A DNA stretch of 64,000 bases from an uncultured bacterium (GCA_964556365.1 CAZKVT010000001.1:7158-71157), one strand, 5' to 3'; shown: positions 1 to 64,000, numbered from the stretch's first letter. Notes: a model not told the origin generated them from the sequence alone. Numbers and translations: made by a program.

Positions 1-536
1 TTGTAATTACCAAAGGAAACTTAATACTCAGGGATAAAAAGTTCTTTAAAGCAGAAAATACTTTCGCGGCAATTTCTCTCAATACTCTGGACGATAATAG
101 CGTCAAAATGTTGGAACCAGATGTACCTTCGATTACTAAAAGGAAAAAGGTTATCGAAGAATTAGTTAATACCGGGGTAAGAACCGTAGTCAAGATAGAC
201 CCGATTATACCGGGAATTACTGACGGAGAAAGACTTTGGGATCTTGCAAACTGGTTGTGCAAATTGAAACCTACAGCTGTTACAGCAGAAACTTTACGGA
301 TTAATAAAAAAATAAAAAACGATATAAAAGAAGTTTTACCTGAAAAATTATTTGAAAATTTCCTTTCAAAATACCAGGGAATTACGGAAGAACCTCAACA
401 CCCTAACCTTGAATACCGGTTATCTTTATTTAAGAATCTGGCAAAGCTTTTTCAAGAAAATGGAGTTAAAGCATCTTTTTGTAAAGCTTCACTGCCATAT
501 CATATAACACCTTTCGATTGCCGCGGAGGGTTTTAA
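1..536 (+). CDS. radical SAM superfamily protein, C-terminal portion (SplB/COG1533-like); 5' end outside window
   Basis: The frame of tracked ORF 108..536 stays open back to nt 3 (VITKGNLILRDKKFF...), so the gene is cut by the window edge. The pattern ISLNTLDD..LEP....VVKIDPIIPGITD recalls the barrel half of SPL-type radical SAM enzymes. Its TAA is directly followed by the ATG of the next radical SAM gene. Confidence 0.5.
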   Translation, partial: VITKGNLILRDKKFFKAENTFAAISLNTLDDNSVKMLEPDVPSITKRKKVIEELVNTGVRTVVKIDPIIPGITDGERLWDLANWLCKLKPTAVTAETLRINKKIKNDIKEVLPEKLFENFLSKYQGITEEPQHPNLEYRLSLFKNLAKLFQENGVKASFCKASLPYHITPFDCRGGF

Positions 537-1499
537 ATGGTTTCCAGTTTATATTTGATGCCTACTCAGAAATGTAACAGTGAATGTGTCTACTGTTATA
601 TCCCTGACCAGAAAAGCCAAAAAGAAGGTGACGATGAATTTTTCTATAAGGTAGTGGATAAATTTACAAATGATTTAAAAGATAAAAATATAAATCCGCA
701 ACTGAGGTTTACAGGAGGAGAACCTTATTTAAAAATCGATTTAATAATTAAACTGATAAAAAAATTTACAATATCTTTTCCAAAAGCTATGGTGGTTATA
801 AATACAAATGGCACCTTAATTGACTCCGAAACAATCAAAGATACTCTACCATACAAAAAAAATCTAATTCATATTACTTCTTTAGACGGCTGCGAAGAAA
901 TAAACAATAAAAGAAGATTGCTAAAAGATTCATCTAACTCTTTTGAAAAAGTCGTTAGTAGTATTAAACTACTAAAAGAGAACGGTTTCCTCATTTACAT
1001 AAATATGGTTCTCGATACTCAAACTCTGGACGGATTCGAAGATTTTATAAAATATATTAAGCATTCTCTAAAATTACAAAATTTATCGGTTTCTTTACTT
1101 CACCAGAGCAAAATGAGAAAAGAAGAAAAATTTGACATGCTGCGGAAAGTTTATAAAATTTCAAATAAATACAACATTAAAATTGGAGGACACCATCGTC
1201 TACTGTTAGGCATGAGAATTCCAGAATTGAAGTGTCACGCCGGCGATAAAACCATTCTTGTAACCAGTGACCAAAAATTGGCAGCTTGTCAGCGATTCAT
1301 CGGGAATGGTTTTGAAAATCAACCTTGTAATTCAAATGTTGATTTTAGCTCTATAAAATCAACATATTCCCCGGAAGATTGCTGTTATTCAAAAGATAAT
1401 ATCTGGCTCGGTGACATGTTATTTGAAATGTATCAGGAGAAATATCCGGAATATTTAAGGGTTAGACCATTAGATAAGATTTTGTTTGGGGTTATATAG
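537..1499 (+). CDS. radical SAM enzyme with Cys-rich C-terminal (SPASM/twitch-like) region
   Basis: CNSECVYC (CxxxCxxC) lies near the N-terminus, with an FTGGEPYL SAM-binding GGE motif. Additional Cys residues lie near the C-terminus (KCHAG, ACQRF, PCNS, DCCYS). Confidence 0.8.
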   Translation: MVSSLYLMPTQKCNSECVYCYIPDQKSQKEGDDEFFYKVVDKFTNDLKDKNINPQLRFTGGEPYLKIDLIIKLIKKFTISFPKAMVVINTNGTLIDSETIKDTLPYKKNLIHITSLDGCEEINNKRRLLKDSSNSFEKVVSSIKLLKENGFLIYINMVLDTQTLDGFEDFIKYIKHSLKLQNLSVSLLHQSKMRKEEKFDMLRKVYKISNKYNIKIGGHHRLLLGMRIPELKCHAGDKTILVTSDQKLAACQRFIGNGFENQPCNSNVDFSSIKSTYSPEDCCYSKDNIWLGDMLFEMYQEKYPEYLRVRPLDKILFGVI

Positions 1500-2914
1500 T
1501 GAATGTGATAAAATCTCGAAAACAATTAAAGAATAAAAAAGTTCTTATTATGGGTCTCGGGACAAAAGACGGAGGAGTGGGAGCAACCATATTCGCAAAA
1601 AGGAATGGAGCTATTGTTACAGTTACGGATAAAAACAACCTTTTAGTTCTCAAAAAATCAATCGATAAAATTCAAAATATGAATATCACTTTAAAAATCG
1701 GTAAACACGAATCTATTGATTTTAAAAACGCGGATATTGTCATCGCGAATCCAGTTATCGATGGAAGTAACGAATATCTGAAAATAGCTAAAAAAAACGG
1801 CAGCATAATTGATACTCCAATGGGTATCTTCTCGGAAATAGTTACAGAACCTTACATAGGTATAACTGGCACCAAGGGGAAAAGTTACACAACTTTCCTG
1901 ATTGAACATATGCTAAAAGAATTAGGCGTTAATGCTATTGCGTCCGGGAATAATTGTATATCCCCTTTAAGATATGTGGATGATCCGGATAAGAGATTCG
2001 TTCTGGAACTTTCTTCCTGGCAATTAAAACACATGGGGAGACATAAAAAATCACCTCATATTTCTTGTTGGCTAAATTTTTTTCCAGACCATTTAAATCA
2101 CTATAAAAATCTTAATGATTACTGGAACGATAAATTTTTTATAACAAAAAACCAGAAAAAAGACGATTTTATTGTCTTGCCCTGGAAAGATAAGAAATTA
2201 AGAAATATAGATACAAAAGCAAAAAAGATATTTTTCTCTGATTCGCCTATAAATTCAGTGGATGCAGAAGGAATTTGCTTCTGCGAAGAAGGTAATATTT
2301 TCTTCAAAACAAGCCGCGCCAAAAAATTTGTTGAAAAACATGAAAATCTCCCTCCAAATTTAAAAATAAAACATCATTTAGAACTTTTATTAGCAGCTAT
2401 TTGCTGTATGAAAGTCTACGGATTTGAAATCAGTGGTATTAAAGAAAGTTTTAAGAAGTTTGAAGGCGTTCCTCATAGATTTGAATTTTTGGGTAAAAAA
2501 GAAGGAATTAATTTTATAAACGATTCCGCGGCAACAACGCCAGAATCCGTCATATTAGCCCTGCAAGCTGTAAAAAACTTTCCTCTTGTTACAATATTTG
2601 GCGGCGGAGACCATAAAAATTTATCCTACAACACAGTTGCAAAAAAACTAAAGGAATTCTCAGATAAAATTGTACTTTTTCATGAAGATTTAGCCAGCGA
2701 TAAGATCGAACCACTTCTAAAAAATACTGCAGAAGAAAAAATTCTAAAGGTTCATAACCTTGAAGGAGCAGTCCAATCAGGGATTGAATATCTTTCAAAT
2801 TTAAAAAAAGGCACTTTACTGCTTTCCCCAGGTTGCAGCGGGGCACCTTTTTATACAGACTTATTTGTTAGAGGTACAATGTTTAAGGAGATAATAAAAC
2901 ATTATTATGAATAA
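1499..2914 (+). CDS. murD: Mur ligase family, UDP-N-acetylmuramoyl-L-alanine--D-glutamate ligase (MurD)-like
   Basis: The N-terminal Rossmann-like segment is VLIMGLGTKDGG, and the P-loop is GITGTKGKSYTT. HRFEFLGKKEGINFINDSAATT matches the MurD HRxE....NDSKATN block, and the C-terminal SPGCSG matches SPACAS. The start is GTG, overlapping the upstream TAG (TAGTG). It may be a paralogue rather than the housekeeping murD, given its non-dcw context and K->A in the NDSKAT motif. Confidence 0.6.
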   Translation: MNVIKSRKQLKNKKVLIMGLGTKDGGVGATIFAKRNGAIVTVTDKNNLLVLKKSIDKIQNMNITLKIGKHESIDFKNADIVIANPVIDGSNEYLKIAKKNGSIIDTPMGIFSEIVTEPYIGITGTKGKSYTTFLIEHMLKELGVNAIASGNNCISPLRYVDDPDKRFVLELSSWQLKHMGRHKKSPHISCWLNFFPDHLNHYKNLNDYWNDKFFITKNQKKDDFIVLPWKDKKLRNIDTKAKKIFFSDSPINSVDAEGICFCEEGNIFFKTSRAKKFVEKHENLPPNLKIKHHLELLLAAICCMKVYGFEISGIKESFKKFEGVPHRFEFLGKKEGINFINDSAATTPESVILALQAVKNFPLVTIFGGGDHKNLSYNTVAKKLKEFSDKIVLFHEDLASDKIEPLLKNTAEEKILKVHNLEGAVQSGIEYLSNLKKGTLLLSPGCSGAPFYTDLFVRGTMFKEIIKHYYE

Positions 2915-3533
2915 TAATTTTAAAGCAGTGCTAGAACCAATTAGATTATTTGACATTATTTTGTCGTTAATTTTAATAATCCTTTTTTTTCCTTTCCTTA
3001 TAATTCCTCTCATTCTATCCTGCTTATTCATTGGATTCCCTCCAATATACATATCGAAAAGAATTGGACAAAACGGAAAACTCTATAAACATTTTAAAAT
3101 TAAAACAATGTTACCGGGAAAAGAATGCGGGAGAATTTTCTTTGAGCAGAATAGATTAAACTGGTGCGGAAGACTTCTGCGGAGATACCACCTCGATGAG
3201 ATACCTGAACTATATTTGATTCTCATAGGGAAAATGAGTTTTGTGGGTCCGAGGCCCCTCCCTGAAAACCTATTAAACGGGCTGGACGCAAAAAACAGAA
3301 CCAGCGTCCCCCCCGGATGGACCGGGTTACCTCAAATATATCTGTTAAAAAACGGTATCCTAAATAAGAAACTGCAAGTAAAACTCGACAATATTTATGT
3401 TAGAAAGAGAAACCTTAAGTACAATATAAGAATAATATTAATGACTTTAATATATACTCTTAAAAGAAAAGATTTAGATATGGAACCTGATTCGACAAAA
3501 GACAAAGTAGAGTTTAAGAAAAGATTATCTTGA
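2907..3533 (+). CDS. small monotopic polyprenyl-phosphate phosphoglycosyl transferase (bacterial sugar transferase, PglC/WbaP C-terminal type)
   Basis: An N-terminal re-entrant hydrophobic helix is followed by PPIYISKRIGQNGKLYKHFKIKTM and HLDEIPELYLILIGKMSFVGPRP, the DE dyad / MSxVGPRP signature of PF02397. It overlaps the upstream gene by 8 nt. Confidence 0.8.
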   Translation: MNNNFKAVLEPIRLFDIILSLILIILFFPFLIIPLILSCLFIGFPPIYISKRIGQNGKLYKHFKIKTMLPGKECGRIFFEQNRLNWCGRLLRRYHLDEIPELYLILIGKMSFVGPRPLPENLLNGLDAKNRTSVPPGWTGLPQIYLLKNGILNKKLQVKLDNIYVRKRNLKYNIRIILMTLIYTLKRKDLDMEPDSTKDKVEFKKRLS

Positions 3534-3586
3534 CATTGTAGTTGGTTATGTTAAAAATTAATATGTAAACAATAAGGGAGGTAGGA

Positions 3587-4825
3587 ATGAAAAACAAAAA
3601 AACACAGAATATCATTTTGTTAGTTTCCTTAATAGTTATTCTAATTGTAGTTTATATATCCACCGTTAAATTTGTGTATCATAAAAATATGACAATATAT
3701 TTCGAGTCGACTCCGGAAGGGACAACGGTTTCTTGTAAAGGAAATGTCTTAGGAAAAACACCCTTTGAAATGAAATATAATATATATAACAGTAATTTGT
3801 TTGTTAAAAGTAATCGTTTTACTTTTGACAAAGACTTTTTCAGTAAAAAAACTGTTCCGTTTTCATACAACCAAACAAAAAGCGTAGATACAATTCAAGT
3901 AAAACTCGAGTTAGATAAAAAACCGTTACCTGGATACAAAGACGAATTTCCTAATAATTATGTATTAAAACTTGAAGACCTGCGCGGCAAAACAGATACG
4001 GAATTAACGTTCTTACGAAATGAAATTTACGCGAAATACGGAAGAAAATTTATAACACCTAAATATAAGGATTATTTCAATTCAAAGGAGTGGTATAAAG
4101 TAAACCCTCATTTCTCTGATGCCTTTTTAACCGAAACCGATAAGAAAAATGTGGCTTTAATTCTCAGCCTGGAAAATTCTCCTGAAACAAATAAACCTTT
4201 AGCCGAAAAAGCAACAGATAAACCGGAGTATACTTATAAAGAAATCGAAGTTGAACTTTATCCCGACAAGATGCTAATTCCTGAAGACCTGGTTTGTAAA
4301 ACAAACGAAGAATTAGCACTATTAAGAAATGAGGTATACGCAAGACACGGAAGACAATTTGAAACACCTAAATATCAGGAATATTTCAATTCAAAAAGCT
4401 GGTATAAAATTAATCCCGAATACTCAGACGCTCTTTTAACTGAAACCGATAAGGCAAATTTAGCTTTAATCCTAGATATAGAAACATCTATCGAAGAAAA
4501 TAAGGATATGATAAAAAAGATCTTAGATAACCCCGAATACACTTATAAAGACGAAAAACTTATATTTATAGATGAACATAATGTCAAATATTTAAAATCG
4601 TCTAACTGGGGCAGAATATTCTGCAAATATGATTATATAAGTTCCACCGGGAAAGGAGAAAAAATTGTCAGGTGGCGGTTCTATAAAGGGGAAATATTTT
4701 TATGCGATTATAACAAAGTTTGGGGTGAAGAAAGAAGGCAAATCTCTATTGTTAAATTAGATCTTAAAAATAATACCATTAAATTAATTAAAAGAATCGA
4801 GGAAGAACCGGAGTATTATTACTAA
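3587..4825 (+). CDS. membrane-anchored protein with PEGA-like segment and two YARHG domains
   Basis: The SD AAGGGAGG lies upstream and there is an N-terminal TM helix. Two copies of LRNE(I/V)YA(K/R)(Y/H)GRxF.TPKY..YFNSK.WYK.NP (YARHG motif) are present. Confidence 0.75.
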   Translation: MKNKKTQNIILLVSLIVILIVVYISTVKFVYHKNMTIYFESTPEGTTVSCKGNVLGKTPFEMKYNIYNSNLFVKSNRFTFDKDFFSKKTVPFSYNQTKSVDTIQVKLELDKKPLPGYKDEFPNNYVLKLEDLRGKTDTELTFLRNEIYAKYGRKFITPKYKDYFNSKEWYKVNPHFSDAFLTETDKKNVALILSLENSPETNKPLAEKATDKPEYTYKEIEVELYPDKMLIPEDLVCKTNEELALLRNEVYARHGRQFETPKYQEYFNSKSWYKINPEYSDALLTETDKANLALILDIETSIEENKDMIKKILDNPEYTYKDEKLIFIDEHNVKYLKSSNWGRIFCKYDYISSTGKGEKIVRWRFYKGEIFLCDYNKVWGEERRQISIVKLDLKNNTIKLIKRIEEEPEYYY

Positions 4826-4842
4826 AAGACTCAAAAAAACCC

Positions 4843-6369
4843 TTGGAATCAAATAAACATAATTTAAGTAAGCCTTTCTTAGAAAGTGAAAATCTAACCT
4901 TATTTTTACATATCGCTATTCTCTGTTCGCTTACAATCTTAATCCGCGTTTTTTTTCTTTTTCATAACTCGTTCGCCGTAGGTTTCGACGGTTACTATTA
5001 TGCCCTGCAGGTTCGCGCACTAAAGGAAACAGGGCAATTATTGATCGCGGATAATTCACTTGTTTTCCAAATCTTGCGATTCTTCGCGATATTTTCAAGA
5101 GATGTCGTATTCAGCAATAAAATTGCAGCTCTCTTATTCGGCGCTTTAAACGCAATTATCCTATACCTTTTACTAATAAGATTGAATATAAATAAATGGA
5201 TTGCTTTCCTATGTGGAATATTATTTCTCTCTTCCTATACTCAAAATTTTCTGGGTTTCGAACTGCAAAAAAACAACATCAGTATGAGTTTTTTTCTGTT
5301 TTTTATGCTTTTTTTAAGCATTAGCCTCGATAATAAAAAATATTTTAAATATACCTTTTTGTTTTTTATATTAACTCTACTTACACATAAATTGATGGGA
5401 GCGTTAGCTATACTTTTTCTAATTATTTATTTTATAATAATATTGATATTTAACCAGAACTTACGTAAAAAAATTACGGCTAATAGGAAACTCCTTCTAC
5501 TTACTTGCAGTTCTTTTTTAATAATTATTATCATTACAATCTTTCTATCTCCTCTACGATTAGTGGACTTAAAAAATTTTCTAAGTTCTTTTACTCTGTA
5601 CAGCGGAATCGTAGACAGATTTAAGAAAATCATTTTTATAAGAAATATTGGAACCAAGATAGAACTAATTTTATTGCATGTTATACCGTTTTTATTTATT
5701 CCGTTTTTAAGAGCTTTCCTTAAAAACCCTGAAATTCGAAAACAGCAAAAATATTTTTTAACTGCTCTCCTGTTTTTTTCTTTCATATTAATATTCCCTT
5801 TTCTTAAATTCGACTGGGATTTCATAGCTTTTCGATTCTTAATTATAAATACGGTTCCTTGCTGTATATTTATCGGCTCTATTGTTTCAATTTCAAAAAA
5901 GAGGCTTAAAAAGACTTCACAAATATTTTTGATTATAACATCGATACTTCTTATGAGCCAAATACCTTCCCAAATTAAAACTTTTCATACAAGAAGATAT
6001 CCCAATTACAGTAACTTATATTCATCTATGCTAAAGGTTAAGGATTATGTTCCCGCGGATAAAAAAATCATCGCGCATAAGGGACTAAGTTCATTTATCT
6101 GGTATATTACCGGAATAGAAGGAACTCATTTCACGCCGGTTGAAAATTTAGATGAATATTATAGAATTGTATATGGTTTTGGCATTATCCACTTTGAACC
6201 TTATCTGGCTTCAGGAGAATACGAAAAACCTGTCGAGATAAAAATGCCTTATTTCTTAGTTGAAGAGCGCCTATGGCAAAATTTTTATAATGATAAGAAA
6301 GATAAAGTAGATTTTTTAAAAGAATGGGTAAATCCCAGTCAACCCAGACCCGCCCATGTATATCATTAA
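4843..6369 (+). CDS. polytopic integral membrane protein, possibly GT-C-fold glycosyltransferase (ArnT/PMT-like)
   Basis: There are more than 10 predicted hydrophobic helices followed by a soluble C-terminal region of about 120 aa. The start is TTG and there is no in-frame ATG before the first helix. The function call is weak, resting on architecture only. Confidence 0.35.
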   Translation: MESNKHNLSKPFLESENLTLFLHIAILCSLTILIRVFFLFHNSFAVGFDGYYYALQVRALKETGQLLIADNSLVFQILRFFAIFSRDVVFSNKIAALLFGALNAIILYLLLIRLNINKWIAFLCGILFLSSYTQNFLGFELQKNNISMSFFLFFMLFLSISLDNKKYFKYTFLFFILTLLTHKLMGALAILFLIIYFIIILIFNQNLRKKITANRKLLLLTCSSFLIIIIITIFLSPLRLVDLKNFLSSFTLYSGIVDRFKKIIFIRNIGTKIELILLHVIPFLFIPFLRAFLKNPEIRKQQKYFLTALLFFSFILIFPFLKFDWDFIAFRFLIINTVPCCIFIGSIVSISKKRLKKTSQIFLIITSILLMSQIPSQIKTFHTRRYPNYSNLYSSMLKVKDYVPADKKIIAHKGLSSFIWYITGIEGTHFTPVENLDEYYRIVYGFGIIHFEPYLASGEYEKPVEIKMPYFLVEERLWQNFYNDKKDKVDFLKEWVNPSQPRPAHVYH

Positions 6370-6422
6370 TATAAATTAAATGGATTTAAAGTGTTAAAAA
6401 AACAGTAAAAGGTGGTAAAAAA

Positions 6423-7841
6423 ATGAAAAAAATCGGAACCTTTCTAATTCTTTTTCTGGTCTTAAATCTCGAATCTATAGCACAGGAAAAGACTATCAGA
6501 AACTCTATCGATACACCTAATGGCTATGTCAGGATAAATTTCCCTGAAGGGTCTTACAGTAACTGGATTCAAAACCTTCCTTTAAAAGAAAACTCGATAA
6601 TTCTGGAATATAGGGGTTATATGATTAGCCTTGATTATTTCTATAATGTTTTCGCGGTCGTAGATATGCCTCTCTTATTTAAATCGGACTTGGAACAATG
6701 CGCGGACTATTGCCTCAGATTCTGGGCGGAATACCACAAAGACATGAATAAATTAGACTCTCTCTATCTATTCGATTATAGCGGAAACAAGAAGAAATTT
6801 ACAGGCAGCGGAAAAACTTACTCCGGGTTTTTAAAGTGGGCTTTTTCATATTCGAATTCTTACTCTTTAAAAAAAGGCTGTGAGAAAGTAAGTGTCGACG
6901 AACTAATACCCGGCGATATGATAGTTCAAAACGAAGGCGGAGGAATAGGTCACGCTTCCGTAATACTGGATGTTTGCAAGTCTAGTGAAGGTAAAAAGTT
7001 GTATTTAATCGGTTATAGTTATATGCCCGCGCAAGAACTCCATATAGAAAAAGCAGCCGGCTCAAGAGGTACTGAGGGCTGGTTTGCTATCGAAGGATAC
7101 TTTAATTATTTGTCAGATTATATTCCTCTCGGAGAACCTACCTTAAGAAGATTCGAACCTACTTTTTCTATTGAAGAAAGTTCGAGTGCTATCGATAAAT
7201 GGGATAATTTTGAAAAAGCGGTAAGAAATCAGACAATTTCAAAAGATTCCGCTAAAAAAGTATTTCCTTCTCTACATGCAGAACTGAAAAATTATGCGGA
7301 AAAATACAAATTTGATACCTTAATAACTTCATGGGCTTTTCCCGTCGATGGATACGGCATGGACGCACTCGGAAAAGGGGGATTTAAACCGGATATTTAT
7401 TACGGGGGTTCGACCATAAAAGGATACGATTTTTACGATGGAAACAAACACGGAGGACATCCCGCTTACGACATTTTTATTCTTGATAAAAATCAGGATT
7501 GTGTGGATGATAACGACGGAAAACCGGTCAATATCGCCGCGCCTGTCGATTTAATGATACTTTCGATTTTTAAAGCCTGGGTAAAAGGTTCGGGAATAAG
7601 AGGAGGAAATTACGTCTGGGCTCTGGACCCGTACGATAATCAAATATTTTATTTCGCGCACATGGATTCTATTTTTGTCGAAGGAGGAGATTTTTGTAAC
7701 AAGGGTACACCTATCGGCACAATGGGAAGGAGCGGCAAGAATGCCTGGGTAAAACGATGCCCAACACATTTACACATGATGATTTTAAAAATCGAGGGCA
7801 ATGAACTCACCCCCCTCGATTACCTTCAAATGTTGGAATAA
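6423..7841 (+). CDS. secreted DUF4846-like domain fused to M23 (LytM-type) metallopeptidase
   Basis: A signal peptide is present. The N-terminal half has NGYVRINFPEGSYSNWIQNLPLK and DLEQCADYCLRFWAEYH, which I recall as DUF4846-like. The C-terminal half has HPAYDIF (HxxxD) and CPTHLHMMI (HxH), the M23 zinc ligands. Confidence 0.7.
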   Translation: MKKIGTFLILFLVLNLESIAQEKTIRNSIDTPNGYVRINFPEGSYSNWIQNLPLKENSIILEYRGYMISLDYFYNVFAVVDMPLLFKSDLEQCADYCLRFWAEYHKDMNKLDSLYLFDYSGNKKKFTGSGKTYSGFLKWAFSYSNSYSLKKGCEKVSVDELIPGDMIVQNEGGGIGHASVILDVCKSSEGKKLYLIGYSYMPAQELHIEKAAGSRGTEGWFAIEGYFNYLSDYIPLGEPTLRRFEPTFSIEESSSAIDKWDNFEKAVRNQTISKDSAKKVFPSLHAELKNYAEKYKFDTLITSWAFPVDGYGMDALGKGGFKPDIYYGGSTIKGYDFYDGNKHGGHPAYDIFILDKNQDCVDDNDGKPVNIAAPVDLMILSIFKAWVKGSGIRGGNYVWALDPYDNQIFYFAHMDSIFVEGGDFCNKGTPIGTMGRSGKNAWVKRCPTHLHMMILKIEGNELTPLDYLQMLE

Positions 7842-7870
7842 CTTCTATACAATTCGAAAACTAACAATGG

Positions 7871-7899
7871 TTGACAAAGATAGAGTATATTACTAATAT
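7871..7899 (+). promoter_or_regulatory. sigma70-type promoter (TTGACA-17-TAATAT) for the HEAT-repeat gene
   Basis: TTGACA is at 7871-7876, followed by a 17-nt spacer and TAATAT at 7894-7899. The predicted TSS is about 7906, only about 3 nt before the ATG at 7909. Confidence 0.5.
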
Positions 7900-7908
7900 C
7901 AGTATACA

Positions 7909-10900
7909 ATGGTTTTAATAAAAATGGATAGAATTTACTTAAAAAAGTGTTTAATACTATTTATCTTTTCGTTATCTTTTTCTTTAAATATTTATGCTAA
8001 GTTAAGTGACAATAAAGTTAAATCTTTGATTCAACAATTTGCCATCACTGACAGGTACGACGAGAACTACAGAGAACGCGAAGAAATCATTAAAGAGTTG
8101 CTTAACTCAGAAAATTCCCAAATAATAAATTTCCTTATAGACGCTCTGTACAATGATAATTCTAGCATACAATATGGTGCAATTTTGACTTTAAAAAAAC
8201 TCAGAGATCCACGGTCTATAGAGCCTTTGGGAAAAATATTATTAGATAAAAACCTTGGCAGAAAATTGGTTGATAATGAGGGATGGCTTAGAAACTATGT
8301 ATTAGAGATTCTCGAGAACATTGAAAATTCCCTCGTAATTGAGTATCTGATACAATCTCTTAAGTTAGAACGTGGAGGTATACAATCTCGATCCATAGAA
8401 ATCTTGGGTAAAAGACAAGATAAAAGAGCTATAAAACCTTTACTTTTTATATCTAAAGATACATTAACCGAGACATCTCTTAGAGTAAAAGCAATTAATT
8501 CTCTTGGAAAAATAGGAGACTCAATAGTAGTAAATCCTTTAATTGATATACTGGAAGAAAAACCAGATTCTGAAATCCGTTCAGCTATATTTCATACAAT
8601 ATGTAGTTTTCCGAATAAGAAGATGGTTCCTACGTTAATTAAAGAATTAAAAATAGGGACCCGTTCCACTAAATGGAGTGCCGCAAAAACATTAGGGGAA
8701 ATAGGAGATACTTCTGCGGTAATGCATTTAATCGACTTAATAAATGACAAAGACGTGAGATTCAGAGCGACCGAAGCACTGGGCAAAATAGGAGATAAGC
8801 GTGCCGTAGAGCCCTTACTTTCAATCTTAGAGACAAAACCTCCCTGCAGCACCTTCACCGCAATTGAAGCTTTAGGCGAAATAGGAGATACTTCAAGTAT
8901 TGACGCCCTCGCGGATATTTACATGAATACTCCTACATCAGAATGCCCTATACTATTTTTTCGTTATGCGGCAGCTAATGCTTTAGCTAAAACAAACAGT
9001 ATAAGAGCCGCGCGTATAATAATTGAAGGGTTTCAACAGATTGAAGACAAGGGAAGGTTAGATTACAACGATATAAGGAGAATACTAAGGGAGTCAACAC
9101 CCCAATCTGTAGGAACTCTAATAAAAATACTACGTACAGAAAATAGAAAATATAAGGATTGGGTATCAGAAGCTTTAGCAAGACTCGGTTCCAAATCGGT
9201 CGATTCTCTTCTTACAACCATCAATCATGACAACCCTAACGTACGAAAATATTCTGTTAGAACGCTCAAAGAAATAGGAGACCCAAAAGCTATTGTTCCT
9301 TTAATTGCAGCTTTACGAAAAGAACAAAATGGCGAAGTTAGAAGAGGAATATCAAAGGCGCTCGGATGTCTGGGGCGTAACAATAAAACAGCTCTTGATT
9401 CTTTACTTACTCTGCTAGAAGATAAAGATTTTGTTTTACGCCGGGAGGCTGCGTTTGCTTTAATGATACCAGAAGACAAAAGAGCTATAGACCCTTTAAT
9501 TTTAGCACTAAATGATGATGACTTTGGCGTAAGAATCGCCGCGGTACGGTCTTTAACAAGAATAGGAGTTGAGCCTGAAGTCTTAATAAAAGCCTTAAAG
9601 AATGAATGTACGATTGTGAGGTGGATAGCAGCGTATGTAATCGGAGAAAAAAAATACACTACTGCTATAAAACCTTTGATTGAATGCATGAGGGAAGAGC
9701 CTAAGAATGACAAAGAAGAGACAGAAAAAATATTAAAAGATTTAAATATCGATTTATATTCCCAAGAAGATTATTGCAGCCCTTCTCACATACGTTCAAG
9801 GTTTTGCGGATATGGTAGATCCGTTAGACTCAAAGACGACCCTAAAGATGGTCAATTCGCCGCTATCTGCGTACTCGGTGAGTTAAAAGCAAAAGAAGCG
9901 GTTAAACCTTTAATAAAAGCTTTAAAGCACGAAAAAGATTATATTAGAGAAGCAGCAGCATGGTCTTTAGGAGAAATCAAGGATAAACGGGCAACTAAGC
10001 CCCTTATCGAGGCTTTGAGAGACAGTGATGAAATGGTTCGTTCTCGCGCTCATTGGGCATTAGTGGATATTGAGGATGAGAAAGCAATAGATCCTTTAAT
10101 TCTCCTATTAAAAAACGAAAGACCCGAGGTCAGAGAAGAAGCGATAGATGCTTTACACTGGTTTGAAGATAGCAGAATAATAAAACCTTTAAAATATGCC
10201 TTGAAAGATGAAGACGAGGGAGTACAGTCGGCAGCAGCAAAAGCATTAATTTATAAAGGAGAAAGTTTATTTGTTACGCAGTTTCTTCAAAAAGATAAAG
10301 AAGAGAATAAAGAAATAAAAGATGAAACTACATTACCTCTTAAATTTACAAAAAAGTCTCAATCAATTGAAGATCTAGTAAATCTTCTGGGAGCAAAAAA
10401 TTCCAGGACTCGAAGTAAAGCTTTTTCAGCCCTGAAAGGTTTTGATAAAAAAGAAGTCGCAAAATTTTTGATAATTGCTCTGGTAGAGCATGACGAGACC
10501 GGCAGAGAAACAGCTTTCTATTTATTGAATGATTTAGGATTAAACACTGCCAAAAATTTTATTTCGGAAGATTTTAGAGATTATCTACTGAATATAAAAT
10601 TAACAAATAAAAATATGTCAGCGGAAGAAAAATGCGGTTATATTTTAATGGAAGCGGCAATAAGCGAAAAGGAAAAAGTAAGAGAAAATGCCTTAGAAGT
10701 AATAAAACGTTTCAATAATTCTGCTGTAAATAAAAATTTTGTTGAATTCTTGATAGGTCGACTTAAAGATGATTCTCCTGAAGTTAGATCTACAATTGCT
10801 TACGCACTGGGTGAATCCAGGAACCCGAAGGCGGTAGGTCCTTTAATTAATTTACTTAAAGATGAAGACGAGAGTGTTTGTAGATCAGCTGTTGGTGCTC

Positions 10901-11883
10901 TGGGAGAAATAAAGGATAAATCAGCAATTCCGGCATTGATTGAAGCTTTCGACACTAAAAACATAGATTTGATGAATTGTATTATATACGAGCTTAATTT
11001 TTTTGGAGTTTATGCTGTTGATAAGTTAATTAAAGCTTTAAATCATGAATCTCGTCTAATAAGGATGTGCGCGGCTTTAACATTAGGTGGCATAGAAGAT
11101 AAAAAGGCAGTAGAACCCTTGATAAATTCATTAAAAGACGACGATTCTTGTGTTAGAAAAGAAGCGGCTGATGCTCTTAGAAGGATAGAAGACCTCCGGG
11201 CTGTGAACCCTTTAATTGAAACATTGAACGATAAATCAGATATGGTCGTAGAAGAAGCAATTCAAGCTCTGAGTAGAATCGGAGATACAAGCGCAACTAG
11301 ACCTCTACTCTTAATATTGAACTCTAAAAATCCGGAAATCCGAAAAAATGCGGCATACGCCCTCGGAAACATAAAAGATCCTAAAGCTATTAAACCATTA
11401 ATAAAATTACTCGATAATGAAAAAGATCCAGGTACCCGTAGGGCAGTTGCCAGCTCTCTCGGAAAACTGAATGACCCTATAGCTATTAAACCATTAATAA
11501 AATTACTCGATAAAACAGAAAATTCAGATACTCGGAAGGCTGTTGCCAGCTCTCTGGGTAAATTCAATGATACCAGAGCCATTGAAACATTACTTAAATT
11601 ACTCGAAGAAACTAAGAATTCAGATACACGTAAAGCAGTTGCCTGCACCCTCGGAGGAATAAAAGACCCCAAAGTTGTGGAACCTTTAATAAGATTACTT
11701 AATGACAGCAATATAGATGTTCAATCGACAGCGGTTTATTCTCTCGGCAAAGTCGGCGACGTTAGGGCACTAAAGCCATTAAAAACTTTCATGAAAGATA
11801 AAAACGAAAAAACGCAAGAACGTACTGAGGAAGCAATCAAAAAGATAAGAAAAAGAGTGAGCATCAAAAATTATGATTTTTAA
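7909..11883 (+). CDS. giant HEAT-repeat (PBS-lyase HEAT-like) protein with N-terminal signal/anchor
   Basis: There are dozens of units of about 31 aa of the form R..A..ALG.IGD.RA(V/I).PLI..L.D. An N-terminal hydrophobic segment is present. Confidence 0.85.
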   Translation: MVLIKMDRIYLKKCLILFIFSLSFSLNIYAKLSDNKVKSLIQQFAITDRYDENYREREEIIKELLNSENSQIINFLIDALYNDNSSIQYGAILTLKKLRDPRSIEPLGKILLDKNLGRKLVDNEGWLRNYVLEILENIENSLVIEYLIQSLKLERGGIQSRSIEILGKRQDKRAIKPLLFISKDTLTETSLRVKAINSLGKIGDSIVVNPLIDILEEKPDSEIRSAIFHTICSFPNKKMVPTLIKELKIGTRSTKWSAAKTLGEIGDTSAVMHLIDLINDKDVRFRATEALGKIGDKRAVEPLLSILETKPPCSTFTAIEALGEIGDTSSIDALADIYMNTPTSECPILFFRYAAANALAKTNSIRAARIIIEGFQQIEDKGRLDYNDIRRILRESTPQSVGTLIKILRTENRKYKDWVSEALARLGSKSVDSLLTTINHDNPNVRKYSVRTLKEIGDPKAIVPLIAALRKEQNGEVRRGISKALGCLGRNNKTALDSLLTLLEDKDFVLRREAAFALMIPEDKRAIDPLILALNDDDFGVRIAAVRSLTRIGVEPEVLIKALKNECTIVRWIAAYVIGEKKYTTAIKPLIECMREEPKNDKEETEKILKDLNIDLYSQEDYCSPSHIRSRFCGYGRSVRLKDDPKDGQFAAICVLGELKAKEAVKPLIKALKHEKDYIREAAAWSLGEIKDKRATKPLIEALRDSDEMVRSRAHWALVDIEDEKAIDPLILLLKNERPEVREEAIDALHWFEDSRIIKPLKYALKDEDEGVQSAAAKALIYKGESLFVTQFLQKDKEENKEIKDETTLPLKFTKKSQSIEDLVNLLGAKNSRTRSKAFSALKGFDKKEVAKFLIIALVEHDETGRETAFYLLNDLGLNTAKNFISEDFRDYLLNIKLTNKNMSAEEKCGYILMEAAISEKEKVRENALEVIKRFNNSAVNKNFVEFLIGRLKDDSPEVRSTIAYALGESRNPKAVGPLINLLKDEDESVCRSAVGALGEIKDKSAIPALIEAFDTKNIDLMNCIIYELNFFGVYAVDKLIKALNHESRLIRMCAALTLGGIEDKKAVEPLINSLKDDDSCVRKEAADALRRIEDLRAVNPLIETLNDKSDMVVEEAIQALSRIGDTSATRPLLLILNSKNPEIRKNAAYALGNIKDPKAIKPLIKLLDNEKDPGTRRAVASSLGKLNDPIAIKPLIKLLDKTENSDTRKAVASSLGKFNDTRAIETLLKLLEETKNSDTRKAVACTLGGIKDPKVVEPLIRLLNDSNIDVQSTAVYSLGKVGDVRALKPLKTFMKDKNEKTQERTEEAIKKIRKRVSIKNYDF
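11383..11670 (+). repeat. three tandem 96-nt (32-codon) near-identical HEAT units
   Basis: The units start at 11383, 11479 and 11575 (KAIKPLIKLLDNEKDPGTRRAVASSLGKLNDP / IAIKPLIKLLDKTENSDTRKAVASSLGKFNDT / RAIETLLKLLEETKNSDTRKAVACTLGGIKDP). The first two share long identical nucleotide runs (ctattaaaccattaataaaattactcgataa). Confidence 0.85.
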
Positions 11884-11901
11884 CGCTTAGCGCTTCGGCT
11901 A

Positions 11902-14340
11902 TCAATACACCTCTATACTTATAGCTTGACTTTTACAATCGGTATAAGGGACTGCTGCCTCAAGGACATACTTTCCCGGCTTCATGGGCAAATTAAGAGC
12001 GTACGGATATTCAGAAACCTTAAACTCCCGTTCATTTACAAACCATAACACTTCTTTAGAACTCGGCACCACGTTACAATTAATGGTTATAACCGCTTCA
12101 TCCTCTGGCATCTCTGGGTCTATGTAGAATCGGGAATTGGCGTTGGGATAAGTTATTTCAACTTCATAATCCTCGGGTTTCTTTTCATAACCGTCTACAG
12201 GACTATACTCAATAGGTGTAGTATTAAGTCCCTGAGAAGCAGCCCAATCTTTAAAAATCGGATCCAGAACGACAAATTTTTTATAAACAACATATTTTTT
12301 CGGACAACCCGGAGGAGCGAGCAAATTATTTCTTTTATCGATTGCGATAATTTTGACAACATCACTGTATTCGGTGGGTTCTGTACCGGGTTTAAAATAA
12401 TCCAGTGAAACATAAGGAGTATTCCTATCCGCCAGCCTGCCTGTCAAACGGCAAATCGGAACCTGTACATAATCTCGAGGCGGAGGGAATTCCCTGTCAT
12501 CTAAGCCTTCTTTTCTCTCAGGATGAAGTAACCCGAAAATCTTTTTAACGATAGGCGCCGCGTGAGCGTAACCGCTTACCTGTTTCATAGACAAATTGTC
12601 GTGATGTCCCACCCAAACACCTACGAGATACCTGTCAGACCAGCCGATAGTCCAGGCATCCCGGTATCCCTGTGAAGTACCCGTTTTCACGGCAACAGGA
12701 TAAGGATATTCCAAATATCCCAACCTCGGAAAGGTCGGCAATCTGGCTAATGGGTCGGATAAGAATCTCTGTATTTGTTTTGCTATATCAGACCTCATAA
12801 GCCTGGTTCTTTTGTAACTCATATCCGGGTCCGCGACCCAGCTTAGCTTCGTCTTCTTTCCTTCGTTAGCAAGAACCAGATAGGACTCGCATACCTGACT
12901 GAGACTGGTGTAAAGACCTCCGATAGCGAGACCGAGTCCGTAATATAGAGGGTCGTTTTCACCCGGAGCAAGACCTAAACCAACAAAATATTTGTATGTT
13001 CGCTCCACACCTAAATCTTTAATAACATGAATAGAGGGAATGTTGCGACTGTTGGCAAGCGCTGTTTTATACAGCACAGGTCCCATAAATTCCTTGTCAT
13101 AATTTTCAGGAATAAAAGTATTTCGTCCCTCTCCGAAATCATGCCCTATATCTCTAAGTACGGTAGAGGCGGTATATCCAAGCCACTCCATACCAAGAGC
13201 AAAAAGAAAAGGTTTTAATGAACTACCCGTTGAACGCGGTACTCTCGCGTAATCTATCGAACCCGCGTTGCTACGATCGTAATAGTTCTCTGAACCCAAA
13301 TAAGAAAGTATTTCGCCTGTTTCCTTCCTAATTACCATTACAGCCACATTCGAAGCTCCGGCTTTTCTTAAATCCGAAATCCTGCCGTCGATAATATCCT
13401 GAACTTCTTCCTGCAATTTTAAATCTACACTGGTCCTAATAGTGTTATTAAGATTGCTAACCATGTGTTCTTCATATTTTTTTTCATCACGGAAATATTC
13501 CGTCATAGCTAAAACGGCATGAATGGTAGAACTGATGCGTAATTCCCTGGGAGGTAAGTAGAAGTCCTCTACTTCTCTCTTAGCCTGTCTCCAATCTTCT
13601 TTTGAAATCCAATTATATTGAAAGGCTCTATTTATGATAATTTCAGCCCTCAATTTTGCCGCGTCCATACCGTAGGTTCTGCAAATGTTCATCTCTCCGG
13701 GAGCCTTAGGTAACGCGGCCAGCAAAGACGCTTCCGCCAAACTAAGGTCATTCAAAGGCTTTTGAAAATAACGCCTGCTCGCGTAATTAGCTCCGAATAT
13801 CTCGTTTCCGTAAGGAGCAATTTTTAAGTATTGACGCAGTACCTTCTCGCGACCATATAACAACGTAATCTCGATCGCGGTAAAACTTTCTTTAATTTTG
13901 AAATACCAGTTCCTTGAGTGGGGAGCCTGCAAGCGAGCAACCTGCATAGCAATCGTAGAAGCTCCGGAAAAATCTTTCCGAACTACATAATTATTCCATA
14001 ATGCTCTAATTACAGAAAAGCCATCGATACCTAAGTGAAAATAGAATCTCTGGTCCTCAGCCGCCAGAGTCATCTTTTCCAATCCCGGCGGAATTGAATC
14101 AGGCAGTGGCCAGAAGCCAAAATTCCCATCTTTATTCTCTACAGAAGCTAAAAATTCCATATTCCTTTCTAAAAACAGTAAAGAGGGTTCAGGAGTTACC
14201 AGACGACAGCAGAAAAGGCTGTGCAAAAAGGCAATAGATACAAACAAAACAGGAATTAAAAAAAGAAATCTTAAATAAGGCTTGAAATCTTCAAAAGATT
14301 TAAACTTTTGTCTAACTATTACAATTACTTTCTGTATCAA
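11902..14340 (-). CDS. pbpC: penicillin-binding protein 1C (bifunctional GT51 transglycosylase / transpeptidase)
   Basis: The GT51 motif EDQRFYFHLGIDGFSVIRA is present. The transpeptidase motifs are STGSSLKPF (SxxK) and KTGTS, followed by a C-terminal beta-rich PBP1C-type domain. The gene lies directly downstream of an alpha-2-macroglobulin gene, as in E. coli yfhM-pbpC. The start is TTG. Confidence 0.85.
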   Translation of the reverse strand: MIQKVIVIVRQKFKSFEDFKPYLRFLFLIPVLFVSIAFLHSLFCCRLVTPEPSLLFLERNMEFLASVENKDGNFGFWPLPDSIPPGLEKMTLAAEDQRFYFHLGIDGFSVIRALWNNYVVRKDFSGASTIAMQVARLQAPHSRNWYFKIKESFTAIEITLLYGREKVLRQYLKIAPYGNEIFGANYASRRYFQKPLNDLSLAEASLLAALPKAPGEMNICRTYGMDAAKLRAEIIINRAFQYNWISKEDWRQAKREVEDFYLPPRELRISSTIHAVLAMTEYFRDEKKYEEHMVSNLNNTIRTSVDLKLQEEVQDIIDGRISDLRKAGASNVAVMVIRKETGEILSYLGSENYYDRSNAGSIDYARVPRSTGSSLKPFLFALGMEWLGYTASTVLRDIGHDFGEGRNTFIPENYDKEFMGPVLYKTALANSRNIPSIHVIKDLGVERTYKYFVGLGLAPGENDPLYYGLGLAIGGLYTSLSQVCESYLVLANEGKKTKLSWVADPDMSYKRTRLMRSDIAKQIQRFLSDPLARLPTFPRLGYLEYPYPVAVKTGTSQGYRDAWTIGWSDRYLVGVWVGHHDNLSMKQVSGYAHAAPIVKKIFGLLHPERKEGLDDREFPPPRDYVQVPICRLTGRLADRNTPYVSLDYFKPGTEPTEYSDVVKIIAIDKRNNLLAPPGCPKKYVVYKKFVVLDPIFKDWAASQGLNTTPIEYSPVDGYEKKPEDYEVEITYPNANSRFYIDPEMPEDEAVITINCNVVPSSKEVLWFVNEREFKVSEYPYALNLPMKPGKYVLEAAVPYTDCKSQAISIEVY

Positions 14341-14354
14341 TTTTAAATGATTTT

Positions 14355-17300
14355 TTATTTTTCTTGTTTTATTACTATTTCAGCTCCGGGACTATTACCG
14401 TTCACGCTCAAATCATACATCATTTCAGCTCTAGCCGGGGGATGGGTAAAATCTCCTTCTATCGTCGCTCTCAGACGAAAATAAAAATCATAAGTGCCAG
14501 CCGGCAAATAATCGAAATAATAGACAACTTTATCATCCAAAAATTGCTGATAATCTACTTTATCGGTAGTTCTCCCGGAAGGATTAGCATCGGCAGAAGA
14601 AGTTTCCAGATTTGGATTAAGGGGTTCGAATCCCGCGGCAAACGGCGCCGAAACAGCAACAAAATGTTGGTCTTTGGGATTTACAACCTGTATATGCTCC
14701 TCGATTATATCCCCTATCTTAAGATTATGCACGGTTTCCGCCTTCTCGAGCATATTCTTTTTATCAGGAGCATCAGTTTTGGAAACATAAATCAATTCTC
14801 TTTTTACCACAAAACCGTGCTGCTCGGCAGAAACAGCGCTGCCCAATTTTTCCGGCAAATAACTCTGAGTGTACTCCACGTAAAATTCTTCATCCCTGGA
14901 TTTAGATTTTAAACTAACATTACCGGCTTCTTTGCTTTTTAGTTCTGCCTGCAGGGCTCCTTTTCTTCCGTCGAATTTTATACGCTCGGAAGAACTTCCG
15001 TCTTTAAGGTCAAACTCCGCGGTAAGACTTCTTTTCTTTCCTTCCTGCATATAATCGCGCAGCGAAAGTAAAGCGTTACTATTAACATTTGTATTTCCCC
15101 ATCCGTCCACACTGCCGAGAGTAACAAGTTCATCCACCATCATCTCGACTTTTTCCGGAGACTTCCCGGATAAAGAAAAAGCGCTTATCAAACCGCTTAA
15201 ATTCTTTATTTCTGAAGCGTGAACCTGCGCTCCTATTCTCATGTTCCTCTGCTGCAGACCTCCGAAGACTTCTTCTCCTTCTTTAAGTTTGAATATAGTT
15301 TCTTTCCATAATTCTTTTTCCAGATTCTTAGAGGCGAGACCCAATCTGAAATCACCGGTTAAAATAGCTTTATATATTCTCGATTGACTTAACAAATCGA
15401 CCTGTTTCGTCTGGGAAGCAAGTTCACGCAGGTAACCAACGTCTGCCTCTCCCGCCATACCTAAAGCGTGTATCGCGGCACAGCGCTCGTAATATCTATA
15501 TCCCGATAAAAATTGAGAATAGTCCGAACGAAGAGATCTTTTAAGAACGTTAATCGCTCTATCTAACATTTCTTCATCAAGATGATATCCGGCGCCGGAT
15601 TTCTTAACCGTAAGAAGAAACTCGGTAATATAAGCGGTTAAATAGACGCGACCATTACTCCCGGGCCAGTAGCCGAATAAACCGCTGGGGTGCTGGGCTT
15701 TTTTAAGGAATTCCAGAGTTTTATTAACATAATCCTTTAAATGGGGATCGGGAGTCTCGAGCCCCAATTCTCCCCAGATATCATCGTAAGCCAGGGCGGG
15801 ATAAGCGTAACTGACCTTTTGCTCTGTACATCCGTGAGGATAATGCATCAGGTATGACAAGGCTGAAAGAACTTTAAGTATAGCCAATTTATCACTAACG
15901 ATTAAGTCTCTATGAAAAGTGTTTTTTCTTGGGGTATCATTTAAGGTTTTCCAGTAAAATGCCGAATCCACTTTAACAATTCCGAAAGTATCGTATACAA
16001 TGGGTTCTCTATCCAATAGAAGCGGAATTTTTATCTGGAAAGCATCACCGGCTTTGTCATAACTGCGCTGCAGGGCAATCTTAAATGAAACGGAATCTAT
16101 AAGCAAATCACCCTTTTCATCATAACCGGGAGCACTGGCCTCCATGTCAGCATACAGAGGTAAAGCTTCCTTAGAAGGCAGAGTGATTGTTCCTTTTTCC
16201 TTCCCCTTTAATATATCTACACCCTTTGTTTCAATCGAATATATTGCCTTTCCTCCCTCCCCTTCAACAACGCGGGCTATTCCTCCGGCTTTAAATTTAT
16301 CTCCTATTCTAATGAATCTCGGAAGAGCCGGCTGAACAATAACCGGTAGGCGCACGGCAACTTTTGATTTCTGAGAACCGAAACGAGACACTCCGGAAAC
16401 CGCTACCGCCCGAACAGCAAAATTAGTAAGATTATCGGGCATTTTAATTTTAACCGTCGCCTTACCGGAAGAATTGACGAGTATTCTCGGATTGTAATAC
16501 GGAACTGTTTTAAAGGTTTTCCTTACCGTTATTTTACCCAACCCCTCGAATTCCTCTTCTTCCTCGTAGTAACCGTCCCCCGCGGGCGACTCTCCTAATC
16601 TCAAATCTCCTATAGCAAGATTACGGGAATCTCTGACACTTACATACGATTCCACTGGATCGATAAAAGCCTCCAACGGATCTATATTTTTTTCTTTCTT
16701 TAAAGCGAAAATAGCGTCGTCTACAAGCCAGAGAGTTACTTCTCCGCTTAAAGGTTTACCTTTATTATCTTTTAAACTTATCTCCATATCCATCTCATTG
16801 CCGGGCAAAACAACTTTCTCATGCTCTAAATCGACATAAACCCTGTTGGAAGTGGGTTCTATTTTCAACCAGGTAGTGTTCGCGACAGCTTCAGGCTTCC
16901 CCAGATCGACTTTCTGCCCTTCGGGAAGAACTTTAGGCGGAGCAATACGGGAACGTATTAGCAAAAAGCTGACCGGCAACAGAGGAACCATCTCGGGAAG
17001 GATTTTAACCTGGAGAGTCGCTTTGCCACCTGAAATATCGACCCATTTATACTCAGGTCTCTCATCCGGCATCTCTATTACGGATAGCGCTCGAGCATTT
17101 TGGTAAGGACTTTTAATAAGAATAGTCGCCACATCCCCCGCTTCGTAAGAATCTTTATCCGGCACTGTTTCAAAAATCATCTGTTTTGGTTTTTGCCATG
17201 CCATGGGTTTGTCTCCAGCTACGAATAAATCTACTTTTACTGTCTGCAAACGCCCCAGTTTATCTTTAGCATTGAGTTCCAGTATATAAACACCTGCGGA

Positions 17301-20195
17301 TTGATCGGCGAATTTCACCTCAACCGGTTTCGTAGATGTCTCGATTTCGCGTTCTTCTATTAAATCGACGGTCTCCGTCGTTACATATTCTGGTTTGCCG
17401 ACCGTAAAATCTGTTTCTTTAAGGTAAGAATGCCAGGCAAGTTTCTTTAACTGAACAGAAACTTTATGACCGGCGGATAATTTTTCATCGACATCGAGAG
17501 CGATTATTTCCACTTCTATTGTGTTAACGTCTTTGACGTACCGGTTAGTTTTAAGCCCGAGTATAAACGAAGGCAACGCGATAACAGAACGGCTGCCGGA
17601 TACGGTCTGCTGGTCTGCTCCTGTAACTGTTGCTTCACATACATATTTCCTCGGGTTACCATCAAGCTCGGTTTGGGGATTAATTACAATAGTGGTTTCT
17701 CCGTTTTCGTCTGTCGTTTTTTCCTCTTCGAGAGGACCCGCCTGGGAAGTGTAACCTCTCGCTCCGAAACGGCTGTCTGAAGAAAGAAAATATCCTTCTA
17801 TTCCTTCCGGTTTAAATGTATAAGGGAAGGAAGTAACCCTCCACTTCACGCCCTGGTTTACGACTTTTCCCCCCGCGTAGTAAGTGGCTGTCAATTTAAT
17901 GGTAAAAGATTTGTCATTTGGTACCTTATCCGGACTGTGCAGCTTGACATCGAACCTGGGAACCTTGTAGGCTTCCATATCAAAATCGGTGCTGGCTACA
18001 CTACTTCTATACTTTTTTTCTATTAAATTAACCCGGTAAGTTCCGGTCGGAAGATTTTCCTCTTTAAATTCATGGTAAAAACTGCCCTCTTTTGTCAACT
18101 CAACGTCATATTCCCATTCTACTCCTTCCGGACTTCTAATGCTGAGGAAAAACTCCCTGTGTTTTACATAAGATATCTCCCCTTGAAAACGCCACCTTAC
18201 ATATCCTTTTATATAGACTTTTTCTTCCGGACGGTATATAGGACGTTCGGTAAAGACATGAGCTTTTATTGTAGGTTCTCCAGCGGAAGCTCTAGGGGTA
18301 TACGAAAGCCACTGGAGCCATCCCGAGCTATGGCGAGACCAGTGATTATTCGAAAACTCCGGAGGCGCGGCCTGACTGCGGGTATCTATTACAAGATAAT
18401 CCTCCCCTTTATTTACAAGAACTCTTTTTACCGCGAAATCTTTAAATTTTTGCTTGGTTTCCGGGTCATGCTCGATTTTCAAAAAACCATATCCGTTAGT
18501 TTGTCCGCTGTATATGGTCTCAAAATGTGATTTTTTTACACCCTCGATTTTTATGTTAGCGCCCGCGACCGGTTCACCCGTTTTATATGAAGTTACAGCG
18601 AATAAAACTTCATTTGTTGCCTCGATAGTACTCAAACACAAATCCGTAACCTGAATTTTTACGTATTGTCTTTCCTGTTTTCCGCCCAATTTTCTGAATC
18701 CGATTAGATAAGTACCGGGTTGATTCTCCCCGCTTATCTCAGCAAGCTTATCCTTTAAATTTATAGCGTTATGCCGCAAGACCCCTTCTTTTTCAAGATC
18801 TATTATCCTCGAATAATGCGGACTTCCAAGCATCTGGATGTGTGAGATAATTTGAGAGGTGCTTAAAGGGGAAAGTATATTATCTTCCGAAACCGGTTCT
18901 TCGCCGGGGCCGGGGGGAAGCGCGTCCTCATCTACCGATACCCATGTTTCGGGGAAAGGCCAGAAAGCTTTATTTAGAGGGTCTATCCGGTAAATTCTAA
19001 AATCTATATTCTTTATACCGGAAACTCTGATGGGGAAATGCTGCGGACCATATCTTTCAACTATACCAAAACTCTTGTCCCACCTTATAAAAATTTGTTC
19101 ACTGGGTCGGTAAAAATAAAAACTGGACGATTTTTCCATCACGAGGCTTCTGCCTTCCCTGTCCACAAAAGATATAGGTTCTATCGTAACCTTATAAAGT
19201 TTATCGGTTTCAACGGTAACATAAATTTGCAGCTGTTCGCCGCTTTGTCTGAAATCGAAAGCTTCCGGTGCCGGAGAAAAATTAACCATGCTTTTAACCA
19301 TAGATAAACTTAAATCCGCCGGAGGACTCGAAAAAGTAAAAACAAGCTCGCCTGATTGAGGCAATCTCAACGCTTGATCTTTATCATAGTTGCTTCCGGA
19401 AGGGTTGACAGTAAATTGATAGGCTCTGCTACCCACTCCTTGAAGCCTGAATTCTTCCTTTGTTTTAAAGTAATAAGTCTGGGAAGCTTCTTCTAAGGAA
19501 GGGTCATCTGATAACCTAAGTGTGGTCTCTACTTTAAGTCCGAGAGAGAAAGGATGTTCCATTTCAAAGTAGTATTTATAATTATCCGAATCCGAGGTAC
19601 GTTCGGCAAGTTTTATGTTAAAATCTTTATAAGTATATCTTTTTCTGCCCTCTTTACCTATACCCGGCAGGAGATAGGACTCAAAAGTAACAAGTTTGGA
19701 AAGAGCGGATGGGTCTACATAATATTCGAACTCCATTGTAATTTTCTCGACTTCCCCGAGGCCGGTTTCTCCGTTTTCGGGGATAATTTTCACCGGAGGA
19801 GAAAGCAATGTGGACAGTTCTTTTCTGTATCCTCCGATGCTAATTTTAAACTTTTCCATCGCCGGCCACGGAATTGTTGGTCGGAATTCCAGAGTCCTGG
19901 AATCAAGCCACCTGTATTCTCCGGGATGCGTTGGTTCTATTTTAATTACTTTCAGAGGTTCATCCATAGGGCCACTCCCCTCAGGATGCATCTCTTTCTT
20001 AAAAAAAACTGTCAAAGGATCGTATTCGCGCAGGAATTCTTCTGGCAGTATCGTAACATCTTTATCGCTTAAATTCTTAAACTGATTATAATCCGCGGGT
20101 TTATACTTATAAGGGTCGGTCGCGTAAGCGCTTAAGCAAACAAAATACAAAGCAAAAAATCTAAATGGGAAATAAATCTTTTTAGACATAAACAT
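14355..20195 (-). CDS. bacterial alpha-2-macroglobulin family protein with intact thioester (YfhM-like)
   Basis: The protein is 1946 aa. The thioester motif GCTEQ (CTEQ codons at 15819-15830) sits in HYPHGCTEQKVSYAYP. A signal peptide is present. The likely true start is the ATG at 20189 (MSKKIYF...), 6 nt after the SD AGGAGA, rather than 20195. Confidence 0.9.
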   Translation of the reverse strand: MFMSKKIYFPFRFFALYFVCLSAYATDPYKYKPADYNQFKNLSDKDVTILPEEFLREYDPLTVFFKKEMHPEGSGPMDEPLKVIKIEPTHPGEYRWLDSRTLEFRPTIPWPAMEKFKISIGGYRKELSTLLSPPVKIIPENGETGLGEVEKITMEFEYYVDPSALSKLVTFESYLLPGIGKEGRKRYTYKDFNIKLAERTSDSDNYKYYFEMEHPFSLGLKVETTLRLSDDPSLEEASQTYYFKTKEEFRLQGVGSRAYQFTVNPSGSNYDKDQALRLPQSGELVFTFSSPPADLSLSMVKSMVNFSPAPEAFDFRQSGEQLQIYVTVETDKLYKVTIEPISFVDREGRSLVMEKSSSFYFYRPSEQIFIRWDKSFGIVERYGPQHFPIRVSGIKNIDFRIYRIDPLNKAFWPFPETWVSVDEDALPPGPGEEPVSEDNILSPLSTSQIISHIQMLGSPHYSRIIDLEKEGVLRHNAINLKDKLAEISGENQPGTYLIGFRKLGGKQERQYVKIQVTDLCLSTIEATNEVLFAVTSYKTGEPVAGANIKIEGVKKSHFETIYSGQTNGYGFLKIEHDPETKQKFKDFAVKRVLVNKGEDYLVIDTRSQAAPPEFSNNHWSRHSSGWLQWLSYTPRASAGEPTIKAHVFTERPIYRPEEKVYIKGYVRWRFQGEISYVKHREFFLSIRSPEGVEWEYDVELTKEGSFYHEFKEENLPTGTYRVNLIEKKYRSSVASTDFDMEAYKVPRFDVKLHSPDKVPNDKSFTIKLTATYYAGGKVVNQGVKWRVTSFPYTFKPEGIEGYFLSSDSRFGARGYTSQAGPLEEEKTTDENGETTIVINPQTELDGNPRKYVCEATVTGADQQTVSGSRSVIALPSFILGLKTNRYVKDVNTIEVEIIALDVDEKLSAGHKVSVQLKKLAWHSYLKETDFTVGKPEYVTTETVDLIEEREIETSTKPVEVKFADQSAGVYILELNAKDKLGRLQTVKVDLFVAGDKPMAWQKPKQMIFETVPDKDSYEAGDVATILIKSPYQNARALSVIEMPDERPEYKWVDISGGKATLQVKILPEMVPLLPVSFLLIRSRIAPPKVLPEGQKVDLGKPEAVANTTWLKIEPTSNRVYVDLEHEKVVLPGNEMDMEISLKDNKGKPLSGEVTLWLVDDAIFALKKEKNIDPLEAFIDPVESYVSVRDSRNLAIGDLRLGESPAGDGYYEEEEEFEGLGKITVRKTFKTVPYYNPRILVNSSGKATVKIKMPDNLTNFAVRAVAVSGVSRFGSQKSKVAVRLPVIVQPALPRFIRIGDKFKAGGIARVVEGEGGKAIYSIETKGVDILKGKEKGTITLPSKEALPLYADMEASAPGYDEKGDLLIDSVSFKIALQRSYDKAGDAFQIKIPLLLDREPIVYDTFGIVKVDSAFYWKTLNDTPRKNTFHRDLIVSDKLAILKVLSALSYLMHYPHGCTEQKVSYAYPALAYDDIWGELGLETPDPHLKDYVNKTLEFLKKAQHPSGLFGYWPGSNGRVYLTAYITEFLLTVKKSGAGYHLDEEMLDRAINVLKRSLRSDYSQFLSGYRYYERCAAIHALGMAGEADVGYLRELASQTKQVDLLSQSRIYKAILTGDFRLGLASKNLEKELWKETIFKLKEGEEVFGGLQQRNMRIGAQVHASEIKNLSGLISAFSLSGKSPEKVEMMVDELVTLGSVDGWGNTNVNSNALLSLRDYMQEGKKRSLTAEFDLKDGSSSERIKFDGRKGALQAELKSKEAGNVSLKSKSRDEEFYVEYTQSYLPEKLGSAVSAEQHGFVVKRELIYVSKTDAPDKKNMLEKAETVHNLKIGDIIEEHIQVVNPKDQHFVAVSAPFAAGFEPLNPNLETSSADANPSGRTTDKVDYQQFLDDKVVYYFDYLPAGTYDFYFRLRATIEGDFTHPPARAEMMYDLSVNGNSPGAEIVIKQEK

Positions 20196-20201
20196 TCTCC
20201 T

Positions 20202-23200
20202 TTACCTTTTACCAATAATTCTGTTTATCACTTCTTCTGGAGGCAAATCTGGCGGAGCTTTCTGTCCCACTATTATCGGAGTACATGAAACCGCCTCCTC
20301 GGAAACGGGTACATGAAGTAAGAAATAATACAAACCTTTATCTAAATTCAAATATTGCTGTTCTCCTTTTCCTATAAGATTCCAATCCGAATCGTATAGT
20401 TTCGCCTTAACAACCTCTTTCTGAGTTTTAATCCCCAAACCAATTTTTCTTTTCGTGGGAATCGAAAAACCAAATATAGAGCTCTCACCCGGAGTGAGAT
20501 ATACTGTCGATCTTATATCTTCTTCCAGAGTTCTTACCGGTCTTAAACTGTAAACTAAATTAATATTACCCGGAGGCTCATAATCCATTAATCTCAAACC
20601 AAGTTTATATTCTCCCGGAGCTAAAGCGATCTGCCAATCGAATCCTTCAAAAGCGGAAAAATAATGAATAATTTTATTATCCTTTAACAATACTCCTATC
20701 ATTTCTCTCTTAGATTTTAAACTTATATGTTTTGTTTCCGAGAGATTTAATGAAAACCAATTTATTTTATCAGTGAGATAGAATTCCGTCGGATTGGTGA
20801 GGCCAAGAGTTCTAAAAACCCGAAGAGAATGTTCCCATTTCGATTCAAAAACCTTATCATTCTTTACGAGATTGATTTTAACTCCTCCGACTCCGTGAGC
20901 AACTTTCAAGAAACCTCCGAAGTTTGCGTCTTTTTCTCCTGCAGATACCCACAAAACTTCTCCATCATCTAGTTTTTCTCTAATCAACCCTTTTGAACTG
21001 AACAAAGTAATATTTTTTATATTTCCTTCATAGTATAAAGAAACTGAATCACAATCGGGCTTCAAGGAAGGAAGCTCGAGAGTAATTTCTCCGGGTTTAG
21101 AAAACCATTTTTCTATTCCGCTTTCAAGAGTAAGTTTCTTTTCTCTCTCAAACAGTTTTTTCTTTAACGGCTCCCGTATTTCCAGCAATTCCACAAAGAA
21201 CTTCTTTTCTCCTTCTAAAGCCAGCAAATATAAATTTCCCGAACCGGCTTTAAAATCAAAACCCGCGACTTCCGACTCGGTCGAATAAACTTCTCTACTC
21301 TCATCAGTTCCATCCCAAACACCGATTCCGCCAGAAGGAACTTTAACTCGGATAAGATATGGCCCCCTCCCGGGCAATTTATAACACCAACTTTCCGCCT
21401 TTGAAGAAATCCATTCCTGCTCTCCGATTTTAAGCACAGATTGCCCAGATATCGGAACATCTTTCCTTTCGACTTCGGCATAAATTTCCTCATCGAAATG
21501 TTCATCTGACCCATTCCAGAATACGACAGTACCCGGAACATCATCAAAATCTACAGTCAAACATTTACCCTTACTTAAGAATTGACCCCCCGTCACCGGA
21601 ATACCTGAAGGTTTAAAATATCCGGTTTTTTCTGTATACATTCCGGCAAAAGGCTGTCCGAAAGCCATATTAACTGAAATTACTGAAATATTATTTTCAT
21701 TAGAGGTAAGAGAAAACACTCTGGGAGTATTTTCAAGCATAGAAATTCTTATTTTCTCTTCCGTATTTAATCTGTAAGGAGATAAAGAAAATCTAACATT
21801 TCCGCAATTTTCAAATTTAATCTTCAAGTAGAGTTTTTCAAATAAAGAAGAAAAATATAGCCCTTTTTCCGAAGAGAAGAAAGGATCTTCCGAATCGGCA
21901 GTTTGTATCTCACTTAATAAATTACCGGAATTAACTCTATAATGACCGAGCCATCCAGTTCCCATATCTACATGAAAATATAAATTCTTTAATTCAGACT
22001 CTTCAGGAATTTCTCCCTTCCATCCATTTAAAAGATTAGAAAGCGAGATCTCTGTTGCTTTGACACTTTCATAAAGTAAGCTCACTCTCTCATCCAGATG
22101 GTCTTCCGACCAGACTTTTAATTTGTAATCAGCGTTAACGGAAATAGGCATCGCCAACTCGATTTTTTTTCCTCTTTTCTCAGCCAACACTTCGATATTT
22201 CCATTTGAATCGGTCCTCCCTATTAAACATCCTATGTTGCTCCTACCTTTCAGCGATACATTTATAATGTTCGCGTCTGCTAGTTTTTCAATTGGAAAAG
22301 TTAAAATCCTACCTTTTAAATCGAGCTCTTTTCGCGTCCCGGACTTAACAGAAGAAACGAGAGAGTCCGGAAGAGTTTTCATACTAACGAGCGTTTCAAA
22401 GGAACCTTCGCTTTCCGTCTGAACTTCCAGATAGTAATTCCCTTCTTTCAAATACTTCGAAATGTTAAAATTCCAATCGGAAAGACCATCATCGTTTTCC
22501 GCTATTAAAACACCGTCAGTATCGGACAATTTCGCGGATACATCGTCGGTACCCTTACTTGATAACTCGACAACTGATTCTTTGCCGACACGGACTTCGA
22601 AAGTACGGGGATTTGTAATCGTATAACTCTGACCTGAAATTAAAATATCTGTATTAACAGCTAAGCGGAAATCGATATGATTTTGCTCTTTAATCGATTT
22701 AACAGAAATTTCGTAATTTCCTATCTCGAGTTCAGACTCTTTACTTCCCGACCATACGAGAAGAATTTCTTCTTCATTTTTACGTTTTAAACTCGCTTCA
22801 AATTCATTACTAACGAACATATTCGCTTTTACAGGCGCGGGAACATTAATATAGAAAACCGCAGGTTTTCTTTTTCCATCGATAATTTCTTCGATCCAAT
22901 TAGAAGTAACGGTCTGGTTTAAAGCCAAAGTATGCGGTCCTTTCCCTTCAAAGCTCGGAACATCCTCGATTTTCTCGAGCAACGCTATTCTCCTGCTGGT
23001 CCTGTTCTCGGGAAGAGAAAACAACTTATAAGAACCTTTAGAAAAATTATATTGGATATCGGCATTTATTCCAGGTTTTAAGATCGGCCAACCTTCCTCA
23101 TCATCGAGCCTGGCTCTAAAATAACCTTCCTGCCCAAATGATTGGATTCTATAAGTTCCGGGATTGTCTATTCTAAAATGATATGAGATACCGGCACTCA

Positions 23201-25487
23201 CGGGAACCTCCGAGCGTTTCTCGCTGCCCGGCTCTAATTCTCCACCCGCGATTACCTGATTTGCTTTAAGCGATAATCCGAGGTGCCCGGCTGATTCTCC
23301 TGTAGCTTGAACACTTACCTGGTATTCTCCGGGCAGGAGATAAACCAATAACAAAGCATTTCGTCCCAAACCGTTTTCGGACGCTGACTGCAAATTCGTG
23401 ATAAAACGATTACGGAGAGTAATTTTCGTACTCAATCTACCTACGGTTTCAAGGCGGTAAATTCCGGGAGACTCAACGCTAACCTGATATACTTCGCTTT
23501 CTCCACGCACAAGATCGAAGAAATGAGGTTTTCCCGGATTAAGTTTCGGAAATTCAGGTAATTTATCCAGAAAACCTGTAGGCAGCGATTTAGGCGGGCT
23601 ATCGGGAAGGCGTTCTAAGATTTTGCCGCTTGCATATACGAAAATATTATCATCCGTTGTATTTTCTATTCTTAATTTATATTCTCCCGGTTTTACCATG
23701 GTCGGTTTTGTGTATGAATTATTGTCTAAATGGAAAGCATACTGTTTATCTGTTACATCGGAAACCGAAATACGCGATTCTTTTCTTACTTTAAAAGGAA
23801 CAGAAACTGTTCCTCCCGGAGAAAGATATACGGGTAAAGGATCCTCCAAAGATAAAGGTAAAAGTCTTAAAACAAGTCCCGCAACTTCCGGAGATTGATC
23901 GTTAATAAGCAAACTAAGACTTTTGGTTGGATCACTATCCAGCGGAATAGAAGGAAATTGTATACGGGGAAAACCCGAATATAAGCGCTCTTCCTCTTCA
24001 GTGAATATTTTTTTAGCTAATCCTTTAACCATAGAAACAAGTGAAATATGATAAATATTTAAAGTAAGAATGCCTTTGTTTTCAGGATATAGGTGTAACT
24101 TGTGTAAACCCCGGGTCAAGTTCACAGAACCTTTCCCCGTTACACTTTTCGGAGAACGGTAATTAGGAGGTTTAACAACAAAATATTTCTCTATCTTCCA
24201 TTTCGCTTCCACACCCATAGGATTTATCACATACCTACCCGAAGTTTCAACCCATAAATATAAACTCATAGAGCCTAAAAGATTAAATTTCCTGTAAAAC
24301 TGGCGGATGTTCGTCAACGTATCTACCTGCATATCGTAAAGCTTCAAACCACTATTTCGCGTCAGCACACCCGAAGTTCCGAGTTGATCCCCGGGCACCC
24401 CTGTATGTAATGAAGAAAGCCAGTATCGTCCTGTCGTTCTAACACTAAGAGAAGAGTTTAACTTTTCGAGTGATTGCAGCTTAAATCTTTGCCCTTCTTC
24501 ACCGAATACTTTGACAAGAAAATAAGGATTCGTATTACTGTGAGGGTTAAGCATACATCTTGGATCATTTAACTTCACATGGATGGAATCTCTTTCCGTG
24601 ACAGACTGATATGGACTATTATAACTAAAAGGACTTACCTCGATATTTAATAGAACTTTTTTTTCTGTTTCCAACAACATCCTGGAAACCTCAGAAGAAA
24701 CAAGATACTGATTATAACCGAGAGAAGAAACTTCATCGAGCACAATTCCTGTAGTAGCAATCTTTGGTATTCCCCAGACAACATAAAGCGGATTTTCAGA
24801 ACTTTTCTTAGACCAATTAGCCTGCTTTCCTCCGTAAGCGGTAAGCAAATACAATCCGGGATTAACCCTGACAACCATTTTCAAACACACAAGAGGAGTT
24901 TCCTGCGTAGGATAGCTCTTTGAGGTTAATATTTCCGTATCCACTCTCCAGTTTCCGTCCTTCCAGAGTTCAAGACCGGCTATATTCCTTCCGGCAGCTT
25001 CTATCTGTAAGGTTGTAATTGTATCGATTTCGATCCAGTAGGAAACCTGCTGTAGATCAAGTAGCTCCGTTTTGTGAATTTTATACGGAATTAAATATTT
25101 GGGATTTTTTTCATTTATTTCATCATACGAGAAAACTTTAACAGTCGCTTTACTCCTACCCTTTGTATGCGATAGAGTCTGTATTTTGTACTTTCCTTTT
25201 TCCAGAAAAAGGTCCAATCTCCCGTTTCTTTCGCCGGCTAATCCATCGATAGCACCCGGACCATTTTTTTTATCCCAAATCTGGATCGAGGTCCCTTCCT
25301 CGTTAAAAGATTGTATGGAATATCTACCCCACTTATTAACTTCAAAAACAATAGAGTACAAACCTTTTCCGTCAAAAGTCTTTTGTAATATTTCTTTTCC
25401 GGAGATTTTTAGGGTGCACACAAAAAACAAAAATAAAACGAACTGAGCAAAAATTTTATATCTTCTCACACTTTCCCTCCCTACCAA
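20202..25487 (-). CDS. giant secreted protein built of repeated PPC/pre-peptidase-C-terminal-like beta-sandwich modules; function unknown
   Basis: The protein is about 1760 aa. Recurrent module ends have the form G.Y.(L/I/V) (GKYKIQTL, GLYLLTAY, GEYKLRIE, GIYRLETV, GEYQVSVQ, GTYRIQSF, GNYYLEVQ, GEYKLGLR, GLYYFLLH). One module has the clear PPC signature SAKLSDTDGVLIAENDDGLSDWNFNISKYLKEGNYYLEVQ. The probable start is the GTG at 25469, after GGGAGGG, giving the signal peptide MRRYKIFAQFVLFLFFV. The stop lies 6 nt before the A2M start region. Confidence 0.7.
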   Translation of the reverse strand: MVGRESVRRYKIFAQFVLFLFFVCTLKISGKEILQKTFDGKGLYSIVFEVNKWGRYSIQSFNEEGTSIQIWDKKNGPGAIDGLAGERNGRLDLFLEKGKYKIQTLSHTKGRSKATVKVFSYDEINEKNPKYLIPYKIHKTELLDLQQVSYWIEIDTITTLQIEAAGRNIAGLELWKDGNWRVDTEILTSKSYPTQETPLVCLKMVVRVNPGLYLLTAYGGKQANWSKKSSENPLYVVWGIPKIATTGIVLDEVSSLGYNQYLVSSEVSRMLLETEKKVLLNIEVSPFSYNSPYQSVTERDSIHVKLNDPRCMLNPHSNTNPYFLVKVFGEEGQRFKLQSLEKLNSSLSVRTTGRYWLSSLHTGVPGDQLGTSGVLTRNSGLKLYDMQVDTLTNIRQFYRKFNLLGSMSLYLWVETSGRYVINPMGVEAKWKIEKYFVVKPPNYRSPKSVTGKGSVNLTRGLHKLHLYPENKGILTLNIYHISLVSMVKGLAKKIFTEEEERLYSGFPRIQFPSIPLDSDPTKSLSLLINDQSPEVAGLVLRLLPLSLEDPLPVYLSPGGTVSVPFKVRKESRISVSDVTDKQYAFHLDNNSYTKPTMVKPGEYKLRIENTTDDNIFVYASGKILERLPDSPPKSLPTGFLDKLPEFPKLNPGKPHFFDLVRGESEVYQVSVESPGIYRLETVGRLSTKITLRNRFITNLQSASENGLGRNALLLVYLLPGEYQVSVQATGESAGHLGLSLKANQVIAGGELEPGSEKRSEVPVSAGISYHFRIDNPGTYRIQSFGQEGYFRARLDDEEGWPILKPGINADIQYNFSKGSYKLFSLPENRTSRRIALLEKIEDVPSFEGKGPHTLALNQTVTSNWIEEIIDGKRKPAVFYINVPAPVKANMFVSNEFEASLKRKNEEEILLVWSGSKESELEIGNYEISVKSIKEQNHIDFRLAVNTDILISGQSYTITNPRTFEVRVGKESVVELSSKGTDDVSAKLSDTDGVLIAENDDGLSDWNFNISKYLKEGNYYLEVQTESEGSFETLVSMKTLPDSLVSSVKSGTRKELDLKGRILTFPIEKLADANIINVSLKGRSNIGCLIGRTDSNGNIEVLAEKRGKKIELAMPISVNADYKLKVWSEDHLDERVSLLYESVKATEISLSNLLNGWKGEIPEESELKNLYFHVDMGTGWLGHYRVNSGNLLSEIQTADSEDPFFSSEKGLYFSSLFEKLYLKIKFENCGNVRFSLSPYRLNTEEKIRISMLENTPRVFSLTSNENNISVISVNMAFGQPFAGMYTEKTGYFKPSGIPVTGGQFLSKGKCLTVDFDDVPGTVVFWNGSDEHFDEEIYAEVERKDVPISGQSVLKIGEQEWISSKAESWCYKLPGRGPYLIRVKVPSGGIGVWDGTDESREVYSTESEVAGFDFKAGSGNLYLLALEGEKKFFVELLEIREPLKKKLFEREKKLTLESGIEKWFSKPGEITLELPSLKPDCDSVSLYYEGNIKNITLFSSKGLIREKLDDGEVLWVSAGEKDANFGGFLKVAHGVGGVKINLVKNDKVFESKWEHSLRVFRTLGLTNPTEFYLTDKINWFSLNLSETKHISLKSKREMIGVLLKDNKIIHYFSAFEGFDWQIALAPGEYKLGLRLMDYEPPGNINLVYSLRPVRTLEEDIRSTVYLTPGESSIFGFSIPTKRKIGLGIKTQKEVVKAKLYDSDWNLIGKGEQQYLNLDKGLYYFLLHVPVSEEAVSCTPIIVGQKAPPDLPPEEVINRIIGKR

Positions 25488-25752
25488 TAATATTCTACTT
25501 TTAATTTATACAGTTTAAAATCCGAACACCTCTTTTACATAACCGTTAGCTCAAAATTTTATTTAACCCTCTTTAACCCCTCCTAAAAAGGTATGAACCT
25601 TAATATATAAACTATGATATGAAATTTAAGCCAATTCGTCAAGGTTTTAATAGTTGGAGTTCCATTATTTTTTCCATTAAACATACTATTTAACCTTAAT
25701 TAAAAGTGAAGACTGCCCGTTCAGAAGGAAGTCTCTTAATCTTCATCCCCCC

Positions 25753-25780
25753 TTGACTCCGATATTTAAATGTCTATAAT
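25753..25780 (+). promoter_or_regulatory. sigma70-type promoter (TTGACT-16-TATAAT) upstream of the SGNH/TPR gene
   Basis: TTGACT is at 25753-25758 and TATAAT at 25775-25780. It is preceded by CCCC, like other promoters in this window. Confidence 0.5.
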
Positions 25781-25839
25781 TGACCAAAAGATTAAATTTG
25801 TGTTTGTATAATTGCTAAAATTAATGGAAAAATTAAAAA

Positions 25840-28083
25840 ATGGAGAAAAATATTAATAAGTCGAACTCCTCTCCCGAAATAAGTTTCGGAAAGCGTATAC
25901 TTTTTAGCCTGCTGCTGCTCTTGATCGCGCTAAGCGCTCTATTGCTCGTGGAAGGAATTCTTCGGTTCTGTAACTACGGAGGAGATTTAAGTTTATTCGT
26001 CTCCGCTCCGGAAGAAATCTCGGATTACTACCGTTGTAATCCTGATATAGGAAAGCGCTATTTCTATGAACAGTTTACCATACCGGACCCACCAAAGGAT
26101 CTATTCCTGAAGAAAAAACCGGAAAACGGGTATAGGATTTTTGTACTCGGTGGATCGACTACTGCCGGCTTCCCATACGGAAATAACCTGATGTTTTCCC
26201 GAATTCTATGGCGGAGACTTCAGGATACGTTCCCGGAGAAGCGAATTGAGGTCGTGAACACAGCCATGGCTGCAGTAAATAGCTACACCATACTTGACTT
26301 CATCGATGAAATACTTGAATATGAACCCGATCTCATACTCATTTACATGGGACATAACGAATTCTATGGGGCACTCGGAGTTGCCTCATTAGAATCGATC
26401 GGACAGAGTAGGGCAATTATTAAACTCTATTTAAAAATGCAACACCTGCGGTTATTCCGTCTATTGCGAACACTAATCAGTAAGGTAAAGACGATATTAG
26501 AGCGAAATCACGCTGACAATCCGGAGGATCCGACGGCGACTCTAATGGAGCGAATTGTTTCAGAACAGGTTATTCCCCTGGGAAGCGAATTATACGAACG
26601 GGGAAAAGAACAATTTCGAACTAACCTTGAGGAAATCTTGCGGATAGCAGATAAAGCGGACGTACCGGTCGTGTTGAGCGAGCTGGTAAGTAATGTGGGA
26701 GAACAAACCCCGTTTCATTCGGTACAATCAGACACTTTTCCTCCGGCAAATCAAGTGTATAAGCAGGCAAAAGAGCTAGAAGAGCGGGGAGATTACGACA
26801 AAGCCGGACAACTGTATTTCTGGGCAAAAGATCTGGATGCCCTTCGATTTCGGGCAACCGAAGATTTTAACAACATAATCTACGAATCGGCTTCCAAATA
26901 CAAAATCACAGTAGTACCAATGAAAAATATTTTTGAAAAGCACTCTTCACATGGCATCATTGGAAAGGAGCTAATACTCGAACACCTTCATCCTAACGTT
27001 GACGGCAATTTTCTTATGGCAGACGGGTTTTATAGAACAATTAGGGCAAAAGGCTATATCGGCTCGAAGTGGAATTCGAACCACATCCAAAATGCTTCTG
27101 TGTACAAAAGAGATTGGGGAATGACTCCCCTAGACACGGTATACGGCAATCTGAGTATTCGCTGGCTTAAGGGAGGTTGGCCATTTCAGCCTAAAGAGTT
27201 CCAAAATACGAGTCTTGAAACCTATACCCCGAAGAATAAGGTGGATTCGGTGGCACTTAAAGTATTGGTGGATAAAGAAATCGGTGTAGAAGCGGGTCAT
27301 CTTACCCTGGCTCAATATTACCGAAACCATAAAGAATACCATAAGGCTTACCATGAATACAGAGCGCTTATATATACAATACCCCACGAGGTCATGTTCT
27401 ACGAAGGTGCCGCGCAAATGCTGCTCAAGTTGGACAAGGATGAGGAGGCCCTTTCAATTTTAAACGAATCATTGCGGATCATAAAAAACGACTTTGCTAT
27501 CAAGCACCTTGCGCGCATGTATCTGCAGCAGGGAGATGTTAACAAAGCCCTATCCTATTGCGCGAAAGCGGATCCGTCCCTTACAAAGGATCAGGATTTC
27601 CTGAACACTCTTGCGCATGCCTATATCGCCTCCGGACAATTAGACAGATTTCGAAAAGTCTTGGAACATCTGCACTCCCGTAAATCCGGATCACTCCAGC
27701 CGTTTCCGTATCATATTTCAGCAGGGACGCAACAGATAGCACAAATATACAATTCCGCTTCCACTGTTTTTTTAAAGGAACGGGATTTCCGCACTGCCTT
27801 CTTGTTATTAAACCAATCCCTGAATATAGAGGAAACAGCATTCGCAAATAAGTGGATTGGTCAGATATTGATTGTTCAAAAGCAATTTCGACAGTCGCTG
27901 CCCTATTTGCTAAAAGCCGAAGCCATGGGATTGAAGGATTCGGATTTATACTACAATCTGGCAGCAGCAAGCTATTATCTGGACAAAAAAGAAGAAACGA
28001 TTCGTTATTTAAACAAGCTAAAACAAATTAATCCAGATCATCCCGACCCCTCCGGCTTACTGAACAAATTATATCTGGATTGA
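25840..28083 (+). CDS. membrane-anchored SGNH/GDSL-type hydrolase fused to TPR repeats
   Basis: An N-terminal TM helix is present. SGNH block I is IFVLGGSTTAGFPYGNN and block V-like is LEHLHPNVDGNFLMA. The C-terminal half has TPR-like repeats of about 34 aa. Confidence 0.7.
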   Translation: MEKNINKSNSSPEISFGKRILFSLLLLLIALSALLLVEGILRFCNYGGDLSLFVSAPEEISDYYRCNPDIGKRYFYEQFTIPDPPKDLFLKKKPENGYRIFVLGGSTTAGFPYGNNLMFSRILWRRLQDTFPEKRIEVVNTAMAAVNSYTILDFIDEILEYEPDLILIYMGHNEFYGALGVASLESIGQSRAIIKLYLKMQHLRLFRLLRTLISKVKTILERNHADNPEDPTATLMERIVSEQVIPLGSELYERGKEQFRTNLEEILRIADKADVPVVLSELVSNVGEQTPFHSVQSDTFPPANQVYKQAKELEERGDYDKAGQLYFWAKDLDALRFRATEDFNNIIYESASKYKITVVPMKNIFEKHSSHGIIGKELILEHLHPNVDGNFLMADGFYRTIRAKGYIGSKWNSNHIQNASVYKRDWGMTPLDTVYGNLSIRWLKGGWPFQPKEFQNTSLETYTPKNKVDSVALKVLVDKEIGVEAGHLTLAQYYRNHKEYHKAYHEYRALIYTIPHEVMFYEGAAQMLLKLDKDEEALSILNESLRIIKNDFAIKHLARMYLQQGDVNKALSYCAKADPSLTKDQDFLNTLAHAYIASGQLDRFRKVLEHLHSRKSGSLQPFPYHISAGTQQIAQIYNSASTVFLKERDFRTAFLLLNQSLNIEETAFANKWIGQILIVQKQFRQSLPYLLKAEAMGLKDSDLYYNLAAASYYLDKKEETIRYLNKLKQINPDHPDPSGLLNKLYLD

Positions 28084-28091
28084 GTAGATCG

Positions 28092-30341
28092 ATGTATATT
28101 CTTGGAATTTCAGCTTTTTATCACGACAGTGCCGCCTCTCTGATTAGGGATGGGAACATTATTGCGGCGGCACAGGAAGAACGATTTACCCGCCTCAAAC
28201 ACGATTATCGATTTCCGACCCATGCAATAAATTATTGTCTACAAGAGGAAAATATTTCCCCATCGGATCTCGAATATATCGCGTTTTACGACAAACCGTT
28301 CCTAAAATTTGAAAGAATTCTCGAATCGTATTTGCAATATGCTCCGATAGGAATCAGTTCTTTTATAAAAGCCATACCCGTCTGGATAAAAAAGAAAATC
28401 TGGATAAAAAGCCTTATACAAGAAGAACTCCCCGGCTTCAAAGGCAAAATACTCTTTCCCGAACATCACAGATCCCATGCTGCTTCGGCATTTTTTCCGT
28501 CTCCTTTTTCTGAAGCCGCCATTGTAACCACGGACGGCGTTGGTGAATGGACAACTACCAGCATCGGTTTCGGAAAAGAAAATTCTATCAAACTACTGCA
28601 GGAACTCCAATTTCCGCATTCTCTCGGTATGTTGTACTCCACGTTCACCTACTACACCGGTTTCCGGGTAAATTCAGGAGAATATAAAGTGATGGGATTG
28701 GCACCTTACGGGAAACCAAAGTATGTTCAAACTATTCTGGACAACCTTATAGATATAAAAGAAGACGGCTCGTTTCGTCTTAACCTGGAATATTTTAACT
28801 TTCCGGTTGGACTTACTATGACTAACCGGAAATTCAACCGATTATTCGGCGGTCCTCCGCGCAAACCGGAAAGTAAGATAACGCAGAGAGAAATGGATTT
28901 AGCACGCTCTGTGCAGGAGGTAACCGAACTTATCTTAAAACGGATATGCCGCCACGCGAAAGTAGAAACAGGAGCAAAAAATTTAGTATTAGCCGGCGGA
29001 GTTGCGTTGAATTGTGTAGCTAACGGAAAATTACTGCGCGATAACGCTTTTGAAGATATCTGGGTTCAGCCGGCAGCCAGTGATGCCGGCGGAGCGCTGG
29101 GTGCAGCGCTTTCTGTCTGGTATGAATATCTGGGAAATTCACGCGCTATCGAACATGGGTATGATGCCCAGCAGGGTTCCTATCTCGGACCTCGATTCAG
29201 TAATTCGGAGATAAGGGAATTTCTGGAAAGCCATCATATTCCTTTTCACCAATTATCAGACACCGAAGTAATAAAACAAACAGCAACATTGCTGGCAGAG
29301 AAAAATGTAGTCGGCTGGTTTCAAGGGCGGATGGAATTCGGTCCGCGGGCGCTTGGGGCACGAAGCATACTCGCAGATCCTCGTTCCCCGGAGATGCAAA
29401 AGAAATTAAATTTAAAGATTAAATTTCGTGAGTCGTTCCGGCCATTCGCCCCATCCGTATTGGAAAATGCCGTAAAAAAATACTTTCAATTCGACCGGCC
29501 CAGTCCATACATGCTTTTTGTTGCCGAGGTCGCCGAGGATAAACGCCACCGGATGAGCCAAAAAGAAGAAAAATTGTTCGGGATCGATAAACTGAATATC
29601 GTACGGTCAGAAATTCCGGCAATAACTCACGTTGACTACTCCGCGCGCCTCCAAACAGTCAACGAAAATACAAATAAGAAATACTATGCCCTGTTGAAGG
29701 AATTCGGAAAACAGACGGGATGTCCCGTTCTTGTAAATACCTCCTTCAACGTACGGGGAGAACCCATTGTCTGCACCCCCCATGATGCATATAAATGTTT
29801 TATGCGAACCGAGATGGACTATCTGGTTCTCGGAAATTATCTCCTATATAAAAAAGAACAGCCTGAAACCACTCCGGGGCTCTCCTGGAAAGACGATTTT
29901 GCACTTGGTCGATTTACCCCGAAGCAACCGGCAATCATGGATACTTCGAAATTTGGAGACCGCAGGGAATGGCGGAAATTCGGGATTGGACTTTCAATCA
30001 TTCTGGCGATCCTCGGAACCATCCAATGGATAAGGGGAATTTCCCTATTTCCCATATTTTACTCGATCGCCGGGATAGTCCTTGCATCGGGCCTTCTTTT
30101 CCCGATAATTTTGAAACCATTGTTCATTTTATTCAGTTATATAGGATTCGCTTTAGGATGGGTAATGACCCGGGTTATACTCTCGGCCCTTTTCTTCCTG
30201 GTACTAACACCAATCGGTCTACTCTCGCGCCTGGTAAAAAAGCGTTATTTACAGACGGATATCGGTACAAATGAAACTACCTACTGGAAGGCACATCGGG
30301 AACAAACCGCTTCGAAAGAACATTTTGAAAAGCAGTATTAA
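28092..30341 (+). CDS. NodU/CmcH-family carbamoyltransferase fused to a C-terminal SxtJ-like membrane domain
   Basis: MYILGISAFYHDSAASLIRDGNIIAAAQEERFTRLKHD is the typical carbamoyltransferase N-terminus, so I prefer the ATG at 28092 to the tracked TTG at 28080. The last roughly 130 aa (from about nt 29950) form 3-4 TM helices (WRKFGIGLSIILAILG...LTPIGLLSRLVKKRYL), resembling SxtJ. Confidence 0.8.
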   Translation: MYILGISAFYHDSAASLIRDGNIIAAAQEERFTRLKHDYRFPTHAINYCLQEENISPSDLEYIAFYDKPFLKFERILESYLQYAPIGISSFIKAIPVWIKKKIWIKSLIQEELPGFKGKILFPEHHRSHAASAFFPSPFSEAAIVTTDGVGEWTTTSIGFGKENSIKLLQELQFPHSLGMLYSTFTYYTGFRVNSGEYKVMGLAPYGKPKYVQTILDNLIDIKEDGSFRLNLEYFNFPVGLTMTNRKFNRLFGGPPRKPESKITQREMDLARSVQEVTELILKRICRHAKVETGAKNLVLAGGVALNCVANGKLLRDNAFEDIWVQPAASDAGGALGAALSVWYEYLGNSRAIEHGYDAQQGSYLGPRFSNSEIREFLESHHIPFHQLSDTEVIKQTATLLAEKNVVGWFQGRMEFGPRALGARSILADPRSPEMQKKLNLKIKFRESFRPFAPSVLENAVKKYFQFDRPSPYMLFVAEVAEDKRHRMSQKEEKLFGIDKLNIVRSEIPAITHVDYSARLQTVNENTNKKYYALLKEFGKQTGCPVLVNTSFNVRGEPIVCTPHDAYKCFMRTEMDYLVLGNYLLYKKEQPETTPGLSWKDDFALGRFTPKQPAIMDTSKFGDRREWRKFGIGLSIILAILGTIQWIRGISLFPIFYSIAGIVLASGLLFPIILKPLFILFSYIGFALGWVMTRVILSALFFLVLTPIGLLSRLVKKRYLQTDIGTNETTYWKAHREQTASKEHFEKQY

Positions 30342-30401
30342 CAATAGGAGGCTTTTAATATATGTATTTCCAACAGAATAATAGCAAAGGAAGGTTATTC
30401 T

Positions 30402-30560
30402 ATGTCTAAAATGTCCATATTGGTTGAATTCTGGGAGTTCTTACGAGCCCGGAAAAAATGGCTTCTCGCGGTAATCGCATTCTTTCTTTTATTACTCGGC
30501 ACTTTGATTGTATTCACGGAGGGATCAGCACTGGCGCCTTTTATATATCCCCTCTTCTAA
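30402..30560 (+). CDS. 52-aa DUF5989/SxtK-like small membrane protein (absent from ORF track)
   Basis: The ATG is at 30402, preceded by AAGGAAGG, and the TAA is at 30558-30560. It translates as MSKMSILVEFWEFLRARKKWLLAVIAFFLLLLGTLIVFTEGSALAPFIYPLF. This matches my memory of the conserved small protein that follows carbamoyltransferase/SxtJ genes (..EFW.FL..RKKWWL.P......LLG.L.V...GSALAPFIY.LF). Confidence 0.75.
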   Translation: MSKMSILVEFWEFLRARKKWLLAVIAFFLLLLGTLIVFTEGSALAPFIYPLF

Positions 30561-30663
30561 GCTATTCCGAGAGAGCGAACAGCCGGGTATAGGAAACGAT
30601 TCCCCTGCGGGAAACCGCAAATATTGATATTCTTTTCCTTATAAATATTCTCCTTAATTTTTT

Positions 30664-31290
30664 TTAATTGCGCGTCGCACTAAATCTTACAGCCAGACTG
30701 GTCCCACTCCAATTTTCCTCGGTATTGGTCTCTTTTATGGAGTGATAACCAAACGAACCGGAGACTCCCAATCCCCAACTGCCACCAACCCACCATTCTT
30801 TTCCTAAAGTCAAATCGAAAACCGGACCCGGATCCGACTCTATTACCCAACTATCTACTTCTACCCCAACGAACTCCAACTCCAAAGAACCGATACCCGC
30901 GGATCCCGAGAGATAGATATTAGCCGGCATAAGGTAATATGTAACTCCCAAGCCAACAGAAAGAAGCGAAACATTTCCATTAAAGTCGTTAGATATATCT
31001 CCAAGCTCATAAGTAGGCTCAAGCATAACCACACCAAACATCGTTGCATGCAAAGCAAAATTGTTAAAGACGCAAGCTCCGATGGCAATGTTAGCATCAC
31101 TACTCGCCCCGGAGAACTTCGAAGGAAAATAAGGACTACTAAATTTTGTCTCTGCTCCGCCAATACCTATCGATAATCTCAGAAAAAATCCTCCGTCATG
31201 GTCACGGGGTCCCGCAAACGCATTTATAGATAATACAACCAGAACAAGAGATACCAATACTATTTTCTTTCCGAAACTATATTTTTTCAT
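30664..31290 (-). CDS. small outer-membrane beta-barrel protein
   Basis: The likely start is the ATG at 31290, 4 nt after GGGAGGG, giving MKKYSFGKKIVLVSLVLVVLSINAFA (signal peptide). The tracked start at 31314 is an upstream TTG. The body is Gly/aromatic-rich with alternating strands (GGFFLRLSIGIGG, GVTYYLMP, WGLGVSGSFGYH). Confidence 0.6.
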   Translation of the reverse strand: MKKYSFGKKIVLVSLVLVVLSINAFAGPRDHDGGFFLRLSIGIGGAETKFSSPYFPSKFSGASSDANIAIGACVFNNFALHATMFGVVMLEPTYELGDISNDFNGNVSLLSVGLGVTYYLMPANIYLSGSAGIGSLELEFVGVEVDSWVIESDPGPVFDLTLGKEWWVGGSWGLGVSGSFGYHSIKETNTEENWSGTSLAVRFSATRN

Positions 31291-31459
31291 AATACCCTCC
31301 CTTTTTAATAACAATTTATTCAGAATAAATTGTTATTAATACTTTCCAAAGCAAATTTTTTTACAACCCTTCCAAACAAATGATAAGAAACCATTTGATA
31401 TTTGTCAAGCCAAATAATCCTGGTGCAACTCCAGACAAAACCTCGATACAACAAACTGC

Positions 31460-31488
31460 TTGACATTAAAGTTAAATTCCCTTATAAT
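31460..31488 (+). promoter_or_regulatory. consensus sigma70 promoter (TTGACA-17-TATAAT) for the lipoprotein/transglutaminase operon
   Basis: TTGACA is at 31460-31465 and TATAAT at 31483-31488, separated by a 17-nt spacer. Confidence 0.6.
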
Positions 31489-31596
31489 ATATTCAAACCG
31501 CTTTAAGAAATTTGTACTTTTTATCACTTTAATTATACACGAAAAAAGTGGGAATTGAGAAATTTGCTCTTTAAAAAATTATGTAAGGAGGTACGA

Positions 31597-32391
31597 ATGC
31601 GATTATTTAGATCTTTACTAATACTAATTATATTATTTTTACTAATTATCTCATGTGGTTCATCTCAAAAGAGCGTAATGACGGCAGTTTCTTCACTCAG
31701 GCTGAGAATTAATGAGGGAGATACAATTAAATATGAAAGTAAATTAATATCCAATAGCAGAATGTTTATTAATACATTCGAGTATCCTGAATTACAATAT
31801 TACGGCAAAGCTAAGATTTACACAATTGTAACAAAAAGAGAGGGCGATTCAACCAGTTTTAAATCAGGTATTATCGATGCTTCTTCCTCTCTACGTAGAA
31901 CAGGGTATCGTCTAAGTTCAATTCATATCAAAAATTCAATTCATATGGACTGGGACGATCTCAAAGGCAAAGAATGGGAATACACTTTAACCTCATCAGG
32001 TCTTACAAAATCCTCCGATGAAGGAATCGACCAGTTTTTATGGCTTCTGTTTCCCTTCTTCCCTCCGGAAGAACCAGTTACTGTAGGAACATCCTGGGAA
32101 AGGAAAATTGGAAAAGGATTTATAATTAATTACCGTTTTCTTGAGATGAAAGGAGATAACGCTATTATTGAATTCAAATACAAATATAAAGGAACAAAAG
32201 AACCTGATGACTCTGAAATAGATGAAATAATCTTTGAAGAAGAAACAAAAGCTAAAGTAACACTTAACACAAAGACTGGTAAAGTAATGAAAATAGATAT
32301 AGAATCGGATGAAAAAAGAACCGCAAAAATTAACCAGAATCGTTTAAGAATATACTTTGATGATGATTGGGATATTAAAGTTATAGAATGA
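31597..32391 (+). CDS. lipoprotein of unknown function
   Basis: The ATG at 31597 lies 6 nt after AAGGAGG. MRLFRSLLILIILFLLIISCGSS gives a lipobox (LIISC). The tracked start at 31555 is an upstream non-SD codon. Confidence 0.7.
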   Translation: MRLFRSLLILIILFLLIISCGSSQKSVMTAVSSLRLRINEGDTIKYESKLISNSRMFINTFEYPELQYYGKAKIYTIVTKREGDSTSFKSGIIDASSSLRRTGYRLSSIHIKNSIHMDWDDLKGKEWEYTLTSSGLTKSSDEGIDQFLWLLFPFFPPEEPVTVGTSWERKIGKGFIINYRFLEMKGDNAIIEFKYKYKGTKEPDDSEIDEIIFEEETKAKVTLNTKTGKVMKIDIESDEKRTAKINQNRLRIYFDDDWDIKVIE

Positions 32392-34316
32392 AAATCCTTT
32401 CATATAATATATTTAAATACTTATTAATTAACTTCATCGCTATTACGCTTTACTCCGACACTCAATCCTTTTCCGGAAAAATCAAAGAAGCAGATGCTTC
32501 CATACTATATGATTCCACCTTTTACGAAATAAATAAAGACGGAACTTACACTACGACCTATCATAAAAGAATAAAAATGCTATCACAAAACGGATTAGAA
32601 AAATTCGGACATAAAAGTTTTGCTTTCAGCGCTTCTTCGGGAACAATAGCAGTTATTTTTGCCCGAGTATATAAACCCGACGGAAAAGCAATAGATCTCT
32701 CCTCGAAAAACATAGAAACCTTCAGGAAGCCCGCGTGGGAAGGATCAAAAGAATTCATTCCAAACATTTACTACCTTAAGATAACTTTTCCACAGTTGGA
32801 AATAGGTGGTGAAATAGAATACAAAGTCAGAGACATCTTCAGGGGCAGTGCAATCGATAATCATTTTCAAGGTTATGCCTTCTTCGAAGATGTTGAACCA
32901 ATAGGGCAAAAAGTTATCATAGCCGACGTCCCAAAAACAATGGATTTAAAATGGAAGTTTATAGAGAATAAGACAGCTCATAAAAAGAGTAAATTATTTT
33001 TTAATAAAGAATTAAAAGGCAATCGCGTTATAAACGTTTGGAGCATGGAAGAAATTTACCCTATCGAACCAGAGCCGGCAATGCCCTTCTTTGTAAATTC
33101 GTCTTCCCGATTACTTATCTCCACTCTTCCTTCCTGGGAATTTCTATCAAATTGGTATTACGAAATTTCTAAAAAAGCATTCAAAACCAATATTGATATG
33201 CGTTTACTCTTAAATGATGTAGTAAATGAAAAAATGAGCAGAGAAGAAAAAATAAGAGCCTGTTTCAACTGGGTTGTTGAAAATATACGTTATGTCGAAA
33301 CCACTCTTACCGGACCTAAAGCCGGACTCAACCCCGCCCCGGCGCCGAAAACTTTGAAAAGACAATATGGAGTCTGTAGAGATATGGCCGCTCTCTTAAT
33401 TTCAATCCTGAAAGAAGAGGATATCGAATCCTCGATAGCACTTACCAATACAACAATGGAAACCGAAGAATCCCTACCTGTAGATCAATTTAATCATACA
33501 ATAATTGCCGTAAAAATGGATACAAATTATTTATACATCGACCCAACACCGGATAATTCAAAAGAGTTCTTACCTGCATACGAATACAACGGACAGGCGG
33601 TCCTCGTTTGTACCGAGGGAGGAGAACCTTTAAGATATACTCCCGTAGAAAACCCGGAGAAGAATAGCCTCTTCATCACAGCTATATCGAATCTCGATGC
33701 GAAAAATGAATTAAAGGGGAATCTGACTTTAGAAACTAAAGGATATATGGACTTAAAGTATCGCAACACATTAAGAAAAAATACACCGGAGGAAACTAAA
33801 GAAATGATTGTCGATTTCGTAAAAACAATAAATTCCTCCGCTGTAATCGATACTTTTTATATAGAAGGATTATCTTCAATAAAGGAAACCCTCTTAATTA
33901 AAATAGAATATAGAGTCAGAAATTACGGAAATCAGATGGGAGACATTCTATCTTTGCATTCCCCAATAAGAAATTCATGGGAAACAGATAATTTTTTCAG
34001 AGGCATTAATCCTTTTGTATTAAAAGTTAGGAAATATCCCGTGGATATGGAAATAGTTTCAAATATCTCCTATCACGAAGAACTCATAATAGAAAATACT
34101 TTTAAAATCGCGAATACCCCTGACAACTATGAATTTTCAAACGAATATATATCTACAAAACAGAATTACAAAGTACATAAAAATAAAATTATAATAGATT
34201 CAAAATTTATAGTCAAGGATCCTGACATACCGCTTAACAAATACGAAACAATCAAAAATATTCAGCGTAAGGCACACGAACTCGCTCGTCAACAAATTAT
34301 AATAAAAAGGAGATAA
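32388..34316 (+). CDS. DUF3857 + transglutaminase-like cysteine protease core protein (catalytic triad intact)
   Basis: The core is QYGVCRDMAALLISIL (Cys codon 33375-33377) ... FNHTIIAV ... YLYIDPT, giving Cys-His-Asp. The N-terminal region is of the DUF3857 type. It overlaps the upstream gene by 4 nt. Confidence 0.75.
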   Translation: MKILSYNIFKYLLINFIAITLYSDTQSFSGKIKEADASILYDSTFYEINKDGTYTTTYHKRIKMLSQNGLEKFGHKSFAFSASSGTIAVIFARVYKPDGKAIDLSSKNIETFRKPAWEGSKEFIPNIYYLKITFPQLEIGGEIEYKVRDIFRGSAIDNHFQGYAFFEDVEPIGQKVIIADVPKTMDLKWKFIENKTAHKKSKLFFNKELKGNRVINVWSMEEIYPIEPEPAMPFFVNSSSRLLISTLPSWEFLSNWYYEISKKAFKTNIDMRLLLNDVVNEKMSREEKIRACFNWVVENIRYVETTLTGPKAGLNPAPAPKTLKRQYGVCRDMAALLISILKEEDIESSIALTNTTMETEESLPVDQFNHTIIAVKMDTNYLYIDPTPDNSKEFLPAYEYNGQAVLVCTEGGEPLRYTPVENPEKNSLFITAISNLDAKNELKGNLTLETKGYMDLKYRNTLRKNTPEETKEMIVDFVKTINSSAVIDTFYIEGLSSIKETLLIKIEYRVRNYGNQMGDILSLHSPIRNSWETDNFFRGINPFVLKVRKYPVDMEIVSNISYHEELIIENTFKIANTPDNYEFSNEYISTKQNYKVHKNKIIIDSKFIVKDPDIPLNKYETIKNIQRKAHELARQQIIIKRR

Positions 34317-34318
34317 CA

Positions 34319-36064
34319 ATATTATATATTTTACTGTTAACTGCTTCTTACGGAGCAACGATTCTCTCCGACTCCATCGCCATCAAAATCGACCCGGAAG
34401 GCTTAAAAACTTTCGATAGAAAGTTTATAGTACAAATAGAAAATCAACGCGGGAGGGAAGAATTCGGCGACATAGAAATCAGATATAATAATGAACATTC
34501 ACAATTTGAAATTGTCGAGGCATACACGGAAACTGAGAACGGCAAAAAATATGAACCCGATGAAGAAGGAATCGCGGACCTTTCTGCTTATGAAACGGCT
34601 ATAGCACCCATGTATTCTGAAAATAGATTAAAGGTTGTAAGTTTCAAAAAAGTTAACTCCGGAGCAAAAATATGCTATCATTACAGAATAACATCTAAAA
34701 CTTCTTCCGTTTTACCCTTTTCGGGTACTCACGTCTTCCGGGGAAGGTCGCCTATAAAAAAGAAGAGTTTTTCTCTTTTTCTACCCGATACCATGAATAT
34801 AAATTTTAATATCGAACCCGACCAAAAATCAAAAGAGGAAAATGAAATCTGTTATACTTGGGAAAGGAAAAATTTACTCCGTATAAAGGATTACGAATAT
34901 AGACCTCCGTATTCTTATATTGCGGGAGAGCTTATCTTCTCCTCCGCCAATTCCTGGCAAGAAATGGGCGTTTCTGTATACGATATCCTTAGCAAAGAAA
35001 TAAAACCTCTTAAAAGAACAAAAGAAATAGATAAATTATATTTATTTGTCAAAGATTCGATAAGAATAATACCCATTAGTTTACCCCTAACAGGTTCAGG
35101 GATTTTTTCTCCAAAAGAAATTATGAAAAATAAATATGGCGCGCCCAGAGACAAAAACACACTTTTCATCTCTCTACTGCAAGGAGCACAGCATGAAGCA
35201 TTCCCCGCCTTCATCTGTATAGGCTCTTTGAGTAAAGAAACCCTCTATAAAACCTTACCAACTCTATCTCCTTTTTTCCGCCTTGCGACTGCTGTAAACA
35301 TAGGAGACAGCATTCTTTTCTTAGATCCATCATGCAAATACTGCCCTTCAAATTATGTGGACTTTGAAGGCAAAACAGCATGGATAATAAAAAAGGATAC
35401 TTCATACTTCTATAAAGTTCCGAAATCGAACAATAACAAAATAAGCGTCGATAGCCGGTATGAGATTTCAACCGAAGGAAACCTAAAAGCGAAAATTACC
35501 GCGGAAATAACAGGCTGTTTTTTTGAATCCTTTCAATACTGGCTCGATTCCGAGAAAGAAGACACGAAAAAGAAATTCCTGGAATACATACTATCGGAAA
35601 TCTCGGTTTCCGCGAAAGCAGACACAATAAATATAGACATAACAAAAAATAAGGTACAAATAAATTTAACGTTCGAATCTCCGAGATACGCCCCGAAACA
35701 GGGTAAATATATAACAATGAAACTTATCAACAACATAGTACCTTTTTTCCCGCTTTCATCTCTCGTAAATTCAGAAGATAGATTGTATCCTTATTATTTT
35801 GATTTTTCAAACGCGAAAGTAGAAGAAAAAACAATAGTTGTATATCCTAAAACTTTGAATTTAGAGCATTTACCTGAAAATATGGAATTATCCGGAGACG
35901 GATACTTCTTTAAGATAGAATCATCTTCAAAAGACGAGCAAATCAGATTCATCCGAAAAGCTTCATATACCAAAAGAATAATCTCTGAGAAAACAGATGT
36001 TGCCGCGGACATTAAAAAATTTTTAGACGAAAATACACTCGGTGTGCTTTTTGTGGAAAAATAA
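34319..36064 (+). CDS. DUF3857 + transglutaminase-like paralogue lacking the catalytic Cys and His (pseudoenzyme); non-canonical start
   Basis: The tracked ORF starts at 34610, but the frame is open from 34271. Residues upstream of the tracked start (ILYILLLTASYGATILSDSIAIKIDPEGLKTFDRKFIVQIEN...) align to the N-terminus of the upstream paralogue. AAGGAG at 34307-34312 is followed by ATA 34319, ATT 34328 and CTG 34334, with no ATG/GTG/TTG. In the core, KYGAPRD has Pro 35144-35146 in place of Cys, and FRLATAVN has lost the His. Confidence 0.65.
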   Translation: MLYILLLTASYGATILSDSIAIKIDPEGLKTFDRKFIVQIENQRGREEFGDIEIRYNNEHSQFEIVEAYTETENGKKYEPDEEGIADLSAYETAIAPMYSENRLKVVSFKKVNSGAKICYHYRITSKTSSVLPFSGTHVFRGRSPIKKKSFSLFLPDTMNINFNIEPDQKSKEENEICYTWERKNLLRIKDYEYRPPYSYIAGELIFSSANSWQEMGVSVYDILSKEIKPLKRTKEIDKLYLFVKDSIRIIPISLPLTGSGIFSPKEIMKNKYGAPRDKNTLFISLLQGAQHEAFPAFICIGSLSKETLYKTLPTLSPFFRLATAVNIGDSILFLDPSCKYCPSNYVDFEGKTAWIIKKDTSYFYKVPKSNNNKISVDSRYEISTEGNLKAKITAEITGCFFESFQYWLDSEKEDTKKKFLEYILSEISVSAKADTINIDITKNKVQINLTFESPRYAPKQGKYITMKLINNIVPFFPLSSLVNSEDRLYPYYFDFSNAKVEEKTIVVYPKTLNLEHLPENMELSGDGYFFKIESSSKDEQIRFIRKASYTKRIISEKTDVAADIKKFLDENTLGVLFVEK

Positions 36065-36121
36065 AATAGGTTAAACAAACAACAAATTTATTTTATTAAA
36101 CAGCTTTTATAGTGATATCTG

Positions 36122-36191
36122 TTTTACAAATCAACAGGACAGGTATTTGAACTCCATCCGGCAAGACCGCCGAGAGCTACTTTTAAATTAT
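36122..36191 (-). pseudogene. orphan 3'-terminal fragment (about 21 codons plus stop) of an MBL-rhodanese gene; left copy of a 70-nt direct repeat
   Basis: The minus-strand translation is (TGA)NNLKVALGGLAGWSSNTCPVDL(TAA), compared with the C-terminus ..DNLKVALGGLAGWNSNTCPVDL* of the intact gene at 48189..49550. By manual alignment 65 of 70 nt are identical. Confidence 0.8.
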
Positions 36192-36240
36192 TTCATTCCC
36201 CTATACGAATAAACTCTCCCAAATAAACAAAATAGCTTTC

Positions 36241-36269
36241 TTGACATAAGTTAAAAATATGTTTATAAT
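36241..36269 (+). promoter_or_regulatory. consensus sigma70 promoter (TTGACA-17-TATAAT), predicted to give a leaderless transcript of the UbiA-like gene
   Basis: TTGACA is at 36241-36246 and TATAAT at 36264-36269. The ATG at 36275 is only 5 nt after the -10 element and there is no SD. Confidence 0.6.
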
Positions 36270-36274
36270 AAAGT

Positions 36275-37207
36275 ATGCCTGAAGGAAAAACCAAATCAAA
36301 AAAGAACAATAAACCAGAAAGTTTCCTTAAAAGACTAACTAAATATCAAAAAGAACGATTCCCGATAATTCAATATTTAATATATATACTTTTATATGAC
36401 CTTGGATTCTTTATTTTAAGTTCATATTTAGTAAACAAATATGTTTCTTTTTCAAGTATCAATATTATAGGATTTATATCTGTTTTTCTAATTTTCTTCG
36501 AACTACGCTTATTCGATGAAATTAAAGACTATGATATAGACTTAAAATACTCTCCCCAACGACCGGTACAACGAGGCTTAATATCTATAAATGAAGTAAA
36601 AAAAATGTTATTAATCGTTATAATTTTATTATTATTCTGCAATACATTTTATGGAATTCAAAATTTCGTACTTATGGTAATAATTCAGATTTACATTATT
36701 ATAATGGCAAAAGAGTTTTTTATAGGTAAAAAGTTAAAAAAGAATAGAGTACTCTACGCGATGCTCCATATGGTTGTAATGAGCTTAATGACACTTTACA
36801 TAATTTCTCATGCGGTACTTGTTAGTATGTTAAATATACGTCATCTTACACTCCTTGCGATTTCTTACCTGATAGGTTTTATAATCGAAGTGGGAAGAAA
36901 AATCGAAGCTCCAAAGGAGGAGAAACCAGGAGTCGACAATTACTCTAAACTTCTTGGGCCTAAGAAAGCTGCTTACCTTCTATTTTTCCTCACCTTGTTA
37001 AGTTCTATCTTTACTTTTTCAATTTTCATACAATTGAACAATACCGCCGGAATAATTTCCTTATTCTCACCTCTTATAGTATTAATAGGGGTTATAAATT
37101 TTATAATGAACATGAACAAAAGAAATTCCGCTATAATGAATTTCTCGGGCATTATCTATAATATGCTTATCTTCTCGATATTCATCTCAAGTTATTTCTG
37201 GGATTAA
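36275..37207 (+). CDS. UbiA-superfamily-like integral membrane prenyltransferase (divergent)
   Basis: There are about 8 TM helices. The first Asp-rich motif and following loop are LFDEIKDYDIDLKYSPQRPVQRGLIS (compare NDxxDxxxD....RPLPxGxxS of UbiA/DGGGPS enzymes). The second motif is degenerate (EVGRKIEAPKEEKPGVDNYSKLLG). Confidence 0.5.
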   Translation: MPEGKTKSKKNNKPESFLKRLTKYQKERFPIIQYLIYILLYDLGFFILSSYLVNKYVSFSSINIIGFISVFLIFFELRLFDEIKDYDIDLKYSPQRPVQRGLISINEVKKMLLIVIILLLFCNTFYGIQNFVLMVIIQIYIIIMAKEFFIGKKLKKNRVLYAMLHMVVMSLMTLYIISHAVLVSMLNIRHLTLLAISYLIGFIIEVGRKIEAPKEEKPGVDNYSKLLGPKKAAYLLFFLTLLSSIFTFSIFIQLNNTAGIISLFSPLIVLIGVINFIMNMNKRNSAIMNFSGIIYNMLIFSIFISSYFWD

Positions 37208-37208
37208 A

Positions 37209-39833
37209 GTGATTATAAAATTTGATAAGATAACGGAAAAGGATTTACCTTTAATAGGTGGTAAAGCAAAAAATCTATTTCTCCTTTCAAAAACCAAAGT
37301 GCCTGTACCGCCCTGGTACGTTATCCCTTACACTTTTTTTGAAGACTTTTTCAAAAAAAAAGAACCCATTATCAATAGCATACTTAAATCTTTGGATTAT
37401 AACGATATAGACAAATCGTCTTCTTCCTTAAAAAGTATTATCATAAAAGAACCAGACCTCATTAAAAATATTGCGAATCAGATTTATGCGATACCACTAG
37501 ATTTTTTTCCCGTAAGTGTTCGTTCCTCAGGTATTTTTGAGGATCTTGCATCACATTCATTCGCCGGTCAGTATAGTTCTTTCATGAATTTGAAAAAAGA
37601 AGATCTACCCGAATACATATTAAAATGTATTTCTTCAGTCTTTAATAAACAAAACATAATTTATCATTATAAGAATAATCTAGATATTTTAAAAAGTAGA
37701 GTTTCTGTAATAATACAGAAAATGATATACTCCGAAAAATCAGGTGTCATTTTTACTAAAGATCCTTCAACAGGAAAAAACTACGTTGTCATAAATGCCG
37801 CTTACGGACAAGGAGAAGGAGTAGTCTCCGATACAGTAAAAGCAGATACATACATTTATGATAAATTAGGAAATAAAATTAAAGAAATCATAGAAGAAAA
37901 AGATACAAAAATGATGATATCTCTTAATAGAGGTTTAATTATTAAACCTTTAGAAAATAAAGAAAAGAATAAAGCTACTCTTAGCGAAGAAGAAATTAAA
38001 CGGTTAATAAATTTTTCTAAAAAGATAGAGACTCACTTTGGGAATCCTCAGGATATTGAATTCGCCATGGAAGGAAATAATATATACATCTTGCAAAGCA
38101 GAGACATCACAACAATAAAAAAGAAAGCTTTATTAACCTGGGACAATTCCAATATAGTAGAAAGTTTCTCAGGTCCCACAACACCTTTAACTTTTTCATT
38201 TGCAAATGAAGCATACACTATAATCTATCAACTTGTTTTACAGAAATTAGGGGTCAGGAAAAAGGATATTGAAGATAACGAAATGATATTCACCAATATG
38301 ATAGGGTTTATTAATAATAGGGTTTATTATTCACTTAATAGCTGGTTTAAAACATTGTCTTTTCTCCCCGCATATAACTCAAATAAAGGATTTATGGAAG
38401 GTATGATGGGGGTAAAAGATTCTTACGAGCTAAAAGAGAGTAAAAAGAAAAGATTCAGCTTTAAGGGCATATGGGAGTTAATTAAGATTTCAATAAAACT
38501 GTTGATTACATATTTAACGCACGAAAGAAATGTAAAAAGATTCACTAATTTGTATGAAAAAACCATTACTTCATTCAGAGAACGAATTGTTAAGGTAGAT
38601 CATTTAACCGAATACATCGATTTATACAAATTTATGAAGAAAAAACTTCTTTATAATTGGATTACTCCTATAAATAATGATATCTTCACCATGGTTTCCT
38701 ACGGATTATTAAAAAAACATGTTGAAAAAATAATAGGTAAGAATTCAGAAGGTATACAGAATGATTTGCTGTCAGGCGAAGGTGATATTGAAAGCACCAA
38801 GGTAACATATGCAATATGGCACATTGCGGACATGATTAAAGAGAACAAATTCGCTAAAGAAAGCATTAAAAATAATAATTCACAAGAATTTATGTCTATT
38901 CTAAACAACTCGATCGAATTAAAAGATATAAAGAATAAACTTGATGAATTTTTTGAGAAATACGGTAATAGAAGTGTCAACGAACTAAAACTTGAAACCC
39001 CAAATCTCAAAGAGACACCTGAGAAAATATTATCCCTTATAAAGCAGTACGTTTTAAAAAGCGGGGAAAAACCTTATACCGGCGACCAAAAAATTCGCAA
39101 AGAGGCTGAGCAAAAAATCTACGCCGCCCTGAAAAAATATTTCTTTCTCAAGAGATTTTTCACGCACCGTCTATTCAGGTTTTTCCTATCAGACGCAAGG
39201 AGATTTGTAAAGCATAGAGAAAACATGAGATTTTTCAGAACGAACGTTTTTGGCGCTTCAAAAATAATATTTGTCGAAATCGGAAAAAAGTTTGAGAAAA
39301 ATAACATAATAGAAAAGAAACAGGATATATTCTTTTTAACCCTCGAGGAAATAATTTCATATATCTATGGAACTTCCGTAACTTACAATCTTAAAAGTCT
39401 TATTTCTCTACGAAAAAAGGAATACGAGGATTGCGAAAATAAGGAACCCCCAGAACGTTTTGAGACAGAATTCCCTCCATACGCTTATATGAATGATATA
39501 TTCAAAGAGGAAGAAACAGGAAACCTGGGAGGAATCGGGTGCTCTCCCGGCAGAATAAAAGGAAAGGTACAATTTGTTGAAAACCCTTATGATGTTAAGG
39601 CTTTTGGGGATATAATGATAGCGGAACGAACGGATCCCGGCTGGCTGCCTGTTTTCCCCTTATTTAAAGCTATAATAATTGAGAGAGGAAGTATGCTATC
39701 CCATTCTGCCATAGTGGCAAGAGAAATGGGAATCCCTGCTATCGTCGGAGCAAGAGGAATCAAAGATCTACTAAAGGATGGAGATATAGTGGAGATGGAT
39801 GGCAGCACAGGACTAATAAAAAAAGAGCAATAA
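37209..39833 (+). CDS. PEP/pyruvate-binding (ATP-grasp) plus PEP-utilising mobile His-domain protein, rifampin-phosphotransferase-like architecture
   Basis: The N-terminal motifs are LIGGKAKNLFLL and VRSSGIFEDLASHSFAGQYSSF. The C-terminal swivel domain is ERTDPGWLPVFPLFKAIIIERGSMLSHSAIVAREMGIPAIVGA, carrying the phospho-His. A large central helical region is present and there is no PEP-binding TIM barrel. The start is GTG. Confidence 0.8.
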   Translation: MIIKFDKITEKDLPLIGGKAKNLFLLSKTKVPVPPWYVIPYTFFEDFFKKKEPIINSILKSLDYNDIDKSSSSLKSIIIKEPDLIKNIANQIYAIPLDFFPVSVRSSGIFEDLASHSFAGQYSSFMNLKKEDLPEYILKCISSVFNKQNIIYHYKNNLDILKSRVSVIIQKMIYSEKSGVIFTKDPSTGKNYVVINAAYGQGEGVVSDTVKADTYIYDKLGNKIKEIIEEKDTKMMISLNRGLIIKPLENKEKNKATLSEEEIKRLINFSKKIETHFGNPQDIEFAMEGNNIYILQSRDITTIKKKALLTWDNSNIVESFSGPTTPLTFSFANEAYTIIYQLVLQKLGVRKKDIEDNEMIFTNMIGFINNRVYYSLNSWFKTLSFLPAYNSNKGFMEGMMGVKDSYELKESKKKRFSFKGIWELIKISIKLLITYLTHERNVKRFTNLYEKTITSFRERIVKVDHLTEYIDLYKFMKKKLLYNWITPINNDIFTMVSYGLLKKHVEKIIGKNSEGIQNDLLSGEGDIESTKVTYAIWHIADMIKENKFAKESIKNNNSQEFMSILNNSIELKDIKNKLDEFFEKYGNRSVNELKLETPNLKETPEKILSLIKQYVLKSGEKPYTGDQKIRKEAEQKIYAALKKYFFLKRFFTHRLFRFFLSDARRFVKHRENMRFFRTNVFGASKIIFVEIGKKFEKNNIIEKKQDIFFLTLEEIISYIYGTSVTYNLKSLISLRKKEYEDCENKEPPERFETEFPPYAYMNDIFKEEETGNLGGIGCSPGRIKGKVQFVENPYDVKAFGDIMIAERTDPGWLPVFPLFKAIIIERGSMLSHSAIVAREMGIPAIVGARGIKDLLKDGDIVEMDGSTGLIKKEQ

Positions 39834-40712
39834 ATGTCCCTGATAGACTTATATAAAAAGAAAAGCTATTATAAAATAAAAAAATTTAGAAATAAAGATA
39901 GCAGTTTTACAGCTTACATAAGGGATATTAACCAAAAAAAAATTGCAGGATTGGGATTCTTAGATTTAGAGAAAGATTACGGAAATTTTAAAAAGCTAAT
40001 CGAAAATACAGAATTATGGTTTCGAGAAAACCAAATCAATAAATACTATGCTCCTATGAATTTCAACAGCTGGTACGAATATAGGATTGCTTCTGAGCAC
40101 CTTGAAAACACTCCTTTTCCTTTAGAAAAAATATACCCCGATTATTATCTCGATTTTATTAAAAAATCCGGTTTTCTCCCGAGCATAAATTATTTTTCAT
40201 ATATTATAACCAAGCCCGAACCTCTAATGACACATTTAAAACCCTTTGTCAGAAAAATGAGAAAATTGGGTTTTAGAGTTAGAGAGATTACTACCGGAGA
40301 AAAGGATTTAGTTTTAGAAAGCATATATGATATTTCAGTAGAAAGCTTCAAAGGCGCGCCTCTTTTCGAAGAGATACCCTATAAAGAATTTTATTCATTA
40401 TACGAACCTTTAATCTCGAAAATTCAAGAACGTTATATTATAATCGCAGAAAAAAAAGATGTAATTGAAGGCTTCATTTTTTCTCTTCCTTTTGAAGATA
40501 AACTCACTCTTAAAACAGTGGGAGTCAGACCTTCTATTCAAGGAAAATATATAGCTCCCACACTTATTTACGAAACCTATAAAAGAGGATGTGAAGACAA
40601 TTTCAAGAAATTTTTCCACGCTTATATGCGAGAAGGCATTTCAACCCATACCTTCTCGAAAAGGCACGGTGATATTTACCGGAAATACACTCTTTATGAA
40701 AAAATCCTTTGA
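39834..40712 (+). CDS. GNAT-like acyltransferase (tentative)
   Basis: The C-terminal region YIIIAEKKDVIEGFIFSLP...LKTVGVRPSIQGKYIAPTLIYETYKRG resembles the GNAT beta4-alpha3 (R/Q)xxGxG/A acyl-CoA binding segment. The N-terminal half is unassigned. Confidence 0.4.
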   Translation: MSLIDLYKKKSYYKIKKFRNKDSSFTAYIRDINQKKIAGLGFLDLEKDYGNFKKLIENTELWFRENQINKYYAPMNFNSWYEYRIASEHLENTPFPLEKIYPDYYLDFIKKSGFLPSINYFSYIITKPEPLMTHLKPFVRKMRKLGFRVREITTGEKDLVLESIYDISVESFKGAPLFEEIPYKEFYSLYEPLISKIQERYIIIAEKKDVIEGFIFSLPFEDKLTLKTVGVRPSIQGKYIAPTLIYETYKRGCEDNFKKFFHAYMREGISTHTFSKRHGDIYRKYTLYEKIL

Positions 40713-42129
40713 GAATCCGGTAGAACTCGTCTTCGATACAATCAAAGATAAAAAAAAGAAAGCACTAATCCAACCAATTAACAGTCTGTTCAAATTCAGG
40801 TTCGATAGTATATCCTTCGAGGATTTAAAAAGAGAAGCTTTAAGATACTCAAGCCTCTTAAGAAAACATTATAAAATAGGAAAAGGAACCAAAGTGCTAC
40901 TTATGGTTCCCTTTTCTATCGAAATGTATATAAGCGTAATAGCAATATTTCTCCTGGGAGGATGTGTTATTTTCATAGAACCCTGGATTGGCAAAAATTT
41001 ATTTAAAAAAGTTTTGAATTCTGTGAATACAAAATTCGTTATCTCGAGCTTTAAAACCAGAATACTGTTAAGGCTTTTTGGATTTATCGATAGAAATAAA
41101 ATCTTTATCAAACCTGCAATAAGAAATAAAAAAGGGGTACTAATTAAAGAGGAAAAAAACCAAATATCAAAGGCAAATATAGCTGTAATAACTTTTTCAA
41201 CCGGCAGTAGTGGTATACCTAAACCCATAAAGAGGAGTTACGGAGATTTAGAATACCAAATGTATAGACTCTCTCGGCACATAAAAAAAGAGAAAAGCGT
41301 AGACTTCGTCTCTTTCCCCAATCTTGTTCTTTACAGTTTATCCAAACACACTACCACAATTATACCTGAAAAAGGTTTCAAAGGCTCTACCCCTATAAAT
41401 AAAAAAACACTAAAAGACTGTATTGATAAAGAAAATCTCAGCCGCCTGTTCCTCAGTGTTTCGCATCTTTCCACTATAAAAGATAAGGATATCTTTGAAA
41501 AAATCGACTCTATCTATACAGGAGGCAGTACAATCGAAAAAAGCTTTATAAGAAAGTATAACCTCGCGAAAAAAATTCATATTTTATACGGATCCACCGA
41601 AATTGAACCCATAGCAACTATTAATGGTATCGATTTCCTAAGAATAAAGGAAAGAGGAATACCGGTCGGGAAAATAGATAATTCTTTAGAATTAAAAATC
41701 GAACCTATGGAAGAAAACATTGGTGAGATTTTAATAAAATACAAAGATAAAACAAAATCTCCAATGGAATGGATTAGGACGGGGGACATCGGATATTTAA
41801 ATAAAGATAATGTACTGATACTAATGGGAAGAAAAATAGATGTTTTTCCCATTAAGGGAATATATATATATCCTTACGAGATACAAAATATAATGGATGA
41901 AGAGGAAATCACACAAAAGATTATACCCTATGTTAAAAACGAAAGACTTTTAATAATTGTAGAAGGGGAAGAGAATAAAAACATATCAATAAAAATAGAT
42001 AAAGCCCTTAAAGAAAGAAAGATATCTCCGGATAAAACAGTATTTATGAAAGAAATACCAAGAGATCCAAGACATAGAGCAAAAATTGATATGAAGAAAC
42101 TATCTAAAAAGATAAAAAACTATTTTTGA
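40696..42129 (+). CDS. AMP-dependent synthetase/ligase (acyl/aryl adenylating enzyme)
   Basis: The motifs are FSTGSSGIPKPIKRS (A3, T/S-S-G-x-x-G-x-P-K), ILYGSTEIEP (A5) and RTGDIGYLNKDNVLILMGRKID (A7/A8). I prefer the ATG at 40696 (MKKSFENP...) to the tracked 40591, which would overlap the upstream gene by 122 nt. Confidence 0.8.
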   Translation: MKKSFENPVELVFDTIKDKKKKALIQPINSLFKFRFDSISFEDLKREALRYSSLLRKHYKIGKGTKVLLMVPFSIEMYISVIAIFLLGGCVIFIEPWIGKNLFKKVLNSVNTKFVISSFKTRILLRLFGFIDRNKIFIKPAIRNKKGVLIKEEKNQISKANIAVITFSTGSSGIPKPIKRSYGDLEYQMYRLSRHIKKEKSVDFVSFPNLVLYSLSKHTTTIIPEKGFKGSTPINKKTLKDCIDKENLSRLFLSVSHLSTIKDKDIFEKIDSIYTGGSTIEKSFIRKYNLAKKIHILYGSTEIEPIATINGIDFLRIKERGIPVGKIDNSLELKIEPMEENIGEILIKYKDKTKSPMEWIRTGDIGYLNKDNVLILMGRKIDVFPIKGIYIYPYEIQNIMDEEEITQKIIPYVKNERLLIIVEGEENKNISIKIDKALKERKISPDKTVFMKEIPRDPRHRAKIDMKKLSKKIKNYF

Positions 42130-44108
42130 TTCTTTAAAAAAGTTCCCAATATTATCGAATCACAAAAATAAGCTGTAACTATTGCGATTGCAGAGAGAAT
42201 CCCAAAATAATTTATCGTTGTTAACTTCGCAAAGATCAAAAGAAAGAAACCGGTAGAAAGAATGAAAGAAGTGATAAACATAGGTTTTATTGCTTCCTTT
42301 TTCTCTCCATGTTTATTGGCGTAAAGATAATGTATTGTATCATCAACAACAATTCCCATTACAATAGGGGTTATAATTATAGTTCCTACATCAAGAGGTA
42401 TTCCAAACAAACCCATAATACCCAATACCGTTATCACCGGAAAAATATTAGGATAGAATGATTTAACTCCGCTTTTAAAACCAAAAAATAATATAATCAC
42501 TGTAAAGATAACAAGTATAGAAATGGGAAATGAGGAAAATTGACTGTCTTCTAGATATTTAATAAGTTTTACATAAAGAGGTAAATAACCGGATGCTTTT
42601 ATTTCTTTTTTCGAAAATTGCTCAAAATAATCTATCAGGTTCTTTATAATTTTTTCGACTTCTCTTGCGCTAACCATGGGTATAAAAACAGTGATTCTTA
42701 AGGTTTTTCTTCCATTACCAGGTCTTATCACATAAGTTTGTTCTACTTCACCGAACATCTTAGAATAACTGAGGAAATTAGTCATCGTAATATTATTGAT
42801 AGAAATCGAGTTGTATCCATAATGAGATTTCAAGCTATCTTGAAACAATTCAACAGTTTTATCGATTTCCAGATCTTCCTCATTTGTCTCCACAAGAAGC
42901 TCTAACGGAAGATAAAATCCAATATTTTCCTCTATCCATTCCGAATCTTTTCTAACTATATCACCTTCTCTTAACATACCAATAGAATATGTGTCTACCC
43001 TCAAAAATTTCATCCCAAAAACAAAAACGCTTAAAAATACTAAAGAAATTGTTAAAACGATTCCTTTTCTCTTGCTTGTAATTTTAGTTATAATATTTTC
43101 CAACTTTTTAAATGTTAAAAAATTCTTCTTTGATAAAGAAAACTTATCTATGAAAATAGAAAAAACGGCAATTGTTACGAAAAATTCGATCAAGACTCCA
43201 ACACCACCGTAAAAACCAAGTTGTTTAACACATGTTATTCTTGAAGAAACAAGCGACAGGTATCCAAAAAAAGTAGTGAGAGAAGTAAGTAAACAGGGCA
43301 CAGCGATATGTGAAAGTTTTTTCTTTTTGTCGTCTGCCAGATTTAAAGTAAATACAATATAAACAATATCGGATAAACCGTATATTAAAATAAGAACCGG
43401 GAGCATAGAAGTAATCATGTTAACAGGATCTCCCAGTACAACAAAAACACTCATTAAAACTAATATCGAAAATACCACACAAAACATGGAAAGAAAAATG
43501 ATTCTCCAGTCCTTTAAAATAATCCCCGAAAGTATAAAAATGTAAGCAAAAACTATAACAATAAATAGAGTAACATTTTCCTGTGTTACCACATTCAACC
43601 TATTATATAAAACAGTTATACCCGCCAGATGATAATCAAATGCTGATTTCTCCATTATTTCTTTTATTCTTTTTATTATTTTACCCCTTTTCTTTTCTAT
43701 AATTTTATCTTTTACAAGAGGCACAATAATCATTGTGGAAAGATAATCTTCGGAAATAAGCATCTGTTTTGCTTCTTTATCTAAAAAAGGAGAGGTTATT
43801 GAAACAGGCAAATCGGTATATTGAACATTGCGCAATGAATCTTCAATTCTTAATAATTGCTTTATATTCTCCTCGGTAATAAAAGAATATTTTGATTCCA
43901 TAGCAATTATAACTTGCTCATCATTACCAAATTTTTCGAGAAAACTTTTGTATTCATGTAATTGAGGATCGTTTTCAGGAAACCATATATCGAGATTGTT
44001 GGAAATTTTTAAACCTTTCAAAGAAACAATAGAAAAAATGAATATTATTAACAGCAAAAAAGATGTAATTATTTTATATTTGTTCAGAAAATAAATACAT
44101 TTATACAT
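42120..44108 (-). CDS. RND-superfamily exporter of the MMPL/HpnN (COG1033) type
   Basis: An N-terminal TM helix is followed by a periplasmic loop starting NLDIWFPENDPQLHEYKSFLEKFGNDEQVIIAME. Two bundles of about 5-6 TM helices are separated by a second soluble loop. Its 3' end overlaps the convergent ligase gene by 10 nt. Confidence 0.7.
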   Translation of the reverse strand: MYKCIYFLNKYKIITSFLLLIIFIFSIVSLKGLKISNNLDIWFPENDPQLHEYKSFLEKFGNDEQVIIAMESKYSFITEENIKQLLRIEDSLRNVQYTDLPVSITSPFLDKEAKQMLISEDYLSTMIIVPLVKDKIIEKKRGKIIKRIKEIMEKSAFDYHLAGITVLYNRLNVVTQENVTLFIVIVFAYIFILSGIILKDWRIIFLSMFCVVFSILVLMSVFVVLGDPVNMITSMLPVLILIYGLSDIVYIVFTLNLADDKKKKLSHIAVPCLLTSLTTFFGYLSLVSSRITCVKQLGFYGGVGVLIEFFVTIAVFSIFIDKFSLSKKNFLTFKKLENIITKITSKRKGIVLTISLVFLSVFVFGMKFLRVDTYSIGMLREGDIVRKDSEWIEENIGFYLPLELLVETNEEDLEIDKTVELFQDSLKSHYGYNSISINNITMTNFLSYSKMFGEVEQTYVIRPGNGRKTLRITVFIPMVSAREVEKIIKNLIDYFEQFSKKEIKASGYLPLYVKLIKYLEDSQFSSFPISILVIFTVIILFFGFKSGVKSFYPNIFPVITVLGIMGLFGIPLDVGTIIITPIVMGIVVDDTIHYLYANKHGEKKEAIKPMFITSFILSTGFFLLIFAKLTTINYFGILSAIAIVTAYFCDSIILGTFLKNQK

Positions 44109-45462
44109 TTAACACCCCTTTTAACTGAAGGACTAAAATGATTAAAACTATAAAAATAGAAATAAGGTTTCTTAAACTTCTATTCAAATTATAACTTGGG
44201 CTATCGATCAACTTTCTTCTAATAGTCGTATATATAATATCGGACAAGATACATCCGAATATAAAAACTAAAGAGAAACCCAAATTATTATAGGGTTTAT
44301 ACAGTAATTGAGGTATCATTAAAATAAATATACCCGACAATAAAAAACCAATATTACCAAAAATGCTTTTATGTTTTTCGATTAAACGTACCTTTAGCCT
44401 ACCATCGATAAACCAGTGACGCCAGAGTAATGTAAAATGGACTCCTGCCGAACATAAAAATGCCATATATAAAAATCTTTCTTGTGAAAATACATTAGCA
44501 GCAAAAACTATAAGTATTGGAATTAAAAAAATCCTCAACAAAGAACCTACTCTAAAAGACCTGGACTCTTCAGCCGGTTCAATATAAAATATTAAATTCA
44601 TAAAAACGAATCCGATAAAAAACAAAACTATCGGAATGTAATAAACGAATCCAGCCAAACTCCATGCCGCATAACTGGCAAGGATTAAAGTTATAAGTCC
44701 ACTAAAACTTATCTTTTTCATCTTCAAACCCAGGATAAATGAAACTATAATAATAAGAGACAATGTCGCGACCTGTAGGATAATTTCTTCTGTGGGTTTG
44801 GCGGATAACTTAAATAATATGAAAAAAGTTCCGAACGGCACGAGTATATTGTCGCTACCTTTAAGAGAAATTAATTCTAAAGCAGTTACAAGAAGGGCAA
44901 CCATGAACCCCAGCAACAAGGAATTCAATCTACTGATATCGGATAACAAGAGAAGAGGTATGTGTACAATAAGAAAAGTTATAAAGAAAAAGCTCACTGA
45001 ACCTTCAGTGCTTTTATCTTGATATTGCACTCTATACTTAATATAACCATAGGCTTTCCCTATAATAGCAGCTATGGGATCCGAAACTGTCATAACCGCA
45101 ACGGAAATTGCGTAAACAACCGGAACATTCTTTCCGAGCGCAAAAAGAAGAAATATTGCGATCGGAAAGTAAAATTCTCCTTCCGTTTCTCTTTCAATCC
45201 CCGTGACTCCTTCGATAAGACCTCTTTTTTTACCTGCGAAAATCAATAATACAAAAAGCAAACAAAGAATAAAAACTGTCAGTCTAAAATTAAAAATAAC
45301 AGGAAAAAACATTGCAAGCATACCGCTTAAAAAGTGTACCAGTTTTCTGGTTAATTCTACACTCAAACGGGTTTTTCTATGTATCATTTCTGCGGTTACG
45401 AAAAATAAAATGTAACATAAAGAAATGATTATAGCTTTTACTAATTCCGTCTCCCAACCCAT
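44101..45462 (-). CDS. polytopic membrane protein with N-terminal polyprenol/dolichol/phytol-kinase-like (CTP-transferase-1 superfamily) domain
   Basis: LTRKLVHFLSGM (RKxxH) and VSDPIAAIIGKAYG (D..A..(I/V)G...G) match signatures of Sec59/VTE5-type kinases. About 230 aa of additional TM helices lie at the C-terminus. It is coupled to its neighbours (TAATG and an 8-nt overlap). Confidence 0.5.
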   Translation of the reverse strand: MGWETELVKAIIISLCYILFFVTAEMIHRKTRLSVELTRKLVHFLSGMLAMFFPVIFNFRLTVFILCLLFVLLIFAGKKRGLIEGVTGIERETEGEFYFPIAIFLLFALGKNVPVVYAISVAVMTVSDPIAAIIGKAYGYIKYRVQYQDKSTEGSVSFFFITFLIVHIPLLLLSDISRLNSLLLGFMVALLVTALELISLKGSDNILVPFGTFFILFKLSAKPTEEIILQVATLSLIIIVSFILGLKMKKISFSGLITLILASYAAWSLAGFVYYIPIVLFFIGFVFMNLIFYIEPAEESRSFRVGSLLRIFLIPILIVFAANVFSQERFLYMAFLCSAGVHFTLLWRHWFIDGRLKVRLIEKHKSIFGNIGFLLSGIFILMIPQLLYKPYNNLGFSLVFIFGCILSDIIYTTIRRKLIDSPSYNLNRSLRNLISIFIVLIILVLQLKGVLNV

Positions 45463-46574
45463 TATAATTTTTCCTCGATTATAAATCTCTTATAGAAAAA
45501 CGCTTTCGAATTCTCAAGAAGTTTCTCAGCTATTTCGTCATGGGATTTAACAGATTTTTGTAGTCTCGCCGGACATTTTCTATCGGCGAGCATATTCCAA
45601 TATACAAATCTGCATCCCTTTTTTCCTGATTTCAATAGGTTTTCGTAAATTTCTTCAAAAGTATTATAATCTAAATATTCGAAGATATCCGAAAGATTGT
45701 AACCGTTAAAAGCGTTTTCTTTTTTTAAACCTTCTTCGACAGAACCTTGAATAATTACTAATTTATCAAGATTTGATTTAACCCTTTCAAAATTCTCCTT
45801 ACGTAAATAATGAGGAAGAATATGCCTAAAATTACCATTTAAAATGAAATCGATATATGGATTCTCTTTGGCGGGAATATTTATAAGTCCCTTATTGACT
45901 CTATTTTTTATATTCTTCGCGACGGGAACTTTAACATAATCAAAAAACTCCGGAGCCCTACCCAAACGTCCCATAACAAAACGGCCAAAGAAAACTCTAA
46001 ACATTAATTTCCACCGAAAAGAATTCCATTTTCCATAAAAGAATTCTTCCCTATCTTCTTTATTTCTATCTACAAACAAAGACTGTATAGTATTTCTATT
46101 ATGAATAAAAGGAATAACATATATTCTGAATATCTTAAAATATTTTTCAAACTTTCCTTCGAAAATAATCCCGTTTTTTATCTTGTTTAAATTATTATTC
46201 CAGAAATCTCTCGATTCTGACGGTAATTCCGACGCAAAGCTTTTATAAATCGACACTCTTTCTTTACAGGGATATACACCAAAAAATCTCAACACTTCTT
46301 CATAGCTAAGTCTTTTTATAGCCGCTTCTTTCAAATGAAAAAGTGCTATCTGAGCTTTACTAATATCGACACCAATAACTCTTTTAGGAAAACCTGTAAG
46401 CAAAGAAAAAGTATTATCTCCGCCGGAAACCACAGAAAGATAAACTCCATCTTTTTTGATATCCAAAGCTTTTAACAAAGCTTCAGTATCCTCCCAACAG
46501 TTCGCGTATCGAATAATACTAAATGTGTTCTTATTCAAATTATTATTTTTTTTACTTCGAGGATTTCCTTCCAT
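45462..46574 (-). CDS. DUF3419 / BtaA-like SAM-dependent (3-amino-3-carboxypropyl) transferase family protein
   Basis: IRYANCWEDTEALLKALDIKKDGVYLSVVSGGDNTFSLL and VDISKAQIALFHLKEAAI match the Y.qCWEDp...AL....S.G.N and D.n.aQ.aLleLK blocks I recall for BtaA/DUF3419. Confidence 0.65.
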   Translation of the reverse strand: MEGNPRSKKNNNLNKNTFSIIRYANCWEDTEALLKALDIKKDGVYLSVVSGGDNTFSLLTGFPKRVIGVDISKAQIALFHLKEAAIKRLSYEEVLRFFGVYPCKERVSIYKSFASELPSESRDFWNNNLNKIKNGIIFEGKFEKYFKIFRIYVIPFIHNRNTIQSLFVDRNKEDREEFFYGKWNSFRWKLMFRVFFGRFVMGRLGRAPEFFDYVKVPVAKNIKNRVNKGLINIPAKENPYIDFILNGNFRHILPHYLRKENFERVKSNLDKLVIIQGSVEEGLKKENAFNGYNLSDIFEYLDYNTFEEIYENLLKSGKKGCRFVYWNMLADRKCPARLQKSVKSHDEIAEKLLENSKAFFYKRFIIEEKL

Positions 46575-47835
46575 ACTTTTTATGCGCTAAAGCAAAATCC
46601 CCGGCAGAAAGAGCTCCAATAATAGATATTTCTCCCCCCAGAATTATCGCCGTGCAAATTTCAGCAAATTTCTGAGATTTTCCACTTCCTAGACAATCTA
46701 CTAAACTTAAACACTCAGCCTGTGTCGGCAGAGAAGTTCCTCCTCCCACAGTACCTACAACTAAATTAGGAAGAGTAACCGCTACGTACAACTTATCATC
46801 ATCCGTAATATCGAGCCGTGTAATACCTACAGCCGCTTCAGACACACATGCTACATCCTGCCCACAGGCTATAAATATCGCAGCAAGCGCATTGGCGTAA
46901 TGCCCCTGCGACCCAATCGAACCGGATTGCACCGCACCTATAACAGACATGTTATAATATGCTACCATATCTTCTGGTTCAGCATGCAATAACCTTTTAC
47001 AAATTTTTCTTGGTATAAAAACTTCAGCCGTAACTTTTTTACCTCTAACAAAAAGATAAGACATTGCTGTTGCCTTTTTATCGCCTGATAAATTGCTTTC
47101 AATAAACCATTTTTTCGGCTTTGTCGGAGAATTTTCCATTATATACTGACAAATAACATCGGTACAGAACGTAACCATATTTTGCCCCGAAGCATCGCCC
47201 GTCTTGTACTCAAAATTAAGATAAACATGATTTCCTTCAACTGTAGCCCTGACGTCTTCAAGAATACCATGACTTGTTTCTTTAGAGACAACATTCTTGA
47301 ATTTATCGAAATTATCAACAACCCAGATTAAAAATTCCCCGGCTTTAATCAAATTATCAAAAATAAATCCAGGCGCTCTGGAAACTCTTTCAGTAAGACA
47401 CATAACTCTAGCCCCACCACATAAATTTATAACCTTCGCGCCTCTATTATGCGATGCGATAAGTGCTCCCTCAGTTGTTGCCATAGGAATGTAAAAATCC
47501 CCATGCGAATATATACCATTCACTCTAATCGGACCAACTACACCAACCGGCATCTGCGCTAAGCCAATATAATTCTCAATATTTCCTTCAAAAATTTCCG
47601 GATTATCGATCGTTTTTTTCCCAGACAAAAAATCAAACTCAAAACCTTGTTTTTCTAAAGTCCTTAACCTCTTTAACTGGTCTTCCTTCGTCAGAGAAGT
47701 TTCTCTTGGTAAAGAAGGAGGCATTTTTTCTTCTTTGATAGATCTCGATTGAAGTTTTTTAATAACAGCCTCTTTAGATCTTCCTTTAAGAATTGCTTCT
47801 ATAATTTCCTTCGATATATCTTTTGATACCGGCAT
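46552..47835 (-). CDS. hmgA: class I hydroxymethylglutaryl-CoA reductase (soluble catalytic domain)
   Basis: The motifs are IENYIGLAQMPVGVVGPIRVNG, YIPMATTEGALIAS, TGDASGQNMV and GTVGGGTSLPTQAECL, corresponding to the class I ENVIG / DAMGxN / GTVGGGT blocks. Confidence 0.85.
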   Translation of the reverse strand: MPVSKDISKEIIEAILKGRSKEAVIKKLQSRSIKEEKMPPSLPRETSLTKEDQLKRLRTLEKQGFEFDFLSGKKTIDNPEIFEGNIENYIGLAQMPVGVVGPIRVNGIYSHGDFYIPMATTEGALIASHNRGAKVINLCGGARVMCLTERVSRAPGFIFDNLIKAGEFLIWVVDNFDKFKNVVSKETSHGILEDVRATVEGNHVYLNFEYKTGDASGQNMVTFCTDVICQYIMENSPTKPKKWFIESNLSGDKKATAMSYLFVRGKKVTAEVFIPRKICKRLLHAEPEDMVAYYNMSVIGAVQSGSIGSQGHYANALAAIFIACGQDVACVSEAAVGITRLDITDDDKLYVAVTLPNLVVGTVGGGTSLPTQAECLSLVDCLGSGKSQKFAEICTAIILGGEISIIGALSAGDFALAHKKYGRKSSK

Positions 47836-47992
47836 CCAATCAACCCCTTTACTTGAAATAAGATATACTCGTAAAAGATATCAACCATTGGTTCATTAAG
47901 ACTGTATTCCTCCCAATTTTATGAGCGCCTTTAAGTAAATACTTACCCGAATTTTTAACTATAACAAATCTAGCCTGTACGGACATATTGTT

Positions 47993-48021
47993 ATTATAAT
48001 TACTTTCATGGTTTATGTCAA
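47993..48021 (-). promoter_or_regulatory. consensus sigma70 promoter (TTGACA-17-TATAAT on minus strand) for the HMGR operon
   Basis: The minus-strand sequence is cTTGACAtaaaccatgaaagtaatTATAATaac. The -35 is at 48016-48021 and the -10 at 47993-47998. This predicts a leader of about 150 nt before the ATG at 47835. Confidence 0.6.
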
Positions 48022-48186
48022 GAAAAACTTTTCCTGCAAGAAAATCGTTTCTGGCTCTTTTATTATCTATTCTATCTTTATTGGTTATAGTTATATATTA
48101 AAAAACGAAACAACAACTATTACTATATTATTCTCATACAAGCGAACTACAATATTTTTAAGAATATACTTTAAGATAGAATATTC

Positions 48187-48256
48187 TTTTACAAATCAAC
48201 AGGACAGGTGTTCGAATTCCAACCGGCAAGACCGCCGAGAGCTACTTTCAAATTAT
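48187..48256. repeat. right copy of the 70-nt direct repeat (3' end of the intact MBL-rhodanese gene)
   Basis: It matches 36122-36191 in the same orientation with 5 mismatches. It is immediately preceded by an 8-bp perfect inverted repeat, AAGAATAT (48160-48167) / ATATTCTT (48181-48188). Confidence 0.8.
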
Positions 48257-49550
48257 CCCACCCTTCTTTCTTAAGAAGACTGGCTGCCATCATTGAACGA
48301 AGACCACTTCCGCAAAAAATACAAACAGGTTTTTCTTTCGGCACTTCATCCATTCTTTCGTAAAGTCGAGTAACAGGAATATTTAAAGCATCGGGTATTT
48401 TACCTTTTTCTTTTATTTCCTCTTCACTCCTGACATCGAGAATTACAATCTCCTCTCCCTTATCCAGCAAACGGCATAAATCCTGAATTTTTAAAGTTCC
48501 TATCGACGCGCTTTCTTTACCTGAAGTATTCCAGCTAAACATTCCACCGGAAAGATAACCTGTAATATTATCATAACCTATTCTTATCAATAATTTCATA
48601 ACAGACAAAGGGTCATCTGTTTTATTAACAAGAAGTATCCTCTTATCATAAGGCAGAAACCAACCGGCAAAATTAGGAATTCCTCCTTGCCATATAAAAA
48701 TAGAACCGGGGATATGAGAACCTGCAAAACTCGACTCCATCCGGGAATCGAGAACAACCGCATCCTCTTTTTCCTTTGAAAATTCATCCGGAGAAAGAGG
48801 AACAGGCACCGGTAGGGAACCCAATATAGGAGCGCCCTCGACATTTAATTTTTCCATCTGCTTAAAATAAAAAGGCCTTTCTAATTCTTTTGATATATTA
48901 TTAATAAAATCTTTTTTTTCAGTAAACTGCAGCTTCGAATTTAACTTTTTCTCGAGCCCAATAGTAGTCCACGGTCTATCCGCGATTTCTCCCCCGCATA
49001 CAGAACCGGCACCGTGAGCCGGGCAAACAATAACCCCATCACCGAGCGAAAAGAATTTATGGAAAATAGTATCGTAAAGCATATCCGCCATTTCTTTCAT
49101 ATTATTTTTACCAAACAAATCGACTCTTCCGACATCACCCGCAAAAAGAGCGTCCCCCGTAAAAAGAATCCAGGGAGAACCGCTGACGTCAAAAAGAAGA
49201 TAACTCATACTGCCTTTGGTGTGACCCGGAGAAAAAATTGCCTCGATTTTATAAGAACCTACCTTCCATTCCTGCCCGTCATTTACCTCATAACCGTACT
49301 TATAATCTAACCCCGTATCGGCATGAAAAATTTCCGCGCCGGTTACCTCAGAAAGTTCTCTCGAACCTACAACATAATCCTCGTTACGATGAGTTTCAAA
49401 AATATATTTAATATTATAACCCTTACGGGAAGCTAAAAACAGATAAACGTCGATGTCCCGCCGGGGATCGACTACAAACGCTTCTTTATTATGCCCCAAA
49501 ATATAAGAATTGTGAGCTAAACCTTCCGATTCGACTTTTTCGAAAAGCAA
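48189..49550 (-). CDS. MBL-fold hydrolase/persulfide-dioxygenase-like domain fused to two rhodanese domains
   Basis: The MBL region has ETHRNEDYV in place of HxHxDH, plus SPGHTKGS, FTGDALF and CPAHG. The first rhodanese-like domain lacks an active Cys. The second has the active-site loop CIFCGSGLRS. Confidence 0.75.
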   Translation of the reverse strand: MLFEKVESEGLAHNSYILGHNKEAFVVDPRRDIDVYLFLASRKGYNIKYIFETHRNEDYVVGSRELSEVTGAEIFHADTGLDYKYGYEVNDGQEWKVGSYKIEAIFSPGHTKGSMSYLLFDVSGSPWILFTGDALFAGDVGRVDLFGKNNMKEMADMLYDTIFHKFFSLGDGVIVCPAHGAGSVCGGEIADRPWTTIGLEKKLNSKLQFTEKKDFINNISKELERPFYFKQMEKLNVEGAPILGSLPVPVPLSPDEFSKEKEDAVVLDSRMESSFAGSHIPGSIFIWQGGIPNFAGWFLPYDKRILLVNKTDDPLSVMKLLIRIGYDNITGYLSGGMFSWNTSGKESASIGTLKIQDLCRLLDKGEEIVILDVRSEEEIKEKGKIPDALNIPVTRLYERMDEVPKEKPVCIFCGSGLRSMMAASLLKKEGWDNLKVALGGLAGWNSNTCPVDL

Positions 49551-49581
49551 GTTTTCCTCCCTTTCTACTAAAGCCTATAAA

Positions 49582-49764
49582 CTACTCGGCAACCTCTTCA
49601 GCCTTAAAAGAAAAATAATTCCTTTCTTTGAACTCCTCCCTTTTTCCTTCATTCCAGTTGTTAACAGGCCTATAATAACCTACAACTCTCGAATAAACCT
49701 CAGCCCTAACCGCGATGATTTTCTCCTTAGAAACTTCCTTCCTTTCAGCAATAGTCTCTTCCAT
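49582..49764 (-). CDS. stand-alone 60-aa protein homologous to the C-terminal glycyl-radical segment of class III ribonucleotide reductase (NrdD)
   Basis: VYSRVVGYYRPVNNWNEGKREEFKERNYF matches the NrdD C-terminal signature (Y)SR(I/V)xGY(Y/L)xxVxxWNxGKxxExxxR. The strong SD AAGGAGGG lies 6 nt upstream. No Zn-ribbon cysteines and no catalytic barrel are present. Confidence 0.65.
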   Translation of the reverse strand: MEETIAERKEVSKEKIIAVRAEVYSRVVGYYRPVNNWNEGKREEFKERNYFSFKAEEVAE

Positions 49765-49783
49765 TAAAAAACCCTCCTTAATT

Positions 49784-50653
49784 TTACCGTGGATTTTTAC
49801 CGGTTACCGTTGGGTTATCAGGATAAGAAGACCACTCAGTAAAAGAACCTTCATAAATCCTTACATTCTGATACCTAAGTAAAAATTTAAACATAATAAA
49901 TTCATTTGTTGCTTCTCTGCCCGTACCGCAGGAACAAATTACGGTTTTATCCGGGTTTATACCTTTTTCATCTAAAATACCCTTAATCTCATCTTCATCT
50001 TTTAAAAGAGTTGGATTATCTTCAGCCATTAAACTTTTCCATGGAAGATTTATCGCCCCGGGTATATGTCCGGGTTTGGGCCAGGGTCCCTGCCCCTCAT
50101 AAACATTTGCCGGTCTCGCGTCGAGTAAAATAACCCCTTCATCATCTTTAACCCTCTTAAAATCCTCATAATTAAGCAAATAATCTTTTCTTACATTAAC
50201 CTCAAAATCTGACTCCGTAACAACGGGAAATTCTTTAGTAAGCTTTCGCCCTTCCTTTTTCCAATTATTCAGACCGCCATCCAGAACATAAACCCTGTTA
50301 TGTCCAAATCTCACGAGAGAATAAGCCACCATCGTCTGCTCAAGACCATCACCCCAACCTCTAACTCCACCAACACCTGTATAAACCACAACCGGATAAT
50401 CGCCTATAAGCCCAACTCTCCCGAAAAGCAATTCCGCGACTTTCCCAGACACGTAAACACCGGGCATACCCTTATAAGATACCCTCAATAAATTCGGATT
50501 GAAATAAATAGCACCTGGAATATGCTCAAGTATATAATCATGTATATCAGGCTGAACATCAAGAATAGAAAATTTACCGCCTAAATTCTCCTCAAGCCAC
50601 GAAGCATGAGTCCATTTTAAACCCCCACCGCCTAAAGGATACTCTTTTTCCAT
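49784..50653 (-). CDS. tandem-rhodanese sulfurtransferase (thiosulfate/3-mercaptopyruvate sulfurtransferase-like)
   Basis: There are two rhodanese domains. The C-terminal one carries the active-site loop VICSCGTGREAT, and HIPGAINLPW is also present. The SD GGAGG lies upstream. Confidence 0.75.
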   Translation of the reverse strand: MEKEYPLGGGGLKWTHASWLEENLGGKFSILDVQPDIHDYILEHIPGAIYFNPNLLRVSYKGMPGVYVSGKVAELLFGRVGLIGDYPVVVYTGVGGVRGWGDGLEQTMVAYSLVRFGHNRVYVLDGGLNNWKKEGRKLTKEFPVVTESDFEVNVRKDYLLNYEDFKRVKDDEGVILLDARPANVYEGQGPWPKPGHIPGAINLPWKSLMAEDNPTLLKDEDEIKGILDEKGINPDKTVICSCGTGREATNEFIMFKFLLRYQNVRIYEGSFTEWSSYPDNPTVTGKNPR

Positions 50654-50707
50654 ATCACCTCCTCTACTGTACCCGTTCCAAAAATGTAACTATTACAAAC
50701 TAAACTT

Positions 50708-50735
50708 ATATTACAAACTTTTTCTTAAATGTCAA
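50708..50735 (-). promoter_or_regulatory. sigma70-type promoter (TTGACA-16-TAATAT on minus strand) for the rhodanese operon
   Basis: The minus-strand sequence is cccTTGACAtttaagaaaaagtttgTAATAT. The -35 is at 50730-50735 and the -10 at 50708-50713. Confidence 0.5.
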
Positions 50736-50768
50736 GGGCAAGAAACCCATCCCTACCCAAAAAAATAA

Positions 50769-50874
50769 TCTCACACGGAGCACACAAAGACCACAAAGAG
50801 AAATATTGTTGTTCAAAACCCACCCCTATCCCCAAATTATTCTCACACAGAGGCACGGAGCACACAAAGATTTT
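50769..50874 (+). repeat. two copies of a dispersed intergenic repeat (TCTCACAC..GGAGCACACAAAGA)
   Basis: Copy one is 50769-50790, tctcacacggagcacacaaaga. Copy two is 50841-50874, tctcacacagaggcacggagcacacaaagatttt. Reverse-orientation relatives lie at 62210-62223 and 63929-63961. Confidence 0.6.
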
Positions 50875-50979
50875 CTTGTTATTTTTAATTGCCATCGGCG
50901 GTCAGCCGTCAGCTCTTCTCTCACATGTAGAACATTTAGAAAATGAAATTCGCAATTCGCAAAAAATTTCTGGCTGCCC

Positions 50980-51008
50980 TTGACACTTAGCCATAATTAT
51001 GATAGGTT
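50980..51008 (+). promoter_or_regulatory. possible promoter (TTGACA-17-TAGGTT) for xseB-ispA-dxs
   Basis: cccTTGACA is at 50980-50985, followed by a 17-nt spacer and a weak -10, TAGGTT, at 51003-51008. The predicted TSS coincides with the xseB ATG at 51015. Confidence 0.35.
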
Positions 51009-51014
51009 GTATTT

Positions 51015-51254
51015 ATGAATTTTGAAGAATCTCTTAATAAGCTTGAAGATATTGTCAAAAAATTGGAAAAAGGAGAGATTTCTCTTGAAGAATCTCTTCC
51101 TCTATTCGAAAAAGGCATGGAAATCCTAAGTAATCTTAAAGACTATCTCGCTGATGCTGAAATCAAAATAGAGAAATTAATAAAAGATAGTGAAGGTAAA
51201 TTTAAAACCGATGAATATAGAGAATTACCTGAAAAATTGGAAGAAGAGAGTTGA
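51015..51254 (+). CDS. xseB: exodeoxyribonuclease VII small subunit
   Basis: MNFEESLNKLEDIVKKLEKGEISLEESLPLFEKGMEILSNLKDYL is a typical XseB sequence. The gene is followed by ispA and dxs, as in the E. coli xseB-ispA-dxs operon. Confidence 0.85.
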   Translation: MNFEESLNKLEDIVKKLEKGEISLEESLPLFEKGMEILSNLKDYLADAEIKIEKLIKDSEGKFKTDEYRELPEKLEEES

Positions 51255-52086
51255 CGAAAAATTAAACGAACACCTTCCCTCGGAAGAGGAATATCCTCCA
51301 TTATTACACAAAGCAATGCGGTACACAGTACTCGCCGGAGGGAAAAGAATTCGACCTATTCTAATGCTTACAGCCTATTCTCTCTCCGGAGGGCATAATT
51401 TTGATGAAATTATGCCTGTTTCATCGGCCATTGAACTAATTCACGCTTATTCTCTGATACACGACGACCTCCCCGCGATGGATAATGATGATTACAGGAG
51501 GGGGCTCCCCAGCTCGCATAAAAAATTCGGGGAAGATATTGCCATCCTGGCAGGTGACGCTCTTTTTTCTCATGCTTTTTACATTATAGCGCATAGTCAT
51601 CTTAAGCCTATTTTAAAAGAAAAGGTTTTAAAGACTCTAACTACAACCATTGGGAATAAAGGAATCATCGGCGGACAAACAGAAGATGTGCTATTCGATT
51701 CATCCAACAAGTCTCCCAAACTGTTAAGATACATACATTCTCATAAAACGGCTTCCTTTTTTTCCGCGTCATGTGAAATAGGAACAATACTCGCGGAAGC
51801 AAAAGAAGATCAAATTTTAGCTGCCAGAAAAGGCGGGCTTCTAATGGGTATGGCTTTTCAGATACAGGATGACATTCTAGACGTAGAAGGGAAAAAAGAA
51901 GAAATGGGAAAAGAAGTAAGAAAAGACAACAATAAACTTACTTATCCCTCAATTTACGGAACCGATTTTTCGAAAATCATAGCAAAGAAATATAGCTCTC
52001 TCGCTTTAAAACAACTAAAAATACTGGAACCTAAAGATGAAACATTTGGAAATATATTAAACTTTTTAATCGCAAGGAAGAACTAA
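51211..52086 (+). CDS. ispA: (2E,6E)-farnesyl/geranylgeranyl diphosphate synthase (short-chain trans-prenyl diphosphate synthase)
   Basis: The FARM motif is LIHDDLPAMDNDDYRRG and the SARM motif is FQIQDDILD, with GKRIRP also present. I prefer the ATG at 51211 to the tracked GTG at 51190. Either start overlaps the end of xseB. Confidence 0.85.
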   Translation: MNIENYLKNWKKRVDEKLNEHLPSEEEYPPLLHKAMRYTVLAGGKRIRPILMLTAYSLSGGHNFDEIMPVSSAIELIHAYSLIHDDLPAMDNDDYRRGLPSSHKKFGEDIAILAGDALFSHAFYIIAHSHLKPILKEKVLKTLTTTIGNKGIIGGQTEDVLFDSSNKSPKLLRYIHSHKTASFFSASCEIGTILAEAKEDQILAARKGGLLMGMAFQIQDDILDVEGKKEEMGKEVRKDNNKLTYPSIYGTDFSKIIAKKYSSLALKQLKILEPKDETFGNILNFLIARKN

Positions 52087-52087
52087 A

Positions 52088-52525
52088 ATGAATTCAAATT
52101 TGTTGCGCCTTTTTTTACTTCCTTATCTAAGCGGATTGTCATGTCAATTAATAAAAATATTTAATCACTGGATAATAGGAAAGAAACTCGAATTCACTCC
52201 AAACCTTTTAAACTTAGGCGGTTTGCCAAGCGCGCACTCGGCAGCAACTATCACCTTAACCACTTTAATAGCGATATATTATGGATTCACCTCGCCGCTC
52301 TTTATAATCGCTTTATTTCTTTCTATATTTATTATGGGAGAGGCATACGTTGTCCGAGGAGTCATTAGCCGACACTCGGAACTAATAAAAATAATTGCGA
52401 AGGCAGTACCGGAAAAAGAATTAGCTAATACTTATATGCCCGGGAGAATCGGCCATACACCGGTAGAAGTAATAATAGGATTAATCTTTGGAATTCTTTT
52501 CGCCCTGGCTTTTGTAGGTATCTAA
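52088..52525 (+). CDS. divergent PAP2 family membrane protein (DUF212)
   Basis: The protein is 145 aa with about 4 TM helices. GGLPSAHSAATITL matches the G(M/L)PSSHSA signature of DUF212 / acid-phosphatase-related proteins. Confidence 0.65.
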   Translation: MNSNLLRLFLLPYLSGLSCQLIKIFNHWIIGKKLEFTPNLLNLGGLPSAHSAATITLTTLIAIYYGFTSPLFIIALFLSIFIMGEAYVVRGVISRHSELIKIIAKAVPEKELANTYMPGRIGHTPVEVIIGLIFGILFALAFVGI

Positions 52526-54388
52526 ATGTTGCTCGACAAAATAAACTCTCCTTCCGATTTAAAAGATTTATCAATAAAAGAACTTGAACTTCTCGCTTCT
52601 GAGATGCGAGAAAAAATCATTACTACTATTGCAAAAAATGGGGGGCACCTTGCCCCGAACCTAGGAGTCGTCGAATTAACCATAGCCATTCTAAAAACGT
52701 TCTCCCCTCCCAAAGACAAAATAATCTGGGATGTCTCCCACCAGGGCTACGGATATAAATTATTAACCGGCAGAAGAGAAGGTTTTGAAACAATACGTAA
52801 ATTTGGTGGTTTAAGCGGGTTTTTAAAAAGAGACGAATCTATCTACGACGCGTTCGGAACAGGACACGCGAGCACTTCTCTATCCGCCGCTCTCGGCTTC
52901 GCGATTGCAAGAGATAAAAAATCCCTCGACAACCAGGTAGTAGCAATCATAGGTGACGGAGCCCTAACCGGAGGAGAAGCCTTAGAAGGTTTAAACCAGA
53001 TAGGATATTTAAAAAAGGATATGTTGGTTATTCTAAACGATAATAAAATGTCTATAGCAAAAAATGTAGGGGGATTCAGAGAATATTTAACAAGACTCCA
53101 ATCAGCCGAAATTTACAATCTTATAATGGAAGACACCTGGAATCTCCTCGAAAAATTACCCGAAGGTCTTAGCAAAAAAGCGTCGCACGCAGCAGAGAAA
53201 TTACATATTGGATTAAAGAATCTTATTGTCCCTAATATCCTTTTCGAAGAATTGGGTATCTCATACTATGGACCCATCGACGGACATAATATAAAAGAAC
53301 TAACGATGATACTCTCCAAGGTCAAAAAGATAAAAAAAGCTAAACTACTTCATATAATAACCGAAAAAGGTAAAGGCTATGAACCAGCCTGCGAGAATCC
53401 TTCTCTTTTTCACGGAATAGGACCTTTTGAATACGAAACAGGAAAAGTAACAAAAAAGAAAGGCCCTCCCTCATACTCGAAAGTATTCGGAGAAACAATC
53501 GTAGAAGAAGCCGGGAACAATAAAGATATAATCGCGATAACAGCAGCTATGACAAAGGGTACAGGGCTTACAACTTTCAAAGAAAAATTCCCGGATAGAT
53601 TTTTCGACGTCGGCATAGCGGAACAACACGCCGTAACCTTCGCCGGCGGACTTGCCTGTGAGGGTTTACGTCCGGTATGCGCTATATACTCCACTTTTCT
53701 TCAAAGGTCCTTAGATCAGATAATACACGATATTGCTCTTCAGAGATTACCGGTAATTTTTTGTCTGGACAGAGCAGGTTTCGCTCCGGGGGACGGACCT
53801 ACACATCATGGGGTTTTTGACCTTTCTTACCTGAGGATGATTCCAAATATTGTTGTAATGGCTCCCAGAAACGAAATAGAATTAAAGAGAATGTTTAAAA
53901 CCGCTCTTCTAAACACCGATAGCCCGTCGGCAATACGTTATCCGAGAGGTCAATCCGTCGGAGTCAAAAAACCTAAAGAAATTAAAGCTATCCCCATCGG
54001 AGAATCTGAAATTTTGAGAAAAGGAAAAGATATATTGATATTAACTGTAGGACCCATCGTATATTCAATTCTCAAAGTAGCAAAAGAGCTTAAGGATTTC
54101 AATCCAACAATCATCGACGCGAAGTTCGTAAAACCTCTGGATGAAAAAACGATCATTAAATTCGCGAAAAAGAGCAAGAAAATTATAACCGTGGAGACAA
54201 ACGTGATAGCAGGAGGCTTCGGAAGCGCGGTTCTGGAACTTCTTAACAGCAATTCTTTAAAAAAGGAAGTTTTAACGATAGGTGTCCCCGACCGCTTTAT
54301 CGAACACGGAAGGGAAGATAAACTGTTAGAATCGATTCACATGGATAAGAACGGCCTAAAAAACAGAATAGAACGATTTATAAAATGA
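52526..54388 (+). CDS. dxs: 1-deoxy-D-xylulose-5-phosphate synthase
   Basis: The N-terminus is INSPSDLKDLSIKELELLASEMREKIITTIAKNGGHLAPNLGVVELT. The ThDP motif IGDGALTGG...NDN is present, and the length is 620 aa. Confidence 0.95.
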   Translation: MLLDKINSPSDLKDLSIKELELLASEMREKIITTIAKNGGHLAPNLGVVELTIAILKTFSPPKDKIIWDVSHQGYGYKLLTGRREGFETIRKFGGLSGFLKRDESIYDAFGTGHASTSLSAALGFAIARDKKSLDNQVVAIIGDGALTGGEALEGLNQIGYLKKDMLVILNDNKMSIAKNVGGFREYLTRLQSAEIYNLIMEDTWNLLEKLPEGLSKKASHAAEKLHIGLKNLIVPNILFEELGISYYGPIDGHNIKELTMILSKVKKIKKAKLLHIITEKGKGYEPACENPSLFHGIGPFEYETGKVTKKKGPPSYSKVFGETIVEEAGNNKDIIAITAAMTKGTGLTTFKEKFPDRFFDVGIAEQHAVTFAGGLACEGLRPVCAIYSTFLQRSLDQIIHDIALQRLPVIFCLDRAGFAPGDGPTHHGVFDLSYLRMIPNIVVMAPRNEIELKRMFKTALLNTDSPSAIRYPRGQSVGVKKPKEIKAIPIGESEILRKGKDILILTVGPIVYSILKVAKELKDFNPTIIDAKFVKPLDEKTIIKFAKKSKKIITVETNVIAGGFGSAVLELLNSNSLKKEVLTIGVPDRFIEHGREDKLLESIHMDKNGLKNRIERFIK

Positions 54389-55188
54389 GGGCAAGAACAA
54401 TAAAAGCCGCTATCGAAATTTCAGGAACAGGAGTTCACAGCGGAAAAAAATCTAAAATAATTTTACAACCGGAAGAAAAAGGAGGAATAGTATTCATTAA
54501 GAACGGAGAGAAAATACCGGCAACACTGGATAAAGTAAAATACTGCGACCGGGCAATTACTCTTGTCGAAAACGGTCAGAGAATAAGGACCATAGAACAT
54601 CTTATGAGCGCTCTTTGCGCCTGCAGGATCGATTGCATCCGGATACATCTCGAAGGTGAAGAAATACCGGCTTTAGACGGCAGCGCCAATCCTTTTATAA
54701 CAGCAATAGAAAAAACAGGCATAAAAGAATTAAAACATGAAAAAAAAGAAAGATACCTTAAAAAAAATATCGTTGTCGAAGGAAAAGGCTGCTTTGCTTC
54801 GTGCGCGCCTTCAGATCACCTTGAAATTCGTTATATCATTTCTTATAATCATCCGTTGCTTTACTATCAGGAATATCTTCTTGACGGAAATTCCAACTTC
54901 CCGGATATAGCAAACTGCAGAACCTACGGAATGCTGTCGTGGAAAGAAGAATTAAATAAAAAAGGCTTTGCTCTGGGAGCCTCGGAAGAAAACACTCTGG
55001 TTTATACAGAAAAGGGAACCTTAAACAAAGCCCGGTTACCCGACGAAGCCGTAAGACACAAGGTGCTGGATTTACTCGGAGAACTTTATCTCATAAGGCC
55101 CATACCTATAGGAAGATACTTTGTTTTTAGAGGAGGTCATTTATTGCATTATCAATTGTTAAAAAAAATAAATAAGGAGCTAAAATGA
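54385..55188 (+). CDS. lpxC: UDP-3-O-acyl-N-acetylglucosamine deacetylase
   Basis: RTIKAAIEISGTGVHSGKKSKIILQP and TIEHLMSAL are present, with HKVLDLLGELYL at the C-terminus. It overlaps dxs via ATGA. Confidence 0.9.
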   Translation: MRARTIKAAIEISGTGVHSGKKSKIILQPEEKGGIVFIKNGEKIPATLDKVKYCDRAITLVENGQRIRTIEHLMSALCACRIDCIRIHLEGEEIPALDGSANPFITAIEKTGIKELKHEKKERYLKKNIVVEGKGCFASCAPSDHLEIRYIISYNHPLLYYQEYLLDGNSNFPDIANCRTYGMLSWKEELNKKGFALGASEENTLVYTEKGTLNKARLPDEAVRHKVLDLLGELYLIRPIPIGRYFVFRGGHLLHYQLLKKINKELK

Positions 55189-55625
55189 TATTCGATATTG
55201 AAAAAATACTTGAAATCATGCCTCACCGATATCCTTTTCTGTTAATCGATAAAGTCGAAATAATAAGTGAGAACGAAGTTATAGGGACAAAAAACGTGAC
55301 ATTCAACGAACCTTTTTTTCAGGGACATTTCCCCTCGGACCCAATAATGCCGGGAGTTTTAATACTTGAATCGATGGTTCAAGCCGGAGGATTTTTACTT
55401 TTAAACAAGTTCAAAAACCCTAAAGATTCAAATGTTTATTTTACTACTATTAATAAAGCGAAATTTAGAAATCCCGTCCGACCGGGCGATGTTCTAAAGC
55501 ACAAAGTCAAGCTTACCGCGTTTAGAAGTAATTTCTGTAAATTAGAAGGAAAATCGTATGTAGAAGAACAAATGGTGGCTGAAGGTTCCTTTGCGGCAGC
55601 AATAGTAGAAAGAAAAAAGGATTAA
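55185..55625 (+). CDS. fabZ: 3-hydroxyacyl-ACP dehydratase
   Basis: LPHRYPFLLIDKV and FFQGHFPSDPIMPGVLILESMVQ are present, and the length is 146 aa. Confidence 0.95.
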   Translation: MIFDIEKILEIMPHRYPFLLIDKVEIISENEVIGTKNVTFNEPFFQGHFPSDPIMPGVLILESMVQAGGFLLLNKFKNPKDSNVYFTTINKAKFRNPVRPGDVLKHKVKLTAFRSNFCKLEGKSYVEEQMVAEGSFAAAIVERKKD

Positions 55626-56383
55626 TGCAAAAAGAGATTCATCCGGAAGCCAAAATCCAGGCAGGCGTCCAAATCGCTCCAGGCTGCCTTATAGAAAAAG
55701 CTGTTGTAATAGGAAGCGGTACAACAATAGCGAAGGGATCTATTATCAAAAATGGCGTTGAAATCGGAAAAAACAATAAAATACATTCCTACGCTGTAAT
55801 AGGAGATATTCCGCAGGATAAAAACCATAATAACAATCTGGGAAAAATTATCATAGGAAATTCGAACGTAATAAGAGAATTCACGACAATCCATCTTCCT
55901 GTGGGAGAAAAAGCAGAAACAAAAATTGGTAACAATAATTATTTGATGGCTTATTCACACGTAGCTCATAACTGCAGGGTAGGAAACAATGTCCTTCTCG
56001 TAAACGGAGCGACTCTCGGAGGTTTTGTGGAAGTCGAGGATTTTGCTTACATTTCCGCTTTCGTTCCGGTTCATCAGTGGGTTAAAATCGGAGCTTATTC
56101 AATAATAGGAGGAGGTTTGCGCATAATAAAAGATTTAGTTCCATTTGCCATGGCTGCCGGCTCACCTCTTAAAGTAGTTTCATATAATTCCCGTGGATTA
56201 AAAAGAAATGGATTCTCAGGGGAACGAATCGGAGAAATAAAAAAAGCTTTCAGAATACTATTCCGCTCAAAACTAAACACAAAACAGGCTGTAAAAAAAC
56301 TTAAAAGTGAATTCCAGGGTAATGAAGACGTAGACCATATTATAAAATTTATTTCTGAATCGAAGAGGGGAATACTTAAATAG
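55625..56383 (+). CDS. lpxA: acyl-ACP--UDP-N-acetylglucosamine O-acyltransferase
   Basis: The protein has left-handed beta-helix hexapeptide repeats and is 252 aa long. It sits after lpxC-fabZ, and its C-terminal helical domain includes GLKRNGFSGERIGEIKKAFRILF. Confidence 0.9.
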   Translation: MQKEIHPEAKIQAGVQIAPGCLIEKAVVIGSGTTIAKGSIIKNGVEIGKNNKIHSYAVIGDIPQDKNHNNNLGKIIIGNSNVIREFTTIHLPVGEKAETKIGNNNYLMAYSHVAHNCRVGNNVLLVNGATLGGFVEVEDFAYISAFVPVHQWVKIGAYSIIGGGLRIIKDLVPFAMAAGSPLKVVSYNSRGLKRNGFSGERIGEIKKAFRILFRSKLNTKQAVKKLKSEFQGNEDVDHIIKFISESKRGILK

Positions 56384-56485
56384 CTCCCTGTGGTCTCTTA
56401 AATTCAAAAATCAAATGTCAAAATGGAAAAATTTAGTGGAGAATACAGAACCCCCTCCCCTTGAGAACAAAACTATAAGTTACTA

Positions 56486-57133
56486 ATGTATCACCTCAAT
56501 TCTTTAATAGATCATACCAATTTAAAAATCAGCACTTCTGAAGAAGATATTAAAAATTTATGCAGGGAGGCTCTTAAATATAACTTTAGAGGAGTTTGTG
56601 TCGATTCCTTATGGATACCACTTGTAAACGAACTCCTGAAAAACAAAGGGGTTAAAATAATTTCTGTTTGTGACTTTCCTCTCGGGGCTTCATCGACTGA
56701 AATCAGGAAAAAAGAGACAGAACTTATCATCAAAGAAGGCGCCGAAGAGATTGACCTTGTAATGCAAATACCCCTTTTAAAAAGTAAAAAATACAAAAAA
56801 ATCGAAAATGATATAAAAGAAATCGTGAATATCATACATCCGAACGTAATACTCAAAGTGATTATAGAAGCTCCCGTACTATCTGAATATGAAATAATAA
56901 CCGCGACAAAAATTGCGGAAAGCGCGGGAGCCAACTATATTAAATCCGGCACGGGCACGAATGGAGCAGTTACTACAAATCAGATAAAAACTATTAAAAA
57001 AACGACAAAACTCCCCATAAAAGCCGCGGGCGGGATAAAAAACATGGATATGGCTATAAAGCTTTTAAATACAGGAGCTTCGGTTCTCGGAAGTTCAAAT
57101 TCGATTGAAATAATTAAAGGGGAAAATAGATGA
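56486..57133 (+). CDS. deoC: deoxyribose-phosphate aldolase
   Basis: LIDHTNLK, GVCV, EIDLVM, LKVIIE and YIKSGTG (Schiff-base Lys region) are present, and the length is 215 aa. Confidence 0.85.
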   Translation: MYHLNSLIDHTNLKISTSEEDIKNLCREALKYNFRGVCVDSLWIPLVNELLKNKGVKIISVCDFPLGASSTEIRKKETELIIKEGAEEIDLVMQIPLLKSKKYKKIENDIKEIVNIIHPNVILKVIIEAPVLSEYEIITATKIAESAGANYIKSGTGTNGAVTTNQIKTIKKTTKLPIKAAGGIKNMDMAIKLLNTGASVLGSSNSIEIIKGENR

Positions 57134-58140
57134 AGAAAAAACTGGGGCTAATCCTTAGTTTCTTTATATCGATGATTTTTTTGCTTCTGGCTTTAAAAAA
57201 AGTTAACGCGAAAGAAATAACAGAATCATTACTAAACGCGAATTTATTATATTTCTTTCTTGCCATTTTCATTACACTAATCGCTTTCCTTCTCCGCGCG
57301 ATTAGATGGAGAATTCTTTTAAATCCTTTGAAAAAACTTCCATTATCCATGGTTTTTAACGCGACAATGATTGGATTCATGTGCAATTACACGCTACCCG
57401 CCAGGGTCGGCGAAGTAATAAGAGCATATCTTATAGGCGCGAGAGGAAATATTAGTAAGAGCACGGCTTTTGCCACAATAATAGTAGAAAGAGTAATGGA
57501 TGTTTTTATTTTAACCCTTTTTACCGCTATCCTTTTAATCTTTTTTCCGGTACCGGGCTACTTCAAAAAAATAGGTGCCGTAATTGTTCTTTTAAATACT
57601 CTAATCTTTATTCTCCTTGTAGTAATGGATAAAAAAACCGCGGTTTTTATTAGAATAATCGAAAAACCATTATCAATATTCGGCGAAAAAATAAAAGAAA
57701 AGATTAAAACATTTCTTTTCGCTTTTATAAAAGGACTGAAGATTCTGGAAAACCGTTCAAATTTTCTTCTGGCGGCAGTTTTTTCTCTTGGTATATGGAG
57801 TATCACGGGTTTACTTTTTTACGTTTTATTCTTTTCATTCCCAATCCGCCTGCCCCTACACGCGGCTTTCCTGGATATGATAGTTCTCACCTTCGGCATT
57901 ATGATTCCCTCGACTTCCGGTTTTATAGGAACTTTTCAATTTTTCGCGAAAGAAGGGTTGATGATTTTCCATGTCGACCCGAATATAGCATTGAGTTATT
58001 CCATACTGCTTTACGCTTCTCAATTTTTACTTGTAGTAGTAGTGGGACTGGTTTCCCTATGGCTCTGGGGACTGGATTTCAAGGATTTAAAGACTAAAGC
58101 TTCTTCATATAATTCATTAGAGAATAAACAAAGAGACTAA
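57130..58140 (+). CDS. UPF0104 / lysylphosphatidylglycerol-synthase-TM-region-like (flippase-like) membrane protein
   Basis: There are about 8 TM helices. FLLRAIRWRILLNPL and ARVGEVIRAYL are typical of PF03706. It overlaps deoC via ATGA. Confidence 0.65.
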   Translation: MKKKLGLILSFFISMIFLLLALKKVNAKEITESLLNANLLYFFLAIFITLIAFLLRAIRWRILLNPLKKLPLSMVFNATMIGFMCNYTLPARVGEVIRAYLIGARGNISKSTAFATIIVERVMDVFILTLFTAILLIFFPVPGYFKKIGAVIVLLNTLIFILLVVMDKKTAVFIRIIEKPLSIFGEKIKEKIKTFLFAFIKGLKILENRSNFLLAAVFSLGIWSITGLLFYVLFFSFPIRLPLHAAFLDMIVLTFGIMIPSTSGFIGTFQFFAKEGLMIFHVDPNIALSYSILLYASQFLLVVVVGLVSLWLWGLDFKDLKTKASSYNSLENKQRD

Positions 58141-58166
58141 AAACTTAAACGGAAAGCAACTTTCCG
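58135..58166 (-). terminator. putative intrinsic terminator of the REC-GGDEF/Hpt/GspE operon
   Basis: The minus-strand hairpin is CGGAAAG-TTG-CTTTCCG (58150-58166), a 7-bp stem. It is followed by TTTAAGTTTTT, which overlaps the stop codon. Confidence 0.45.
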
Positions 58167-60745
58167 ACCCGTAGTAATAACAATTCCTTTTTTACAGGTT
58201 TTTTCAAGTAATCTGCCGCGCCTTTTTTCAGACCCTCGATTTCATTCTCGGAATCCGAAAGAGAGGTCACGAATATTACAGGTGTTTTAATCCCTTTTTG
58301 CTTTATAATATTCATTAAAGAAAAACCATCGAGATTGGGCATATTTACATCGGAAATTACAAGGTCAAAATCTTTCTTTCCCAAATCGAGCAAAGCGGCG
58401 GCTCCGTCTTCCGCGAGAGTTACCATATAACCCGCGTTGGTTAAGTATCGAGATATCAAATTCCGTGAATCGACATCATCTTCCACCACAAGAATCATTT
58501 TCCCCTTTTCCTCTATTTCCTGAGTTTCGACCTCAACGGCTTTTTCCTGCTCGATAGTTTCCTTCTCTTCGCCGAGAACAACTTTCGTTGTTTTTTTGGC
58601 AGAAGATTCTTCAATTAAAACCTTATTATAAACATCTTCAGGGGCAAATATAAGACTTCTTATTTTTTCTATAGCATGGTCAGGTAAAAGATAACAACCT
58701 TTTTCTTTAAAAATGTGACGGATTTCCGAAATTGGAGTTCCTTTTCTTATTTCTTCGATTATATCTTCATCGAATTTCAAGACCTCATATACACCTTCTC
58801 TGCCGTAATATCCTGTGTTATTGCAATTCGGACATCCCTTCACCTCGAGAACTCTTTCCGGAATATCATCCGTAAAGGGTTCTAAGAGTTTTCTCTGCTC
58901 GTCAGATATATGCACAATTTTACTGCAGGACTGGCAGGGTTTTTTTATTAATTTTTGAGCAACAATACAGAGGAGACTTTCGGACATTTGTAATCTTGCA
59001 ACGTCCAATCTCTCGAGACGGAAAATAGCGGAAGTCGCGTTTGAAGTATGGAGAGTGGAAATAGTTAAATGTCCTGTAGAAGCAAAATCTACAGCCGTTT
59101 TAGCCGAATAAGGGTCTCTTATCTCTCCCATGTATAAAATATCGGGGTCCTGCCTGACAGACGATTTTAAAAGGTCCTCAAAAGCTATACCAGCTTTTTC
59201 GTTCACCTGCTGCTGATTCGCCGACGGGATGCGGTATTCGACCGGGTCTTCCACACTCATAAGACTTCGTGTTTCCGTATCTATTTGCGAAAGTAAACTG
59301 TAAACTGTCGTAGTTTTTCCCGAACCTGTTCCACCCACCACAAGAACCATTCCGTGATGCTGATTTCCGCTGTTCTCAAGAACGGCTGACTGTTTTTCCG
59401 TCATACCCAACTCAAGAAGAGTCTTTGGTTTCGCGTAAGGTTTTAATATTCTTATAACAACACTCTCACCGTTGGGTGTAGAAGTTGTGGCAATACGAAA
59501 ACTAAAGACACCACCGGCTATTTCCCTGGCGAAACTTCCGTCTTGAGGTCTTCTGCGCTCAGCAATATCCAGACCAGCCAATAATTTAAGACGGGATATG
59601 ACCATCTGGCTGGTTCTGCCTTTAATATTAACATGGTCGACCATATCTCCGTCGACTCTGAATCTAATAACGGATTCATTTTTTTTAGGCTCTATATGTA
59701 TATCACTCGCCCGGCTTTTAATTGCCTCCTGTAGGATACTATTGGTTATAGTTATTACAGGCCCACCTTCTCCATCTATAACTTTGTGTTTTTCTTCTTC
59801 TTTTTTTTGGAACACCTGAGTCACGTACCTTTCATTTACCCCCTCAGTTTCAGCTTCCTGCCTCTTATACTCTTGCTTCTTACTTAATTCTTCCTCCTCC
59901 ACAAATTCAGGTTCTTTAAAAAGCTTTTCTATATTCTCAGGTTCGCTTACCAGAAATCTCGAATTGGGAGATATGTCCCAGAAACTATCCAGAGAATCCA
60001 GCAAATCCCAATCAAAGGGATTGCTTATTACCAATGCTTCCTCACCCGAAGGCTCGATTCTGGGGACAATAAGATTTTTTTTGCAAAATGCTCCGGGAAA
60101 CGTACCGAGATGCACGTTCTGGATTTCTATCGTCGGAGTGTAAGGCAAACCAAGAAAACCGCTAATATATTCGGCCATTTTTTTATTGCTAAGATTTATC
60201 TCGGAAGCGAAAGAATATATATCACGGGGAGTTATCTTAAATAATCTTTTTTTGTTTTCTTTGTTTAAATTTAAACTGTATGATAAAAACTTAATAAATC
60301 TATTAAAATCTAATGGTTTGATGTTTTTTCTGATACCCGAAGGGCGTTCGGAAAGTTTTTTCCATCGTTTTCCGGTTTTTACATGTTTATCAATTATAGA
60401 AAGGAGTTTCTCTTTTTCAATAGGTTTCACCAGATAATCCACTCCTCCCACAGAAAATGCTTTTGCCTTATCCTTATCACTTTCTAAGGCAGTCAAGAAA
60501 ATAACAGGGATAAACTCCGTTTCTTTATCTTTCTGCAGGTTTGAACAAACGGTATACCCATCCATGGAAGGCATATTTATATCCAGTAGAACGACATCGG
60601 GCTTTTCTTCTTTTACTTTTTCTATTCCCTCTGTCGGACTTATTGCTGTTATAACTTCATATCCTGCGTCAGAAAGGATTCTTTCCACTAATTTGAGCAT
60701 ATCTTGATTGTCATCGATGTAAACAACCTGAGCCTTTTTATTCAT
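58145..60745 (-). CDS. GspE/PilB-family secretion ATPase flanked by receiver (REC) domains at both termini
   Basis: The N-terminal REC has IDDNQD, LLDINMPSMDG, FLTA and YLVKP. A T2SSE_N-like region follows. The ATPase core has Walker A VVGGTGSGKTTT, ILYMGEIRD and the His box GHLTISTLHT, plus the tetracysteine CQSC...CPNC. The C-terminal REC has VEDD, ISDVNMPNLDG, FVTS and YLKKP. Confidence 0.85.
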   Translation of the reverse strand: MNKKAQVVYIDDNQDMLKLVERILSDAGYEVITAISPTEGIEKVKEEKPDVVLLDINMPSMDGYTVCSNLQKDKETEFIPVIFLTALESDKDKAKAFSVGGVDYLVKPIEKEKLLSIIDKHVKTGKRWKKLSERPSGIRKNIKPLDFNRFIKFLSYSLNLNKENKKRLFKITPRDIYSFASEINLSNKKMAEYISGFLGLPYTPTIEIQNVHLGTFPGAFCKKNLIVPRIEPSGEEALVISNPFDWDLLDSLDSFWDISPNSRFLVSEPENIEKLFKEPEFVEEEELSKKQEYKRQEAETEGVNERYVTQVFQKKEEEKHKVIDGEGGPVITITNSILQEAIKSRASDIHIEPKKNESVIRFRVDGDMVDHVNIKGRTSQMVISRLKLLAGLDIAERRRPQDGSFAREIAGGVFSFRIATTSTPNGESVVIRILKPYAKPKTLLELGMTEKQSAVLENSGNQHHGMVLVVGGTGSGKTTTVYSLLSQIDTETRSLMSVEDPVEYRIPSANQQQVNEKAGIAFEDLLKSSVRQDPDILYMGEIRDPYSAKTAVDFASTGHLTISTLHTSNATSAIFRLERLDVARLQMSESLLCIVAQKLIKKPCQSCSKIVHISDEQRKLLEPFTDDIPERVLEVKGCPNCNNTGYYGREGVYEVLKFDEDIIEEIRKGTPISEIRHIFKEKGCYLLPDHAIEKIRSLIFAPEDVYNKVLIEESSAKKTTKVVLGEEKETIEQEKAVEVETQEIEEKGKMILVVEDDVDSRNLISRYLTNAGYMVTLAEDGAAALLDLGKKDFDLVISDVNMPNLDGFSLMNIIKQKGIKTPVIFVTSLSDSENEIEGLKKGAADYLKKPVKKELLLLRVGKLLSV

Positions 60746-61055
60746 TTACGATTTCTACTCTCCCCAGATAATTTTTAAGTTCAGATACATTGTTTTTTAT
60801 TTCTTCCGCGTTTTTTTCTTTCGCGGATATTTCGATCGTTTTTCCTAACTCGGTTATACCATCGAACCCGTAAATAGAACCGGACCCTTTCATACTATGT
60901 CCTAGTCTCTCTATCGTTTCAAAATCTCCCTTTTCCAGAGATTCATTAATTTTATTGATATCTTTTTCCTTGTTCTCGAGAAAATTCGGAATAAGCTGAA
61001 TCGCGTACTCGGGAACTTTAATTTTAATTTTTTCGTCGCTTTTTTCACCTTGCAT
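60738..61055 (-). CDS. histidine phosphotransfer (Hpt) domain protein
   Basis: The protein is 105 aa and carries LGHSMKGSGSIYGF (HxxKG phospho-His motif). It overlaps the downstream ATPase gene by 8 nt. Confidence 0.8.
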   Translation of the reverse strand: MQGEKSDEKIKIKVPEYAIQLIPNFLENKEKDINKINESLEKGDFETIERLGHSMKGSGSIYGFDGITELGKTIEISAKEKNAEEIKNNVSELKNYLGRVEIVNE

Positions 61056-61080
61056 TATTTAAACCTCCATTTTTACTGTA

Positions 61081-62058
61081 TTAGTTCGCGACTTTAACAC
61101 AATTGCGTCCAGCCTGCTTAGCCGCGTATAGCGCCTTATCCACCTTACTTATAAATGAATTTGGTTTTGTTTTTCTATCGGGCTTAACTGTAGCTACTCC
61201 TATGCTTATTGTAACATATTTCTCCACGGACGATTTTTCATGTTTTATTTTTAATTTTTTTGTTTCACTTAAAAACCGATTAGCGACCTCGAGAACTCCT
61301 TTTTTGTCAGTATTAGGAAGAACTCCAATAAATTCTTCCCCCCCGTATCTACAAAGAAAATCTTTCGGTCTTTTTAAAGTATCGTTTAAGATACCGGCGA
61401 CTTTTTTCAAACAATCATCACCCTTTAAGTGTCCGTATGTATCATTATACGCTTTAAAATAATCGATATCGAACATTATTAGCGAAATAAATTCTTTTTC
61501 CCTTACGGCATTCTTCCATTCGCCGATAAAAAACTCCTCAAAATAACGCCGGTTTGGAACGCCAGTTAGACCATCCCTGTATGACATACGAGTCAATTTC
61601 TTATTTGCTTCGTCGAGCAGCTCAGCCATCTCCGTTATCTCTCTTTCTCTTTCTTTCCTGCTGTCTGTTTCCCTCTTTAGTTTTAAAGCAGAATGAACTC
61701 TGGCTAAAAGCTCGGTTTTATTTGTCGGTTTTGTTATATAATCTATGGCTCCCGCCTCAAAAGCCAACTGCAGATGACTTTCTTCCCTGTGGGCTGTGAT
61801 CATTATAATAGGAATATCTTTTAGTTCTTTATCCTTTTTGATTTTACCGCAGGCTTCTATACCGTTTATATCCGGCATATTTATATCCATCAGGATAAGA
61901 TCTATATCTTTTTTCTTGTTACTATTTTTTAAGCCAAGAATTTCGAAAGCTCGAACCGCCGATTCGGCAAGATGTATTTTACTATATCCTTCCTTGCTTA
62001 AAATCGATTTAAGTACTAATAACTGGTCTTCTGAATCATCAACAATAAGAATATTCAT
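61081..62058 (-). CDS. response regulator diguanylate cyclase (REC-GGDEF) with I-site
   Basis: The REC domain has VDDSED, LMDINMPDINGIE and YITKP. The GGDEF domain has RDGLTGVPNRR and RYGGEEF, with RPKD (RxxD) 5 residues upstream as an I-site. Confidence 0.9.
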   Translation of the reverse strand: MNILIVDDSEDQLLVLKSILSKEGYSKIHLAESAVRAFEILGLKNSNKKKDIDLILMDINMPDINGIEACGKIKKDKELKDIPIIMITAHREESHLQLAFEAGAIDYITKPTNKTELLARVHSALKLKRETDSRKEREREITEMAELLDEANKKLTRMSYRDGLTGVPNRRYFEEFFIGEWKNAVREKEFISLIMFDIDYFKAYNDTYGHLKGDDCLKKVAGILNDTLKRPKDFLCRYGGEEFIGVLPNTDKKGVLEVANRFLSETKKLKIKHEKSSVEKYVTISIGVATVKPDRKTKPNSFISKVDKALYAAKQAGRNCVKVAN

Positions 62059-62230
62059 TTAAAATCCCTATTTACATATATTAGGATACTATTTTTTTTC
62101 TAAAAGTAAAGGGGTTTTTTGAATTGACTTAAGAATCACCGTAGAGAACATATAAATCAGTCCAAGGTCTTTGACCGATCCAACGAACTAACGATTAAAT
62201 CCTCTACGTCTCCGTGTGAGAATTTTTCCC

Positions 62231-62258
62231 TTGACATTATAATTATAATCTGTATAAT
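62231..62258 (+). promoter_or_regulatory. sigma70-type promoter (TTGACA-16-TATAAT) for the T9SS cargo gene
   Basis: cccTTGACA is at 62231-62236 and TATAAT at 62253-62258. A GTGTGAGAAT repeat copy lies just upstream. Confidence 0.55.
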
Positions 62259-62295
62259 TTTTATCGTAAGTTAACTAAAACAAAAGGGGGAAACT

Positions 62296-63870
62296 ACGAA
62301 AAAGGCATTAATTTTAACGGTTTTCAATTTATTGTTCGCTTTTTTTCTCTCAGCGGACAATTTAATCCTCAACCCGGGATTCGAGTCCTGGACTGAAAAT
62401 ACCCCTGATAATTGGACACACAAATCAGGAATTACTGTTTTTAAAGAAGATGGATTATCCCACGAGGGAAATTTTAGCCTTAAAGATTCTCTTACCACAC
62501 AATCGCAAACCGACGCCGATCTAATAAGCGCCTCTATCGAAATTTCTCCTGGAGTAGCCTGTACTCTAAGAGTATGGGTCTATGACAATGAGCCTGCCGG
62601 CAGGCTCAGGCTGATAGCCTGTTGGAATACAGGAGATTCAGACTGGGGCTCCTATTCGGCCGACAGCGCAAATTGGCAGCAGCTTGAGCTGGTAACAAAC
62701 ACTCCTTTTAATGCTGATTCCGGAAGCCTCGCTCTAAGAGCATACGATATTGATTCTGTTTGGGATGGGGACGCTGTTTTCTACATCGACGACGCTGAAT
62801 TTATAACCATTACGGAACCGCCTCCCTTTGTAAAAAGAATCTGGCATACCCCCACTCATCCTACACAAACCGAAACAGAAAACATCTACGCTGAAATATT
62901 AGACAACGGCAATATAACAGTTGATTCCCTTTACTACGGGATAAATAATTTAGATTCTCATTTTGCTATTACTCACGCCGCAATCAGCGGAGATACCTTT
63001 TCTTATAATATTCCGCAGCAGACAGAAGATGATACTGTTTTTTATTACCTATGGGTAAAAGACAATGACGATTCGGTTACAATTTCGGATACCAACACCT
63101 ATTACGTGGGTAACAAAGGAATAATCATTAATGAATTGTGTTATGATACTCCGGGTTCGGATACAGCATGTTTTGTAGAATTATACGGACCCCCCGGAGC
63201 TTCCCTGGAGGGAATAGAGGTTGTGGGAGTAAACGGTTCAGACGGTGAAGATTATCAAAATATCGACCTTACAGGCTATTTGATACCTTCTGATGGTTTT
63301 TTTGTTATAGCGCAGGATAGCTCTGTTATAAATTCTGATACTATCACGACAAAGGTAAATTTACAAAACGGCCCGGATAATATCGAACTACGATTTAAAG
63401 GAATAACCATCGACGCGCTGGGATACGGAAACGGCAATTTTATATTTACAGGCGAAGGATTACCCGCTCCTGATATAGCGTATACAAATAGTTTATCGCG
63501 ATATCCGGATGGCGAGGATACGGACAACAACATAAGCGATTTTATAGAAACCACGCTTAGAACTCCGGGAGAAGGCAACTTTTCCTATATTAAAGAGAAC
63601 AACGCCGGACAGCCTTTCGACATATCCTTTCCATCTATTCTGTTAGGAAATAAAGGAGAGTTTATAATAAAAGCGGGGGGGAAAGGGCGTGTAGATTTTT
63701 CTATATTTAACATTTTGGGACAACAAATTTTTAATTCTAAAAAAGATTTTTCGAACCCCGGCACATACAAAATCGAATGGAATATCAAAGACGTCTGCCC
63801 GGGTGTATATTTTTGCAATTTACAATACGAAGAAATACTTTTAACCGAAAAGATTCTGGTAATAAGATAA
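62296..63870 (+). CDS. secreted protein: CBM-like N-terminal domain, lamin-tail (LTD) domain, T9SS type-A C-terminal sorting domain
   Basis: NLILNPGFESWTENTPDNWT is a CBM_4_9-like start. The LTD region is IIINELCYDTPGSDTACFVELYGPPGASLEGIEVVG...DGFFVIAQ. The C-terminal FSIFNILGQQIF...PGVYFCNLQYEE..LTEKILVIR is a T9SS CTD. The tracked TTG start (62332) leaves no usable signal peptide. The frame is open from 62275, and KKALILTVFNLLFAFFLSA follows the SD AAAGGGGG, implying a start at ACG 62296 (or a base error). Confidence 0.7.
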   Translation, partial: TKKALILTVFNLLFAFFLSADNLILNPGFESWTENTPDNWTHKSGITVFKEDGLSHEGNFSLKDSLTTQSQTDADLISASIEISPGVACTLRVWVYDNEPAGRLRLIACWNTGDSDWGSYSADSANWQQLELVTNTPFNADSGSLALRAYDIDSVWDGDAVFYIDDAEFITITEPPPFVKRIWHTPTHPTQTETENIYAEILDNGNITVDSLYYGINNLDSHFAITHAAISGDTFSYNIPQQTEDDTVFYYLWVKDNDDSVTISDTNTYYVGNKGIIINELCYDTPGSDTACFVELYGPPGASLEGIEVVGVNGSDGEDYQNIDLTGYLIPSDGFFVIAQDSSVINSDTITTKVNLQNGPDNIELRFKGITIDALGYGNGNFIFTGEGLPAPDIAYTNSLSRYPDGEDTDNNISDFIETTLRTPGEGNFSYIKENNAGQPFDISFPSILLGNKGEFIIKAGGKGRVDFSIFNILGQQIFNSKKDFSNPGTYKIEWNIKDVCPGVYFCNLQYEEILLTEKILVIR

Positions 63871-63928
63871 GAATCCTCCGGATTGGTTAAATGGTTGAAT
63901 TGTCGAATAGTTGAATAGGAAAAATAAA

Positions 63929-63961
63929 AAAATCTTTGTGTCTTAGTGCTTTTGTGTGAGA
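63929..63961 (-). repeat. reverse-orientation copy of the dispersed TCTCACAC...CACAAAGA repeat
   Basis: The reverse complement of 63929-63961 is tctcacacaaaagcactaagacacaaagatttt. By eye it is about 80% identical to 50841-50874, and the flanks (aaattat / ttatttt) also match. Confidence 0.55.
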
Positions 63962-64000
63962 AATAATTTTTTCATTGCGAAAATTGTTCCCAAACATTAT

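Follow-up and report, generated by a model that had tools for sequence, protein, structure and literature searches.

A PilB/GspE-class ATPase flanked by two receiver domains in a putative phosphorelay operon of an uncultured bacterium

In V. cholerae MshE (PDB 5HTL) and related MshEN-type PilB proteins, it is through the N-terminal domain that the extension motor of a type IV filament receives its regulatory input. In MshE and the GSPII domains of T. thermophilus PilF, this input is c-di-GMP, received through tandem RLGxxLVxxG...Q motifs, although binding does not always need perfect conservation of the motif (Wang et al. 2016, PMC5013675). XpsE (the Xanthomonas GspE, 2D27/2D28) and the N-domain of X. 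citri PilB (7LKO) have an MshEN fold with a degenerate site and are regulated by protein partners (XpsL and PilZ-FimX, respectively); the XpsE N-domain is a documented c-di-GMP non-binder. Fusions of such ATPases to receiver (REC) domains have been catalogued solely in the N-terminal form, REC-MshEN-T2SSE, exemplified by Gmet_3473 of Geobacter metallireducens (Wang et al. 2016, Supplementary Table 4). The first-pass annotation of the present locus had mentioned N-terminal REC fusions in databases and, as it supposed, our literature search found no characterised double-REC form.

Here we analyse an operon in a 64,000-nucleotide stretch of DNA from an uncultured bacterium (C1:7158-71157, hereafter the window), encoding an ATPase with a receiver at each end. 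It had been read as a secretion or pilus motor gated by two phosphorylation inputs and genetically tied to c-di-GMP synthesis, an interpretation that is borne out in part and needs five corrections.

The operon and its three proteins

The three minus-strand open reading frames, the 8-nt overlap and the 25-nt gap (61056-61080, between the cyclase and Hpt genes) are exactly where they had been annotated:

61081..62058, minus strand: REC-GGDEF diguanylate cyclase, 325 aa (ORF, Pfam and motif search)
60738..61055, minus strand: stand-alone Hpt protein, 105 aa (ORF, Pfam and HSMKG motif)
60738..60745, minus strand: 8-nt overlap ATGAATAA of the Hpt stop and ATPase start
58145..60745, minus strand: REC - degenerate MshEN - N2E/CTE PilB/GspE-class ATPase - REC, 866 aa
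60392..60733, minus strand: REC1, residues 5-118 (Pfam; D11, D12, acceptor D55, T85, K107-P108)
59906..60328, minus strand: MshEN-fold domain, residues ~140-280 (AF2, Foldseek, hhalign)
58631..59764, minus strand: N2E and CTE ATPase core, residues 328-705 (Pfam, motifs, structure-sequence comparison)
58154..58501, minus strand: REC2, residues 749-864 (Pfam; D756, D757, acceptor D799, T827, K849-P850)
58150..58166, minus strand: weak terminator-like hairpin and T-run over the ATPase stop codon

A GGAGG Shine-Dalgarno sequence lies 9 nt upstream of the Hpt gene, and the 8-nt overlap indicates that the Hpt and ATPase genes are translationally coupled. Terminator-type sites in the region are no more numerous than expected by chance.

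The cyclase contains a receiver (Pfam, 1.1e-29) with the quintet D7/D8/D58/T88/K110 and a GGDEF domain (PF00990, 3e-52, 177.1 bits). The GGEEF active site and RxxD I-site attributed to it are located at residues 239 and 230 (RPKD), respectively, so that at sequence level it has the GG(D/E)EF and RxxD motifs of an active diguanylate cyclase. Its NCBIfam scores for DgcR (207 bits) and PleD (251 bits) are both under the equivalog cut-offs. The Hpt assignment is confirmed by a Pfam match (PF01627, 7.7e-10, 39.3 bits against a cut-off of 24.6) and by the phospho-accepting His53, which lies within HSMKG and conforms to HxxKG.

The 866-aa protein matches T2SSE (PF00437) over residues 328-695 (1.7e-103, 346.6 bits against a cut-off of 24.9), and every motif claimed for a complete GspE/PilB ATPase was located. 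Walker A (GGTGSGKTT) is at 471, the Asp box (SVEDPVEY) at 497, Walker B (DPDILYMGEIRD) at 533 with catalytic Glu541, and the His box (TGHLTISTLHT) at 557; CQSC at 604 and CPNC at 638 provide the tetra-cysteine site C604/C607/C638/C641. The arginine-rich N2E sequence ERRRPQDGS aligns with AEKRVPQDGR of EpsE and, with the tetracysteine motif in the CTE, identifies the protein as extension-type (PilB/GspE). Its core is about 40% identical to the EpsE/GspE and PilB structures. Assignment to GspE proper was rejected on score (TIGR02533, 373.7 bits against an equivalog cut-off of 630.25) and on context, as no GspF/PilC platform gene is adjacent to any family member examined or present in the window. 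PilB proper was likewise rejected on score (TIGR02538, 364.7 bits against an equivalog cut-off of 675.65), on location, the pil cluster being on contig C5, and on a tree that sets the clade apart from 57 canonical ATPases.

Both receivers had been called apparently functional. They match PF00072 in two stretches (2.2e-58, 195.6 bits) and are modelled by AF2 with a pLDDT of 84-92 for REC1 and 75-90 for REC2. Alignment reveals degeneracy in neither: both quintets, like the ATPase motifs and the tetra-cysteine site, are invariant in 30 closer homologues, and they are intact in 41-45 of 45 clade members sharing 32-77% identity (41-44 for the REC1 residues). Judged from these residues, both receivers look catalytically competent. 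Across the same 45 proteins, the Walker A and B motifs, Asp box and His box are kept in 41-45 and the zinc site in all; arginine fingers and catalytic residues are as strongly conserved as the receivers. The full-length AF2 model is weak for the catalytic domain and the packing between domains (pTM 0.38).

What had been annotated as T2SSE_N is indeed an N-terminal domain, but one with a complete MshEN fold from which the c-di-GMP motif has disappeared. Its model consists of a four-helix bundle and an N1E/MshEN_C subdomain. The Pfam MshEN/T2SSE_N match is weak and under the cut-off (4e-4, residues 208-276); hhalign aligns residues 185-275 to MshEN with 96% probability. With the domain-only model (pLDDT 86.5), all 20 top Foldseek matches in the PDB are MshEN/GSPII domains, the best being those of XpsE, in first place, and X. 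citri PilB (7LKO); the TM-score to 5HTL is 0.61-0.66. The tandem 24-residue motif RLGxx(L/V/I)(L/V/I)xxG(L/V/I/F)(L/V/I)xxxxLxxxLxxQ is absent from the window protein and from all 30 homologues, and even the loose RLGxxLVxxG occurs in none of 86 REC-MshEN-like representatives. Its terminal glutamine is replaced by an invariant phenylalanine. An MshEN fold without this motif makes it unlikely that c-di-GMP gates the 866-aa ATPase directly.

Clade, gene neighbourhood and genus

The architecture had been considered unusual. It is not a rarity, since it is common in metagenomes and metagenome-assembled genomes of at least six phyla, with more than 120 full-length homologues that are about 50% or more identical. 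All 44 double-REC proteins in the tree group in a single clade on a branch of length 0.5 with a support of 100, and none of the 57 canonical PilB/GspE ATPases falls inside it; 21 proteins with only an N-terminal receiver are placed among canonical PilB-like ATPases. The double-REC ATPases are a distinct, widespread and unstudied clade. Rosetta-stone fusions, which support the link to Hpt and a kinase, include REC-Hpt-REC-MshEN-T2SSE-REC, Hpt-REC-MshEN, MshEN-T2SSE-GGDEF and REC-MshEN-T2SSE-HK, and there are REC-MshEN-REC proteins without an ATPase domain (six clusters, and locus L017).

Conservation of the three genes as a unit holds for Hpt, which adjoins the ATPase in every lineage sampled and is translationally coupled to it, mostly with an 8-nt overlap, as in relatives' loci L090, L092, L094, L097, L098, L010, L014 and L017. 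It does not hold for the cyclase: among lineages sampled for encoding contigs, a REC-GGDEF gene is adjacent in three of seven, the window's own included, and the loci examined in Gemmatimonadota, Coriobacteriia and Elusimicrobiota all lack such a neighbour. The genetic tie to c-di-GMP synthesis is thus real in the window's lineage but lineage-specific. The ancestral module, found in most lineages, consists of a hybrid kinase, Hpt, the ATPase, d1 (a Zn-ribbon bitopic membrane protein) and at least one d2 (a pilin-like protein), a composition suggesting that a type IV filament or pseudopilus of its own is assembled in response to a signal. A HisKA-HATPase-REC-REC hybrid kinase is adjacent in Cloacimonadota, Desulfobacterota, Gemmatimonadota, Coriobacteriia and Elusimicrobiota, and also in G017, a genome of the window's own phylum. 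The reported lack of pilin genes nearby is therefore true of the window but not of its relatives.

A histidine kinase is likewise missing from the window, where none of the 23 HATPase_c matches falls, but not from the genome: a PASx3-HisKA-HATPase-REC-REC kinase is encoded at C26:10370-13300, followed by an Hpt paralogue 63% identical to that of the operon, and a sensor-less paralogue of the kinase is on C2. These two are the genome's best matches to the operon-linked kinases of relatives. Whole-genome searches agree that GspF/PilC, pilin and secretin genes are absent from the window and place PilC on C5, pilins on C19 and C15, and secretins on C15 and C3. The type IVa pilus (pil) cluster on C5 holds two canonical PilB paralogues, both with tandem MshEN motifs. 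The genome assembly contains five GGDEF, four HD-GYP-type, no EAL and no PilZ proteins; the absences of EAL, PilZ and d1/d2 are provisional, because the genome is 78.6% complete.

None of the 15 genomes of the genus (seven of which, for d1, are at least 90% complete) has d1 or d2, while the REC-GGDEF-Hpt pair is present in all 15 and the ATPase is optional. The site, TruA-DGC-Hpt-[ATPase]-LarA, is conserved: at least four sister species cleanly lack the ATPase at its place between Hpt and LarA, and a fifth retains just a 177-aa REC stub of it. The ATPase is therefore dispensable, and its role in the genus may differ from the ancestral one. Full-length orthologues, 78-82% identical, are found in at least seven genus genomes. 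Their dN/dS is about 0.06-0.09 overall, at most 0.13 in any folded domain and lowest, 0.04-0.05, in the ATPase core, values that are approximate because dS is saturated; judged from these orthologues, the ATPase is under purifying selection.

Proposed relay and alternative readings

The operon's genes have the sequence features of a phosphorelay output module, as had been claimed. We favour, with a probability of roughly 60%, the reading that a multi-step His-Asp-His-Asp phosphorelay has its output in these genes, with the receivers switching the ATPase. The direction of phosphotransfer in this relay, the receivers targeted, the consequence for ATPase activity and the filament that serves as substrate are inferred. 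The PAS-sensor hybrid kinase on C26 would be the phosphoryl source, passing phosphoryl groups to the stand-alone Hpt protein. From Hpt they would reach the receiver of the cyclase, which would then make c-di-GMP in the manner of PleD or DgcR, and one or both receivers flanking the hexameric PilB/GspE-class ATPase. The motor appears now to be licensed by phosphorylation in place of c-di-GMP, since the MshEN pocket is lost and receivers stand before this domain and behind the core. In the genus, d1/d2 have been lost, the kinase and a duplicated Hpt relocated, and REC-GGDEF inserted upstream. One relay with two outputs is the likely result: direct phospho-control of the 866-aa protein, the genome's third extension-type ATPase, and c-di-GMP, for which the two canonical PilB paralogues of the pilus cluster, with their MshEN motifs, would be the readers.

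The optional ATPase beside an invariable REC-GGDEF-Hpt pair could also mean that its receivers compete with the cyclase for phosphorylated Hpt, or act as a scaffold of the relay, thereby adjusting the output of c-di-GMP; ATP hydrolysis would then be a read-out or timer and not drive a filament. The lack of platform, pilin and d1/d2 genes nearby or in the genus fits this arrangement, as do the REC-MshEN-REC proteins without an ATPase domain and the signalling role, for EPS, described for M. xanthus PilB (PMC5544727). We consider it unlikely, though worth keeping in mind, given that catalytic residues, arginine fingers and zinc site are conserved like the receivers and that dN/dS is lowest in the core. 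The pilin-like genes that follow the ATPase within one translationally coupled operon in most phyla argue for a motor role. The presence/absence polymorphism, the 177-aa stub and the loss of d1 would also suit a partnerless ATPase in the process of being lost, the real function of the operon being solely transfer from Hpt to REC-GGDEF. Yet the 866-aa frame is intact with all its catalytic residues, full-length orthologues persist under low, if approximate, dN/dS, and the 8-nt coupling to Hpt is kept, which renders such a remnant distinctly improbable. Least probable of all, with only a slight chance in our estimation, is that the product of the cyclase binds the ATPase at an MshEN-like or other site and phosphorylation is a second input, a reading prompted by the genetic tie to c-di-GMP synthesis claimed earlier. 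The complete MshEN fold, the tolerance of imperfect motifs and the fusion of one family member, P0243, to GGDEF speak for it; the loss of the motif and the replacement of its glutamine, the resemblance to the non-binding XpsE domain and the operons without a cyclase in most lineages speak against it.

Comparison with known systems

The window ATPase shares the MshEN-N2E-CTE-tetra-Cys order of MshE and PilF, but lacks their c-di-GMP motifs and has receivers at both ends. Its degenerate MshEN fold resembles those of XpsE and X. citri PilB, which have no receivers and are encoded in canonical T2SS/T4P clusters with GspF or PilC. With Gmet_3473-type proteins it has in common an N-terminal receiver, an MshEN fold, a PilB/GspE core and the lack of experimental characterisation; it differs in its additional C-terminal receiver, its separate clade, the missing c-di-GMP motif and its coupling to Hpt and a hybrid kinase.

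The cyclase matches PleD, WspR and Leptospira DgcR in its REC-GGDEF make-up, and PleD also in having the I-site five residues upstream of the active site. PleD has two receivers and the window cyclase one; the latter would be fed by Hpt and not by a kinase directly.

NtrC- and DctD-type REC-AAA+ regulators, in which receiver phosphorylation controls assembly or activity of a hexameric P-loop ATPase, serve as a working analogy only: they belong to the unrelated AAA+ sigma-54 activator class, have one receiver, at the N-terminus, and differ in output. Control of the activity or localisation of a pilus extension ATPase by phosphorylation-dependent receivers that act on PilB in trans is known from PilG/PilH of the Chp system, the Synechocystis PATAN-REC proteins PixG/PixH and the Xanthomonas tandem-REC protein DrdR (PMC13507683). 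There the receivers are proteins of their own, supplied by CheA-type kinases; those of the window ATPase are covalently fused to the motor and would be supplied from a hybrid kinase by way of a stand-alone Hpt protein.

Organization of the operon and its product

Three minus-strand reading frames make up the operon, at the coordinates claimed for them in the first-pass annotation, and every motif that it had named from the sequence was found at a defined position.

Features of the operon and its flanks
62332-63870, plus strand: 512-aa protein with a marginal T9SS C-terminal sorting domain (26.3 bits versus a cut-off of 27); upstream of the operon, divergent
61081-62058, minus strand: REC-GGDEF cyclase, open reading frame of 325 aa; Pfam REC and GGDEF
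60738-61055, minus strand: Hpt protein, open reading frame of 105 aa; Pfam Hpt
58145-60745, minus strand: double-REC ATPase, open reading frame of 866 aa; Pfam matches as described in the text
57130-58140, plus strand: LPG_synthase_TM-family membrane protein; downstream, convergent, ending 4 nt from the ATPase stop

The end of the Hpt frame and the beginning of the ATPase frame overlap by eight nucleotides (ATGAATAA), and the cyclase and Hpt genes are spaced by 25 nt, with a GGAGG ribosome-binding site. A promoter/terminator scan of the operon region gave site counts not above shuffled expectation, with a weak terminator-like hairpin at the 3' end of the operon. The flanks differ from the TruA ... 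LarA synteny of sister species.

In the 866-residue protein, Pfam recognizes two receiver stretches and a T2SSE domain (residues 328-695, 1.7e-103), with a sub-threshold MshEN/T2SSE_N match at residues 208-276. The protein scores 374 against the NCBIfam GspE model (equivalog cut-off 630) and 365 against the PilB model (cut-off 676). Both values are below the cut-offs, so that, judged by sequence, it classes neither as a true GspE nor as a true PilB.

Elsewhere in the window, the minus-strand region 11902-25487 encodes a PBP1-type transglycosylase/transpeptidase (812 aa) beside a bacterial alpha-2-macroglobulin (1946 aa), together with a 1761-aa reading frame without a Pfam match; its G+C content of 0.40-0.44 is higher than that of its surroundings (0.30-0.36). 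At 7909-11883 on the plus strand, a 1324-aa protein consists almost entirely of HEAT/PBS-lyase-type repeats, with 17 HEAT_2 stretches.

Intact receivers around a degenerate MshEN domain

Among 30 aligned full-length homologues (49-81% identity), Asp11, Asp12, Asp55, Thr85 and Lys107-Pro108 of the first receiver are invariant or nearly so, as are Asp756, Asp757, Asp799, Thr827 and Lys849-Pro850 of the second. Over a wider set of 45 double-REC proteins (32-77% identity), the acceptor aspartate is kept in 43 for REC1 and in 44 for REC2; the Walker A lysine of the ATPase is kept in 44, and the catalytic Glu541 and all four cysteines in all 45. Among genus orthologues, dN/dS is about 0.06-0.09 for the whole ATPase, and 0.08 for REC1, 0.09-0.13 for the MshEN-like region, 0.04-0.05 for the ATPase core and 0.02-0.05 for REC2; these values are rough, because dS is saturated. 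By residue conservation and dN/dS, both receivers are non-degenerate, as had been proposed. A pseudo-receiver reading was rejected because each catalytic residue is conserved.

In the full-length AF2 model, REC1, residues 144-280, N2E and REC2 are predicted with confidence, and the catalytic domain and the packing of the domains poorly (pLDDT 63, pTM 0.38); the model was therefore dropped as a guide to receiver-hexamer contacts. A Foldseek search with it matched only GspE/PilB and REC structures. Modelled alone, residues 132-285 give a confident prediction (pLDDT 86.5, pTM 0.81), the best 20 PDB matches of which are all complete MshEN/GSPII domains, among them XpsE-N, PilF GSPII-A/B, X. citri PilB-N and MshE (5HTL), with TM scores of up to 0.66 over about 135-145 columns. 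When its profile is compared with that of canonical MshEN N-termini, the match reaches 96% probability, restricted to residues 185-275, which correspond to the last helix and the MshEN_C/N1E subdomain. Neither the protein nor any of the 30 homologues contains the c-di-GMP motif described by Wang et al. 2016, and none of the 86 proteins with the same MshEN-like domain contains it even in loose form; an invariant phenylalanine takes the place of its terminal glutamine. Tandem motifs are carried by both canonical PilB paralogues in the type IVa pilus cluster on contig C5 of the same genome. From the model, the fold matches, the profile comparison and the missing motif, the architecture is therefore REC - degenerate MshEN - N2E/CTE - REC.

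Distribution and gene neighbourhood of the family

A word-indexed search returned more than 120 full-length relatives (about 840-885 aa) at about 50% identity or better, labelled WOR-3, Cloacimonas, Desulfobacterales, Syntrophales and Thermodesulfobacteriota and bearing only generic database names such as 'PilB', 'TadA' or 'T2SS/T4P/T4SS ATPase'. True single-ORF fusions are additionally present in Gemmatimonadota, Coriobacteriia, Elusimicrobiota and one Eubacteriales MAG. The design, which the first-pass annotation had considered unusual, is thus common in sequence databases; in the literature searched, no characterised form was found, as it had anticipated. When the MshEN-like region was the sole query of an exhaustive HMMER search, 177 clusters (50% identity) were recovered, of which 90 had E<=1e-10. 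Among the best 150 of the 177, to which architecture classes were assigned, 46 are REC-MshEN-T2SSE, in agreement with the earlier remark that N-terminal fusions exist in databases, 29 are REC-MshEN-T2SSE-REC, 6 are REC-MshEN-REC and many are fragments; fusions to Hpt, GGDEF or a kinase core are rare. The homologues P0141, P0144, P0149, P0185, P0200 and P0263 are REC-MshEN-like-REC proteins of 425-595 aa without an ATPase domain, and in a Coriobacteriia MAG (L017:14795-16582) such a gene lies just downstream of a complete operon of ATPase, d1 and d2 (accessory genes described below).

A tree of 142 ATPase cores (FastTree only, midpoint rooting) places all 44 double-REC proteins in one 60-row clade with support 100 and branch length 0.5, containing none of the 57 canonical ATPases; 21 proteins with only an N-terminal receiver are placed among canonical PilB-like sequences.

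Two further kinds of match were discarded. A locus scan with generic GspE motifs yielded, among the matches listed, mostly ordinary PilB/GspE, and apparent full-length matches in CPR (Moranii-, Nomura- and Saccharibacteria), Chloroflexota and Planctomycetota are products of tblastn stitching of separate pilB, stand-alone REC, pilT and pilC genes. In the CPR type IV pilus operons, a stand-alone receiver gene of about 130 aa lies between pilB and pilT, in the order pilB-REC-pilT-pilC-pilins (loci L044, L052, L054, L081, L086 and L087). At the Chloroflexota and Planctomycetota loci, pilB is closely preceded by one to four stand-alone REC genes; L026, L032, L045 and L057 are further loci listed with such genes near pilB.

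Co-conservation of the operon genes holds for one of the two pairings. Hpt adjoins the ATPase in each lineage sampled, usually with the 8-nt overlap, and an adjacent REC-GGDEF gene occurs only in the genus of the window and at loci L094 and L096. A neighbouring hybrid kinase ending in HisKA-HATPase-REC-REC is present in Cloacimonadota (L092), Desulfobacterota (L094, L095, L097), Gemmatimonadota (L011, L013, L018, L019), Coriobacteriia (L012, L017) and Elusimicrobiota (L014), and also in G017, a 99%-complete genome from the window's own phylum, in which kinase, Hpt, ATPase, d1 and d2 form a tightly overlapping five-gene operon. The d1 protein (about 170-180 aa) has an N-terminal Zn-ribbon, one transmembrane helix and an outer domain with invariant Cys116, Cys139, Cys159 and His165; it matched no Pfam family. 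The d2 protein is of prepilin type, with variable C-terminal parts. These modules are lineage-specific (L020:2035-2901, L094:13082-13927, L095:13085-13678): one contains a 3-keto-disaccharide-hydrolase/DUF1080-like domain, and others have long Pro-rich linkers followed by a globular domain. This variability hints at a display of cargo or adhesins on a filament. No PilC/GspF homologue was found beside ATPase-family genes in the loci examined.

A proposed two-output relay and its relation to known systems

The assembly containing the window (1.85 Mb, 47 contigs) is 78.6% complete. In whole-genome searches, PilC maps to contig C5, seven pilin-like genes to C19 and C15 and two secretins to C15 and C3, consistent with the earlier observation that no such gene is near the operon; no histidine kinase was found in the window either. 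The search for cognate hybrid kinases led to C26:10370-13300 and C2:~88.4-90.5 kb, the best matches to the kinases linked to the operon in relatives. In domain order, the C26 kinase is PASx3-HisKA-HATPase-REC-REC; it is followed by a 102-aa Hpt, 63% identical to that of the operon. Its closest paralogue, the 706-aa C2 kinase (HisKA-HATPase-REC-REC), has no sensor domain and lies within a STAS/RsbW/PP2C partner-switching cluster (C2:~83.0-91.3 kb; L139:983-9289) of PAS-STAS, STAS, RsbW-like kinase, HATPase_c_2-PP2C, PAS-STAS, REC-PAS, STAS and a trailing REC-HisKA protein.

The assembled genome encodes five GGDEF and four HD-GYP-type proteins and no EAL or PilZ protein; lacking PilZ, it appears to have the MshEN domains of the two C5 PilB paralogues as its sole recognizable c-di-GMP receptors. 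On C19 (3135-7544, L140), a GAF-GAF-GGDEF cyclase of 527 aa is directly upstream of five small genes for pilin-like proteins and a reading frame of 1123 aa, a second genomic link of c-di-GMP synthesis with type IV pilins in this organism.

Both the kinase-Hpt pair and the REC-GGDEF-Hpt pair are present in all 15 genus genomes. The window's genome and seven others encode the complete ATPase or a copy interrupted only where the contig ends. A phylum survey, which scored 7 of about 40 candidates per genome, had found it in 7 of 13 genus genomes; on direct inspection of the five 'lacking' genomes, four were truly without it at the syntenic site and one had a stub. It is absent between Hpt and the convergent LarA in G011, G047, G067 and G107, and in G072 it is reduced to 177 aa (REC1 plus 27 residues). 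In the same 15 genomes, seven of them at least 90% complete, d1 was not detected.

A two-output relay with a phospho-controlled motor is the best-supported reading. In this His-Asp-His-Asp relay, the Hpt would supply both the REC-GGDEF cyclase and the receivers of a distinct PilB/GspE-class motor, the regulatory input of which would be phosphorylation in place of c-di-GMP. In its ancestral form the motor is tied to the Zn-ribbon membrane protein and pilin-like substrates; in this genus the module has been split and trimmed. The receiver targeted, the effect of phosphorylation on the hexamer and any use of the host's single PilC are matters of inference. The circuit suggested for this genome is one relay acting on one motor by phosphorylation and on two others via c-di-GMP.

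Rival readings, each considered unlikely, make the protein a signalling hub, a remnant or a direct c-di-GMP receptor. A receptor would suit an MshEN fold encoded next to a cyclase; the binding motif is missing from all family members searched. A remnant would suit the losses within the genus; the motor is lost in some species and under purifying selection where kept. A hub would suit the presence of the REC-GGDEF-Hpt pair in genus genomes that lack the ATPase; the catalytic residues of the ATPase are as conserved as the receivers. A bolder reading, which we consider unlikely, takes the double-REC clade as a small type IV filament module, complete in itself and triggered by a phosphorelay, made up of a sensor hybrid kinase, Hpt, REC-ATPase-REC, d1 and d2, without a PilC/GspF-type platform of its own, dismantled in this genus with its motor re-wired to the c-di-GMP branch. 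The cytoplasmic Zn-ribbon of d1 would dock on the degenerate MshEN domain, much as GspL docks on GspE-N1. If true, this would be a previously unrecognized minimal architecture in the type IV filament superfamily.

Family members are numerous in sequence databases and have had no experimental study, and their conserved operon context is undescribed in the literature searched. The clade has a broad distribution among anaerobic and for the most part uncultured phyla (WOR-3-like, Cloacimonadota, Desulfobacterota, Gemmatimonadota, Elusimicrobiota and Coriobacteriia), and its operons reveal d1, an accessory family without annotation, and pilin-like proteins that bear cargo domains. Known controls of type IV pilus and type II secretion motors are exerted by c-di-GMP via MshEN, by PilZ-FimX adaptors and by response regulators in trans. 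Receivers acting in trans on PilB include PilG/PilH, Synechocystis PixG/PixH and Xanthomonas DrdR. The MshEN architectures of Wang et al. 2016 (PMC5013675) include REC-MshEN-T2SSE (Gmet_3473) and not the double-REC form, a 2024 review of PilB cofactors does not mention REC-fused PilB, and the full-text literature searched gave no example of a characterised REC-fused PilB/GspE. Compared with these systems, receivers at both ends, with an Hpt and a hybrid kinase wired to them, would constitute a direct phospho-switch on the ATPase itself, and the clade would be a natural experiment in which, on one MshEN scaffold, the second-messenger input has been exchanged for a phosphorylation input.
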